Part shown: positions 1 through 64,000 of the stretch, one piece after another
How positions within the stretch are numbered: position 1 is the stretch's first letter
Layout of the letters: the number at the start of each line of letters is the position of its first letter
NCBI GenBank assembly: GCA_046563655.1
Contig: CM102287.1
Span: 8,804,001 to 8,868,000 of the forward strand
Origin: Yuukianura sp. NJ FZ-2021
Lineage: Eukaryota
DNA length: 64,000 nucleotides
Direction: 5' to 3'
The notes under the pieces: generated by a model
Databases searched by the model: none
Seen by the model: the letters and a program-made list of their open reading frames with translations, nothing else
What the model was told of the DNA's origin: nothing
Position numbers and translations under genes: made by a program

Positions 1-93
1 GTGACATACCGGAATAATAAGATTTATTCGTCTTTCCATTATCGTTATTTTCCATTACTCAATTTCAGGCACCTTCAAGTATTACGTTTGCAG

Positions 94-910
94 GCATTAG
101 GAAAATATGAAGATGCATTATCAGCTTTAGACCAAATGATCACCAAGGATCCGACCAATTCTGGAGCATATAAGCAGAAGATTTCCATCCTCAAGAGTCA
201 AGGGAAACTGCCGGAAGCTATCAAAGGTCTAAGCGATTATTTGAACAAGTGAGTAACAAAAGCTGTACTATAACTACCAGCACTGTTGTCAGTACTTGGA
301 CTTTTTTTTATTAATGTTGTATTATAGATTTATGAGCGATCAGGAGGCCTGGGGGGAGCTGTGTGATTTGTATTTGAGCGAAGGGGAATATGGACGAGCC
401 AACTACTGTGCAGAAGAACTAATTCTTCATAATCCGCACAACTTCTTTGTCTATCAACGGGCTGGTGACATTCGCTACACAATGGGTGGAATTGACAACT
501 TGAAAATTGCATTCAACTACTACAGTCAAGCTCTGAAACTTAATCCCAGCAGCATGAGATGTTTATTTGGACTGTTTCTGGTGAGCCCTTGAGTCATTTT
601 CGTTTCTTTCACAAACTAATCGATTACCCAACTTGTTTTATTTACTAGGCTGGGTCTAGTCTCGCAACGCACACAAAAGTCCCACCGAATGACAGAAAGG
701 ACTTTGCGAAATCCACATCTTGGGCAGCTGATGAAATATATCATAGGTAACTTCTAACTTATCTCAATTCTTTCAGTGTTTTGGCACGTTATGAACTTCA
801 TATGCTTAAACACGTTAACTTTTGACAGATACCATGAGCACGGTGAAGGTCCAGATCCAGTGGACAACATGTTAGAAGGTGCAATGAGCAATTTGCAAAT
901 AACCAACTAA
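94..910 (+). CDS. EMC2: ER membrane protein complex subunit 2 (TTC35), 3' part; exons ~94-248, 328-580, 649-746, 829-910
   Basis: Spliced translation ALGKYEDALSALDQMITKDPTN...YLNK/FMSDQEAWGELCDLYLSEGEYGRANYCAEELILHNPHN matches EMC2 TPR motifs (recognised from memory). GT-AG introns in phase; TAA at 908-910. First acceptor could be 69 or 94. Confidence 0.9.
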
Positions 911-1329
911 ATTCCAATAATTTCCAGAGAATGAAGGTTAGCTTTAAGAGTTTAATTCTAAAGCACCAAGTATTTCTATCCGTTTTCCAATGTCTTTAGC
1001 CTAAATCATGATTTTAAACTACAATTTGTAGTAGTAACTTGTCAATTCTTGGTACGGTTCAGGGATACGCTTAACTCTTAAACTTGTCACTTAGGTTTCT
1101 TCTGAATATTGTCAATGATTTTTCATCTTTTGTTCTTTTTAAATTAAAAATTGCATTATTTTACGTTTTCATGGAAATAAGAGTGAAACTTTTTTGGAAC
1201 AAAAGCAAAGTATTCCAAAATCGTTCATCTTTCGTTAGAGATTCTCACAGTACAACACGTGCACGTGATTTCATCTTTTTACATCAGAAGAAGTGTTTTT
1301 CTCCATTTGCTAATCAGTTTGCAGCTAAA

Positions 1330-4300
1330 ATGGAAGGCAGAGGTGATGTGACCAGCAAAGGTCAACGGAACCCGTCATCTATTCCCCGGTCAAGCGGTGG
1401 TCCTGCTGTATTAAAACATGGCGGAGGTGACATTGACAGGCTCAAAAGGGAAACGCAAAATCCTGAAACACTTCGGAATGAAATTTTGGAACCGTGGGAT
1501 TCAACTGCCGAAGAAGAAGAGGAATGCAGAGAAGTTGATGGAGAATGCGAAGTTCCAGGAGAAGATCTGTGGAGTCCAGAGGCAAATTTTTACGTTTCAA
1601 CTGGTGGCGACATTATCAACGAAGGGGCTCTGAGTGACCCTGAAACTATTGAAAGTGCTACTACAATTCCGGATGACCTTGACTTACCTGAAGACGATGA
1701 TTTCCGAGAATGGACTGAACTGGATCCGTCGGATGACGAAGAGCAAGAGGAACTGAGGGAGAAGTATTTTGATTTGTTCAAGGTCGCTGAACCGGAAGAA
1801 GTTTTGTTCGGTGAAGACGACTTGAGTCCGGTAAGTTATCAAACGTTTTGAAAACGTTTTAATTTCACTTTTATATTAAAATATTGTAATAATATTCAAG
1901 TTGTATCAATGTTTTAGGAAGATGCTGGATACTGGAAGGAATACTTTGCTCGACAGTTTACAAATCAGCACGTGAATGTGCATCAGCCCGAAAAGTTTTT
2001 GAAGTTGAATCTGCACCATGACCGAGTCACGGACGTTGCCTTCATTCCGCAGCATTTTCCTGCTCTCAAATTTCTGGATGTTTCGAAAAACTTTGTACAA
2101 AGTAAGATTCTGCATTTTTTTTTAGGATGTTGACTAGTACTTTAATTGAATTTTCATTTTGGCTTCATTTTTTGGAATAGATTTGCGCAGTCTCGGGAAA
2201 ATGAAGAATCTGGTTCATCTGAATGCATCTGACAACGAAATCACAAGATTCCTGGACATTTGCACCAAAGTTCCGCATCCGCTGCAAGAAGTTGATCTTT
2301 CCAAAAATCAAATTACGGAAATCGTGCGTTTCGATCGCTTTCTGGCTCTTGTCAATGTCAATCTAGCATGTAAGTACAAGTTTCAAAAAAAAAAATTCAA
2401 ATTCTACACGTTCAATGGTCTAAAACGTTTCACTTTTTTTCAGATAATCATTTGCGAACTGTCAAGAATTTTCAACATTGTTACTTTCTCCGTTTTCTAA
2501 ATCTGTCGCATAATGCGATTTCTGAAATCCCAAATCTGGACTGTCCCAACCTCCTTGTTTTGCTTTTGGTAAAACCACAAATATTTTTGAAACTGAAAAT
2601 GAAAAAATTTTGAAATTTTTTGATTTGAAATTTTGAAATTTCAGCAAGACAACAAGTTGGAAAGCATTTCCGGGTTGGTCAAGTGCAAGGAGTTGCGGTA
2701 CTTGAACATTTCGAAAAACAGAGTCTCGGATTTGTCGCCCTTAGAAATGCTGCCTCAATTGGTCCAACTTCGTGCTGCCAGTAACACTCTCTACAAATTT
2801 TAAATTCCGACGTAATCCGAAATTATGAAATTTAATTTTTAGTTTCATCTTTCAGATAATTGCATCGGATTGAAAGAAATTGATGTTTTGAAATGCTTGA
2901 TTTACATGAGTCATCTTCGAATTACGCCGAATCCATGCACATCCGTTGAGTTCTCACGTCAGATGCTAATATTTACTCTGCCTCAAATTCGATACTTGGA
3001 TAAGCAGCTCGTCTTACCCCAAGAAATTGTAACTTGACCTTTGACCTTTAAAGAAAATCTAGAAATGGTCGTTTCTCTAACTGTTTAGTGTCTAGGTGGA
3101 GGCAAACAACATTTTCAAGCCGACATTTGAGAAGATGGCTTTTGAAGATCACAGAAACACAATGCTGGAGAAAGCAACGCAGTCTGGAACTATGATGTTC
3201 AACGAATTCTCGGAAATGTTTCCTCTTCCACCAATGCTTTTCCTTGTAGGAAGTTCCAGAAGCAGAGCAGAGGATCTTGCGATGAGCCTAAAACAAAAGT
3301 TCCGTTGTCGAATCCTCCTGGGGTAACTTTAAAAAAAAAACTTTAAATATGTTTTTGACGTTTGAATAAGATGTTAATATATTAATTACTTATAACTAAT
3401 TAGCGGTATCCACTCGACTGCAACTACCATTGAAAGCGGAAACCATCACGACGATATTCCAATTTCTCTGGAAAATTTCATTGAGATGAAGAAACGCGGC
3501 CATTTATTTTCTACTAGCACCGTACTTGGGCGTTTGTGCGGATTTTCAGCAACGCAGGTCCGGTAAATTCAAAGCTTCACATGAGGTCAAGAGGTCAAAC
3601 TTTTTTTTCATTTTAGTTCATCAAAGCTGTGGAACACGAAGCCGTTCTGGTCGCCATTAGCATCCCACTGGAAACAGCGATTTGCCTTCGAAAGTGGGGC
3701 TTCAAAGCAACAACGATTCTCGTCATTCCTTCAGAGGCTCCGCACTTCAACGTCGACGCTTTCATTGCTAAGGAAAAGCGACGGCAATCACTGCACATTG
3801 AGGAGAAGGAACCACCGCCAAAGTTGCATGAACATCTAATTAGTTTTCAAGGGGACCGACCATGTATGTTAATTTAACAATAATTAATAAATTAATTTTA
3901 TAATAATAAAATATATTAGATTAATTATACATTTTTTGTACATTTCTAGTACATCGAGCAATTCCACAACGCAGCCACCGCCAGTCAATTTTGAAGCACC
4001 ATGAAATACAATTGCCGGCTCCCTCAATAACATCGATGGTCCACAGCCAACTTTCTCCGACAGCATCCAGTATGGGTTTTGGTAAGTTAAAAAAAAACAA
4101 CACAAAAGTATTGAAAACACGAATCTGAAGGATTTTGTTTTGAAATTGTAGATATTTCGAAAATTCAAAGTTCGACTATGGTACTGCACCATGACAAAGT
4201 GGATGAAATTTCAGAAGCAGAAGATACTGAGGTTGGGCAAGAATGGTTAGGCGAAGACTTTGGTCAACTGACTACAGAAACTGTAGTTCAAGCAACTGAC

Positions 4301-5964
4301 GAGTCGCTGACTCTCTTTGGAGTTGAAATTATCAACCCAGCGACAATCCCAGGAATTGATTGGAAACGGACTGTCTTGGGAAGCGACTTTTACGAAGCCA
4401 TTTTGGCTATGGACGAAGACTTTCACTTTCTTGTGACTCGAAGTAGTGAAGATGCATCGATTGTCCTTACGCGGGAACTTGTGGAAACAACAATTTCTGC
4501 ACTTGGCTACATTCTAGTTCATGGTCCAACTCCAGTTTATATCAAAGTTGACGATCCAGACAATCCAGCAGCCCAGTCCAGCATAACCAACTTCCAGCTT
4601 ATCGTGGTGAAAGAGCGACCCAGCTCAGATACAACAGCAGTTGATTCATGCCTTGACCTCAGCAAGCCCAAAGTTCCTGCTCATGCCTCCATGCCTTTTG
4701 TTTTGTGCGAAGATGACGGAGAAGGAGGCGGTAAATTATGAGGGGAGATCGACTGCATTTCAACACGGTTTGCTGCAAAAAATTTTTTAAACAACCAAAA
4801 ATTGCTTGCGGAAAATCGAGATGTCCAAAATTGATTCCAGAAAATGCTAAAATTCAACCTTTTCTACATGCCTTTTCCTTGTAGAAAATGTTGAATATTA
4901 CAATTTTCTGCAAACAATTTTGGACATCTCGATTTTCTGCAAATAATTTTAGTTAAAAAAAATTCAGCAAATTGTGTTGCAAGGCAGTGGATCTCCCCTC
5001 ATAGTAAATCCTTAATTTTTGAAATTTTTTGGAAGAACAATAATTAATAAATAGCTTTGATTTTCATGATTTAGAGGGCTACTTCCCATCTTACATGCGG
5101 CCGGCATCTCCTTGGTACCACCGTATTACTGGATCTGGTGAAGACATTCTGGAAGAAGACTACGACGGCTACGTTATGTCTATAAAAGAAAGCGAACACG
5201 AAATTGCGGAAGGTGCTGGCGACCATTTGAACAAATTCAAGCATCGAGATGCTTTGGAATTTGCAATTTTGAGAACCCGCGAGGAATATTTGAAATATCA
5301 CTTGGACAATCCCGGTTTCTTCACTACTGTTCTGGACACACGTGATTTGGAAAAAAGTCAAACCATTTTGGAAGAAATTGTCCAGAAAATGCTGACGAAC
5401 TTTGAGCAAGACGGAACCAACTCCAAACTTTACCCGCTTGTAGAATCTTACGCACGTAAGACGATTCTGAACTTTTTTCTAGAAGTTTCTAACGTATTGA
5501 TCCTGTTTTTTTTTCTTTTTTTTTAAGAAATTGTTCCCAACGAAAACTGCCAAAAGTTTATCGACGAACGTCTCCGCCTTCTTGACTGCGGCGACAATAC
5601 TGAACGAACCGGCTTCAGTTCCTGTCCGATGAACCTGTTCTGCACGAACATTTCGAAAGGCTATGCCCACGGCCGTATTTGTCAGTTACAACGAGCAGAA
5701 GCTCTGCGCAAGAAAATGGAGCAAGAGAAAGATGAGCTGAACGCTGGAGTTCGCCGAGTTTTCAAAACATGTCCGGAACTTCCAGTTGAGGTTTGGCCCG
5801 GTGAAGAACCCGGTGAAATTGAATGTTTGGGTGAAACTTGTTTGAAAGCGTGCCAATGTGGAGAAGAATGCAACTGCGAACCTCCAACGAGACGCCGTCG
5901 CTCGTATGACAACTTTCGGAGCAGCGCTGTTCTGTCGGAATTTGGTTATGACGGGGATGCTTAA
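1330..5964 (+). CDS. LRGUK: Leucine-rich repeat and guanylate-kinase-like domain protein (LRGUK-like), multi-exon
   Basis: Acidic N-terminus; SDS22-type LRRs (LKFLDVSKN, LVHLNASDNEI, LQEVDLSKNQITEI); PLPPMLFLVG start of a GK-like domain; YLKYHLDNPGFFTTVLDTRDLEKS resembles the end of the LRGUK GK domain. Confidence 0.72.
4737..5003. mobile_element. Palindromic MITE (~267 bp) with 6-bp TSD GTAAAT, in an LRGUK intron
   Basis: TIR TATGAGGGGAGATC / GATCTCCCCTCATA; imperfect inverted symmetry over nearly the whole element; GTAAAT at 4731-4736 and 5004-5009. Confidence 0.85.
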
Positions 5965-6647
5965 GTCTGGACGAGCCTAACTTTCATAACTTAACGCAAA
6001 ACAAGAAAAACATTACCAAAAACGTACATTTTATTCTAAAACCTGTACAAAAAGTTTGATTTTGATTTCATCGTTTTTCATTTATGTTGTGCTGTTCAAA
6101 ATTTGGATTTCTCTGGACCGGCTACTTGCTCAAAATTTTGGATTTATCAAAAGTATAGCTGATTTTTTTCCCCAAGGTTTGCCACGAGTTTGGACCAGGT
6201 AGCTTGTGGTTTGAAATTTTCAAAAATGCGGTTTGTGAATCACAAATTCTGATGTTAGTGTCGTTACTACTTGCACTTAATTAACTTGTTCTAAGTTGAT
6301 TTTTTAGAAAACCACATCAAGCCTCGTGTGCCATCAAAAGGTTTGGCATATTGCTCTTGTAAAATTTTTGGTACTTAGGTCCTAGCACGAATAAAAACAA
6401 AGCTGCATAGGAGCATTAACTTTGAATTTTTAAAAAATTAGATCAAAATTTCTAATTATTTTTATGCTTTGCACCTTTGTACAAAAAGCCGCCAAATATC
6501 TGACCAATTTGATAAACCAATTTGTGGTAATGTCTGTGTTTAAAGCTAACGATTTCCGGGTCTATAAAATACAGCAGTCTATGCACTACGTTAACCAAAA
6601 GTTTTCAAATTTCAAAACTTTGAAACCCGTTTTCTAAACTTTACAAA

Positions 6648-7199
6648 ATGAATTTCGTAACTTGGGTCATTTTTTCTGTAGCGCTTTGCGTTGCTGCAAA
6701 TGCAGAAGAAGAAGATAGTAATGCAGTAGTTTACTTAAGGCCCGTGAGTCATTATTGTAATAATCACTTTAATTTATATAAAATATACTAAATATAATAA
6801 TAATTCGTTTAATTTATATTAAAATATACTAACTGTACAATAATTTATATTATGTTGCTTTCATTTAAGGTGATGTGTAAGAATTCAATATTTTCCTACT
6901 CCGGATGTGTGATGGACTGCTTGCAGCAAGGCGGCACAATTCAATGTTGTTCATTCCAAGGAGAAATGACGGCATGTAAATGTGTTAAGGTGCCTACCCT
7001 TGGTGGTATCTTTAGCGTAAGTAATCAATGCTTTCTAAGGAACTCTTAATTACGAAAATTCAAAATACGGATTTCGAGAAAAAATTTTTTGGCAAAAATG
7101 GAATTTTTTGAATCTATTTTATAGGGACAGATGCTGAGCGTTGCAAAAACGACAGTGGGCTGTGCAGTAGAATGGGCAAAGGGCAACAATCCGTCTTGA
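6648..7199 (+). CDS. Small secreted cysteine-rich protein (~105 aa, 3 exons: 6648-6743, 6870-7016, 7125-7199)
   Basis: TATAAAA at ~6563; signal peptide MNFVTWVIFSVALCVAANA; phase-0 GT-AG introns; mature part VMCKNSIFSYSGCVMDCLQQGGTIQCCSFQGEMTACKCVK...GCAVEWAKGNNPS has 8 Cys. Confidence 0.7.
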
Positions 7200-7475
7200 A
7201 ATTTGCCTTCTAAGGTCAATGAAAATTACCGTTGCTTAGTTGAATTGAAAAGTAAAACTTTAAAGAATAAAATTGTGAAAAAATCCGAATTTGTCCGACT
7301 TTTATTTCCGGCTTCTCCATTTCCGGGTAAACCGCGAAAAAAAATGAAAATAGAAAGCCATGTACGACTCTACAGAAGATATTCGCGGTTGAGTTTTTTA
7401 AATGCTGTCAGTACGTGTTTCAAATTTCGATCGACACGTACATACTGCGTAACGGTGTGTCAAAAATTTTGTGAC

Positions 7476-7703
7476 ATGAAGACACTTCTAATTTTCCTGA
7501 CACTTTCGGTGTCCTTGACGTTTCTCCTGGAACAAACAATGGCACAAGATAGCGGCGTTCCGGAAACTATCGAAGTCAGCGAAGTATTTGAAACCGACGG
7601 GCCACAACCAGAACTTTTTCGTACGGAACGCCGAGCTTCCCGCCGTAAACACAAGCACAGGGACTGGGAGAGTGACCAAGGTTACGCTTCAATTCTTGGT
7701 TGA
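7476..7703 (+). CDS. Small secreted peptide precursor (~75 aa; could instead splice at 7680 to an exon near 8039-8076)
   Basis: Signal peptide MKTLLIFLTLSVSLTFLLEQTMA, acidic pro-region, basic cluster RTERRASRRKHKHR. Confidence 0.5.
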   Translation: MKTLLIFLTLSVSLTFLLEQTMAQDSGVPETIEVSEVFETDGPQPELFRTERRASRRKHKHRDWESDQGYASILG

Positions 7704-7779
7704 AACATAACTCTTTACTTCCAACTTAAAACTAACATTATTTCAATTGTTAAATTAACTTAACTATGAGCAGTAAATA

Positions 7780-8016
7780 CAAGGTTCGTTGACAATCGAA
7801 ATGTATTCCTACCACAGGTTGCCCAATAACTCGGGATATTCAAAAATCTTGCAAAAAATAATTTTTCCTCCCCCGAATTTCCATTACACAACATAAAGTA
7901 ATTACCATAGACAAGTAACGGTGAAAAAATTTTGTGAATTTTTTAACAATTCTCAAAACATTGAGTTATTGGACAACCTGGAATAGAAAAAACTTTTTGT
8001 TTCTTTAAGAACCTTG
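7780..8016 (+). mobile_element. MITE family A copy (CAAGGTTC...GAACCTTG, 8-bp TSD)
   Basis: Shares termini and internal CAGGTTG-CCAATAAC / GTTATTGGACAACCTG with five other copies; flanks AGTAAATA / AGTAAATT. Confidence 0.85.
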
Positions 8017-8154
8017 AGTAAATTTACCTTGGCTTTAGTTCAGAGTCAAAACTTGGCTAAATCCCGGCAAATTTGAACTAATTTAAAAAATAAATAAAAA
8101 TTTGAAAAAATAACAATTTTTTTTAAATCGTACATATTTTGGACCTGTCCCGCA

Positions 8155-9933
8155 TTACTTGTAGGCCAAAATTAAATTTATGGTGTACATGAGTAGAGAC
8201 CAGAAGAACGTATTGGACGTTGATTTTTTAAAATGATAGGAACTTCCAGCCGAAATTTTAACTACTGGGCACGACTTGTGAAATTTTTTCATTTCCAGCC
8301 AATCGTAATTTGTTTTCCAGCAGTAAGAGTATGCATGTCGCAGCAGATCTTCCGATCCAATGACAATTGCTGCAAAGCACTTTTGAATTCCAATGAGAAT
8401 CACAAGTCCAAATACAGAAAGTAATGGACAGTTGAACCATGATTCAAAATCCATTGTCGAGTAGAGACAAACTGTACCGTAGTTTGATCCTAAATGAGAC
8501 AAAAATGCTGGAATAAGATGACCTAGAGTTAATTCTGACATGCAGTGGTTGAACTCCAACGTTAGTAGTGCAATTTGGCGGTAAAGGGGTTTGAAAACAA
8601 TAGAATGATCCAGTTCCTTGCGCAAGTGCAGTTGACATATCCAGTAGTTTAGAGTGCGGATACAGGTCAACCAGGTTACTGCAATGAAAAAAATTGTTGT
8701 CCAGTTGACAATCATTAGAGTAGCTTCAATTAGTCCAAAGCCAATCAGAATTAAGGGATTTTGTGTCGGCACAGACGCAGTGGAATCGCTGAAATTTTCT
8801 GAGAAATCCGAAATGACTGAATAGAAGAATTGCGGACTGCGCGGTGACGTCATAAAAAGCTTGAAAGTGACAAGACCATTTGCAAAAATTACGAAAAAAA
8901 TATTCAGAATTAAAAACTCAAGCGTATCGCGTTTCAAAACTGGTTCGTGGTTCTTCAAGGCCAAGTAACGTTCTACCAAAATTTCAAAATTTCAAAACTT
9001 TACAAAAAAAAATCACTCAAAAAGAATTTTTCATGTTTTTTTTTTAAAGCTTACGTTTCACATGCTGATGAAACTTGACAAATCTGGTGATGAGTTTAGG
9101 AATTCTCGAAATTTTGAAAATGAAATTTAGTTGGTAGGCAGATCCAAGGGGAGCACGCCATTGGTTCAAATGAATTGGTTCAAATCCAATTGGTTCAAAT
9201 GAAAAGGTTCAAAACCAATTGGTTCAAGAGACGAATTGGTTCAAGAGGCAAATTAGTTCAAGAGACAATTGGTTCAAAACTAATTGGTTCAAGAGAACAA
9301 TTGGTTCAATTGGTAAATTGGTTCAAAAACTAAATAAATATATTTATTTAAAACTAAATCTTGTTTTATCTTCTCGCGCCGAAGGCGCGGTGTTAGGTTA
9401 GGTTATTAAATTCCCCGTAGTGATGCCAAGTTAGGTTAGTTAGGTTTCTGCAGCCTGTTTTTTCAGTTGATTAGGTTTTGAACCAATTGGTCTGTTGAAC
9501 CAATTAGCATCTTGAACCAAATAGTTTTGAACCAATTTTCTCTTGAACCAATTTGCCTCTTGAACCAATTGGTCTCTTGAACCAATTGGTTTTGAACCTT
9601 TTCATTTGAACCAATTGGATTTGAACCAATTCATTTGAACCAATGGCATGGAACCGATCCAAGGCTGTAGAGCATCAGCGAAAAGAAGTGCAACACAAAT
9701 TCGGAAATTTTTACTTCAACTAATCCAAAACAGCACTGAACAAATCTAATTGAACTAAAAATTTCTTTTGTCCATAACAAAACTGCCCAAAAAATCCACA
9801 AGACCATTCCAACTTTACTTAAATTTTGTACAACCGTTTGTTGCGAATCGTTCCACCGAAATGGAACTACGCGACTAACAGTTGCCAACTTGTAGAAAAT
9901 CCCAACAAGTTTCTGAGATCTTTTTGAAAGCAT
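8155..9933 (-). pseudogene. Gustatory-receptor-like 7TM chemoreceptor, exon 1 interrupted by a transposon
   Basis: Exon 1 (9933-9055) and exon 2 (8972-8155) are joined by an in-phase intron. Multi-TM protein ending SAGSSYHFKKSTSNTFFWSLLMYTINLILAYK (GR/7TMIC-like TM7). Removing the 9150-9655 element plus one TSD restores ...MLYSLGSAYQLNFIFKISRIPKLITRF. Confidence 0.75.
9150..9655. mobile_element. Foldback-type non-autonomous DNA transposon (MULE- or Merlin-like), 9-bp TSD GATCCAAGG
   Basis: GG...CC termini; long inverted arms of tandem AATTGGTTCAA / TTGAACCAATT units; exact GATCCAAGG at 9141-9149 and 9656-9664. Confidence 0.9.
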
Positions 9934-10249
9934 GATTTTAAACGCCTATACTACTTGAAGAACACTTTTTGCAAAACGAATAGCTTCCAAAAGAAGAGCA
10001 CAACAAAAAACAATGGTTTTTGTCAGCGACGATTTGATTAAATCGTTCTGCAAAATTTGAATTTCTCGGATAGGAACATAAATTTATAAAATTTAATCCT
10101 TCCCGCATGTACTCCTCTGACGCATGAACTTTCGAATGAACTTTGGGAGTTAATGAAGTTTTGTATGCCTCATGTTCACACAAGTTGAACATTTCTAATC
10201 AGTCTGCAACTGGAACTTTTTTTTTAAAAGCTACTTTATGCATCAGTTT

Positions 10250-10277
10250 TGTCTGTCTGTCTGTCTGTCTGTCTGTC
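10250..10277. repeat. (TGTC)7 microsatellite
   Basis: Read directly from the sequence. Confidence 0.9.
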
Positions 10278-10402
10278 CGGCCGTAACCGGAAATTAATTC
10301 TCTACTACTCTTAATGCTGTTTAGTAGTCCATGTTTAATTAACATTTACTTTTTAATATTACATTGTTGTTTGTAAGGAACTTTTAGGCTAATGATAACA
10401 TT

Positions 10403-12272
10403 TCACTGAATTGGTGGAAGTTGGATACGCGGTGGCAAATACGGGTTCTGTCTTGTGTGACTTGATCTTTCACCAGGCAAAGCTGGAACGTATTGTGCCG
10501 CAACAGCAAGTAATTCTAAAACACATATAAAATACAATTGTTATATGATAGGTTTAAAATGTTAAGGATAACTATATGTTTTAACTATTATTAAAATAAG
10601 ACGAAATTAGGCAAACCATGGTATTGTGGCACGGGTTGCGGAACTGGAGAAAGTATTTCAATATGAAAGTGCACGGGGTTGAACCTAGTGTCCAGGAAAC
10701 CAATTCCTGTTGGGTCCATAGATTGTATGTCGCGAGGTAGAACGTCACTAGGTTGACTGTCGCTGGATTGAATGTCACTAGGTTCAATGTCGCTAGGTTG
10801 CACGTCACTGGGTCGAATGTCGCTGGATTCAATGTCGCTAGGTTGAATGGCTTCAGTCTGCTGCTGCTGCTGCACTGGTGGTGGCGGCGGGAATCCTTGA
10901 AACTGAAAATAATCGTGAGCTGGCGGCTGGGGCTGACTCTGCAGAAGAGATGGATAACCTTGGTAAAATGTTGGATTCTGATTGAACATGAACGGAAATT
11001 GACCGGATGCTGGAAACATCGTTTGTCTCTTTCTCCTTGACACTCGAGCCAGCAATTTGGATTCGTTCGGAAGTGCATTTTGTAGTGCATCCATGGTGAC
11101 AGCACTGTTCAGATGCAGCGGAATTGCGGTAGAGGTCAAGTTTGGAGTGACCCTGTTGACCTTCGACTTTTTTTTCCATTTCCGGTAAACCTTTCGTACC
11201 TTCGGTTTCAATTGTGTTCTACGCTGAATTTTGTCACTTCTTTTCCTCTTCACGTAAACCTTCCGTACGACTTTTCTGACCTTGACTTTTGCAGTACCGT
11301 TCTTTCCGCTTTTACTCTTTGAAAACTTTCGGTATACTCGTTTTTTTGGAGGCTGCGGTTTTTTGGTTATTGTGCTTGTTGGTGTAGCATTCAGTACTAA
11401 AAGAAGCAGGCAACCTAACTTTGTTATCATGTTTTCAATTGCTAGCTTTTAGAATTTGATAAATTAACGTTTAGAAACAATTCTTGAGCACGTACACGTT
11501 GGTGGAGTTGGTAAATCTGTTGTAGTGGTGACATTTCGTTTGTTGGAGTGATCTTGAGTGGTCAAGGTTTGATTAGCGGTAGTCGAATTCAGTAAACTCA
11601 AAACGCTTCTGCCTTTTGGCGTTTGCGTGCTGGGTGAATGTGTAGATGGCACGACGTTGACAGTCGTAACTTTCTTTTTGAATTTGCGTCTCACAACTTT
11701 CTTTTTACTAGGAGCGCTAGGGACAGCTACAATGGAATTTAAAACCAAGAAAAATAACTTAGTAGTTAATAATTTGGCGTTTTAGGTTAATTAATGAAGT
11801 TAATGTGCAATTTTATATGGATGCTGAAGTAACCTTGTGTTGTGGGAGTAGCCGTGGGATTCAGGATTAAATGAACATCTCGCTTTTCTGGAAATTTTTC
11901 GGGTGATTCGTCTAATTTATTGGAAGAAACTAAAATGATACAAAATGTTACCTAATGCAATTCGTCACGCCAAAAATTTAAAATCAAAGTTATTCAAAAT
12001 TTCAAATTAGTATAAAATTTCAATAAAAAATTACGCACGTTGGTAAATTGGCCTAATACTTTCTGGTTGCATTCCTCCATTTAGTACCAAGCCTTCAGCA
12101 AGGTTAGTCTTCACATATTTCCCTATAAAATTTTAAATTTATTAAGATTAGCTCACGAACTCGATAAAATTTAAACAGTAATTTACTTTAAAATTGTCAT
12201 TTTGAAATCTAGCATCTTACCTAAGATCAATTGTAAACACAAGCCACTCCAAAATTTCCAAAAGATATTCAT
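10403..12272 (-). CDS. Putative secreted low-complexity protein (Thr-rich, Lys/Arg-rich, PSD pentapeptide repeats, C-terminal YLPP); middle exon joins uncertain
   Basis: Candidate start MNIFWKFWSGLCLQLILG followed by a GT donor; ORFs 11464-11748 and 10591-11430 flanked by plausible splice sites; last exon ELLAVAAQYVPALPGERSSHTRQNPYLPPRIQLPPIQ* is in phase. Confidence 0.55.
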
Positions 12273-14065
12273 TTGCAGTTCCATTAAAGTCCTTTCGCAC
12301 TTGAACCTCGTACCAGTAGAAAAGTAATCGCTTGAAGTAAATCCTAATTCTGCGCCACATCATCAGTCATTCCAAGTCTACCGAATTCAATTGGTCAACT
12401 GACGTTAAAAAACTTTGTTTCAGAATCTAGACGCTCCAAATACCTAGCTTTAGAAAATAGGCAATCGTTTAAGGTCTATTGTTCTGCGAACATGTCCATT
12501 TCATTGTTGACGCTCCTAGGAAGTTTCTTTGTTTTAAAGTAAACAATAATTTATTATAGACTTCTTTGAAAGTCTATAACATCATCGCCAGAGCTGAATT
12601 TAAGTCGTGTTAAGTGTCAATTCAATTTAATTGCCATTTTACAACACAATACCCTCGTACGACAGTTTCCAATGTTATTTTAACCAAACGAAAATTTGCC
12701 ACGAATCAAAAAATTTTCTGCACGAAAAGCAACAAAAACCACCTTATTAAATGTAATAATTTTCTTTCCTTATTCATTAACAAAATCCAAAAATGAATGA
12801 TTTAAAAATTTTCAGCTAAATAAGAGCAATGAGCTCTTATCAAAGGTCAAGTGATGACCAAAATTTATTTGAAAAAATTGTCGAATTAGCCAAATTCTTA
12901 TTCTGCATAGTTGTATTCATCAAGATTTCGAGTCACAGCAGATTTAGTTTTTGGAAGTGTATTTAAATAACATTTTATAGCAGACTTTTCTCCTGGTTTA
13001 AAATTACTTTGTAAACAACCTACACAGCTACACAAAGGATTTTCCCGTTGTGTTTCCGAATCTTCTGCGTTTTTTAGACATGAGTCGTTTCCAATGGTCT
13101 GTTTCCATTGCACAATTTCTTTTTTCGGATCGTATTTTTTGAATCTTCGCTTGAACTTTTTTTCTTTCACAGGCTCATTGTTCTGCATAACGCAAATCTG
13201 ACCTCTGTCCTTAGAAAAAAGTGAAGGTTGTTAACACTATGTGAATCGCAACGCAAATGAGTGATTTTTTGAGATCAACAGCGTGAAAGCTGAACTGATG
13301 AATAGCAAAAGCTAAACACATGCATATTTATACACACAGAAAACTCATCTCGTAAGTTCAGAAAAATGCGTTGCAAAAACGACTTTGTTTTGCAGAGAAA
13401 AAAAAGTTGCGAAAACGAGTTTCATTCTTTCATTGGAGCTAAAAAACGTTGCGAAAATGACGTTTTGCCAAATTCGTTTTTTTTCTGTGAGTGAATGATG
13501 ACTCACTATGACGCTCTTCAAATGAGGATGTGGTTTTCCTTTTGTGTTTGCATTTGCAAAGAATTCACAACATTTGATATTTTTCACTTTTGATTTTTAT
13601 CACTTACTTGCAATTCTGGGAAAAAAATTATCAACGTAATTCAATTTGGCATTTGATGAAAAGATTAGATTCATAGTAGATTAGAAAATAGAAAAGAGAT
13701 ATTTCATCAAAATGTTGTTCAAAGCTGAGTATTTTCAGTTTTTTATTTAATTTTTCGTTTTGAGAGGATCAAAAATTTTCAACTGCGAACAATTTTTAAA
13801 TAACCGTTTTTCTAACTTCTAAGATAACTTTTAGTTGAAATGAATTTAAGATTGTTGAAATCACAATTTTTTTTTAGAAAAAGTTCTGGAAAGAATTTAT
13901 CCCAAAAATTTTACAATTCGACTGAACTTTGTTTTTCGTCTGCGTCCTTTGTGTTGTGTCTTTTCCTGTTTCTGTGTGCCACTGCACCAAGTATACCAAA
14001 ACCCTGCTTTTCAGTAATTTCTTAAATTGTAATTAAAATTTTGAGGTAATTAGATTTAGTTAAAG

Positions 14066-17000
14066 TTAATAATAAGATTCTCGAGGTCTTCGATCCGCCG
14101 CAGCAGCTCTACTACGTCTTGCATTTGCAAATGTAAGCGAATTAGTTGAAAATTCGGAATTTCGAAATCCTTGTTCCTGTGCTCCGTACGGTGGATTCAT
14201 TTCGTTTTGTGCGTAAAACACCGAAGAGTCAAAATGGAACCGGGTGAAAGCCGGAGCTTGTTGCTGCAGCGGAATTTCCAAAACAGGAAAAAACTGCGGC
14301 TCGATTGGAATAGCCGGAAAGCGTTCAGAAGATCTGCGTGTATCTTCTGCAGAAGTCCGGAATCGTTCCGAAGATCTCCGGGTTTCTTCCGCTGACGTCC
14401 GGAATCGTTCCGAAGATCTCCGAGTTTCTTCTGCCGACGACCGAAACCGTTCCGAAGATCTCCGAGTTTCTTCGTTCGGCACTCGATGTGCTTGTACTGG
14501 TGTTGGTCTTACAGGGCTTGGTTCAGTAAATGTTGGTCTTTGCGGAAGAGATATTGAACGGAGGATGGTGGGTTGATCAGGATTGAAAACGAATTGATCT
14601 GATTGGCGTCGGTGGAGCATGGCCCCACCATGGTGGGACCCATTTTGGTACGCATCGTGCAGAAGGAGACCTTGGTTGAGTGACACTGAGCGAACCATAC
14701 TCGCTTGTGACTGTGGACGTTGGTAGGCATGGGGTGGGGGCGGTGGTGGAGGTGGAATGGGAGATTCATTGTCTTCGGAAGAAACGTCGGGGGAAGAGCA
14801 GTTGCTATTTGGAATTTTGATTCCGAGGATTCCTGAAATTTCAAATTTTGAAACTTGAAATTTTGAAAAGATTTTTCTCAAAGTAGTTTTTAGTCATACC
14901 TGAAGACAGGATTAACGCTGCTGCTGCAATGTAAAACGAGTCTTTTTTGAGGAAGATGAAGATGGCAGTGGAAGCTAGAAGCGGAATGGCCATGATCCCT
15001 TGCAGAAGGCCCCAAATCCTCTCCCAGTGCTTGGTTCTCGTCAGCTCCATTCCCACTATCTTGAGTGTATAGAGATGAGCTCCTGAAAAAATTTCTAAAT
15101 TTTGAAAAAAATTTCAAAAAAAAAATCAAAAAAAAATTCGTTTTATATACCTAAAGCGATTCCGTAGGCCCAAGATGCAAGAGAATAAGCGTAGTAACCC
15201 TCCAGTGTAGATATGCTAAGAATCGACAATCCTGGAAATACAACAAGCGAATGCAGCTCCAGAATGTTGAGAAATTTTAAATTTTTTCAAAATTTCAATT
15301 TTTTTTTGAAAATGTTGACCTTTGCCCCTGACCTGTGAGTAGGGCAGTGATGGCAGCTCGTCTGCGTGGAAGGATTGACCACGTACTGTTTCTTTTGAGT
15401 GTAAGGATGGCTCCGAGGATCACGCCCAGTGACAGGCCTAGGCCCAAATGTGTTTGAAGCAGAAGCAAACTCCCGCCTGAAAGACCTTCTTCACGACTTA
15501 CTTCCAACTTTCAAAATTTTGAAAAAAGAATTATAAAAATTTGAATTTAAAAAAAAATTATGTAGGTTAGGTCATTACCAATAGAAAAAGAGGCATGAAG
15601 AGCCCTGGGCTTCCCACCGCAGTGGCCCAGAGAAGTGGCTTGATTTGCGGCACACAGAAAAGGTGAAGACTTTTGCAAAGCTGTCCACCAATTGGCAGTA
15701 AAAATTTCTGCAAAAACAGAATTTCGAAAGAAAAACCTCAGAAAGTTTCAAGTTTTTCGTAATAAACATAACCTGCCATAACATTGAAAGCATAACATAA
15801 CAATAGTCACAAGAAAAACGAAGCTTTCTTTATCAAAAGTGAAAGTGAAGCGTTGTTTCCCCAATAAACAAGGTTGCTACAGCGCTCATTTATACAAATG
15901 CGATAACAGGTTATGTCATATAACTCACTTTTTCAAAAAAATTAAAAAAAAAAAACAACTTTTGTACGAATATTTGCTTTATAATGCGCGAGGTCAGCAT
16001 ATCACAGAAAAAATTCAAAACAAACAATTTTTAATGAATAGAAGTTGTGGCATAACCAGTTAAGAAAAAATAAACAAAATTTAACCAACACCTTGCCCAA
16101 AAAACAAAGAGTTTAGCCTATAGTTGACAAAAAAACGTAATTTGACCTTGACCTACCTTAGGTTCGTGACCTTGTGACCTAGTGGAAGTTCGTTTTAGAG
16201 GGTGCGAAACAGGTCGGTAAAAAATTGGCAAAATGGCAGTGATGAGAGACAAGGCGCCCCCTATGATAAACCCATCTTCCCATTCTACGTGTCTGCCCAG
16301 GCTCAGAAATAGCAGTGAAAACAAAGTGAGTCCAACGCCAGTGCCGGCCATCACGACTTGCTCCACAAACTGACGCCTACGTCTGCCAAAATTTAAAAAA
16401 GTATTAGAAAACTTTTTTTTCTAGAACAAATTGTTCAAAAAACTTTTTCATCGAACAGCCTGTGCCTTCTTCTAATGAAAATTTTCAACTTTTTGAATTA
16501 AGAAAAAATTTTACCTAAAGTAGTGCCCTAGAAGAACATTTGAACTTTCCCGTACCAGACTAGAACCGATTCCACCCAAGACACCAAATCTTGAAAAATC
16601 AAATTTCATAAAAACTTTTTCAAACTTTTACAATTTTGATTTTCGAGGGATAATCAGATTATAGCTTACGTTAGAAAAATGTGATGGACTTGCGTTACGG
16701 ACGAAGTAAGAAAGAGACTCAAAGGGAATATACAGCCTCCAAGAATTGAAACGAGACGAGCCTGTCGTCTTTTACATAGGTTGACAACAAATGGTGCACA
16801 AATGTACGAAATTGAAACAGAGAATGGACCCAAACAACCTAAAATTTTAAAAATTTCAAGAAAATGCAAAATTTGATAATTTCAAGGTTTGTTAACTTTG
16901 ATTTTCTTTAACAGGTTGAGTAATACCTCATTGAGTAATGAGTTTCTTTTTTCATTTCATGGTATCGTAGTCATAATAACAATACAGCGGAATTTTTTAA

Positions 17001-19928
17001 ATTTTGCATACAAATTGATACCAATTTTTATTTTCATTTTTTTTGTCAACAAGCGAGGTAGTACTCAACCTGTTAAAGACAAATCATTTTTCGTTGTCAA
17101 GGAAGCTTGGATAATTTTGTCAAAATTTTGAGTTCCTTACGCCCTGCAATTTCACCTCCGACGATTTCTTTCATTCTGTTAGGCAAAACGGCTTGCAGTG
17201 CTCCACCGGACAGTTGGCAACCAGAGGTAGTCAAATGTGCAAGAAATGCACATGCGCAGACTATCCAGCCCCAACCGCCTTCTGCATAAATCCGACTGCC
17301 AATTCCTGATACTGGAGGTTCGCAGTCTTTGCGACTTCCAGTCGGAACCTAAAAGGCAATCCAAAATTTAGCAACCTGAAATTTGTGAAACAGAATTTTA
17401 AATTTTAGGGCCAAACTGACCGCAGTAATAATCCAAACCACTAAAAAGTCCACTACTTTTTACTTTTTCAAAAAACGACCGCTCAGGAGCTACCAGATTT
17501 CACATCAAAGGAAAAATCCTTCCTTTTCCTCAGTCCTGTCCACTAAAATTTTCATTCCCGCAAAATTTCCCAGCAGACACATCCACTTTTCTGCATTACG
17601 AAGCATTACGTGATACGTGAAACATAACATTACGTGATCCACCAAAACACATAACATTACGAACGGAACACGTACATTCGGTGTTCTCTGTTCTCCGAAT
17701 TATGTCCATGCATGTGTCACTATTTTACATGGAAAACGCATTTTGGGATTTTAGGTTATGCTTTTGGTGGTAGAGAGAAAGGTCCTTTGAAGTCTAACGG
17801 TGAAAGTGCGGGAAAAGATGAGCGTGGAAAGTGGAGCTGGGAGAAAATCAATGGAGGAGGCCAATATGTCCCATCATGAGAAAAGATCCGCATTCCGCAT
17901 CCAAAGTTTCAGATTACATCCGATGTTCAAAGGTTTTGAGAGAAAGAAGAGCGCGGCAAGGCTCAAATTCAAAAGTCCATTTCGTATCATAGATCTCAAA
18001 TTTGAGTCTCTGCTTACCCGTAAAACAGAAAAAAAGACAAGTTCTAAAATTTTCTGCTACTCAGCACAATCTCTCTCAACGTTTTGAAGAGAAAGGAGGC
18101 ACAGGCGATGATGATCAGCGGGTAAGATGAGCGTAAGGAATGACAGATTGAAAGCAGATGCTGATGCTGGATGCTGGATTCTGATGCTGGATGGTAATGA
18201 TGGATGCTGATGCTGGATGGTAATGCTGGATGCTGATGCTGGATGGTAATGCTGATGTATGGAGGAAAGAATGAAAAGATGAGATGATTACAGAGAAAGC
18301 AGACGGAGAAAGTAATTGAAAAGCAAAGGACTTTTTGTTTGAACTTTCACCCTAACCGAGCTTCCAACTTAAAATTTCATTTTAAACTAAGTTTTAGTTT
18401 TAGTCTAACTAAACTTTAATTTTTAGTCTGACTTAACTTTTTAGGAGGTTTTAAACCCCTTTGAGTTGTAAATTGAATTAGACTTTAATTTCTTTAGTCT
18501 TCCTAATACAATATCCGACCGGGCTCGGCTTTTTTTTTTGTTAAAAAAGTTTATTTTGACAGAAATTTGAAAGTTTAGGCTGCACGTTTCACGGAATTTT
18601 AAAACCCGAATTTCTTAGACTTTGGATTTGAAAAGTTTCTTTTTAACTTTTTGTTTTTTTCGGAGTGTCAGTTTTTCGCGAATTTCCATTCTCAGTTTTT
18701 AGTTTTGGAGTGAATGTTGCTTTTGTCACTTTCCAGACTCTCAAATGAACTAAACTTTAACTTTTTTCTTTTAACTTTTTTCTTTTAGTGAAAAATAAAC
18801 TTTTCTTTTTAGTCGTTACAACATTCTGTTTGCTTTTAAAACGCGCCCGCTCAACTTCTTTTCAGAAAAAAGTTCGGTTTTCAGTTTTTTCTTTTTCTTG
18901 TCCTAAAATTTTACGGTGTAAAAACTTGTTTAAAGTCTGTAATTTCGTGGTGAAAATTGCCACTCCTCTTTTTTTATAAGTTCACCAATTTTACAACTCA
19001 ACTTCGAACATCGAATGAACTTGGAACACAAAATTTAACACACCGCTCCTAACGAGAGCTATAAAAAAGTAATTAAACAAAATTTTCAAACAAATTGAAA
19101 AAAAAGTCTAACTTACTAAAAAGCTAAAAGTAAAACAATAACAACTCGCCTTACTCTGCACTTCTGTAGACAAAATTAGAAAAATTTCCAAACTTTTTTC
19201 TCCCCTTGATCATTATTTACAAATTTACACTAATTTGAAACAGTTTGCAACTTTCACTTTACTTTCTCTTTTTTTGCTCTAAAGTTCATCATGCCCGTCT
19301 AATGACTTTTTTTCCTGTTAAATGATGACGATGATTAATTGATGAGCTGAACACTTTTTTGTCTACTTTTAGCCTTTGTGTTAACTTAAGCATTTCTTCG
19401 GCTCTACTAGATTCTCCAAATCTTCAGTCTAAATTTACTAATCCCTCGCTCTTCTTTTCTAATTTATGCTACTACATTTCCGTTAAGCCCTCGCATTTTT
19501 CTTTTTCAAATCGTTTTTTGGCACACTATTTTTTTCCACTCTAACTTTCACTCCAAAAGACTAACTTTTGCTCAAAAGACTAAAACTCTTTGTGTTTTTG
19601 TTCTAGGAGACAGAAATAACACTTCTGCTCGACAGCTCTTCACATTTGAAACAATTTTCCAATCGATCTCATCTTTTCTCTGTCTGTTCTTTTGTTTCCT
19701 TTTTACTACTCTCGTAAACCAAGTACTAAAAGAGCCCATTTCTTCCAGGAAATAATCCAGCCTACTTCCTAGAAAAGTAATTGAAGTAATAACCTAACTT
19801 AGCCATAAGGCTAGCTTAGTCTAAAGTGAAAGCACAGAGTGCCTTACCTGAGAAAATGGAAGAATTAATTTAAATGGACCGCCGCTTGCACCACCTCCAC
19901 CGCCAATGCTCCCGTCTACTCTTCGCAT
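14066..19928 (-). CDS. MFS transporter of the monocarboxylate (SLC16/MCT) family with long disordered C-tail; first exon (19928-19848) tentative
   Basis: Exon ~17349-17141 gives IYAEGGWGWIVCACAF (MCT PDGGWGW motif); successive TM-rich exons at 16.8, 16.5, 16.3, 15.6, 15.4, 15.2 and 15.0 kb. Confidence 0.78.
14318..14477 (-). repeat. Coding 42-bp tandem repeat (EETRRSSERFRTSA x ~4)
   Basis: Seen in the translation of ORF 14066-14881. Confidence 0.85.
15869..16095 (+). mobile_element. MITE family B copy (CAAGGTTG...CCTTG)
   Basis: Left end CAAGGTTGCTACAGCGCTCATTTATACAAATGCGATAACAGGTTATG matches 25888 and the reverse complement of 33338-33388; degenerate 8-bp TSD (6/8). Confidence 0.7.
16883..17109 (-). 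mobile_element. MITE family A copy, reverse orientation, perfect TSD GATAATTT
   Basis: CAAGGTTTGTTAAC...TGTCAAGGAAGCTTG; GATAATTT at 16875-16882 and 17110-17117. Confidence 0.8.
18157..18257. repeat. Degenerate ~26-bp minisatellite (GGATGCTGATGCTGGATGGTAATGCT)
   Basis: About 3-4 units read directly; lies in the putative first intron of the MCT gene. Confidence 0.8.
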
Positions 19929-21974
19929 TTCCTCACTTGACGTCCACTTTTTGAGCGTTTCCCACAAGTAGAGAAGAAAGACCATCGTCTTCCCCCTTAG
20001 TAAGCCCAATGACCCATTTCCAAATTTTACGTCGACCGAAATAGAAATATGTGGCTACTCGGAGGGAAAGTTCAAAAGGAAAAAAGAGCGGGAGATTTTG
20101 AAACCCTTCCCTCGTCCTCGACAGGACGAGAATGAGAGTAAATGCGGTGCTTTCTCCGAGAGAAAGTCTTGATGCTGAAAGTTCTTGCGAAACTTCCAAC
20201 ACGGAAAACCTAAGTAGAAATGGAAAAATAGGAAAGGCTAAGAACGGAAGAAAGCGGCAGGGATGCTCCCGCATGGACGGAATTCCGGGCCACTCATGGA
20301 CGGAATTTCTATAACCGTCGAATTGATGGACGGTTTCTTAGCAACAAATAAATTAGGGTCTTACCAACGCCTGCTCAGTTGACGTAACTTTTGCGAACCG
20401 AGAGATTAAAGACGGAATTCTTTTGAGCATCTACGCTTGTGGAGGAAATTTTTAAATCAGCTGTTTTTACAGTTACTCCTTTTGGACGGATACTTCGCGC
20501 TGCTTGTTTTTGTACGGACGCCACCTAATCGGACTTTAATCAAGCAAAATTTCCAAAAATGCAAACCAGCTAAATTCCGTTTAGAACATATGCAACGGTC
20601 CTTGAAATTCCGTACACGATAGTCCTGTAACTGCTCATGGACCAGGAAGCTTGGAGCCCAGGAGCTCTCCTGCTGGAAAAGTGAAAGTGATAGTAGACGA
20701 ACCTTGCGCTTTTGCCTTTCCCTGGGAATTTATTGGACTTTTGCTGCTTTTCGCTGGGTTGTTGAGGTCCTTTCAGTTCCAGTCCGCCGTATCCGTTCCG
20801 CCCTGTCTAACTTTCCTACTTCAACATTCCTCCGAGAGTCGAGGCTGGAACAAGTGCGAATTGGACCGTGTAGCATATTTCTCTAAAAATTTCTTGTTTC
20901 TACAACTTCTGCTTTTCTATTTACCTAGTTAGAGGGCAAGAGTAGAAGTCTTGACTAATGCAAATCTGAGTGGCTCTTACAAAACTTTCCTTTCTGATCT
21001 TTCAAAAACTTACGAGTGTCTCGAGGGACTGCTACAAAAAGTTTCCCCAAAAACGGAAGTTTTTCAGAATGGAAAAACAAAAACATTTTAACATTTTTGG
21101 GAGATGAGATCAAGCACTATAGGTTTTGCACAAATGGAAATAAATGTCGGAAACAAAAAGAGGCTTTTACTTTCAGCGGAAAGAGAAAGAATAAAAACGT
21201 TTTTGCACTTTTCAAAAACGAAATTTCAAAAACAAACAGCTTGAATCGAGGTCAGGAGAATCCAAAGTTGACAGATCTAGGTAACTGGAACGCAGAGTAC
21301 CAAATCGAAAATCTTCTAAAACTTTTTCGTATTGCAAATTTTTAAAAACTTTTTGAAGTGCTAGAACGTGATCGAATACAAAAGAAGCATTGAGTGTTTA
21401 TTGGGCCACATTTTTTGAATGTTTCCTCAAAACCTCTTTTGAAAATGCCGCCTTTCACTTTGGGGTGAAAGTTGAAGTTGCGGAGGAATGCTTATAGTGA
21501 TTGGCACATGTCGAGTGAGATTGGGTGATTTGCCAAGAGCTTCATCAATAAAGCACTTGGGATTCATTCTTCTGATCTGCTCAAAGTGAAAGTAAAGAAG
21601 ATTGGATGGGCTTTTCCAAAAAATAAATTAGGTGTTGATGTTCCCGCCTTTCTTTGGCGGCTAAGGTTCAAAACTTATGGCGGTTACTGTCCATAACGCC
21701 AAACGGAATAACACGGTTTACGATCAAAACGTATCACGGTTTGGCTTCTTTTTGGCAACTGACTTCCACTGTGAAACTATAAACGAGTGAATCTGATTGA
21801 TGATCTTTTCCCTCGATAAGAAAGTTGAAGCACGTACGCCATTACTCTAGTTGTCAAGAACACATCAGAAGGAGAACGTTTACCGTAAATTTCCAAATAG
21901 AACCCACAGAAACGAATTTCTTAGGTTAATAACATTACCTATAACCATTTGTCGACCGGGGAGGTACGCAGAGT

Positions 21975-22209
21975 CAAGGTTCCTTGACAACCAAATTGTA
22001 TTTCCTACAACAGGTTGTCCAATAACTCAGGATTTCCAAAACCTTACTTCCAACAAAATTCTGCACCAATTCCTATTACAATTACATACAAATCATTACC
22101 ATAGAAAGACTTGACGGAGCAAATTTGGCAAATTATTTAACAAAATTATAAATGCCAAGTTATTGGACAACCTGGTGTAGAAAAAGTTTTTGTTTGTTAA
22201 CAAACCTTG
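21975..22209 (+). mobile_element. MITE family A copy
   Basis: CAAGGTTCCTTGACAA...CAAACCTTG; flanks CGCAGAGT / TGCAGATT. Confidence 0.85.
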
Positions 22210-22849
22210 TGCAGATTGGTATTAGGAACGGGGGTACTATTCGGAGATTTACGGTAAAATATATGGTGTCCTTAATCATACGATTTCTGCACCATATCAA
22301 AATATATTGAATAAGAGAAAGCAATTTCCTACTTTCATCCCCTGTCTTCACACAGCTCTATCAACAAAACTCCTTTTTCTTGAAAAACGAAGAAAAAAGA
22401 AGATCAAGTTGTCACTTTTTGACACCAAAAAGTCATGACTCTGACAAATTAAATTTCTTTGCATTTTGACTCTGACTCGTTAAATCAGTTGCGTTCTCAT
22501 CCACTCTATTCTGACAAATTCGTCAACTTCTACTAAAAAAAAGTGGAAAAAAAAACTTTTTTCTTTTTCTTTTCTGGTCAAAAAAGTTCTATTTCTTTGT
22601 AGTGCTCTTGTACCCCGCTTTTTGAAAGTTGGAAATTGAAAAGCATTGTGATTTTATCTGATTTCTTTTCGGAAAAGCGGAAATGCTTTTAACCCTTCCT
22701 CATTTTGTGGTTAGAAGTTCATCCTTTTTAGCATTTTTTCTGTCCAGAAAAAAATGAGGTTTCCGCCTCACCAGTTTTATTGAAATTCCGTCCAAATCAG
22801 TTTTGACTTTTCGAACAAAAAAAGTTTAAAACAAAGATTGAAGCCGAAC

Positions 22850-25800
22850 ATGGCAGGATTTACATTGTCTCTTTTGATTTTGGTTTTACTTTCTCTTGCT
22901 GCATCTCAAGAAGTAGACGAAGAGGAAAGGAAAATCTGGAAACCGGAAAGATCAAGTAAGATATAAAACAGAAAATATGTTTTATAAATATTTTTTAGAG
23001 AATATGTTAGAGTAAAAATTAATTTGGTTTTGCTTAGAGTGGATAAAGGGAAGACATCCGAAGAACAAGCAGAGCTTGATTTCTTGGTTGATCGATGGTT
23101 GTTTGATTGATGAAAAGCTGGAACAATCTCCGCTCTCGTGCTCAGCTGAACCGTTTCAAAAACGATTTAGAGAAGATGAAAAGTCTCATCCGCCGGAATT
23201 TCAAAGTTTTGATGGATTTTACAACAATATTTTCAAAATTGATTTAGGAGCTGTCGGTAAGTCCTTGGAGGGAATTTTATTCCGAGACACGAAATATAAA
23301 AGAAAAACAGAAGAGAAAAGACAAGAAAATTTGTCTTCACCCAAAATTTTTCTTTGGCAAAACACTTGAAATCACAAAGAAAAATTCTGTTTTGTACCTC
23401 TTTTAAACCAAATATTGTCGAGAATGAAAAGTAAAATTTTATTTCTTAACTTTAAAGATACTCCATTGTTAAGAAAAGTTCAACCGGTTTATGAAGACAG
23501 TGTGTACGAACCGGTAAAAGGAACACGAAAAAATCCGTTCGTTATTAGTGATTCTCTGATGACACGAAAACCGGATTGTTTTGAAGACGGTAAAACGGTT
23601 GCATGTGGATCAAAAACTGGAAAAACTGCGTTTTTAGTATACTTTGGCCAACAAGTTGTTGAGGAAGTTCTGGATGCACAAAGACCAGGGTGTCCTCCGG
23701 AGTATTTTAACATTGAAATACCAGACTACCATCGATTCAAAGGAGAAACTTTTGATAACAAAACAAACACGAAAAAAATTACCGGGAAAAGTGAAATGCC
23801 GTTTTTGCGATCCCGGTACGATCAAAAAACGGGTCATTCTCCAAGTAATCCTAGACAACAGGCAAGTCCAGCTCAACCAAAAATTCAAAATTTCAGTTTC
23901 AGTTTTCAAAAAACTGTTTTTTTTTGAAACAGTTGAATGAAATTACACCATGGATTGACGGTGGATTAATTTATGGAACATCTAAAGCTTGGGCGGATGT
24001 TTTACGAACGGACAAAAACGGAAAATTGGCGCCGCGGGGTTTACTGGCTTCGGAAGACGACGATGGTTTGTTCCCAGTAAAAAACCGAATTCGACTCCCA
24101 TTGGCCAATCCACCACCGCCAGCTTTACATGACAGATTTGTTCAACACCATCAAACCTCTCCAGTTGACCGGTTTTTTGGTAAAACTTTGTGAAATTTCG
24201 AAATTTTCAATTTTAAAATTTTGAATTTTTGAATTTTAGTCCTTGGAAATCCCCGCGGGAATGAAAATGCGTTTCTGCTAAGCTTTGGAATTGTGCTGTT
24301 TCGGTGGCACAATCAAATTGCTTCTTACTTGGGAACAACTCGGAAGCATTGGAGTAGCGAAAGAGTTTTTCAAGTTTGTTCAAAATTGAAAATTTTCAAG
24401 AAAAAAAATCAAATTTTTTGAAACTTTTTTTAAACTAGGAAGCACGTAAATGGGTAATAGCCACTCATCAATCAATTGTTTTGTACAACTGGCTACCGGA
24501 GTGGTTGGGCGAAGGAATTGAAGCGTACAGTGGCTACAATGCAGCACTCGATCCACAAATTGAACAATTTTTTCAAACTGCCGCCATGCGTTTTGGACAC
24601 ACCTTGGTCACTCCAGGAGCGTACATGCGTGACTACGCCTGTGCAAACTGTAAACCAATAAGCTTTTATGGATTGCCCGACCCTAACAAACCACATCACA
24701 CTTACACTCAACCGTCAAATTTCAATTCCAATCATTCTGTCCGGACTTGCAACATTTTCTGGCGGCCGAAGGTCAGATCCAAGGTTCCTTGACGACAAAT
24801 TGTATTTCTACAACAGGTTGTCTAATACCTCAAGGTTTCCAGAAATCTTACTTCAAAATCTGCACCAATCCCACTTTCATTACATGCAAAAAATTACCAT
24901 AGAAAGGAAGATTTTTTTTCCGAACAAATTTTAAAACTTCCAGTTATTGTACAACCTGGTGTAGAAAAAAATTTTTTGTTAACGAACCTTGGTCAGATAC
25001 AACGACTAGTTCAAGGTGAAAGGTCAAATATTAACCTACCGTACTATGCTTCACAGGAACCAATTCTGATGCACTATGATCATCATCCTTGTACCGGATT
25101 TAAGAACAAGAATGTGACGGACATTGATCCTCTACTTATGGGCATGGCATCACAACGTTGTGAAAGGGAAGATAACATGATTGTTGAAGATTTGCGTGGA
25201 AATGTATTCGGACCACTTGAATTTTCCCGCCGTGATTTGATGGCTGTTAATATTCAGCGTGGGAGAGATCACGGAACACCAGACTACAACACTGCACGAG
25301 CAACTTTTGGTCTTCCAGAGATTCATTCTGTGGCTGATTTTATAAAATACACTTCCACAGCCACTCCCATTGACATTATTAAAAAGATGGAAGAAATCCA
25401 TATGCCGGATGAAGTGATTTGTAAGACAGAACCGGATTCGGAGGCTTGTCGAACCGAAAGAAGAAAGGCTTGGGATAACATTGATGTTTGGGCGGGCGGG
25501 ATTTTGGAAACGTCGGATCGTCCTGGCCCACTTTTCAGAACAATTATCAAAGATCAGTTTACAAGAATTCGAGACGCTGATAGATTTTGGTTTGAAAATA
25601 GGAAATGGAAACATCCGTAAGTTTCAAACAAAAATTAATTTTTAAATTCACTTATATTTAAAGAATTTTGCAAATTTTTCAAATTTTAGACGATTTTCGG
25701 AAGATCAGATCCAGAGACTAAAAGCAGTGACGATTTACGACATGGTTGTTTCTGTAACGCGCATGCTTGAAGAAGACTTGCAAGCAAATCCATTCAGAGT

Positions 25801-28800
25801 TCCACACGAGCCGGAAGGTTTCAAAGATGACATGAGTACGTATTACTTTCTTAGCCTAACATTTCATAACCTTAGTTTACCTTACACCAAGGTTGGTATA
25901 GCGCCCAATTATACAAATACGCTAACAGGTTATGTCATAATTTTGATTTTTTTTTTTTAAGAATTTTTTGAAAGATGCGTTGGTAGGTCAAAACATTTGT
26001 GGAAGAGAAGTCCATGTTGGAAGCAAAATTACAATGAAGAAGGATTTCCTGACGGAAATGTCATGAATTCAACATGCTACCACTTTGCACAAGTACATCC
26101 TTATTTTAGTTTAATATATTTAATAATTTTATTTATATATGTATTATGCTAAAGTAAAGTGTGATTTACCCTCTCTAATTCATAGCTTGACTCCAAATCG
26201 ACTCCTGTCGAACCTTGTTTTAGAATTGGTCACTACGACTACTTCTACGGTTCGGAGGTTTCCTACGTTTTGACTTTTTTGTTCCTCGGAGTAGCAATTC
26301 TTGGTAAAAAAGAAACTTTTTTGAAACACATATTTCGAAAATCGAAATTTCATATTTCATAATTTGCAGGAATCGCATCACTTGTGCCCATGATGGTTGC
26401 ACTAAAGCAGAAACGGAAAGGAAGTGAACTCGTTCAAATGCAGAAAGAGTTTAGACGTACATTTAAAATCTCTGGCAAAAGTGGAACGCCCTACTCTGGT
26501 ATAAAACTGTAAAATTCGAAAAAATTTACCAAAAAAGTAATTTGGATTTTTTTAAATTTTTATTTCATTTCAGGGCGAGAGTGGATAAGCAACAAAGATG
26601 GAACGAGAGCCGTCGCCGTGATTCTCACTGATAAAAATTGCATTGAAGTATACAGTCACAAAAACGAACTTTTGCGTAGCGTCGATTTTTCAGGAAGAGA
26701 AAAAGTTGATATCATTGTTGTATCTGATGGAGTTCATTTAATTATCAAAAATCCCACGGAATATGACTGTGTTCTCGAATTTGATGGAGAGTTGATTCGA
26801 AATTCATTTTTGAATACGATGCGAGAACAGTAAGGAACCAAAAATTTTCATGAATTTACAATTTCTGAAATTTCAACAACTGTCAAACAAATATTATTTT
26901 TAGGCTTGGCGGTATAATACCACTCGTAGAAAGTACGTCAACGTTAAAACAAGCTCTGGCCTCAGCGACGACTAAACACGACCGAATACACCGACTCGAG
27001 AAATTTTTTAGAATCGTCTTTGCGCAGGCCTTCAATATTGACAAACCCGTCGGAAGTAAAAACTTACTCGATCCGAAAACAATTCGCGAAGTGATTCATA
27101 CCGAAATCACGCGAGTGGAGTTCGCTGATGCTCTGGGAATGAATACCAAGTCACAATTTGTTGAAAAGGTTAGGTCATACCCGTCAAATTTCAAAAGTCA
27201 ACTCAATGTTTCTGTTTTTGGTAGATGTTTGGACTAGTTGATCGCGACGGAAACGGATACATCAGTTTCAGGGAATTTCTGGACATGTTGGTAGTATTTG
27301 CTAAAGGAAGTGCAGAGGACAAGGCTCAACTGATGTTTGAAATGTACGATATCGAGAGGGCGGGAATGTTGTCGCTGGACGAATTCAAAAACATGATAAG
27401 GTCAATGATCGAAGCGGCCAATGCTGACGTGAGTGCCGAAGATGTGAACGACCTTGTACAGTCCATGTTGGACTCTGTTGGAGTCAAAGGTCGCAAAGTA
27501 AGTTCACGTATGTAGAAATGTACTTGACTTTTTTCAAAAATTTCCGAAATTTTGTTGTAGTCACAAGTATCCTTGGAAGATTTTCAGCGTATTCTGGGTC
27601 AATATAAAGATACATTGGGTTATGCACAGTTGAATTTCAAAGGTCTAAATGTACCGGAAACCAAAATGACTTCAGTGCGAACCTCGCAGTACGAATCAGC
27701 ACGGGCCGCTGTAATCAGCGTATACGGCGGGTAACTCTACAGACTTTGAACCTAATTCATAATATATTTGTACATATTTGTACATTATATTATATATTAA
27801 GTATTATATAGTTCTAACACATTGTATGCAACTTATAGAAAAGATGTTGATGACCAGCAAATGCGAAAAGACTCAGGACAAGGTCTACTTTTAGCCGACG
27901 ATCGGGATACTACGGTATTTCCGCATGTGAAGAAAAAGAACAAAGTTACCACGTGGTTTGAACTTTACCGCCTCAACATCTTCTGGACTTTGTTGTTTAC
28001 GTTGCTTGTCCTTGCGATATTTGCGGAAAGAGCGTACTGTAAGAACTTCAATTTTGTGGAATTTGTGTAACTTGTCATGTTTCTCAACTTTTTTTTACCG
28101 CTATAGATTACTCTGTTGAACGGGAACATGGCGGGTTACGACGTATTGCTGGATATGGAGTTACTGTAACGAGAGGTGCAGCATCTGTAATAATGTTCTG
28201 CTACTCGGGTTTGCTACTTACAATGTGTCGCAACACGATTACCAACCTACGAGAAACATTCCTCCATCGCTACATTCCATTTGACAACTTTGTCAAATTT
28301 CACAAATATATTTCCTACATAGCACTCCTGTTTACCGTTGTACACACCGTGGGCCATGCCATAAATTTTTACCACATTTCAACACAAACAGCATGTAAGC
28401 AATCTCTCTTTTACTAGAAATTCTACTTCCCTTTTAATTCTTCTCCTAAGGTTATTTTCTTGAACTTAACTTAAAATTGCAAATAACATGTTTGTAGCGG
28501 ATCTGTCATGTCTGTTCAGTGACTATTTCCGAGCGTAAGTCCCTGCGAAATGACAAATATTTGTTTTTATATAATGATAATGAAACTTTGAAACAAAGTA
28601 AAATTTTGTAAAATTTAGAACGCACATCTTACCGAAGTTTCACTACTGGTGTTTCGAAACAATCACAGGAATTACTGGAATATTACTTGTACTACAGGGT
28701 GCATTGATTTACTGTTTTGCTACAACGTATGCTCGTACCTACGTATTCCGATGGTTCTGGAGAACACACAACACTTACCCAATGTAAGCACAAATTTTCA

Positions 28801-31063
28801 AGCAAATTTTCACTTTATCTTTCAAAATTGTCCTTTTTAAGATTTTACGTACTACTGATCCTGCATGGGTCTGGCCGACTGGTTCAAGAACCATTATTTC
28901 ACAACTTCCTACTTGGACCTTTGATTCTATTCGTTTTAGACAGGCTGGTGAGAACCAAAAACACTAATAAAAATAAAATTCTCAAAATTTTGAAAAAAAG
29001 CAACAATTTTTTGTTTAGGTCAGCACAAGTCGAAGAAAAATTGAAATTCCGGTGCTCCGGGCAGAGTTGTTGCCCTCCAGTAAGCAAACCTCAGTGTTTC
29101 ATGAATTACGAAATACAATTAATTAATTCGGCTGTTTTTTAGATGTAACAAAATTGGAATTTGCTCGTCCAACTGGATTTGAGTACAAATCGGGCCAGTG
29201 GGTCCGAATTGCTTGTCTTGCTCTCAATACTGACGAGTATCATCCGTTTACTCTTTCATCAGCACCACATGAACCCTCCCTTACACTACACAGTACGCTT
29301 TTAACTATTCAGTTTAACTTATGTTAATGATGAACTTGTTATAACCAGTGTTGGTGGATATCCACTTTTTCGACATTTCATCCACGGCTGGATATCCAGT
29401 GGAAGAAATGGACGAAATGGATGAATCCAAAGGGGCGGAGCTTTACCCTCTGAATTTGAATTAATTGACAACAAACAACTAAAAAACGTGAAAACACAGT
29501 TCAAAAACTATGTATATATGTTTTTAAATACGTTTTAAATAATATATTAACTATAATCGCGAAAGTAAAGCTTTCTGATATCATTTCGTAAATTTAAATT
29601 TGAATTTGATTTGAATTTCGCGCAAAATTTGTGATTTCTTCCATCCACTTTTAGTTTCGTCCATTTGGGGTGCGTTTCTTCCAGTGGATATCCACTGGAA
29701 GTGGCAATTAAGCCACTGGACGTTTAAGCGTCCACCAACACTGGTTATAACTGTTATTATATGTAATTATGAAAATCTATTTATATTTTTAGTTAGAGCG
29801 GTTGGCCCATTTACAACTAACATTCGCCAAATTTATGAACGGTAAGTGCTTTTGTTTCAATTCAAATATTAATTTCGTTTTATTTTATATGTATTGTATA
29901 ATAATAATTTATATATTATAAAAATATTTCAATATTGCTTGACTCGTTCAGGAGTCTTCCTAAGTTGTACTTGGATGGACCGTATGGAGAGGGGCATCAG
30001 GATTGGTGGAGGTACGAAGTGTCAATCCTCGTTGGTGGTGGGATAGGCAAGTTTCAAAATTTCATAAGATGTGAAATTGTCAGTTACTGGAAAATTGTGT
30101 GACTTTTTTGACGCAAACGTATAGTAATTGTAAAATAATCCAGTTGTTGTTGAAATTTTAGGTGTAACTCCGTTTGCGTCTATTCTGAAGGGTAACAAAT
30201 TTTTGAGCAATCATATCAATTTTGTGGAAATATTTTAAAATGAAGTTTTGTTAGACGTGGCTTCAAACACAAATGTTCGCAACTGTAAGAAAATATATTT
30301 CCTTTGGGTCACGAAGACTCAGAAACAGTTCGAATGGCTGGTGGACATCATTAGGTAACGTTGAGCAACTGCTAATAACATGCATGTAGTTTCACACGAA
30401 CAAATGTGTTGTTAATTCCAGGGAAGTGGAAAAACACAAAATCATTTCAGTTCACATATTTGTGACAGAAATCTACGATAAATTTGACATGCGCACGGTG
30501 CTTCTTGTAAGTATTAAAAAACAGCTTGGCCTTGAAAACAAAAGTTTTGTCAGAAATTCACACCCCATTGTGATTGCCAGCTATATAGTTTTGCTTTGTT
30601 AATGGGTATGGGGGGCAAAAAAGAGCAAAAAATGTTGTTACTTTTTATAAACTGAGTTCATTTTTTTTTAATTTATTACATCACCAGGTTTTTAATTATA
30701 GTATTTGTTTTTTTTTTGATTTGCAGTACATTTGCGAGCGTCACTTTCAGAAAGTTAATAACAAATCGCTGTTTACCGGCCTAAGTGCTGTTTCACATTT
30801 CGGACGACCAAATTTTCTGTCGTTCTTCCGTTCCTTGCGGACAATTCATCCAAATGTAAACATTTATGCAAATTCCTCTTGTTTGAAAAAAAAATATTTT
30901 AAATTTTTGGTTGCAAAAAATTACCTTTCAGGTCTTAAAGTTTGGAGTTTTTAGTTGCGGTCCACTTCCAATGACAAAGACAGTCGACGACACATGTTCC
31001 GTTTGTAACAATGACATTGATAATCGTGGAGCAATTTTTCAACATCACTTTGAAAATTTTTAA
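22850..31063 (+). CDS. Duox: Dual oxidase (peroxidase homology domain, EF-hands, ferric reductase/NADPH oxidase), >25 exons
   Basis: Signal peptide [67 protein letters not shown]-hand [43 protein letters not shown]-terminal HHFENF*. Confidence 0.96.
24780..24991 (+). mobile_element. MITE family A copy at the start of a Duox intron
   Basis: CAAGGTTCCTTGAC...ACGAACCTTG; flanks GTCAGATC / GTCAGATA. Confidence 0.85.
25888..25945 (+). mobile_element. MITE family B left-end fragment in a Duox intron
   Basis: CAAGGTTGGTATAGCGCCCAATTATACAAATACGCTAACAGGTTATGTCATAA resembles 15869-15922; no right end seen. Confidence 0.6.
29346..29743. mobile_element. hAT-type MITE, perfect 8-bp TSD GTTATAAC
   Basis: TIR CAGTGTTGGTGGA / TCCACCAACACTG; GTTATAAC on both sides; internal TGGATATCCA palindromes. 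Confidence 0.88.
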
Positions 31064-31819
31064 GATCGACTACTTCAATCCTACGTTATGGTAAATAAAT
31101 CCCAATTAATCATGAACAAGAAAAATTTATATTTTCAAATTCACTATGAATTTTCACATTTTTGCTTCTGTAATTTGAAACATTCATTTCCTCACAGTCT
31201 ATCAATTTCGTCGCAGTTCGGTTAAATCGAAATACATACAATTACAACTACAATTAATTCATTTAAAAGACTTGGCCTGGTGCTCGACAACACCCTTCCT
31301 TGGTCCGAGCGCATCATTACTGTCATGAAGAAGTGCAACAAACAACTTAATGAATAACCTATCTTTTCACCATTAAGCCTTGGTGTAATTACCTGTTTAC
31401 AGGGTACCATTGGTCAACTAAAAATCAGAAATCAATCAACTCAAACTAGTAATTTGCGTTTTGGAACCGGTTCTATACCAGCTTTAAAAGTCTACGTAAC
31501 TACATATTTGTACAAATAGAGTTTTTTCCTTAGAAAAAGTACATGCTTATTCAGAATCTAACAACGTTTTGCATGGTACGATGTCGTGCTCAACATGGTT
31601 ATTATTGGAAACCCATAATTTAGACTATTTTTCAAGTAAGATTCCATAATTCTTTAGTTTATGATGTAACCAAAGCTACACTTTGTGGACCTTGCTTCTT
31701 CATTAAACTTCAAACAGTTCCATTTCAACTTTCTTTCAACCAACACTTCGAAACCTTCAATTACTCATCCTTGAATATTCTCAGTTATAAACGTGAAACT
31801 TGAGAACATAAATTTACAA

Positions 31820-33090
31820 ATGTCAATTAATGGTTCTGACAACGAAAGTCAACGCAAAACTGAAGCCGAACATGTTATACAACGCTCAATTTCTGCTGGT
31901 AATAGCCGCGTTTTAGATTTTCCGTTCTTTGAGTTCAAGTTTTCCATATTTTTTAAACAAAGAAACTTATTTGAACTTTATTGACAGAAACTGTGGCAGC
32001 AGCGTCTTCTGGATTTTTTACAGGCAAAGTAGAGTTTGACCTCGGGGAAATCTCATTTCCAGGACATGGAGAAGTTCGTATTAAAGGAGAATATCTTCAA
32101 ATTAATTCAAGTCATAAGCGGATTCAATTAGATGATTCAGAACTTCACATTATGAAGACAAACTTGAGAGCTTGGGCGGAACGATTTTTTGAAATGGAGA
32201 CTCAACCAAAATACTTTGACGAAGTGATTATAACTGGATGCTACTCTGCCGCGTTCTTCAATCCATTTCATGCCATTGATTCACCAGAAATGGGGTTTTG
32301 CACAAAATTTATGTTTTGGATTTTTGTTTTAGATGAAATTGTTGAAATGGCTTTGGTTAAGCAAAACCCATTTGAAGATTTCAAACTCGGCTTGAAACAT
32401 TTCATGCAAGTTCTCAGAGGGGAAACATCCAAGATTCTTTTTGAAAATTTGAAATTTCCAAATTTTAAGGCCCTTCTCGACTCTCTTGTGGACATAGATG
32501 AAGGTCTTGAAAAACATATTGTCGGCTACAGAAAAAAGGTTGAGCCATATTGTTTCCAACTTGAGAGGTTTTTTGAAGCTTATGAGTGGTACGCAGCCGC
32601 AGGGAAAATTGACTTTCGTTATTCTGAAGCAACTTTTCTAAATTGGCACAGAATTATTATTTTTGTGGAACAGTGGATTAGTTCCGTGTTGCTTGTTCTG
32701 GATGTACAATTTCCAGTTGACCTTTACTTGACCCCGGCTGTTCGTCGCTATGTTGAAATAGTCAATTCTCAAGTTGCTATTGTCAATGACATCATTGGGG
32801 TCAAAAATGAATTAAGAAGTGGTGCTCCAGATAACTTTTTGTTGTTTAAAATTTACGAAAAAGGGATTCCAGTGGAAGAATCGGTAGAGCAGCTTCTCCA
32901 AATGTATGATAGCGATCTGCAAGAACTATTTTTGTTACGTCAAGGTCTTCTGAAACAGTTCCCGAATAATCCCAGTATCCTGGCATTTCTGGACGTTTGT
33001 GAAGCAGCGCTGGACGGTAATAATCGATTTCATTGCCACTGCCCGCGATACAGTGCTGTCGGCATGGTTAAACTTACTAATTTAAATTAG
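31820..33090 (+). CDS. Class I terpene synthase/cyclase, microbial type (exons 31820-31898, 31988-33090)
   Basis: Asp-rich motif variant FVLDEIVE; candidate pyrophosphate-sensor Arg (NWHR); NSE/DTE motif NDIIGVKNE; C-terminal RY (FHCHCPRY); one in-phase GT-AG intron. Confidence 0.88.
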
Positions 33091-33098
33091 GTTAGGCT

Positions 33099-33388
33099 CA
33101 AGATTGTTTGAAACTTTGTTAGTTTTTTCTTAACAGGCTATACCATATAACTCCTTTTTTTTCTTCATATTTTCAAATTTTTTGAACCACGCATCTGACG
33201 CGGCTCCGTTGCGTTAGCATTCGAAATCAAAACTATGGATCAGCAACGTGAAACTTAAAAAATTTCAAACGATTATTGTGAAAATAAACAAAATTCGTCC
33301 AAAAGTTTATTATTATTATTATTTGAAAATCGGAGTTATGGCATAACCTGTTACGGCATTTGTACAAATGGCCTCTATAGCAACCTTG
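33099..33388 (-). mobile_element. MITE family B copy just after the terpene synthase stop
   Basis: CAAGATTG...TATAGCAACCTTG; flanks GTTAGGCT / GCTAGGAT (6/8). Confidence 0.7.
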
Positions 33389-34067
33389 GCTAGGATTTAT
33401 AGCTACATGTAACTCAATCACTGTAATATGCAATTAAATTACCACAGTCATTTAAACTAATTAACTTTACATCTTATAAATGATTTAACTATGTTCCTCG
33501 ACTCCAAAATTTTGAATGCCCCAAGAAAATCGATTAGCTTCGAGGTCGCTGCTGCAAATACTATAAGGAAATATAGCCTTCCAAGCACAAATTCTTTTTT
33601 TAAAAGTAAGAACTTTCTCCTCATGCTGCATCTCTCTTTTTGCCAAAACTACGAAACTACGCTCTTCTATTGAACAATCGATTTTAAAGTAACAAAATTC
33701 GCAAACATAACAAATACGGTAATATATTGTATCTAATTTGAAAAGGTAAGCAAAATTTGACCTTGTACATAACATTGCTCAAATTCTGAGCAAATTATTT
33801 GATTTTAGGCTAATCGTAAATTTCGTAAGCTAAATACAACTTTATTTTTCAAAACATAACCTATTTATCATTAATTTTTTTTCTATAACCTAAACTTTGA
33901 ACATAAACGCAGGCAAACAACATAGTTTAGTATTTTGTTTTTTAGGTAATCTTAACATTTATTTGAATAAATCTCATGCAATCCTCGGCCTAACTTCACA
34001 TTTTCGCATCTTTAAGTAATATTTTCTGAAAGTTTCTTCTCTATGCTATTTGACAGGAAACTTCAAA

Positions 34068-35075
34068 ATGGACGCAGATGAAGAGTTGATGAAAGATGCA
34101 ATTCAAGAAGGAAACTACGAAGAGGTTCTGAAGCTCTACGACCGGCTCTACCCCGACGACATTTATGTCGCCGAAGAAGGTTTGCCGTATGATCTCTGCT
34201 TAACGCAAAAAGCAAGTCTACTTTCTCAAAACGGGAAATATGACGATGCCATGGTCATCTACAACACAGCTCTCACAATGAAAGTCAGCGAATTCGGTGA
34301 AAAGTCACGCGAGGCCCAAGCCATTCTCCAGTACATTGGCAACGTCCTTCTGGATCAAAATCAACTCAAAGAGGCTCTGGACCTTTTGAATCAAGTTTTG
34401 GAAAACCAAATTGAAATTTTAGGATCCGAGAAAGATCGATCAAAACCGGATGCTTTTGAAACACGTTACTTGATTGCAATGGTGCTGGAACGGCAAGGGA
34501 AGCTTGAAGAAGCTCTGGCACTGTATGAACAAGTTTACGAAGCATTTTCGGAGTTCAACGGACCGGAAGTGGACTACACTGCGCATGTCGGCTTTACAAT
34601 AACTTCAGTTAAACTTAAAATTGCTGCTGAGAAAAACGAAAATCTCGGTTTGACCGAAATTTTAGAAATTGTGGACTACGGTCCATCCGTCCTGGACATC
34701 AAGAGACATTGGGAACACGGGAAAGACACAGTACTGCACAGAGTCGTGAGGTCAAACGTTGCTAACTTTGTTGAAATCGTATTGGACGGGATTCTGAAGG
34801 AATGTGGAGAAGATGATGTCAAAGCGGCGGAATTTTTGAATTTTGAAAATTCTGAAGTCCAAACGCCTTTGACGCTTGGCGTGAAATACTTCTGCGACCA
34901 GAGTGTCAAAATTCTGCTTGAAAAAGGAACGGAGCACGGACTGGACGTGAACAAGGTCACCAAATTTGGCGAAAATGCTATGAAAATTGCAAGTTTGCAA
35001 AGTACTTGCAAAAATACAGAAGTCATCAAAAAGTTGTTGGCTGAATACAATGCAACATTGCCTCTAGATGCCTAA
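34068..35075 (+). CDS. TPR-repeat + ankyrin-repeat protein, intronless CDS
   Basis: Kinesin-light-chain-type TPRs (GKYDDAMVIYNTAL, IGNVLLDQNQLKEALDLLNQVL, QGKLEEALALYEQV) followed by ankyrin motifs (KDTVLH, QTPLTL, VKILLEKG, DVNKVTKFGENAM). Confidence 0.82.
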   Translation: MDADEELMKDAIQEGNYEEVLKLYDRLYPDDIYVAEEGLPYDLCLTQKASLLSQNGKYDDAMVIYNTALTMKVSEFGEKSREAQAILQYIGNVLLDQNQLKEALDLLNQVLENQIEILGSEKDRSKPDAFETRYLIAMVLERQGKLEEALALYEQVYEAFSEFNGPEVDYTAHVGFTITSVKLKIAAEKNENLGLTEILEIVDYGPSVLDIKRHWEHGKDTVLHRVVRSNVANFVEIVLDGILKECGEDDVKAAEFLNFENSEVQTPLTLGVKYFCDQSVKILLEKGTEHGLDVNKVTKFGENAMKIASLQSTCKNTEVIKKLLAEYNATLPLDA

Positions 35076-35358
35076 ATTAACGCGCCTGCCTGGAAAATGC
35101 ATTCAGCTTTCTTGTGAGACTTTAGTTTTGAGTTGTTCAAAATCAAATAAATGCAAAAATATTTAAAATGTTAAAGGAGAAACACAAAACGTTAAGATAT
35201 TTTTTGTTACGGTTGTAACTGAACAATGGAAACGTGTTTGAACTTACCTTCAGTTAATGATTACAGCAGTCATTGTACTTAAGTATATTTAAGTTCTAAC
35301 GATTTTTCTGTTCACTGCATAAAATTTCTTAAACGAAACTTTTGAGAAACCTAATGGT

Positions 35359-35637
35359 CAAGGTGCGTAAACAAAGAAAATGTTTTTGCTACAACAGATT
35401 GTCCAATAACACGGTTTTTTTTTCAATTTTGCGCAAAAAGTTTGAAAAGAGAAAACGATTGAACGTCACCTTCATCTCTATGGCAATTTTTGGGCTTTGT
35501 GCACTTTTTCTATTCTATTTAGTTTGGGAAAAACAATTGCGGGAGGGGGGAAGGTTGAAGCAAGATTTTTGAAAAAAAAACCCGAGGTATTGGACAACCT
35601 GTTGTTGGAAATACAATTCGGTTGTCAAGGAACCTTT
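35359..35637 (-). mobile_element. MITE family A copy, reverse orientation
   Basis: CAAGGTGCGTAAAC...TTGTCAAGGAACCTTT; flanks CTAATGGT / CTAATGAT. Confidence 0.8.
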
Positions 35638-35808
35638 CTAATGATGCTAATGAGTTTAATTATGTTTTTAATTACTTTTTAATTACTTCAGGTTTGATTT
35701 AATAGCCTCAAGTGAGTTAAATTAGCCGATTTCAAATTTACTTAAATAGTACGTAAAACTCACAGAAAAATTAAAAAAAAAAACATTTTCTCGTTTCGAA
35801 TTTCCAAA

Positions 35809-36147
35809 ATGCGTTCCTTTGCTGCGATTGGTTTGTTGGGAGCTTTGGTTGTAGTTTTTGCTCTCGCAAATGTCGAGGGGCTGCGTTCTCCTTTTAATGT
35901 AAGACTTTAGCATAAATATAATCCATAAAAGGCAATTTATGTACTGGCTAATTTAAAATTGAGTTTCTAAAGCTGGTTTGTGAATGTTTAGGAGAAAGGT
36001 GAGAGATATACTGGTGCTCCCTGTAAAACTCAAGCGGAAGTGGACGAATGGAATGCTGGCTACCCGGAAGTTCATTCCTGGAGAATGGGTTACTATCCGT
36101 GCCAAGACGGAGGCGCCTGCGTCAACAACATCTGCCAGCCAGCATGA
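35809..36147 (+). CDS. Secreted 81-aa 4-Cys peptide missed by the ORF track (exons 35809-35898, 35992-36147)
   Basis: MRSFAAIGLLGALVVVFALANVEGLRSPFN/EKGERYTGAPCKTQAEVDEWNAGYPEVHSWRMGYYPCQDGGACVNNICQPA*; homologous to the 38176 and 40140 genes with the same intron position. Confidence 0.85.
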
Positions 36148-36437
36148 ATAAACTTTAACCCGAAATCTCGATCTTCACTAAAAAAATCTAAAAACGCTAA
36201 CTAGTTTTCTTTCAAAGTAATCTTACTCAAAATCAAATTGAATAAAATCGGTGATTCTAAAATTTTTGAAAAGCAATTTTTAATGCATAACGAAAGTATT
36301 TTCATAATTTAATAAAAGAAATTTAAAACAAGCAGTAACGTATCGATTTTTGTTTCACAACGTTTTAGTCAAAAGTTTTTAAACGCAGACAGGAGTACTT
36401 GACACAGTCCAACCAAAATGATTTGATTCAATCTGGC

Positions 36438-36645
36438 AGAGGTGGTAGCACGCTATTGTATCAACTTAATTGTATCAACTGAATTGCGTCAACTAGAATT
36501 TTGTCAAAGCTAATTGTATCAACTTGTGCAAAACATAATTGAACTTAGGTTTGACTAGGTTCGTTGATGTAAGTAACCGTTGATGCAATTTCAGTCGACA
36601 GAATTCAGTTGACGCAATGACAGTTGATACACTTCACACAACTCA
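36438..36645. repeat. Degenerate inverted array of (A)TCAACT / AGTTGA(T) units, probable old foldback MITE
   Basis: Left half repeats TTGTATCAACT, right half repeats GTTGATGCAA / AGTTGATACA; no clean TSD found. Confidence 0.5.
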
Positions 36646-37349
36646 ACCGATCCAATGTCATGCAGCCGAAATGATTTGTTCCTAATTGATTTAACTCTAT
36701 TGGTTTAAAATTGCCGAAAAAATTAGAATGTTGAAGAAATTCAAAGATCTTCCAAGGAATATTTAGTGGTGCGGGGTTACATAAAAATTCGAGCGTATTT
36801 TGTATTTCGTTTCGTGTGATGAAATGATGCAGATGCCTTGCGGTTAAAATGAAGACAGTGATGTGGTGAACATTTCTTTGCTTTTTTTGTGATGTAACTT
36901 GGGTTGCAATTAGTTTGTCACTTAAAGTTGACGATTTAATATAAATAGTTAAAATGAGGATTTCGCAGATATGGGTTTTTGGTAAACCATATAATCCAAG
37001 TTCCGATTTCTGGAAGTCATGTGTACACATAGTATCTGCATTTTGATGCAAATTAATTAACCAACTTGGTTTATAAAATTTTTTGAAAGTTCAAAATTTA
37101 GAGATTTCCATAAGCCTGTCCTAACCAGAAGGAATCAAGTTCATTATAATTAACCAAACTTTGGCTACACGCTAAAAAATGTCTTTATTTCTTGAAGTAT
37201 TCAATTTCTGATTTGCACAGAACAGATACTGTGTCCACCCTCATTAGAAAGCTTTTTTTAAGATAAAAGTTTTAAAACTGTATAAAACTCGCAGAACTTT
37301 AGGATTTGTTTCGTAACGACTTTGTAATTTTGAAATTTTGAAATTTAAA

Positions 37350-37634
37350 ATGAAGACTGTCGCGTTAGTTTTGTTCTTTGGAGCTATGGCGCTTGCTTCT
37401 GCAAGTTTAACGTTGAAACTGGAAATTGAAGCTGACCAAAACAAGGATGACCAGGATTTCGACCAACCTCTGACGGAGCCCGGCAAATTTGAATCTCGAC
37501 AGCCAGTCAAACAAGTCGACCCGGGATTTTTTCCATTTTTCAAGCGCCGAAATGGAGATCGAGAGCCTGGACCAGTAGAAGAGGCTTTGGCTAACAGAGC
37601 TGATTTTCCATTACTTCGTTCAATATATCCGTAA
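37350..37634 (+). CDS. Small secreted acidic protein (94 aa)
   Basis: TATAAAA at ~37281; signal peptide MKTVALVLFFGAMALASA; KRR site; ends SIYP* like the 40140 gene. Confidence 0.7.
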   Translation: MKTVALVLFFGAMALASASLTLKLEIEADQNKDDQDFDQPLTEPGKFESRQPVKQVDPGFFPFFKRRNGDREPGPVEEALANRADFPLLRSIYP

Positions 37635-38175
37635 CATATCTTTGCCAGGCATATTATAATATTACAACACAGGAATATTAATATAACTAACAGTAATATT
37701 AATATAATATATCTATTTTTTCTGAAGTTAAAGCTATTAGTATTATGTATCATGGTTTATAAATTTTACATTTATACTTGTGGCAAGGTTGGTTCTTCAA
37801 GGCTTAATAAATTTCTGGTGACACCGCAGAAGAGTTGGCGATATGAAGTATAAGTTTTATTGCAAATTTTTTAATTTCGACACCACAATGTTATCCAGTA
37901 GTACCTCAAGAAAAATTCGGCTAAGAAAATCTCGGTTCCTGTTCATTTCACACCTTGTTCGCTTTTCGAATTAGAAAGAATTTGATTATGAATTTTGGTT
38001 TTTGGTCAACCAAAATTTTTGACTATGAGAAGAGAATATTGGTAAAGGTGATATGTAAGGACTTAATTGGTCTTTAATTAACCAAATTACTCCTTCCGTT
38101 TTAGATTTTAGCTGCATAAAACGAGCTGCTAGGCTCCTTCAATTCGGAATTTAATTTTTCTTTGAAAAAAAAAAA

Positions 38176-39454
38176 ATGAATTCAGCCGTTTTTGGTTTGT
38201 TGCTTGGGAGTTTGGCTCTCGCAGCCGGACTTGCCAGTCCTTTTAACGTAAGATAACCCAAATATATATGTAAATTCTATTAAAATTTTGTTTTATTTTT
38301 ATAATGCTGTTGTATTACCTAAATACATTATATACAAAACATGTTTTTCTTATTTTAGGAGAAGGGCGAGTTGCGCATTGGAGGAGGTTGTATGTCGGAG
38401 CAGGAAGTGGAAGAACATAACGCCGGAGGGCATTCGTACACGGTCGGGTTCACACCATGCGAACGTGGCGCAGTTTGCATTGAAGGTAAATGTGGATACA
38501 GGACTGGATTGCTCGTTCCAGCTCATTTGACAAAAGACTATTTCGACTATACTGGACCGACACAACAGATTCTCGGTAAAGACAAAGTCACATGGGGTCC
38601 GAAAACGCTGGATTTAAAATATGACCTCGGAGAGAACGTCATCGGAGCAGAAAGTTCAGGTATTTATTTCGTAGATGTGCTCAAAAAGTCATTCGGTATA
38701 AACGGAAGCTAATGTTGTAGGACCAGAGAGTGAGGAAGACGATGACGAGGGGCAAACTCCAGGCAGAACACTCGAACTCGAATTACGACCGGATCAAATG
38801 TATGATATCCTACCAGTACAGTTGACCAAGGAAATCCGCGTCCCACAAGTTACACGCGAGTTTCAAACAGAACGCCAACTGACCAAGGAAATCCGCCTTC
38901 CACAAGTAACTCGCGAATTTCGACCAGAACCACGACAACAACTGACCAAGGAAATCCGCCTTCCACAAGTTACACGCGAGTTTCGACCAGAACAATATCA
39001 AATCAAGACAGAGGAACTCCGCGTAGGTGTTCCACAAGTTACGCGCGAGTTTCGACCAGAGCAATACCAACAGGTGACCAAGGAAATCCGCCTTCCACAA
39101 GTTACACGCGAGTTTCGCCCAGAACAATACCAGCAGGTGACCAAGGAAATCCGCCTTCCGCAAGTTACACCCGTGTTTCGACCAGAACAATACCAACAGG
39201 TAACCAAGGAAATCCGCCTTCCACAAGTTACACGCGAATTTCGACCAGAGCAATACCAGCAGGTGACCAAGGAAATTCGGCTTCCGCAAGTTACACGCGA
39301 ATTTCGACCAGAGCAATACCAGCAAGTGACCAAGGAAATTCGCCTTCCACACGTTACGTATGAGACGCAAGTTGTACCAAGAACCGAGCATCGTCAATTT
39401 GTCGTCAAGAGCAATCCGGGAGGAGACGTTTCCCTTGACAGCATTTTGTATTAA
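38176..39454 (+). CDS. Secreted protein: 4-Cys module + acidic linker + 21-aa tandem repeats (exons 38176-38247, 38359-38659, 38721-39454)
   Basis: MNSAVFGLLLGSLALAAGLASPFN/EKGELRIGGGCMSEQEVEEHNAGG...CERGAVCIEGKC...; in-phase introns; QVTKEIRLPQVTREFRPEQYQ repeats. Confidence 0.82.
38818..39360 (+). repeat. Coding 63-bp tandem repeat, ~8-9 units
   Basis: Unit differences are mostly at third codon positions in the + frame. Confidence 0.92.
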
Positions 39455-40139
39455 AATGAAAACCGATATGTTTACCACATACTAACATCCATGGTGGAAC
39501 CACGGACATATCCCAGTCAATTGCACACTATAAAAAAAACAATTTGTTCTAAATTTTTGAAAATTTATTAAAATTTGATGATCACCGATTGGCTATAATA
39601 TAAATCCAACCTTGAATGAAGTTTAACTTATTTAGTCCTTTTGGGTAAATTTTGGTCGTTTTTTTTTTGACTGAAAGAACACTAAATTGCTTTTCATGAA
39701 TTGCTCTAACATTGCATTAACGTTATAGTTACGAATACGTACGAATGCAAAATATAATCGAAGTTAAAAAGGTCAAAAGGTTAAAAATGCTAAAGAAATT
39801 CGACAGTTTGAGATAAATACTAATTAGCACTAGAATTTTTTCTGTTGATTATCGCGGTTATTTTAAATTGGACACTCCAAAGGTAACGATGGAGCTTAAC
39901 TACACTTCCTGGATTCGGTTTTTTTGGTCAACCATAGTTATATAAGATACTTCCCCAAAAAATTACATGCGCCACACATTGAATTTGTTGTAACCCCATT
40001 CTTATAACATTATCCAAATTCGCTGTGATTGGTCTGCTATACCAACGATACTCCACTCCAGCTATAAAACCGCTCGTTTCACTTATGTCAACTGTTTCAA
40101 ATTTGGAATTTCCCAGGTTCGAAATTTCCCAACGTCAAC

Positions 40140-41276
40140 ATGAATTTTGTTACCTTGAGTTTCCTGTTCGGACCGTTTGCTCTTACATCTGCCTACACTT
40201 ACACCTATGGTGTTCCAAATCCAATTACCGTAAGCAAATTTAAGGTCAACATTAGTCATAGAGTTGTCAAGGTCATTTCGGTGTTTTTTCTATTAACTTA
40301 ATAGAAAAAAAATCAAAATCGCCTTGACAACTCTATGACATTAGTTACCTAGAATTACATAGATATCAAGGTTCTTGACATCCAAATTGTATTTCCTAAA
40401 GCAGGTTGTTCAATAACTAGGGTTAGCAAAAATCTTGCTTCAAAATTTCTGCACCAATTCCTATTAATATAAACCATAGAAAGGCACGGCGAAGAAAATT
40501 TTGCAAATTATTTAACAAAATTAAAAACGTCGAGTTATTGGACAACCTGGTGTAGAAAAATATGTTTTTATTTGTTTACGAACCTTAGATATAGTAATTA
40601 AATGTTATGCTAATATATTTACCAGGAATCTGGAGAGTTGCGTATTGGAAGTTTCTGTATGACGCCGGCTGAAATTGAGCAACACAACGCTGGTGGAAAC
40701 ACGTACCAAGTGGAGTACCGTACTTGTGAACGCGGTGCGGCATGTTTGAATAACAAATGTCTCCAGTTATGGACCAGCCCATACGCAAGTGAATATTTCT
40801 CAGGAACGGTGTACAAGAAGAAACGTCCTGCACAGGCGCAACCTCAACGTGCCGGACAGATTAAGATTTTAAGCGGAAGTAGTACTGGCAGTGGTGGATT
40901 TCGGATTCTAGATGACAAAGAGGGGGCACTTCTGACCAGTCAAGGCTCAAGGGCTCCTACGCCTGATGACTACGTCGTACCACAGGAGTTCCTCCGAACA
41001 GCAACCAACGAAATTCGAATTATGCCGCAAAAGGAACTCGAATTTGAACAAGTTGGATTTCCGGAACAAGCTGAACAGGTTACTCGTGAATTTCGACCTT
41101 TTCGATTTGTACCTTACCAGATTATTCGTGCACCGCAAACTCCTCGAGAAAATCACATCGATCCGCAGTATACTGCTAGAAACTGGATCGTCGAAGAGAG
41201 TCGTGAAGGTGATCCTGCACTTAGCAACATGATGGTTCCAACCCATAAACGTATTCCAATTTCAATTTATCCATAA
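40140..41276 (+). CDS. Secreted protein with the same 4-Cys module (exons 40140-40229, 40626-41276)
   Basis: TATAAAA at ~40063; MNFVTLSFLFGPFALTSAYTYTYGVPNPIT/ESGELRIGSFCMTPAEIEQHNAGG...CERGAACLNNKC; one QVTREFRP unit. Confidence 0.8.
40257..40337. mobile_element. 81-bp MITE with CATAG termini, perfect 8-bp TSD ACATTAGT
   Basis: TIR CATAGAGTTGTCAAGG / CCTTGACAACTCTATG; ACATTAGT at 40249-40256 and 40338-40345. Confidence 0.88.
40367..40586 (+). mobile_element. MITE family A copy in the same intron
   Basis: CAAGGTTCTTGACA...ACGAACCTT; degenerate (T)AGATAT flanks. Confidence 0.82.
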
Positions 41277-41722
41277 TTTACATATTGAAAGAATGTAAAC
41301 ACACTGCATTCTTACATATTATAATATGTACTTATAATATCATCAGTGGATTTTATCAATGCTATTTGGATACAATTTGGTTTAAATATTCCATCTCACA
41401 TAATATTGGAGTTGGATAGATGTAATTTGTCTTTCCAATTTAGAATTTTAGTTTTCTTCGATATAAATCAGATAAATTAAATTGGTTCCAAAATTCCAAA
41501 TTTAAAATTGATACTTTAAATATTCAAATTTTTTCAAGCGCTTTCATACCTTCTTAGTTTGCAGAAGCACAACGATCGAACCATTTTCATCTATATCACA
41601 CGACAATTAGGAAATAACACTTGACATTCAAAGATCATTTGAGTTCAATGGTTGAATCGCGTTTTGGTAAATAAGCGAACAAAATTTATTGAAAAATTTT
41701 AAATTTTAAATTTTACGTAACT

Positions 41723-44032
<2,310 letters not shown>

Positions 44033-44411
44033 TTTTTAGAAAACCAAAAACCGAGAAATCAATTTCAGCTAAATTCTGGTGAAAATGGAATTTTTGGGGA
44101 AAAGGTTGTAAATTTTTTATGTACTTATACTGAAGTTTGTGAATTAAATGCATCCTTCCGTAAGTAAAACGCATGTAACTGACAACAGCAATCTTTTGGG
44201 GTGTGTTTTTTATCACTTTATCTTTTGTTTGTTACAAAAAATAGAATAAAAGGTAAAAGTTTATTCACTTTTCGTTTTTATAACATAACACTCCAAAAGT
44301 CAAACTTTACGTATTATAAATATAAATAGTTTCGATAAATTTGATTTATAACAACTTTTTCCGAACTATTCTTCATTTTTTGGTATAATTATAATTAAAT
44401 TTTGAAGTTTT

Positions 44412-47182
44412 TCAAATATTGATTTCTCCTGAAGAAATTTTTGATAGGATTTGAGGTGTTAGCGGTTCAAATTTTTTGTTTTGGAAAAAGTACATGTTGT
44501 CTTGCCCAATTTTTTCCATATCGAGTCCATCTTTTTTGAAATCGGATTTCTTCAACTTGTGCGTAACTGTTGAAATTTTAGAATTTTTGGCAAATGTAAA
44601 CAATAGACAAAATTTTTACTTTAGTTTCAATATGCTAAAGTTTGTTCCAATTTTTTTTTTGAACTTACGCGTATTGCCTATACTGTGTGGAACACGTAAG
44701 AACCTTGGTATAGCAAATTCTGGAAGGTCAAGCGTCAACCCGTCTGCCAAGGCATCAAGGTCCAATGAATTCGACGGATCAGCCATAACTGCCATTCCAA
44801 CTGAACCGTCAACATTTGGCACTTTGACGCCAAACACAACTGCGTCATGGCTGTGCGTTATTTTGTTTATGACGCCTTCAACTTGTGTCGCAGAAACATT
44901 TTCACCTTTGAACCGAAAACTGTCACCAATTCGATCTTTGAAGTAAAAGTAGCCTGTGGCGTCTTTCACACAAAGATCACCTTAACATGCAAAAAATACA
45001 AAACAACATCAAAAAAGTAAACTTTTTAAGAAAAAGTTTCAAAAAAGTAGTTTTTTAAATTTTTATGAGTTACCGGATCTGAAAAATTTATCTCCATTTG
45101 CTCGTACGTTGTACAGTACTTTGTCTTTCGTCTGCGATGAGTCTCCAGCATAACTTTAAACCAAAAATTTCAAAAAGTGTAAAAAATGTTGTGCTTTTTA
45201 ATTTTGAAATTTTTTGGCACCCTTTGAATTCTCTTGTAATATCTCCCTGGATCATTTGTCCCACTAATTCTCCCGGTTCATTTGCTTCTGCTTCTTCTAC
45301 TAAACCGGTTTCCGCGTTTCTGATTGGCTGTTCATCATCGTCCAATCGAATCAGGATAACCGGGATTCGGTTTTTCATGTAATTAGGAATGTAGCCAAAA
45401 GCACCAGGGTATCCGAAAGCATTAACTGCAGAGGGGTAAAATTATGTAAGACATTTCGACTCAATTTTGACAAATTGAATTCAGGCTTACACATATTGCA
45501 GTTCCCTTCAGTTGAACCATAGAATTCACTGATCAGTGGGATTTTGAACCGAGTTTGAAATTGGCTCCAAATTTCTGGGCGTAATCCATTGCCCAACATC
45601 ATCCGAATTTTGTGTTGGGTTTCTTCTGGAGTCACAGGATGGCGTAGTAAGTAGCGACAAATTTCTCCTATGTATTGCGCCACCTTTATAAACGCACAAA
45701 ATTTCAAGTTTTGTAATTTTTTTTTAAATAAAATTTTCGAAAATTTCACTTACGGTGACATTGTACTTGGCACAATCCTTCCAGAACTCAGAGGCGCTAA
45801 ATTTAGAACGGATGACCAGAGGAGTTCCCCTGTGTAAAGCAAATCCTGTTGCGACGATTCCAGCAGCTAATCAAATTTTCAAACGTTTTGGAAAATTTAG
45901 CAAGAATTTAAAAGAAAAAGTTGTTTTTAAATTTTTTGAGTAAACACGAATTGTTTCATTACTTGTGTGCTGTAATGGAAAACAAGTGTACACGATATCG
46001 TCTGGTTTCAGTCCTACGATTGATGACATTGCAAAAGACGCCATGAAATACCTGTTGTAATTCCGAAAATTACGAAATACTAAATAATTAAACTACCACA
46101 AAAATTTAAGCACAAAAAGATTGGAAATAATATTTAAGTGCGCGTTATACGCGAGTGCGCGTTATACGCCGATAAATAGGGTACTACATTTGTTGCTGAT
46201 CAACAAATTACCTAGCGTGTTTGATAATGGCTGCCTTTGGAACTAAAAATGCAGAATTACTTTAGTTTAATCTCAAATTCATCCTGTAATTACGAACTAC
46301 TTTTTGTATATAGCACTTACGTCCAGTTGTACCGGAGGTATAGATGTAGAAGAGATCATCATTATATGTTACTGGGGAGGTCGGAATTGGTGTTTCGGCG
46401 GAGCACGATTCTAAAGCCTGGTCGATATCAATTGATTTCAAACCGGTATTTGCCGGGTTTCGTCCGGTACAATACACGGGAATGTGGGACTGTCCTCCAT
46501 ATGCATTCTCCACCACTAAAGAAATAAAATCCAAGTCAAATTTTTTGAAAAAATTGAAATTTCATGATTGGAAAATTTTTCGTGACCATTTAAAAGCTCT
46601 TTTCCACAAATAATTGCTTTCGGTTTGACAACTTGAATGGAGTGTTTGAGCACGTCAGAGACTAGATTCGAGTTTACCAGGGCAGGAACTACACCAATCT
46701 AATTAATATAAAAAATTTAGTGTATATAATATAAAAATACATTATAACTAAATAACTTTTTGGGACATGTGACTGACCTTGCTAAGCCCAAGCCATATCA
46801 GAATGAGCTCCACTCGATTGGTCATGAATAAAGCTACGGTATCACCTTTGACAAATCCATTCTTGGCGAAATAATTTGCGACGCGGTTACTTTGAACTTG
46901 GACATTTTTGTACGACCAAACATTTTCGTTAAAGTAAAAGCAAGGTTGTTCTCCCTTCTTTTTAGCTAAAACATCAAACACTTTTCCAACAGGTTCGTTA
47001 CGACGTCTCAACTTGCCCAAATGATACAGCATTTTACAATACCGGTACAGATACCTGTTTGTTGAAAAATTAACACAGATTTAACACAAGAAACAAAAGT
47101 AAATAGTATAACGTTGTATGCTGCTTTTTTTTTCGTAAATTTACCTCGTATCATGGAATAAGAATCTCACCAAACCTTTCAT
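44412..47182 (-). CDS. Fatty acid transport protein / very-long-chain acyl-CoA synthetase (SLC27/FATP family)
   Basis: [14 protein letters not shown] across an intron, [45 protein letters not shown]. Confidence 0.93.
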
Positions 47183-47496
47183 CTTGATTTTTTACACAAG
47201 CCGAACTTCAAAAAAACTCGCAAAAATAAACCTTTTCTTTTCTAGATGTTAGATCTTGTAGATGCAAATTCGGTCTAAAATTTAGTCTAAAACTGAAATT
47301 GTGATTTGCCAAACCGAAATGTTTAAGTTATGAGTGGATGCAGGTGTTTTTAAAGCAAAAGTTAACACTTCGATTTTTTGTGTGAATTTTCATATCCTCT
47401 AACTATAATGCTTAAACTTTTAGTCCTTTTTATCTTAACTCCACTGCCAACTGTTCATTGCTCCATATCTCTAAATGCTAAAGTTTTTGTTATTAC

Positions 47497-47693
47497 CAGG
47501 GTTGCAAAAAATATTTACTTCCCATGCCTGTAATGTTAACAAAATCAATATTTTGAGCATTTTTGTTACAAAATATTTATTTATTTCCCCATGCCCTTAA
47601 TGTTAAGCCAGTAAATATTTCGAGCTTTTTCAGTAAATATTGCATTTATTTAAATATTTCGCTGGTTTTTAGTAAATATTTTTTGCAACCCTG
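47497..47693. mobile_element. hAT-type MITE, perfect 8-bp TSD GTTATTAC
   Basis: TIR CAGGGTTGCAAAAAATATTTACT / AGTAAATATTTTTTGCAACCCTG; GTTATTAC on both sides; internal direct repeat TTCCC(C)ATGCC. Confidence 0.9.
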
Positions 47694-48651
47694 GTTATTA
47701 CAAAATGTATTTACTATGCCCATGACCTCTGGACTTGGTGCGGTTGAACAAGAAATGAGTGTCTATTATTTACCAAAGTCATCTAATACTCTCAGACTTT
47801 TCCACTCTCTTATAACAAAATTGTAGGTCTAACTATAAAAAAAGTACGCTCTACTACACCCACACAGTACTGAAAAATAAACCGAATTCCGGAAAAATGT
47901 GTAGTCCTAGATTAGCCGAAAGCCGTCAATAATGGCGAATTGCCAACAATAACTAAAAGTGGAGCAGAATGTTTTAACTTCAGGTTTGGTAGAAGATTAC
48001 CAAAAAATAGCCAGGATTACCTTTCAATAAAATTGTATTAAAAATTAAAGAAAAAAAGAATTCAATAACTAAGAGTTTAAAGGAAGAATGCATTTCTGAT
48101 AATTGTTTAAAACAGGAATTGTTAAATTTCGATGTTCGTGTTAGAATTCCAACGTTTTTTCGCGACATTTAAATTAAGCGACATGATACAAATCAGGTCA
48201 GGTGACAAGCTTTGTTTTATCAGAAACCCCGCCGTTTTTAAATTCAAACTGAATTAGTGGCGGGAAAAAGTGTGGACATTGAAAGACGGGATGTTTAAAC
48301 TTTTAAGAAACTTAAAAGTATAAGAACTTTTAATGAAAAGTTCTCAAACATGGAATCTTTTCATTATTTTTTACTTTGCTTTAAATTGTTGTAATTAAAT
48401 TTAGTTATTTAGGAAAAGAACTAATTCAGGACTTAATTTTGTTTAAATTAAAAAAATAATGAAAATAATATGCCCATCACTGATGCAAAAGGGGTGCATG
48501 TAATATAGTGTTGTGTAGGTAAGTTTGAGAGTAACAATTTTGTTTTCGGTAAGTCAGCTGTTGCTTGGCAATCGGGCCTTTCATTTTTTCTGAAAACCTC
48601 AATTACTAATTAAAGTCAACTAAGTTTAATTTAAACTTGCAGGTCCAGTTA

Positions 48652-51600
48652 ATGATGGGTTTCGTATGCGCAGTAGCAGACTGTTCGAATTGTCAATCGG
48701 GTATTACAGAAGGATACAGGCCGTACTTCCGGTTTCCAATTAACAGAAGAGAACTTTGTGAGCAATGGATCATCGAATGCCGAAGAACGGACAAGTTCAA
48801 CCCAGCGGACTTTCGCGTATGTCCAGATCATTTTTCCGCTGATGACTTCGAACGCGACGTGGAATCCGAGCTAATGCATAGGATGAGATTAAAGCCGGAT
48901 GCCGTTCCCCGTTTACATCCTAATAGACTAAAGATCGAGGAAGACGAAGACGAGAGTAAGCCATAAGTTAACGTTCACAACTTATTTTAAACATTGCAAT
49001 CTTCGATTACTAATTTGATTTTTTATTCAAGTACTACCGGATTCTGGAAGTACAACATCGGAGAAAGTCATTCAGCCTTCATTTAATCTAGAGAATGGTG
49101 GCTGCGTAGTATGCGGAGACTTAAACTGTCTCTCCATCCAATCATACGAATCAGACCTAGAATTAATGAAGGCATGGCGAGCAGGCTGGGCAAAATCACT
49201 TTGCAAGATGTTGGACGTAGGAAGTGGCTATGAAGAAACTTTCTTAGAAGGAAAATTTTGTTCTCGGTGTCAAGAGATGGTATGTAAAGGCGAGGCTGCA
49301 ATGAACTTCCTTCTACATCTCCAGGATCAGCTGAAAGAAGTTGAAAAGAAGCTGCAGCAACTTTTCCATAACAAGGATTCCATAAAGATCGAAAGTCATG
49401 ATGAGTCTGATGATGACATGGAGTCAATTATCAACAGTGTCAGATTCGATAGATTGAATTATAATTGGACTCCACCAACAGTTGACTATAATTGGACCCC
49501 TCCAGCAGCTGATCCAGTAACCTCGGCCATTGATCCGCTGGGTGGTTTTGGAGAAGATGGATTGATTCCGGTAAAGAAACGTCCAACAATAAGCAGGCTT
49601 AAGGAATTGAAGCAACGACAAGAACACCGCCCCTCTACGTCACCACTAACTGCAAGCCGTCGTGGTCCTGGTCGCCCTCGTAAGAAAGTCGTTGAATCTC
49701 AACCGATGGAAACAGATACAGATCCATTTGATGGTGTACATAACACTGACCTAGTAGCTCTTCCACTTACCACGGAGCGACAAGGCAATTTATCAATCAT
49801 TTAATTTACTTTAGCAAAATGGCAGTATTCCGATTCAGTAAAACGTTTAACATTTCTTTTGTTCATAGTTTCCTTAGACGGAATGGAACTGAAGCAAGAC
49901 GACGATGATTTTGGTGATCTGGGTCCACACCAATTTGAAAATGTATTCGCCAGTTTTATGCAGTTAGGTGATACGGAGACAAGAGATGGAGAAACCGAAG
50001 GTATGACATGAAAGTTGTAACAAAATTATTGTAGATTACTTATAATTGTGATATGCATCATGTAATAAACGTTTTCTGGTTGAATAGCTACAGGAGGTGA
50101 AGATTTGATTTTGAATTTACATTCAACTGAGTTAGCGTCAACTTCTGAGGACTTCAGTACGAATGCTGCGGACCAAGCTAAACAAAAACAGTTACAAAAT
50201 GCGTTTCCGGATTGGCGTTTACCTCAACGTGCTTCCCGATACATTTGCAACCACCCAGACTGCTTTTCTCGAGACTTGTGCTTTTCTCGTCCCACGCTGG
50301 TTCGAACTCATTGTCAGACTGAACATCCAGGTCAAGGTCTTGATCTCACACCTTACCACTGCTCAAATTGCGAAGATCGATTTGTTACCGCCGACAATCT
50401 CCGAGTGCACAAACTACAAACTCATCCTGAACTGGATCCAAACAAGTACGGATGTCCCTTCTGTGCTCAAAAGTTTCACAGCAGTGGAAGCCTTGGAACG
50501 CATTTGCGGTATTGTAAAAGCAACAACACTTCTACTAAAGCTAAAGCTGAGCCGAAGCCTGCAAAGGTGAAAATCCCACCGTGTCCAATTTGTGGCAAAA
50601 CTTTTGAATGGCCAGAAGAAGCCGAACACCATGCGACTCTCCATGGAAAAGACGAGCCACGAAAGCAAAAAACATGCGTAATGTGTTCTTCGGTGGACAA
50701 ACCCAAAGTGTTTCGCAGCAAAGCTGAACTGAGACGCCATGTGAACTTCTCTCACAATATTCCGGAATCGATTCCTCCTCGTGTACTGAGTAAGGGAAAA
50801 AGAGCCAAAAAAGCTTCTTTACGTCTGCGACTGAAGCGAGCTCGGATTGTAATGCAAATACGGAGATCTGAACGTGAGCATCTCAAGAAGGACGTAATTT
50901 TCTGTAACTTTCCAAAATGTATGGCCGGTAACGCAATTTTTTCCTCCCGGTTACGACTACGAACACATTTGAGAACAGAGCATAAATTCACTGTATTGGA
51001 AGCTTTATGCACCTACCATTGCGATAAATGTGAGTTGCGGTTTGAACATTCCAGCCAATTGGATGAACATAAACGACGTGCCAAATTTGATCCACGGCAT
51101 GATGTTGAACCAGAAGATCCGGAAGATCTGTTTTGGTCTTCAGCAGAACCAGAAGAATCAGCTGATCGACCAAAGCGTACCGGAAAAACAGCTGACCAGG
51201 CTACACCTAAACCTACTGAAAATTACACATCTTTCCTCTGTTCAGAATGCGGTTACTTCTGCAAGTTCAACTGGCAATTACAGTATCATATCCAGATCAA
51301 TCACAGCGCAACAGGAGTCATCAAGTGCAAATTGTGCGGAAAATGTTTCCGGGGTTCACAAAAAGAAAAAGAAGATGCTGTACGATCACACGAACTTCTT
51401 CACTCTGATGACAATGTTTTTGGATGCGTCTTTTGCGACAAGAATTTGAGATCAACTATCGAGCTGGCCCAACACGTTCGGGATGTTCATGAAGATTTTC
51501 CATTCAAATGTAACGAGGAGGGCTGTGGAAAAGGATTTGAACTGGAAGTTCAATATCAAAAGCACATGAAGAATCACACCGCTAATGCTCGAGTTTACAA

Positions 51601-52387
51601 GTGCAAAGAGTGCGACTTCATCGCAAGACGTAGCAAAGGCTTGCACTATCACTCGATCGCCAAGCATTCCACCGAACATAAGTTTCCATGCACTTTTGAA
51701 GGGTGCCAAAGGACTTTCAAATTTAAACTAAGAAGAACTCTTCACTTGCGACGAGTTCATGGAGTTGGAGTCACCCAACTTTATAAGTGCAGAATATGTG
51801 CAATGGAGTTTGTCGTGGCATCGTCCTTAACGAAACATGAGCAATGTCACAGTAAAGAACGGCCATTCATCTGTGAAATTTGCTCGGCATCATTCAAATG
51901 TAAAGCAACTCTTAGGCAGCATTACAGAGTCCATAACCCGGATAAGAAAACTGGAAACAACTGGAAGTTGCAGCAACCGAGAAAACCAAGACTCAAATCA
52001 TCCGAAGCGGAACGACTGGCTCACCGCATGTTGGAGAAAGCAAAGGCAGCGAAGAAAACTTCTACTCCAGCAGCAGCAGCAACAGCAACCGGACAGATAA
52101 CAGAATCTACTGAAGATACTTCTGCCCAAGCGCAGCAAAATGACGTCCCCATGAGTGGAACTGAATCTGCATCTTCACTGAATCTTCAACAACAAGCTCC
52201 GTGTTCATCAGCAATTGCTCAAGGACATCTTCCAGAAGTGCTGCCGCCTCGCACGTCGTCGCTTGTCGAACCATCGCCAGTACTACAGCATTGGCATTCG
52301 CCCTATCCTCCTACAAACTTGGAACTCTCTACAGTGGATCCAAGAATTTGGCAACATTTTGCCAATTACAGAAATACTCCGTTCTAA
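48652..52387 (+). CDS. THAP + ZAD-like + multi-C2H2 zinc-finger protein, paralog A
   Basis: THAP: CAVADC...RFP...W...VCPDHF...LKPDAVP; exon 2 CVVC...FCSRC; long C2H2 array with HSKERPFICEIC linker. Confidence 0.85.
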
Positions 52388-52929
52388 GTTTAAAATTTGA
52401 ATTGTACTTTCTATATAGGTGTGAAGATTGTTATGAGGATAATAGTATCGATCGAATTTATTTAGGATCTAATCAATTTTAGTGTCTCGTTTTTGAACGT
52501 TTTGGAAACGTTTCATTTTCGAATCGTAATTTCCATTCCAATAATGTTCGTGTTGTTCCGATTTTAGTAAATGTAGAACCGTTAGATTTCTACAACTCGT
52601 AAGTCCTTATGATGTGAACGCTGATTGTAAGGTTGTATTTTAAATTTTATTTTTGAAAAATTTCAGGTCAAAGGTCATTTAGACATTTCTTTTGTAATTT
52701 TTATAAAAACAAAAATTTCTGCAGTAAGTTGCAAAAAATACGGTGCCCAGCTGTGACATAAAAGTGCGAAAGAGTATCGTTCAGATATGTCTGATATGTT
52801 TTAGACCAACCAATTTGTTTACGCTGTCAGTTTTTCTTTTTAGTCAGGTTAGGTTTTATTTGATAAGAAACGATTTCTAAACGAAGTTAATTAAAGTTTA
52901 ACTTAATTTAGACCAAGAATTGTGTGATA

Positions 52930-55328
52930 ATGGTTTTATACTCGTGTGCAGTAGCAGATTGCCCAAACCGGCAATCGATAAAAGTCAACTGCCAATCAAT
53001 TCAACAAGAAATAATCTATTACCGTTTTCCAGTAAAGAACAAGGCAATTTGTAAACAATGGATTACACAATGTCACCGAACGGGCAAGGGCAACCCAGAA
53101 TATCTCCGGGTATGCTCAGATCATTTCTCAGCTGATGACTTCGAACGTGACCTCAAATCGGAGTTACTTGGGCTTCAACGAAGGAAAAAGTTAAAACCGG
53201 ATGCTGTTCCCCGGTTGCATCCAAACAGGCCTGGATGTGCTGGTATCGAAGAGTCAATTACCGAGAGACAGCAAAGGCAGTTGATAAAGAAGAGGAAACT
53301 AATTGTCGATGAATTATTGAAAGGTAAGATGACACTAAAAGTAAGACTTAATAGCAAGTTTAATTAACGTTACCCTGTCGTCATGAGTTTCCTCTGTTTC
53401 CAGCTAGAGAATTGGAAGATTTAGCGAAACAAGATGAGGAGGAGGACAACATCAATGCAGATTCTGATATACGAAATCCTTTTAACGAAGGTATGTATAA
53501 GGTTTCACAACGTTAGGAACCCAATCACTTTGACGAAGGTGATCCTTACTTTGCTTTTGTTTTAGGGCTTCCGGCATTTGTTCCTGTCAACCTTGGATGC
53601 ATAATATGTGGAGACTTGAACTACCTCTCAATCAGATCATCTGAGTCGGATAAGGGATTAATGAAGGCATGGCGAGGGGGCTGGGCGAAATCTCTATGCA
53701 AGATGTTGCGGATCGGAAGTAATTATGAAGACGTGTTTTTGGAAGGGAAGTTCTGTTCACGGTGTCTAGAGATCGTCTGTACAGGAGAATCTACCATCAA
53801 ATTCTTATTACATCTTCAGAATCAGTTGACAGAAGTTGAAAATACGGTCCAGCAACTGTTTCGTACAAATCATTCTATCAAAACTGAAACTGGCGAGGAA
53901 TCTGAAGAAGACATGGAGTCAATTATGAACAGAGTGAAGTTTGAGTTGACCGGTATTTGGACTAGATCAGTCGTCCCTCCATTAGACGGTATGGAAGAAA
54001 ATGGATTATTTGTCGAAAAACTTCCAACAACTAAGAAGCTAAAGCAATTGAAGCACCGTCAAATACAAAATACAAGCAGCCCTAGTCGCCTACGCATGGA
54101 CATCCTTCGACACCAACAGAAGGCAACTCCGCGTTCACTTTTGGATATTTCGCGACCCGTCATTTGCAACATTCCGAACTGCCGAGCCAACAACACAACT
54201 TTTCCTACCACCGACAAACTCCAAGCACATTTGATACAAACACATGGATTCTCAGAAGTGGAATCCTTACCTTTCTACCAATGCGACAAATGCGAACTGA
54301 GATTCGAACACCGCAGCGAACTAGATGCTCATAAACGGCTTGCCATGTTCGACCCACGTCATGAACCAGATGATCCGGAAGACTTGTTTTGGTCTTCAAT
54401 TACTCAAGGACTTCCCGTACAAAAACAGTCTAAGAAAATCAAAATACCTGAAGATGCTAAGGACAACAACAAGCCTATGCTCCAATCCAGAAGTAACCTT
54501 TGTTCAAAATGTGGCGTATTCTTCGAGCTGTACTCGACGCTGAAGAATCACCTTCGCATGGTTCATGGCTCGACGGAACTCAAAAAATGTGAAGTGTGCG
54601 GAAAATCTTTTCGGGGGTCAACATTCCAACAAAGTGCTGCCATTCGGGTACACGAACGTCTTCATTCTGATGTCAATCCTTTCGGATGTGTATTCTGCGA
54701 CAAGGAGTTAAGATCAACAGTTGAGCTCAAGCAACATGTCAAGGACGTCCATGAAGAATTTCCTTGGAAATGCAATGTGGACAACTGTGAAAAGGCTTTT
54801 GAACTGGAACATAAATTAAAAGAACACAAGAAGAAACATTCAGTTCAGACTCAACAGCACAAATGCAAAGAATGCGAGTACACTGCAACAAGCAATGCCA
54901 AAGTACGGATTCATTGGATTGTCAAACACAGGTTAGAAATTTTGCAATTGAAAATACAATCAATATAATGTACATATTAAGAATGTAATACAATTTTGTC
55001 TCATTTAAGCACCGAGAAACAGTTTCGATGTACTGTCGATGGTTGCCAAAAGGCTTTCAAGTTTAATAGGAAGCTATCTCTTCACATGCAACTTGTCCAT
55101 CGAATTGGAATTACTAAATTTCATCAGTGTAGAATCTGTGGCAAGGAGTTTGTCAAGTCATATTCGCTAACGAAGCATGAGCACACCCACAGCAGTGAAC
55201 GTCCATTCGTCTGTCAAGTCTGCCCGGCAGCGTTCAAATGGAAAAAGAATCTCCGGCAGCACTACCAAGTCCACGATGCTGAAAAGAAGCACAGGAAATA
55301 TCGGGTTAATTACGGAAGCCAAGAGTAA
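52930..55328 (+). CDS. THAP + ZAD-like + multi-C2H2 zinc-finger protein, paralog B
   Basis: THAP: CAVADC...RFP...W...VCSDHF...LKPDAVP; CIIC...FCSRC; C2H2 array collinear with the second half of paralog A (FDPRH..DPEDLFWSS shared). Confidence 0.85.
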
Positions 55329-55674
55329 GAGTTAACAAGTCGTCAGAAGAACGATTTCCTGAGAGTTACTGAAACCGTAGGCCAAAAAGCTGCAGAGAAG
55401 CACTCCGGCGTAAGATCAGCTTTTGGCACGCAAGTCTCCTCAAACTCAATTATGTAATTACATAATAGATAGCATTTGTTCCAATTTTACTTAAATGTAC
55501 AACCGTTATGTTTTCAATAACTCAGCGTGAAGTTAAAATAGATGAGTTTTTATTCTAATTTTCAAGCACTTGACTTGACTGATGATAGTTTTTGAGGTCG
55601 AAGTTCAATTGACAATTTCTAATTTACGAAAAACGGCCCGCCTTATCTTTTCTAAGGCCACTTAGGTTACGATG

Positions 55675-56424
55675 TTATGCTGAAGGGAGAACACATTCGA
55701 AGGCAATGTTGTTCAATGAGGTATCGTCCTCTGCAAGTGTCAAAGGTCACAGGTTAAGTACATAATTGAGTTAATTACTATGATTATCGATTGATTAACT
55801 TACGTAAGTTTCCTTGATCAGGTTGGACTTGAGTTCTGAGGCCGGAGACAACTTGACCTTCAGGACAGTGCTGCTCTTCGCCCCATTGTCCATAAGGACT
55901 ACAAGAAAAATTCAAAAGTAAGTATTTTGTTTAACCATTAAAATATGTTGTTTTTTTGGTAATTGTTAATTGGTTTCGCTTATGTTTTAGTACCCTCCAT
56001 CTCCTTCGATGTAAGTGGTACTGCCTGTGCAGAAGACACGGACGTTGTTTGTAGCAGTTTCGTCTTGATAAGCATCAGGAATCTCTACTTGCAATTGGAA
56101 CCCCGTGATGAATCCTTCGTTGGGACAACGATGCCTGTTTCTCCATTCGCCCCATTGTCCGACACTGCTCTCAATGTATGGAGTCGTTGAGTTGGTTGGA
56201 TCTCCGCAGTACAGTCGAATGCCGTTGGCTGAAGTGTCGTCGCCTGGTCCTCTGATTCCTTCAACGAAGAGCTGGAATGCTTGGGCGTAGGTTCCTTCCG
56301 GACATCGGGAAAAATCTGTTGCCCAGTTTCCCCAGTTGGTTACGGGGGGTGACGTGATGACATCGCTCTGAGCGAGACCAATGACAGCGACGACGACGAA
56401 CGTTGACAGAACGAACTTGGCCAT
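55675..56424 (-). CDS. Vitelline membrane outer layer protein 1-like (VOMI beta-prism), 3 exons
   Basis: Signal peptide; WGNW, CPEGTYAQAFQL, DDTSANGIRLYC, WGEW, DETATNNVRVFC, DDTSLNNIAFEC threefold repeats. Confidence 0.9.
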
Positions 56425-57108
56425 TGTGAGTCTGGATTAACTTCAACTACTAACATTGGATCGTCTCCATGGAACACAGTTAAGTACCCAAATTAAGCAA
56501 TTGTCCTGATCGTACTATCTTAGCTCCGCCCTTGATACTTGCGAATTGCGATAAAGTTTAGAACACTCGGTGGAAAGCATGGTCACCTTGAAATGAGGAT
56601 TTCCTCATTTCGGTACTTAGCCCTCATACTCTCCAACAATTTTAAAGTTAATCGCTAATTCAAAGTTGAATTTACTGTCCATCAAACCACTTCAGTTTCG
56701 ACTTAACTTTTATTTCAAAGTTTCAAACGTGTCAGAAACTTCTGACACAAACGTTTCTAACTAAAAGTGATTAGTTGTAAACTTTTTCGCAAGCTTGCAC
56801 AAACAATGGAACATGTTAATCATTGTTAATTTAATCTGATCGAACACATTTTAGACTTTTGCAGCCTATTGTGCTCCTAATCTTGATTTCAAAATCTAAT
56901 TTTGAACTTGATTTTTTCAAATTTTGAATGCCAGTAGTTGTAGAATTCGGTTTTTGAATTTATGGAATTTTTACGAATTTAAAACAAATTGAAGGTTTGG
57001 GCTTCCAAACTTGTTTTTTATTTCATAAACATGAAATTATAAATTACAGAATTAAAATTTGAGTTCGTTTTGTGAGGTTTCTGAAGGAATGATGATTGAT
57101 TTTGTGGT

Positions 57109-57846
57109 TTAGGCGGCTGGTGAGCATTCGAAGGCGAAGTTGTTCAATGAGGTATCGTCCTCTACAAAAATTTTAAAACAAAACGAGAGGTCAGAGGTCA
57201 TGAAACAAATTTTCACTAAAATGCAACAAGTAAATGTAGGATTTGAACTTACGAAGATCTCCTTGATCTGCCTGGATTTGAGTACGGATGCCAGTGACAG
57301 CTTGACCTTGCGGACATTTTTGCTCAACTCCCCATTGTCCAAATGGACTAAGAAATTAAGTTTGTTTGAATAAATTGTAATTAATATAATATTTTACATT
57401 TTTAGGTAAACTTACCCTCCATCTCCTTCAATTGGAGTGGTCGTGGTGCTACAGAAGACTTTGATGTTGTTGGTGGCAGTTTCATCTTGGAAAGCATCAG
57501 GAATTTCTACTTGAGCTTGGAATCCGGTGATGTGTCCTCCATTGGGACAGCTATGTACGTTCCTCCATTCTCCCCATGCTCCGAAGTTGCTCGTGATGCT
57601 TGGAGTGACCGGTGAAATTGGATCTCCGCAGAAGAGTCGGATTCCGTTGGCTGAAGTGTCGTCGACTGGTCCTTTTGGCAACTCCACCAACAATTGGAAT
57701 CCCTGGGCAAAGGATCCAGTTGGACATCGCTGGAAATCATCAGCCCACTCTCCCCAATTGGTCACTTCTGGAGAAGTGATGACATCGGCTTGAGCCAGTC
57801 CGAGGACTACAACAGCAACGAACACAGACAGAGCGATTTTGGCCAT
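57109..57846 (-). CDS. VMO1-like tandem paralog, 3 exons
   Basis: Same motifs and intron positions as 55675-56424. Confidence 0.9.
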
Positions 57847-58664
57847 TTTACTTCAGTCTTGAAACGAAAGTTTCCAACTAGTGCGAAACTTTGCATGTGA
57901 GCTCAATTAAGTACTAGAAAGTGACAATGTCAAATCAGCTGTTATCACCTCCATCTGCTTCACCTGGAAATTGGCCAATCAGCGATAACATTGAGGTCAA
58001 CTCAACACTACAAAATCTAACATTGAAAACGGTTGTTTTAAACTATGCCTCACAGGAAACGGAATCTCAAGGTCATGCACTCCTTCGATTTGTGGTGTTT
58101 ATCTGATGGAATGTGTGAGAAAAAACTTCATTTTGCTTTGTTTTCTTAGTTTTGGATTTTCATTTTTTTTTAAATTCTAGATTCTCACACGTTTCATGGA
58201 TTGCGTCAAGCTGTCAACTGTTATGCTCAATTACTGCGTGTTTTTGGTGCTTTGACACATCTGACCACTCAATATGGAAACTTCCAGTTGTTCCAGTTGT
58301 TGAATGTTGAATGCTTAATCTTCTTCGGACTTCGGACTTGGAAATAACGCAAATACTCCACGGTTTAATAGTCTGAGAACAATCTGATTGGCCAATCGGG
58401 CGGCCAATCAGACTCAATTGATGTCCGTGTGACGCAATGAATCGGGTTGGATCGGATCATTTATGGTATTTTTGGACAAGATAACACTACAAGAATTGAA
58501 GAAACAATAACAAAGTTATCCAGAATTCGTCATTGTCCAGCTACCACTTCACATTTCACGTGGAGGTATGTTAGTACTTCACAATTTTATTTTTCGGCAT
58601 AACTTTGCTTTTATGGGAAAGTTAGTAATGTCAATGTCACTTTACAGGTCATAGAGGTCAGATG

Positions 58665-59170
58665 CTACGGGATTTGTGGACATCCACTGACGCTGCACTG
58701 AACATTTCCGGATGAAGGTCTCTCCACATGCTGTTTATGTAAGTGGACAGGCAGGTCATTACTCATTCCAGCAGCGACATAGCGCTTCCCGCAGTCATAG
58801 ACGTTGTAGTCCTGGTTGGAGGTCACGCGGAGGTCAAAGATCCGCACTCGATGCATTGTCCATAAGTAGCCATGGGTGCTTCCAAGCTACAATGAAATGG
58901 TGGCGTAAGTTTTTGAACTTTTTAAAAATTCCGAAGTAAGCGTACTCTAAAAGTAGAAGTTCGGAAGTTTTCTAGAATTTCCGATGGAGTGTCTGCTATC
59001 ACTGTATTGATTTTCTTCGTTCCATATTGTTGTTTACGATGTCGCTCTGGCTTCAAACTGTTCCGAAGCCAAACATTCCACTCAGTGCGAGTCATACCAA
59101 CAGCAAGCTCTGGGTCAATCAAATGCTTTCGCTGGAAAGCTTCCCAACCTGCCTCAGCGTCATCACTCAT
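58665..59170 (-). CDS. RNase A-like protein, stand-alone domain, 148 aa (exons 59170-58946, 58886-58665)
   Basis: MSDDAEAGWEAFQRKHLID...YGTKKINTVIAD...FR/LGSTHGYLWT...FDLRVT...KRYVAAGMSNDLPVHLHK; 59-nt phase-0 GT-AG intron; paralog of the next gene. Family call is from motif alignment by eye. Confidence 0.72.
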
Positions 59171-59523
59171 TCCCTAATTTTGAATTTTGAAATCTCTGAC
59201 TGGAAAAAAAAAGTTTTAAAAAACGTCACCGCATGATGACTATAAAACTCAAATTAATTCGGATTGGACAATCAAACGATACTACTCAGAAGCATTTTGT
59301 CGCCTTGAGAAATTGTAATTTCTTTTCGTTTTTTGAAAATGAAACAAAGAATGAATTTATTATTAGTTTTAGTTTTTAGACCCATTTTGGAAATTGAATT
59401 TTACAAAAAATTTACAGTTGAGTTTAGCAAAATAACGTAAAAAAAAACTATTTCTATGAAAAAATCTATCGACCATGAAAATTTTGAAAATGGCCGCGGT
59501 AATTTTGAGATGAGTGTTTTGTT

Positions 59524-60791
59524 TTAAGAAACTTGGTTACATCCTTTTACAGTTGACTGGACATTTCCAGTGACCGGTCTGGACTGGAAGTGTCTATGAA
59601 GATGTACAGGGCGGTTTTCGATCATTCCGGCAGCGATGTGTCTATCTCCACAGTAGAACACATTGTAACCATTGTTTGCAGTCAAACGAAGGTCAAAAGT
59701 ACGAACTGCATAAGATGTCCAGAAGTAGTTCCCGCCACTACCGAGCTAAACAAGAGCAACACGAATTTTTAACTAGGCTAATTGAAAAACTAATACAAAT
59801 TGGATCCATTTCAGTTTAAACCCGGAAGTTGGAGTTTTGGAAATTTGCCAACAGTCGCTCTGGAGTATCTGCGACGACGGTATTGATGTTCTTGACACCA
59901 TAACGCTGCCGCTCATTGGTCTCAGAGGATAGACGATTGTAGAGCCAAGTATTCCATTCGGCTCGACTCATGCCAAGAGCAAGAGTGGGATCGACGACAT
60001 GTCGACGTTGAAAATCATTCCAACGCTCCTCCCCTTCTGGACTACTGCAAAATGGCAAAACGTAAGTGTTTTTTAATGTTTGTTGCAAACAGTTTAAAAG
60101 TAAGTTGCATTGTTTATTTGTTTAACATAGTCTAACCTAACAACTTCAGTTGAAGCGGCAGGAACGGGAGTACTAGTTGTGGACGGAGAAGGCACTTCAG
60201 CAACGCTGTCATCAGCTTCATCTTCTGTCGTTTCACTAGAACTTTCCTATTTAGAAAGGATTTTTGACCTGTTTGGCTTTTGACGCAACATCACAAAACC
60301 GTCAGTATTTTGGTAAAATAAGCGACGTACAGATCGAGTTTTCTTCGCGCAAGGCTGTGCTGCTTGGCCTTGTTGTTTGCGTTTCCGTCCGCGTTTTGGT
60401 ACGCATGAGCTACTGCCATTTACAGACGAACGTCTCAGTTGAGCTTGAGCAACGCTGGCTCCTTTTGGAGTCGAAGCGATGGATGACCTGCGTCGTCCTT
60501 GGAAGACACTCAGTCTCTTCTTTTGAGCAAGTGAAGATCTGCGCCAACGGCGCTGTCCCTGGAATACGCTGGTGTTCCGAGTCTGACTCAGATTCAGCGA
60601 AGATCGACGCCATTTTTTCTGTCCCTTGTAGACACTCGGGCGCCGTTTCTGAAATTGAAAATGAAAGAATTCTTGTTAGCTGGCAAGGATAACAAAGTGG
60701 CTTTGTGTACAAACGGCTTTACCTTCAGATTCTTTGCCACTAGGAATGTCTTATTGCATTGTTTGCCGCCATTGCGTTTGCGTCCGGCCAT
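59524..60791 (-). CDS. RNase A-like protein with basic/acidic disordered N-terminus, 313 aa (exons 60791-60723, 60648-60331, 60246-60137, 60044-59822, 59745-59524)
   Basis: All four introns are GT-AG and in phase; domain WNDFQRRHVVD...YGVKNINTVVAD...FR/LGSGGNYFWTSY...FDLRLT...DRHIAAGMIENRPVHLHRH. Confidence 0.72.
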
Positions 60792-61968
60792 CGCTAATTT
60801 CCATCAATTTGGTGACCAACCGAATCCGAATGTCGGATTGAGTCACCACAGTCGAAAAAGGACTTAACACTTTCGAATTTCACGGCGGCAAACAAAAACG
60901 ACGCGTGATGTTCAAGAAATTGACTAATGCCCCCTAAACGAATTTTTAGCATATCGTTTCATATCCCATTTCGAAAGTTCGTTTCCAACCGAAGCTGCTA
61001 AATTTTACGTCGTCATAGCAAAAGATAATTCACACAGTGCAGTGCGAGAGTGAATTTGAAGTTAAATTAAAATTGATCTCAACCTTCTTGTTAGTAAAGA
61101 GGTAACATCATGCATCAGAGAATGAGTATACTTGGTTTTACACCGCGACATCACCATATACAACTTTGCATGCTGTACAACATTACATGCAAGAATTTTC
61201 TGTACAATGGTTCAACAATGAATGATTAAGGATGGTTTTAATTAACAATGATTTACTTACAATCAAGTTATTGGCTGGAAAAGTCGTAGTAGGGGTTAGG
61301 GTTTGGGGCGAAGTGAGACAGCGTTACAAAGCCGGGATAAATTGGCGGGCTTTGAGGTATTTAATTTCTTGTCTGAACCGAAGCATACTCGTAACTGCAT
61401 ACCCGCTCCTGGCCGTATTTGGGCAACACAATTGTATGAGTTACTAATTAACAGTAATCGTTTCACTGTTATTAAGTAACCTAGTTTATTTAATTAATTG
61501 TAATTACTGTTGTTAATGAACGTGCGTATGAATTAATTGAAAGCTCAGTTAAGACTCAATTTGTTAAACTAGATTTTTAGTGTTTGCCCAACCCTGTGGG
61601 GTGTGTGACGTAAGAGTGTCCGTTAGTTTTACCGAAATTATTTACAAAAAGAAGAGGGAACGGGAAGTGGAAAGTAAAGTGGATCGCCGATTTCGGATTT
61701 TATTTTAATTAGTTTGAGTTTGAGTAAACTAATTACTACTAAATTACCCACGCAATAAAGTCACATCTGATATACACTCTCTGAACTTGCCAGGTTTGGT
61801 CCGGGGTGGCAATTCTCAGGCCGATCCTTGGGAACTGTGCTAAGACAGTGACCTGTCACCAGTCCTTTGGAATTGGATTTGGACATAAAGAAGACTGTTA
61901 CTGTTACTCTACTGGACACTGACTGATACTCTACAGAGAAGAGAAGGCTGATCCTTTGGAATTGAAAA

Positions 61969-64000
61969 ATGGACAGAATTGTTGACAAGCTCAATCAGTG
62001 CACTCTTCGAGATAAGGACGATGGATTCCTTACTATTCAGCAACATGTTTTAAATAAGGACTTTACCAAGGTCTTTGCCATACTCAAGGTAAGTTCAACT
62101 AATCTTGTGTCCCTAGTTAGTTATGGCGTTAAAATCATCGTTCATTTTATAATTTAGACCTTGCATGGAGTTGATGACGATTTGGCCTGGCATAAAAAAG
62201 TGGGCAATGTTATAAGTGAAAGCTTTGCTGAAACTGATGTCGCATGGGATCAAAATGACAAAGAGCCGGTTTTGGGTATCATGGAACATTTCATGGAATG
62301 GCTAAATAAGGCTCCAGCTGAATTTTCCTCCTTGACCGTGTTCGTGCTCATTTTTCATGCTAACAGACGACTGCTTCGAACAGCGGTAATCATATTAGCT
62401 TTTGACCAAGTTACTTTTCAAGTCTCACAGTCTAGTTTGCTTTTAGGGGACGTGGGATTACCAACTACAATCTAGACTACTTGACCTTATATGTCATGTC
62501 AAGTTCCCCAGTGGCGAAGATTACGCACATAGGATTAGGTCCTTTAGAAGCACTATGTATGCAGTTACTTGGAACCAGATGAGAGAGAATTTCAAGACCA
62601 TAGATCAGTACACGAAGACGGAAATGATGATCATGTCATGCCGTTGGCTGATGTTTGACTCGATGGAGAACATTACGAAAGTTGGCAAGAAGTTTTCCGG
62701 CACTGTTGCAGGGTGTATTACTGCCAAACCTGATGCTAATATGAACGTTTTGATACTGACACTTCTGACTGACATATGCACCGATTACGGAAACATGTTA
62801 GAGAAGGTTAGTTTTTTTGTTTATTTGAATTTGAAAAGTTATGTATCAGTTAAATATACTAATCCTGCAATTGTTAACTCGTCTCGTCATGTTTCGGCAG
62901 GAAATTGGCCAGGGATCAATTAAACTTGGAAATATCACAGGGAAATGCATACTCAGTCAAGCTCTAGTGGAATTTGCCTTTGGTTGTTTGATGATTGCTC
63001 AACGCTCAAGCGATTCAACCATTGCGTCTGTGATGCTAGAGGGATTACTTAATGTTTGCTATGACCACTTCAGCACCGTATTCCTTCGAGTATTGGAAGC
63101 TCAAATGCGCCTTGTAATCCAAGTATTTGAGGAGATTTACGACAAGAAGCCAGTATGTGTTGCTGCACAGAAACTACAATCACTTCGTACGACGCTTTTG
63201 CCTAAACTTCATAGCCCTAAAGGTAATTGAAACACGTTCATAAACTGCTTATCCTTTGGGTAAAATGTGATTCTTATATTTTTCAATAGGTTCGGGAGAA
63301 TTAGCATCCGATCTTCTGACATGTTTCTTTCAAGCCATCGTATCCTCACCTCCGTGGCGTCCAGACAAACGTTGCGAGGATATGACAGTGGAGCATGTGG
63401 CCAAGTTAGCCACTGAACTTGTTACTCTTCTACCGGAACAGAATCGCATCAAGTTGAGTAGAACGGTAAACATGAAGGTTAATATTGGTCCAGACGTTGT
63501 GGTAAATTACATCATCTTTATCATTCGTATCGTTGCGGACAAATTGAGCCGAGAGACATGCTACATTTCAAAGATTATGGTTCCAATTCGGAAGTGTATG
63601 GACTCTTTGTCAGAGTTTATACCTCAATTGGGATCAGGGGATTCCTCTACTGACATAAATTACGATATCGGTAAGTGACAAAGCCCAAAACAATGCGGTA
63701 TGTGGTATGTTTTTGAAACTGTTTGGCCTGAACTGTTGTTTTTTTTTTGTTATTATTTACAGGTCACTCTTTCTATAATCTCTCAACTGCTCTCCAAAAA
63801 GCTGGAAGGTACGAGGAGTCCCTGGACATTTGTAAAAAGTGTGTCGAGAGTTTCACTAGTTTACCGAAGGAGAAGCTTACTGTAAGTTCAGCAACACACG
63901 TTTATGCAATGCTTGCCCATATTGTAGTTTGCATATGGTAATGATTTCGTTATAAACTTGGTTTTTGTTGTTTAGATGCACCCACACTTTTACTGCAACA
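61969..64000 (+). CDS. Unidentified large alpha-helical (HEAT/TPR-like) protein, 5' part, runs off the window
   Basis: Chain of exons with GT-AG boundaries (e.g. donor 62089, acceptor 62157); amphipathic-helix composition; TPR-like LSTALQKAGRYEESLDICKK. Confidence 0.6.

Follow-up and report, generated by a model that had tools for sequence, protein, structure and literature searches.

A divergent terpene synthase gene beside Duox in a springtail genome, predicted to encode a single-domain class I cyclase

A two-exon gene between animal neighbours

The 64-kb window, that is, the whole stretch of Yuukianura DNA analysed here, carries a predicted terpene synthase gene of two exons on the + strand. 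Exon 1 (31820..31898, 79 nt) opens with ATG and comprises 26 codons and one further base of the codon that the intron interrupts (phase 1), and exon 2 (31988..33090) contributes about 367 codons and the TAG stop, with the entire terpene cyclase alpha domain inside. The two are separated by a predicted spliceosomal intron of 89 nt with 29% GC (31899..31987, + strand; GTAATA...TTGACAG, that is, GT..AG). The predicted spliced coding sequence thus amounts to 1182 nt, or 393 codons plus TAG. The stop-to-stop frame at 31975-33090 (+) is open over 371 codons, for which the probability of encountering no stop, computed from the base composition of the window, is 6e-12. Within the exon-2 frame, no ATG is found ahead of the conserved N-terminal strand, and the intron is required to reach one; exon 1 of the model is the ATG exon that the GT..AG intron links in frame to exon 2. 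The short 5' exon and intron described in an earlier note on this DNA therefore reappear in our model, as predicted from the sequence, with 31820-31898 joining 31988 in frame. As expected for genomic DNA, the intron is retained in contigs of two public DNA runs. Residue numbers given below are those of the exon-2 translation (P0001, 366 aa), to which 27 is added for full-length numbering. A tblastn search with the protein found no second copy of the terpene synthase in the 64-kb window, the next matches having E values of at least 0.46.

The upstream neighbour is a multi-exon Duox gene (23370..31063, + strand), the start given being that of the first frame scanned against Pfam and the stop codon lying at 31061-31063. 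Its Pfam domains include An_peroxidase, in exons at 23370-25620, and Ferric_reduct, at 28043-28417. The last Duox frame ends in ...HHFENF, and its stop codon is located 757 bp ahead of the terpene synthase ATG on the same strand, in agreement with the position directly downstream of Duox that had been reported in the earlier note. A 159-aa Duox segment (25120-25596, approximately 6.2-6.7 kb upstream of the terpene synthase) is 73% identical to its counterpart in Orchesella dallaii, 69% to that in O. cincta, 65% to that in Folsomia candida and 59% to that in Allacma fusca; the other arthropod Duox proteins among the matches listed are at most 59% identical to the segment. This one marker points to Collembola as the source of the sequence, probably to an entomobryomorph with no entry of its own in the large protein collection that was searched. 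On the other side, 978 bp beyond the terpene synthase stop, lies a single-exon gene with TPR and ankyrin repeats (34068..35075, + strand; TPR_12, E 1.2e-16; Ank_2, E 2.6e-6). Farther downstream, carboxylesterase, AMP-binding, THAP/C2H2 zinc-finger and VOMI genes were found.

The composition of the terpene synthase gene resembles that of its surroundings. The GC content stays even along the region, and the GC3 value of the gene (0.34) is close to that of a Duox exon (0.33). The relative synonymous codon usage of the terpene synthase correlates with that of the pooled neighbour genes at 0.63, compared to 0.42-0.81 for the neighbours among themselves. Furthermore, a MITE-like repeat of 223 bp (33131..33353, without assigned strand), with terminal inverted repeats at 33131-33160 and 33326-33353, begins 41 bp past the stop codon. 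In one public DNA run, the summed contig depth over the repeat region (bins 33020-33521) reached approximately 9000, versus approximately 50-300 in the bins on either side; numerous joints of public DNA contigs fall at 33161-33327. Judging from this difference in depth, the MITE-like element is a repeat dispersed in this same genome.

These observations bear on whether the gene could be contaminating microbial DNA, or an assembly chimera in which a microbial gene was joined to an animal contig. Members of the family are found mainly in bacteria and fungi, and among four public DNA runs, which consist of short contigs, no single contig bridges Duox to the terpene synthase, parts of the 30-32.3 kb interval being uncovered in two of the four. 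The public contigs thus show the presence of the terpene synthase stretch in DNA runs from two studies, rather than providing an independent bridge. However, the occurrence in two studies speaks against a contaminant or chimera, and so do the neighbour-like GC content and codon usage, the 89-nt GT..AG intron needed to reach the ATG, the high-copy host repeat immediately past the stop codon, and the animal genes located less than 1 kb away on either side, on one strand of one sequence. Moreover, a search with the single protein yielded no close relative in 185,579 prokaryote species genomes, and no close prokaryotic relative was found among 1.84 billion representative proteins either. We therefore consider a contaminant or chimera very improbable. 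By all sequence indications, the terpene synthase is a resident nuclear gene of the springtail, and the view of the earlier note that contamination is unlikely, for which host-like codon usage, the required intron and the animal genes on both sides provide the grounds, is borne out.

Family, relatives and predicted fold

The exon-2 protein matches the Pfam family PF19086 (Terpene_syn_C_2) with an E value of 8.3e-12, the match spanning profile positions 1-197 of 199. The score of 45.7 bits lies well above the gathering cutoff of 23.7, so that the comparison with this profile suggested in the earlier note came out in favour of a terpene synthase. The sole other Pfam match at E <= 10 was to DUF2097, below threshold, and the NCBIfam models gave weak similarity only, to bacterial cyclases. 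When compared as a single sequence to proteins of solved structure, the protein matched the fungal presilphiperfolanol synthase and the bacterial pentalenene synthase at E values of about 3e-4. A profile built from the protein and 17 relatives matched 10-epi-cubebol synthase at E 4.8e-29 and, in all, 101 distinct solved terpene synthase sequences at E <= 1e-3.

An exhaustive phmmer search against the 1.84 billion representative proteins returned 74 matches at E <= 1e-3, 27 at <= 1e-10 and 6 at <= 1e-30, the best of them with 33% identity. A word-index protein search gave no match with the single protein and, with the 18-sequence alignment, one protein only (P0030). For a quick maximum-likelihood tree, the query was combined with those 45 of 74 phmmer matches that had a length of 280-480 aa; the 29 left out were fragments, fusions and one repeat protein. 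In this tree, the query is placed in supported groups of 10 sequences (SH-aLRT support 96) and 12 sequences (97), which are nested in a group of 30 (98). All 12 sequences of its clade have Gly in the NSE triad, and the enclosing group of 30 also includes a subgroup of the Ser type. The terminal branch of the query, with a length of 0.97, is comparable to those of its neighbours (0.65-1.08).

The structure predicted by AlphaFold2 from the 18-sequence alignment had a pLDDT of 90.3 and a pTM of 0.90. Foldseek searches with this model retrieved 304 matches at E <= 1e-3, with BcBOT2, epi-cubenol synthase and pentalenene synthase at the top and TM scores of 0.70-0.82 for the top matches when normalised by target length; for BcBOT2, the E value was 2e-9 and the TM scores 0.70/0.76. 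The alignment of the model to BcBOT2 (8h6u_B) with VIA-align had a Z score of 31.3 and an rmsd of 3.1 over 320 residues, and similar values were obtained for some 50 further entries of class I terpene synthases and for two N-prenyltransferases of the same fold. Thus, BcBOT2 (8h6u) and the 10-epi-cubebol (7zrn), pentalenene (1ps1) and selinadiene (4okm) synthases share their fold with the springtail protein (Z 29-31, rmsd 2.7-3.1, approximately 300-320 residues), and the metal-binding helices and RY pair of these bacterial and fungal sesquiterpene cyclases are also kept in it, whereas the sequence identity is merely 12-16%. An N-terminal hairpin is predicted for the springtail protein, and its first strand, formed by the first approximately 20 residues, is outside most alignments to the solved cyclases. 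We also considered the N-terminal hairpin as a candidate new fold element and rejected it: the VIA alignments start anywhere between residues 6 and 35, and hence only the first approximately 20 residues are consistently unaligned.

Taken together, sequence and model indicate that the gene encodes a class I terpene cyclase of the bacterial/fungal type that consists of the alpha domain only, and both the family matches, from Pfam and the profile, and the fold support the earlier assignment to the microbial-type class I terpene synthases. The usual terpene synthases of insects are of a different kind, being derived from isoprenyl diphosphate synthases (PMC11665903), and one might ask whether the springtail protein is an enzyme of that insect type and not a canonical one. 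However, no polyprenyl synthase (isoprenyl diphosphate synthase) family appeared in Pfam at E <= 10, and every structural or profile match listed is either a class I terpene cyclase or a related N-prenyltransferase of that fold, with no isoprenyl diphosphate synthase among them. An origin of this kind is accordingly hardly credible.

Active-site motifs and probable catalysis

Residue frequencies were counted in an alignment of 73 relatives, from which P0019 (1126 aa, matched in 16 short stretches) had been dropped; the denominators are the numbers of sequences with a residue at the respective column. The Asp-rich motif D-E-I-V-E is encoded at 32332..32346 (+ strand) and occupies residues 115-119, or 142-146 in full-length numbering. 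Its first position is Asp here as in 57/57 relatives, and its last acidic residue, Glu in the springtail protein, is Asp in 36 relatives and Glu in 18. At the second Asp position (116), the springtail protein has Glu, which is found in 2 relatives, compared to Asp in 54 and Asn in 1. In terms of the published definition of the motif, DDXX(X)D/E (PMC8450962), the first Asp and the last acidic residue are kept and the second Asp is replaced by Glu. The variant of the NSE triad, N-D-I-I-G-V-K-N-E (32785..32811, + strand; residues 266-274), begins with the Asn present in 63/64 relatives and ends in Glu, the residue of 40 relatives (Asp in 20), and its middle position is Gly, with the 64 relatives including 31 with Gly and 31 with Ser. 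Relative to the consensus ND(L,I,V)XSXX(K,R)E, then, Asn, Asp and Glu are kept and Ser is replaced by Gly.

Toward the C terminus, the F-x5-R-Y segment (33028..33051, + strand) includes Phe347, Arg353 and Tyr354, the RY pair itself being encoded at 33046-33051. Both residues of the pair are kept; the Arg occurs in 60/62 relatives and the Tyr in 53/61. Six positions before RY, where the springtail protein has Phe, 29 of 60 relatives have Trp, 8 Leu and 6 Phe. Asn282 is also present, 8 residues past Glu274, where it would be expected 8-9 residues past the NSE triad. Overall, Asp115, Glu119, Asn266, Asp267, Glu274, Asn282, Arg353 and Tyr354 each represent the family majority or an allowed alternative. 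All of the motifs that had been assigned to one exon of approximately 1.1 kb (DEIVE, NDIIGVKNE and RY) were read from the sequence of exon 2.

A different picture emerged at the pyrophosphate sensor, an Arg that is usually located 46 residues before the NSE triad and hydrogen-bonds to the diphosphate (PMC8450962). The springtail protein has His220 in this column, 46 residues ahead of the NSE Asn (Asn266), followed directly by Arg221 (His220-Arg221, 32647..32652, + strand). The sensor column contains Arg in 52/60 relatives and His in none of the 60, and the next column (-45) contains Arg in 17/60. The His at the sensor position is a fourth deviation, absent from the earlier note, in which DEIVE, the Gly of the NSE triad and the Phe in place of Trp were named. 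Although the residues of these three had been correctly read, only DEIVE turned out to be rare; Gly and the Phe for Trp are both common among the aligned relatives and ordinary for the family, and we rejected both as marks of an unusual gene. The sensor-column His is unique among the sequences compared.

We infer expression of the gene, splicing in accordance with the model, and catalytic activity. The protein is most likely an active terpene cyclase, a reading in which we have moderate confidence. As in other members of the family, the enzyme would bind an oligoprenyl diphosphate (FPP, GGPP or GFPP), and three Mg2+ ions would be held by Asp142 and Glu146 on one helix and by Asn293 and Glu301 on the opposite helix (full-length numbering here and in the next sentence). 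Arg380-Tyr381 would grip the diphosphate, the ionisation of which would start a carbocation cascade in a hydrophobic helical pocket. The Glu at the second Asp position and the sensor His are expected to change the rate or the substrate size of the reaction rather than to eliminate catalysis. In pentalenene and trichodiene synthases, a conservative replacement of the second Asp by Glu lowers efficiency and alters the product mixtures, and catalysis is not abolished.

Natural enzymes with comparable deviations have been described. SmTS1 of Streptomyces mobaraensis is active without the sensor Arg and with Phe for Trp before RY, and when the Arg was put back, the activity fell by half, an effect ascribed by the authors to steric crowding of the C25 substrate (PMC8450962). 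Spiroalbatene synthase, cited in the same report, is an active enzyme whose NSE triad contains Gly (PMC8450962). A Streptomyces sclerotialus enzyme devoid of the sensor still yields hedycaryol, and the clade to which it belongs is characterised by low productivity and includes inactive members, for which the authors suggest possible pseudogenisation (PMC10509563). Given that active enzymes without the sensor Arg exist, this residue is not an absolute requirement. Conversely, motifs do not guarantee activity: in the springtail Sinella curviseta, 4 of the 5 enzymes tested were active, on FPP to GFPP, and the remaining one was inactive in vitro despite perfect motifs (PMC13638087).

The latter cases raise the possibility that the Yuukianura protein is a weakened or inactive paralogue, in which the sensor Arg was lost and the Asp-rich motif altered under relaxed constraint, with drift toward pseudogenisation or a non-catalytic role as the consequence. 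The sensor His (0/60) and the Glu at the second Asp position (2/57) indeed co-occur in this one protein, and springtail families are large, with 277 genes in 21 species and up to 40 in each (PMC13638087), while motif-deviant bacterial clades show low or no activity (PMC10509563) and the cause of the inactivity of the one springtail enzyme is unexplained (PMC13638087). The frame of 393 codons is nevertheless intact, all direct metal and diphosphate ligands except the sensor are kept, Arg221 directly adjoins His220, the terminal branch is no longer than those of the neighbours, and for each deviation taken singly, an active natural enzyme is known (PMC8450962). On balance, we treat a weakened paralogue as a tangible possibility, albeit not the probable one, and continue to favour an active cyclase.

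A further reading, to which we assign a low probability, is that of a re-tooled cyclase: the sensor His, the Phe for Trp and the NSE Gly, combined with the rare DExxE, might accommodate a large substrate (GGPP or GFPP) and lead to a skeleton not yet seen, and the Gly-type animal subfamily might be distinguished by a conserved N-terminal beta-hairpin undescribed in characterised enzymes; both parts share the same low probability. This reading leans on SmTS1, with which the loss of the sensor and the Phe for Trp are shared, and, for the Gly, on spiroalbatene synthase. The springtail model is similar to the structure of SmTS1 (29mu; VIA Z 29.8). SmTS1 differs, however, in having Gly rather than His at the sensor position and NDLTV and NQRYSYFKE as motifs, and it is a bacterial enzyme with GFPP as the substrate (PMC8450962). 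Spiroalbatene synthase of Allokutzneria albata, set beside the springtail protein by its description (cited in PMC8450962), shares the replacement of the NSE Ser by Gly and is a bacterial diterpene synthase.

Place among arthropod terpene synthases

Canonical terpene synthases of arthropods have been described in two recent studies. Chen et al. 2024 reported them from Sciaridae, acariform mites and the springtails F. candida and A. fusca, with activity on GPP, FPP or GGPP, and attributed the origin of the genes to horizontal transfer; DDxxD and NSE/DTE motifs were required to call a gene intact (PMC11665903). Wang et al. 2026 identified 277 genes in 21 of 26 springtail genomes, with a mean of 13 per species among the 21, using terpene synthase Pfam domains including PF19086 in the search; 152 of the 277 genes have introns, and the springtail genes form a distinct clade, the origin of which is described as unresolved (PMC13638087).

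The nearest comparison is with ScTC1-ScTC5 of S. curviseta (PMC13638087), which come from the same host group, Collembola, and are likewise nuclear, alpha-domain-only class I enzymes from a search that included PF19086. By eye, the helical domain of the printed ScTC sequences is preceded by a conserved, strand-like N-terminal segment, as is also the case here. According to their description, ScTC1-5 carry the canonical DDXXD, the sensor Arg, NDXXSXXXE and the RY pair, whereas the Yuukianura protein has DEIVE, His and Gly, and it is shorter, with 393 aa versus 422-469 (PMC13638087). The genes reported from F. candida, A. fusca, mites and fungus gnats (PMC11665903) are likewise alpha-only, arthropod-resident and intron-bearing, with animal flanking genes. 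The Yuukianura gene agrees with the published springtail genes in its host and family as well as in gene structure and size class, and probably belongs to the divergent animal-resident family known from Collembola, the published springtail sequences having been compared by description. What sets it apart is the DExxE motif, along with the sensor-position His and the close linkage to Duox.

Because canonical terpene synthases in springtails are already in print, the gene represents a further case of a published kind; the presence, spread and activity of the family in Collembola have been reported, and no new question is opened by it. What it provides is one more clearly host-resident canonical springtail terpene synthase, physically linked to conserved animal genes. 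DEIVE could fail a strict reading of the motif filter of Chen et al. 2024 (PMC11665903), and DDxxD-type motif filters might more generally discard genes such as this one in genome surveys. The linkage to the Duox and TPR genes counts against the old assumption that soil hexapods depend on microbes for terpenes. Furthermore, the Glu at the second Asp position and the sensor His in an intact enzyme constitute a natural experiment, which probes the extent to which class I motifs regarded as essential can drift in animals.

Repeats around the terpene synthase gene

Positions 33131-33353 are occupied by a MITE-like element, which begins 41 bp past the stop codon of the terpene synthase and is bounded by terminal inverted repeats at 33131-33160 and 33326-33353. 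In the public DNA contigs, the summed depth over the element reached ~9000, compared to ~50-300 alongside, and contig joints were numerous. Thus, the element is a dispersed, high-copy repeat.

On the opposite side of the gene, the interval between the dual oxidase gene Duox and the terpene synthase contains a short frame (31226-31357) which, judged by eye only, resembles the reverse transcriptase of a non-LTR retrotransposon in its conserved C-terminal region. In the sequencing run X1, contig depth rose to 575 in the bin 31263-31513 of this interval, versus ~130. If the frame is a reverse transcriptase remnant, repeat remnants would be located on either side of the terpene synthase. Further upstream, an intron of Duox contains an extremely high-copy repeat (29255-29756), for which the summed contig depth in X1 was up to 124,000; contigs over this repeat displayed dozens of alternative joints as well as loose ends at 29346 and 29743.

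Other genes and frames in the window

Translation revealed a Pro-rich frame on the minus strand (14066-14893), in which a unit of the 'EETRRSSERFR' type occurs four times in tandem. Downstream of the terpene synthase, two neighbouring plus-strand genes, 38359-39454 and 40614-41276, have in common a Cys-containing N-terminal domain with no match in Pfam. Beyond this domain, the first of the two genes carries ~9 tandem copies of a ~21-residue unit. Two tandem paralogues follow on the same strand (48610-52387 and 52912-55328), each with a THAP-type exon 1 and, after it, long exons encoding C2H2 zinc fingers; the THAP assignment was confirmed by Pfam in the first of the pair only. Finally, two tandem single-exon genes on the minus strand (55987-56436 and 57412-57852) encode secreted proteins with the VOMI (vitelline membrane outer layer protein I) domain.

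The predicted N-terminal hairpin and the terpene synthase family

Among relatives recovered by the protein search with P0001, the exon-2 translation of the terpene synthase, the 779-aa P0014 has a tandem pair of terpene synthase domains, and the Asp-rich motif of the first is a D-E variant, as in the springtail enzyme.

The structural model of P0001 includes a predicted N-terminal beta-hairpin (residues 10-38; window ~32017-32103) and a C-terminal strand (residues 360-364; ~33067-33081), both with pLDDT >90. Their sequence is kept across the family in alignment A1, with the consensus EFD..LG..LKG. When the family profile was compared with solved structures, PDB matches began at profile position 45 or later, and VIA alignments of the P0001 model began anywhere in residues 6-35. 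The hairpin and C-terminal strand, as modelled, may be a lineage-specific extension of the alpha domain.

Follow-up and report, generated by a model that had tools for sequence, protein, structure and literature searches.

A five-exon gene predicted to join a basic RRSS-repeat tail to a putative RNase A-type domain, located beside a tail-less paralog

In the 64,000-nucleotide window (the whole stretch of DNA analysed here), we identified a minus-strand gene (gene A) whose five GT-AG exons read as a single open frame of 313 amino acids, together with a tail-less neighbour (gene B) on the same strand. The predicted product of gene A consists of three parts, including an extremely basic, probably disordered N-terminal region of 129 residues with about three degenerate 22-aa repeats, an acidic Ser/Thr/Pro linker of 37 residues, and a presumably globular C-terminal domain of 147 residues (pI 9.4) that is common to A and B. 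Most likely, this domain is related to the RNase A superfamily but poor in cysteines and not secreted. The whole account, namely an intracellular five-exon 313-aa protein combining a cysteine-poor RNase A-type domain with a nuclear tail tuned by phosphorylation, has in our view an even chance of being right; the fold and catalysis of the domain, and the localisation and phosphorylation of the protein, are predicted from sequence.

Gene A begins with exon 1 (60723..60791, 69 nt), which encodes a basic stretch of 23 residues; its ATG (60791-60789) has G at both -3 and +4, and an in-frame stop lies four codons upstream (ORF 60594..60803). Exon 2 (60331..60648, 318 nt, phase 0 at both ends) carries the basic repeat region, exon 3 (60137..60246, 110 nt) the acidic linker, exon 4 (59822..60044, 223 nt) the N-terminal half of the domain, and exon 5 with the stop (59524..59745, 222 nt) the C-terminal half. 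The peptides quoted from exons 1-3 in an earlier note on this DNA were recovered on the minus strand where that note had placed them. Introns 1-4 are 74, 84, 92, and 76 nt long, all bounded by GT..AG, and their GC content (0.28-0.37) is below that of the neighbouring exons; intron 3 (60045..60136, GC 0.28) separates the tail exons from the domain exons. The coding exons are GC-richer than the introns at every codon position except the third of exon 3 (0.22). An AATAAA is present at 59356-59361, about 165 nt past the stop. With exons 1-3 and the end at 59524 held fixed, all GT/AG pairs in set ranges around junctions 3/4 and 4/5 were tried, and exactly two open models were obtained, one of 313 aa (acceptor 60044) and one of 312 aa (AG 3 nt downstream, 60041).

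Gene B is composed of exon 1 (58946..59170, ATG at 59170) and exon 2 with the stop (58665..58886), giving a product of 148 aa in which the domain starts eight residues on. Its intron (59 nt, GT..AG) occupies the same position as the one inside the domain of gene A, and an AATAAA is found at 58586-58591. The domains of A and B are identical at 78 of 146 residues (53%), with 39 of 73 columns invariant in each half, and pN is 0.30 while pS, at 0.78, is saturated; A and B are paralogs, and the domain is under purifying selection. No third copy of the domain is present within the window, and no homology was detected when the sequences preceding the start codons of A and B were aligned (best local score 17, below the shuffle mean of 20). 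As a separate observation, a neighbouring gene in this arthropod-type genome is closest to a springtail protein.

The catalytic trio His...Lys...His, in that order, is described as a hallmark of the RNase A superfamily (PMC7297114), and in both copies the trio follows this order, its members being 36 and 71 residues apart. In gene A, the motifs are W-x2-F-Q-R-R-H (59999-60022, His181) and K-x-I-N-T (59879-59893, Lys217) in exon 4, and P-V-H-L-H (59596-59610, His288) in exon 5; in gene B, the counterparts lie at 59123-59146 (His16) and 59003-59017 (Lys52) in exon 1, and P-V-H-L-H at 58737-58751 (His123) in exon 2. Every motif residue is invariant between A and B, and the order F-x3-H, K-x2-N-T, P-V-H with these spacings arose in 2 of 2,000,000 domain shuffles. 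The vertebrate superfamily (PF00074) has its His, Lys-x-x-Asn-Thr, and Pro-Val-His-Leu motifs in the same order and at approximately the same spacing, and in both a Phe stands four residues ahead of the first His. The interacting core of RNase A has been given as F8, H12, P117, H119, and F120 (L115 in angiogenin) (PMC7297114); residues of the F8/H12/P117/H119/F120 type occur in the domain at the same spacing. If it is a relative of the superfamily, the domain would cleave RNA by His-Lys-His transphosphorylation via His181, Lys217, and His288 (A numbering). Members of the superfamily adopt a V-shaped alpha+beta fold and act as pyrimidine-specific endoribonucleases that leave 2',3'-cyclic phosphate ends.

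Searches of 177,635 PDB sequences pointed in the same direction for the two ends of the domain. The exon-4 profile gave nine matches at E<=10, with frog RC-RNases at ranks 1, 2, and 9; all three align over the His motif, and K-x2-N-T is also collinear in the two RC-RNase alignments shown. An N-terminal sub-profile of 27 columns gave eight matches, of which ranks 1, 2, and 7 are RC-RNases (E 0.21-0.89) aligned at their N-termini, and a C-terminal sub-profile of 31 columns gave three, the first (E 0.26) being an angiogenin chain whose C-terminal catalytic His is covered by the alignment. In the PDB, frog RC-RNases (onconase-type enzymes) and angiogenin are the top-ranked counterparts of the terminal segments. 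RNase A-superfamily chains ranked first in 3 of 5 profile searches (E 0.21-1.0), with all RNase A matches being statistically marginal (E 0.2-1.8). The full exon-5 profile returned one match in the PDB, which is unrelated, and the K-motif sub-profile only an unrelated methyltransferase and no RNase. Single-sequence phmmer against the PDB with the four domain exons yielded 0, 0, 2, and 1 matches, all unrelated; Pfam RnaseA had no match at E<=10 to any of the four single-exon halves, scored exon by exon; and no significant whole-sequence similarity between the domain and the superfamily was found. The description of the domain as 'RNase A-like' in the earlier note was thus borne out by motif order, by invariance, and by the PDB matches of the terminal segments, but not by the marginal E-values, the Pfam search, or the K-motif segment, which leaves this identity with limited support at the level of motifs.

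Several other leads were considered and set aside. Pfam DNApol_Exo (E 0.027) and RIX1 (E 0.14) on exon 4 were sub-threshold and were the sole output from five pieces, and NCBIfam RipB_Ich (E 0.031), with no other NCBIfam match beside it, was far below its cut-off. Sulfotransferase fragments retrieved from the ESM Atlas with exon 4 (score 0.90) were dropped because few features were shared (90 of 256) and recognition was below the mark; no sulfotransferase motif was seen in the sequence. An ESM Atlas search with exon 5 gave no usable match. AF2 models of each half-domain, made from a two-row alignment, were poor, and glyoxalase-type rows (Foldseek against the PDB, a wide structure search, exon-5 model) were weak and were disregarded. 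A homologue search with exon 4 gave 81 candidates, none at E<=0.01, and HMMER with exon 5 against 1.84 billion representatives gave three matches at E<=0.001, all of them repetitive unrelated proteins; no bacterial protein among these representatives matched the domain. In metagenome contigs, the exon-4 and exon-5 alignments produced 185 and 201 pattern matches, respectively, with none confirmed. No relatives of gene A or B were found in any database searched, and a literature search found no relevant paper on relatives of RNase A from arthropods, springtails, or protostomes in general.

According to a different reading, the domain has a fold confined to this lineage and without relation to RNase A, its motifs are products of chance or convergence, and A is a basic protein, probably nuclear, whose C-terminal domain has some other activity. 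Such a fold would agree with the lack of a significant match in Pfam RnaseA, PDB (phmmer), or NCBIfam, with the absence of the family's cysteine framework and of its signal peptide, with the K-motif segment that alone retrieves no RNase, and with the sulfotransferase lead for exon 4; in addition, very many windows have been read, so that a one-in-a-million motif coincidence can arise somewhere. However, two independent segment searches put the RNase A superfamily first in the PDB, the first-ranked matches fall at corresponding chain ends, the likeness reaches non-catalytic neighbours (W, Q, L, and D near the first His; E/N before P-V-H-L-H), and the motif residues are all invariant between paralogs of only 53% identity; we regard an unrelated fold as rather unlikely.

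Relationship to the RNase A superfamily would nevertheless involve clear departures from it. The domain of about 147 aa is somewhat longer than the matched RNase chains (105-125 aa), and 36 residues separate the first His from the Lys, compared with 21 in frog RC-RNase chains. The PROSITE signature around the catalytic Lys of RNase A is C-K-x(2)-N-T-F; here K-x-I-N-T is kept, whereas the Cys position holds Val or Thr and the Phe position holds Val, and the full signature is absent. Members of the superfamily are secreted via an N-terminal signal peptide. Inspection of hydrophobic runs revealed no apparent signal peptide in A or B (among the first 40 residues, the maximum run length is 4 for A and 3 for B, and B begins with acidic residues), and the present proteins are therefore probably not secreted; unlike in the superfamily, an intron also lies inside the domain. 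Two to four conserved disulfide pairs are ascribed to the superfamily (PMC7297114). The A domain has two cysteines, and two Cys columns are common to A and B, allowing at most one disulfide pair; compared with the 6-8 cysteines of the superfamily, the framework of two to four disulfides is missing.

Outside vertebrates, a sea-urchin RNase A homologue and the CdiA-CT(Ykris)/EndoU toxins have been claimed as RNase A-fold proteins, CdiA-CT(Ykris) being described as free of cysteines (Mushegian et al. 2020, PMC7297114). In the same account, prokaryotic RNase A-like and EndoU forms have two N-proximal catalytic histidines, and one N-terminal plus one C-terminal His is the derived animal state (PMC7297114). 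In contrast to the prokaryotic and EndoU forms, A and B have a single His in the conserved N-terminal segment, and no Pfam or NCBIfam match to the domain was obtained from prokaryotic RNase A-like or EndoU toxins.

The tail of gene A (exons 1-2) contains 38 K+R and 0 D+E among its 129 residues, with a pI of 12.0. In the consensus of PKA-type basophilic kinases, R-R-x-S/T precedes a hydrophobic residue; the classical monopartite NLS consists of a K-[KR]-x-[KR] core inside a basic cluster. RRSS is found four times in the tail (positions 37, 59, 76, and 95), and five sites fit the basophilic pattern RR-x-[ST]-[LIVMF] by sequence, all in exon 2 on the minus strand (60631-60645, 60595-60609, 60529-60543, 60478-60492, and 60421-60435); four of them are Kemptide-like RRSS-[LIV] and one is RRPSV. 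The K-[KR]-x-[KR] core is also present within a basic cluster, the NLS-like KRGRKRK being located at residues 108-114 (60376-60396, minus strand, exon 2), with KKTR at residues 125-128 (60334-60345, minus strand, exon 2) and a further basic cluster, KKRR, at residues 23-26. Four RRSS did not arise in any of 100,000 shuffles that preserved the composition of the 129 residues, and neither did five RRxS-hydrophobic sites. The RRxS sites and NLS claimed earlier for the tail were confirmed, at a content far above chance. The three SV[FY]xG...RRSS repeats reported earlier were likewise seen: SV[FY]xG occurs at positions 28, 50, and 70, and the degenerate units (60586-60725, 60520-60585, and 60472-60519, minus strand) follow the form SV[FY]xGQ-basic-basic-W-RRSS-L, the third being shorter and lacking Trp, while the fourth RRSS is without SV[FY]xG.

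The tail is coding and constrained, and its repeat motif is conserved at the protein level. A stop-free frame of at least 142 codons, as found around exon 2, appeared once each in 5 of 20 shuffled windows and was absent in 15. Repeat units 1 and 2 are identical at 11 of 21 residues and 37 of 63 bases, 6 of the 11 identical residues being encoded by different codons; the four RRSS sites are written in four different codon sets, so that the motif has been kept at the level of protein, and no DNA-level tandem or direct repeats were found beneath the peptide repeats. No Pfam family was found for exon 2, and none of 1848 candidates from a homologue search reached E<=0.1. An antisense frame of 145 codons at 60255-60692(+), also without a Pfam family, overlaps exon 2 and is taken as a by-product of its Arg/Ser/Lys codon usage. 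The linker (exon 3 plus the codon across the 3/4 junction) has 0 K+R, 9 D+E, and 15 S+T, and pI changes along the chain from 12.0 (tail) through 4.05 (linker) to 9.38 (domain).

Repeated R-R-x-S-hydrophobic sites next to an NLS are known from phospho-regulated nuclear import. In common with PKA-type substrates that carry R-R-x-S sites beside an NLS, the tail has five R-R-x-S-[LIV] and K-R-G-R-K-R-K in 129 residues; in contrast to known substrates, the SV[FY]xGQ++W-RRSS-L unit has neither a Pfam family nor a database relative. Most likely, the tail directs copy A to the nucleus or nucleolus and keeps it bound to RNA through its charge, while PKA/PKG/Aurora-type kinases acting on S40, S62, S79, S98, and S28 would lower this charge and thereby tune localisation or RNA binding. 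The earlier note likewise put forward a nuclear or nucleolar, phosphoregulated, nucleic-acid-binding product, with a putative specialisation of the two paralogs for different compartments after duplication. Angiogenin (RNase 5) is secreted and then taken up again, and its nuclear signal is a short internal basic patch; the signals of gene A would instead reside in a separate N-terminal extension of 166 residues encoded by three extra exons, and its protein would be made in the cytosol. Angiogenin has been reported as an RNase A-family enzyme regulated through nuclear localisation and phosphorylation (PMC5314776), and the putative combination in gene A is likewise an RNase A-type enzyme with a basic nuclear signal and phosphorylation.

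It is also conceivable, with a rather low probability, that the fusion is real and the tail does not serve mainly for localisation. It might be a polyanion-binding, condensate-forming, or protamine-like tether to RNA or chromatin, or else an autoinhibitory module whose acidic linker and phosphorylated RRSS sites turn back onto the basic domain. The charge pattern along the chain would suit such functions, and the repeated W-RRSS units exceed the needs of an NLS; a protein as small as B can enter nuclei by diffusion, making the tail unnecessary for entry alone. On the other hand, a textbook monopartite NLS is present, angiogenin offers a precedent for regulation by nuclear localisation together with phosphorylation (PMC5314776), and tether and localisation functions are not mutually exclusive.

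The joining of tail and domain in one five-exon gene is supported by the reading frame. In copy A, the frame of exon 4 contains no ATG ahead of the N-terminal His motif, and skipping of exon 3, whose length sets the frame of exon 4, leads to stops at once; since the domain lacks its own start codon and depends on exon 3 for its frame, the fusion is the parsimonious model. The 5-exon, 313-aa fusion proposed in the earlier note is accordingly backed by sequence logic, including the 92-nt gap. That exons 1-3 are instead a small basic-protein gene ending in intron 3, or an untranslated leader, with the A domain a start-less relic, is improbable: an AATAAA in intron 3 (60113-60118), a stop 13 codons past exon 3 that would yield a tail-only product if the intron were retained, and the weak donors of introns 3 and 4 (GTTAGA and GTTTAA) speak for it, but 92 nt is too short for a 3' end plus a promoter, and the 110 nt of exon 3 leave exon 4 in precisely the phase it requires. 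The A domain is uninterrupted over 146 codons, shows a pN well under pS in the comparison with B, and lacks an ATG ahead of the conserved N-terminal helix; the donor of intron 4, which is just as weak, has to be functional for the conserved domain.

Tentatively, and at somewhat less than an even chance, A and B can be read as true protostome members of the RNase A lineage that are intracellular, disulfide-free, and intron-bearing, with copy A made into a kinase-gated nuclear or nucleolar RNase by an added repeat-bearing disordered tail. The RNase A superfamily has been described as vertebrate-specific, and the leads to its origin given in these sources are one sea-urchin transcript and distant bacterial toxins only (PMC7297114; PMC5964141; PMC3845642). 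If the likeness of the motifs is merely convergent, we would be left with two orphan genes of limited interest, one of which bears an unusual phospho-repeat tail. If the lineage reading is true, the origin of the 'only vertebrate-specific enzyme family' would lie before the deuterostomes, or the family would have been transferred between animals, and an arthropod pair with the derived animal catalytic layout, lacking disulfide scaffold and secretion, would be a direct test case. Such a pair would bear on the age of the RNase A scaffold, on its folding and working in the cytosol, and on how cells tolerate an internal RNase A-type enzyme. Tandem paralogs with and without the basic, NLS-bearing, multi-RRSS extension are a natural experiment, in which compartment or regulatory specialisation would be easy to test because the same domain occurs with and without the tail.

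The peptides quoted by the earlier note were recovered on the minus strand by strand reading and stop-to-stop frames, and its interval 60137-60791 corresponds to exons 1-3 of gene A. While exons 1-3 and the end at 59524 were kept fixed, all GT donors and AG acceptors in the scanned ranges were combined at junctions 3/4 and 4/5, and exactly two open solutions were obtained by this GT/AG test: the five-exon, 313-aa model already proposed (60791-60723, 60648-60331, 60246-60137, 60044-59822, and 59745-59524, minus strand) and a 312-aa variant, whose exon-4 acceptor AG lies 3 nt further on, at 60041. The four introns (74, 84, 92, and 76 nt) are all GT..AG, and their GC content (0.28-0.37) is clearly exceeded by that of the exons. 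Exons 1-2 encode a 129-residue tail containing 38 Lys+Arg but neither Asp nor Glu (pI 12.0), and exon 3 a 37-residue linker with no basic, nine acidic, and 15 Ser/Thr residues (pI 4.05), while the remaining 147 residues (pI 9.4) form the C-terminal domain.

Exactly one further copy of this domain was detected by tblastn within the window, directly downstream of gene A. This tail-less copy B (exons 59170-58946 and 58886-58665, minus strand) has its own ATG, eight residues ahead of a conserved Trp, and encodes 148 aa. The paralogs share the same intron position and, by tblastn, 54% identity over both halves. They have 78 of 146 residues in common, and the proportions of non-synonymous (0.30) and synonymous (0.78, saturated) differences show that the duplication is old and that the domain has been under purifying selection. 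Because the longest hydrophobic run at either N-terminus is at most four residues, both products should be intracellular. AAATTAG is located just 5' of the ATG in both paralogs (60792-60800 and 59171-59180, minus strand), and no promoter homology between them was detectable, local alignment of the upstream regions scoring under the shuffle mean. A multi-exon gene (61969-64000, plus strand) stands head-to-head with gene A, its ATG at about 61969 being about 1.2 kb from that of A; the five large exon frames matched no Pfam family, and a bidirectional promoter region may serve both genes.

The domain had been called RNase A-like, and the order and spacing of its motifs, as well as the best PDB matches of its terminal segments, support this name. 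In both copies, F-x3-H is followed 36 residues on by K-x2-N-T and another 71 on by P-V-H; all motif residues are invariant between A and B (invariant columns overall, 39 of 73 per half), and the three motifs in the same order, within wide spacing limits, arose in two of 2,000,000 shuffles of domain A. According to Mushegian et al. (PMC7297114), the His-Lys-His trio is a hallmark of the RNase A superfamily, and F8 packs on P117 and F120 (L115 in angiogenin), uniting H12 and H119; the same residues are found at the same relative positions in the A/B domain.

Profiles were searched against 177,635 distinct PDB sequences (E<=10). The exon-4 profile, built from the two paralog peptides, gave nine matches, with bullfrog RC-RNases at ranks 1, 2, and 9 (E 1.0-1.8), and the two RC-RNase alignments printed comprise two collinear segments over the His and Lys motifs. 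Eight matches were given by a 27-column N-terminal sub-profile, among them RC-RNases ranked 1, 2, and 7 (E 0.21-0.89; RC-RNase residues 3-14 and 3-13 aligned at ranks 1 and 2), and three by a 31-column C-terminal sub-profile, led by angiogenin chain 1k58 (E 0.26), which aligned over the final 16 residues, catalytic His included. Two independent segments thus picked the same superfamily, at matching chain ends, from the whole PDB, of which this superfamily probably makes up well under 1%. A low-confidence model of the exon-5 half-domain has a beta-hairpin in the segment up to and including P-V-H-L-H, bearing a weak likeness to the beta-hairpin of RNase A at the equivalent segment.

The Lys segment, the Pfam comparison, and the disulfides, however, speak against the name. 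A 32-column Lys-motif sub-profile retrieved no RNase from the PDB, its sole match being an unrelated methyltransferase, and the exon-5 profile retrieved one unrelated chain only. Single-sequence phmmer with the four domain exons of A and B gave 0, 0, 2, and 1 matches, all unrelated, and the Pfam RnaseA model matched no single-exon piece at E<=10. All RNase A matches in the PDB profile searches had marginal E-values; the half-domain structure models were poor (pLDDT 56 and 64), and fold searches with them were uninformative. Whereas RNase A family members have two to four disulfides, the A/B domain has only two conserved Cys columns, and both the Cys and the Phe of the family signature around the Lys are replaced. 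Kinship with RNase A is plausible and somewhat probable, not proven. Otherwise, A and B would be two orphan genes, one of them with a conspicuous phospho-repeat tail, a less probable reading that fits the Lys segment and the Cys count and leaves the motif resemblance to chance or convergence.

The tail motifs listed by the earlier note are present: SV[FY]xG three times, RRSS four times (positions 37, 59, 76, and 95), and the NLS-like KRGRKRK at residues 108-114, together with five occurrences of R-R-x-S plus a hydrophobic residue. When the tail sequence (129 residues) was shuffled 100,000 times, neither four RRSS nor five such extended sites appeared even once. Repeat units 1 and 2, offset by 22 residues, are identical at 11 of 21 residues and 37 of 63 bases, with differing codons at six of those 11 residues; the four RRSS sites use four distinct codon sets, and no DNA-level repeat under the peptide repeats was found by Tandem Repeats Finder and a repeat finder. 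The differing codons and the missing DNA repeat indicate that, in this frame, it is the peptide repeat that has been maintained, and this speaks for a translated frame under constraint; judged from the sequence, the kinase sites and NLS of the tail are genuine and under selection. No second copy of the tail was found within the window by tblastn. An antisense frame opposite exon 2 (60255-60692, plus strand) is open over 145 codons, matches no family, and is probably a side effect of Arg/Ser/Lys-rich codon usage in exon 2. Stop-free frames of at least 142 codons, as around exon 2 on the coding strand, occurred once each in five of 20 shuffled windows.

Gene anatomy makes it very likely that tail and domain are joined in one product. 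The exon-4 frame has no ATG ahead of the conserved N-terminal segment, exons 2 and 3 likewise lack one, exon 3 (110 nt) gives the exact phase required by exon 4 across a gap of only 92 nt, and the ATG that opens the chain (60791) is flanked by G at -3 and +4 and preceded by an in-frame stop four codons upstream. Skipping of exon 3 leads to an immediate stop or, with the alternative acceptor, to a stop after 12 codons. Speaking against the joining, the 92-nt intron 3 contains AATAAA (60113-60118, minus strand), and its retention would end the frame 13 codons on, so that a tail-only isoform of about 179 aa may also be made.

In the joined protein, the domain would act as a metal-independent endoribonuclease in which His181 and His288 would provide acid and base and Lys217 would steady the transition state. 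In RNase A, the Thr of K-x-x-N-T contacts the base, and the Thr here may do likewise. KRGRKRK of the tail would be bound by importin-alpha, and the polybasic repeats would hold A on nucleolar or other RNA. In each RRSS, PKA-type kinases could target the second Ser (S40, S62, S79, and S98), and they could also act on S28; these five phosphorylations would bring in as many as ten negative charges and so make import, RNA binding, or both weaker. The acidic linker may act as a shield for the basic regions. Copy B, being tail-less, would be active wherever a protein of 17 kDa can diffuse. Angiogenin, an enzyme of the RNase A family, provides a precedent, since phosphorylation regulates where it localises (PMC5314776). 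For A and B, such localisation, regulation, and specialisation after duplication would be a reasonable but tentative reading.

Two tandem, single-exon genes for vitelline membrane outer layer protein I (VOMI; 55987-56436 and 57412-57852, minus strand) neighbour the A/B pair; both have a signal-peptide-like start, and the second has its best named relative in the springtail Folsomia candida (49% identity). Animal haem peroxidase, carboxylesterase, C2H2, and THAP genes are also present, including a C2H2 zinc-finger frame cluster (50084-55328, plus strand; 767, 483, and 115 codons) and a THAP-domain frame (52912-53367). The window is part of an animal genome, and the source is probably a hexapod. 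In this otherwise hexapod-like setting, a 371-codon open frame (31975-33090, plus strand) matches Pfam Terpene_syn_C_2, a microbial-type terpene synthase family (E 8.6e-12); the animal may have gained this gene by horizontal transfer, or its product may be a non-canonical terpene synthase.

Exon 4 had no relative in a word-indexed protein collection, HMMER with exon 5 against 1.84 billion representatives returned only three spurious repeat proteins, the tail had no relative in the protein collection, and two metagenome DNA scans yielded no relative of the domain. This apparent orphan status may be partly due to the absence of the source, probably a hexapod, from protein collections. Previous studies describe the RNase A superfamily as specific to vertebrates (PMC5964141, PMC3845642); the sole exceptions are a single transcript from a sea urchin and distant prokaryotic toxins, in which both histidines are N-proximal (PMC7297114). 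No report of an arthropod member was found in the literature covered, most subscription journals being outside it, so that absence is unproven. If the kinship is true, the gene pair would add an unusual variant to a classic family, and in a phylum where none was expected.
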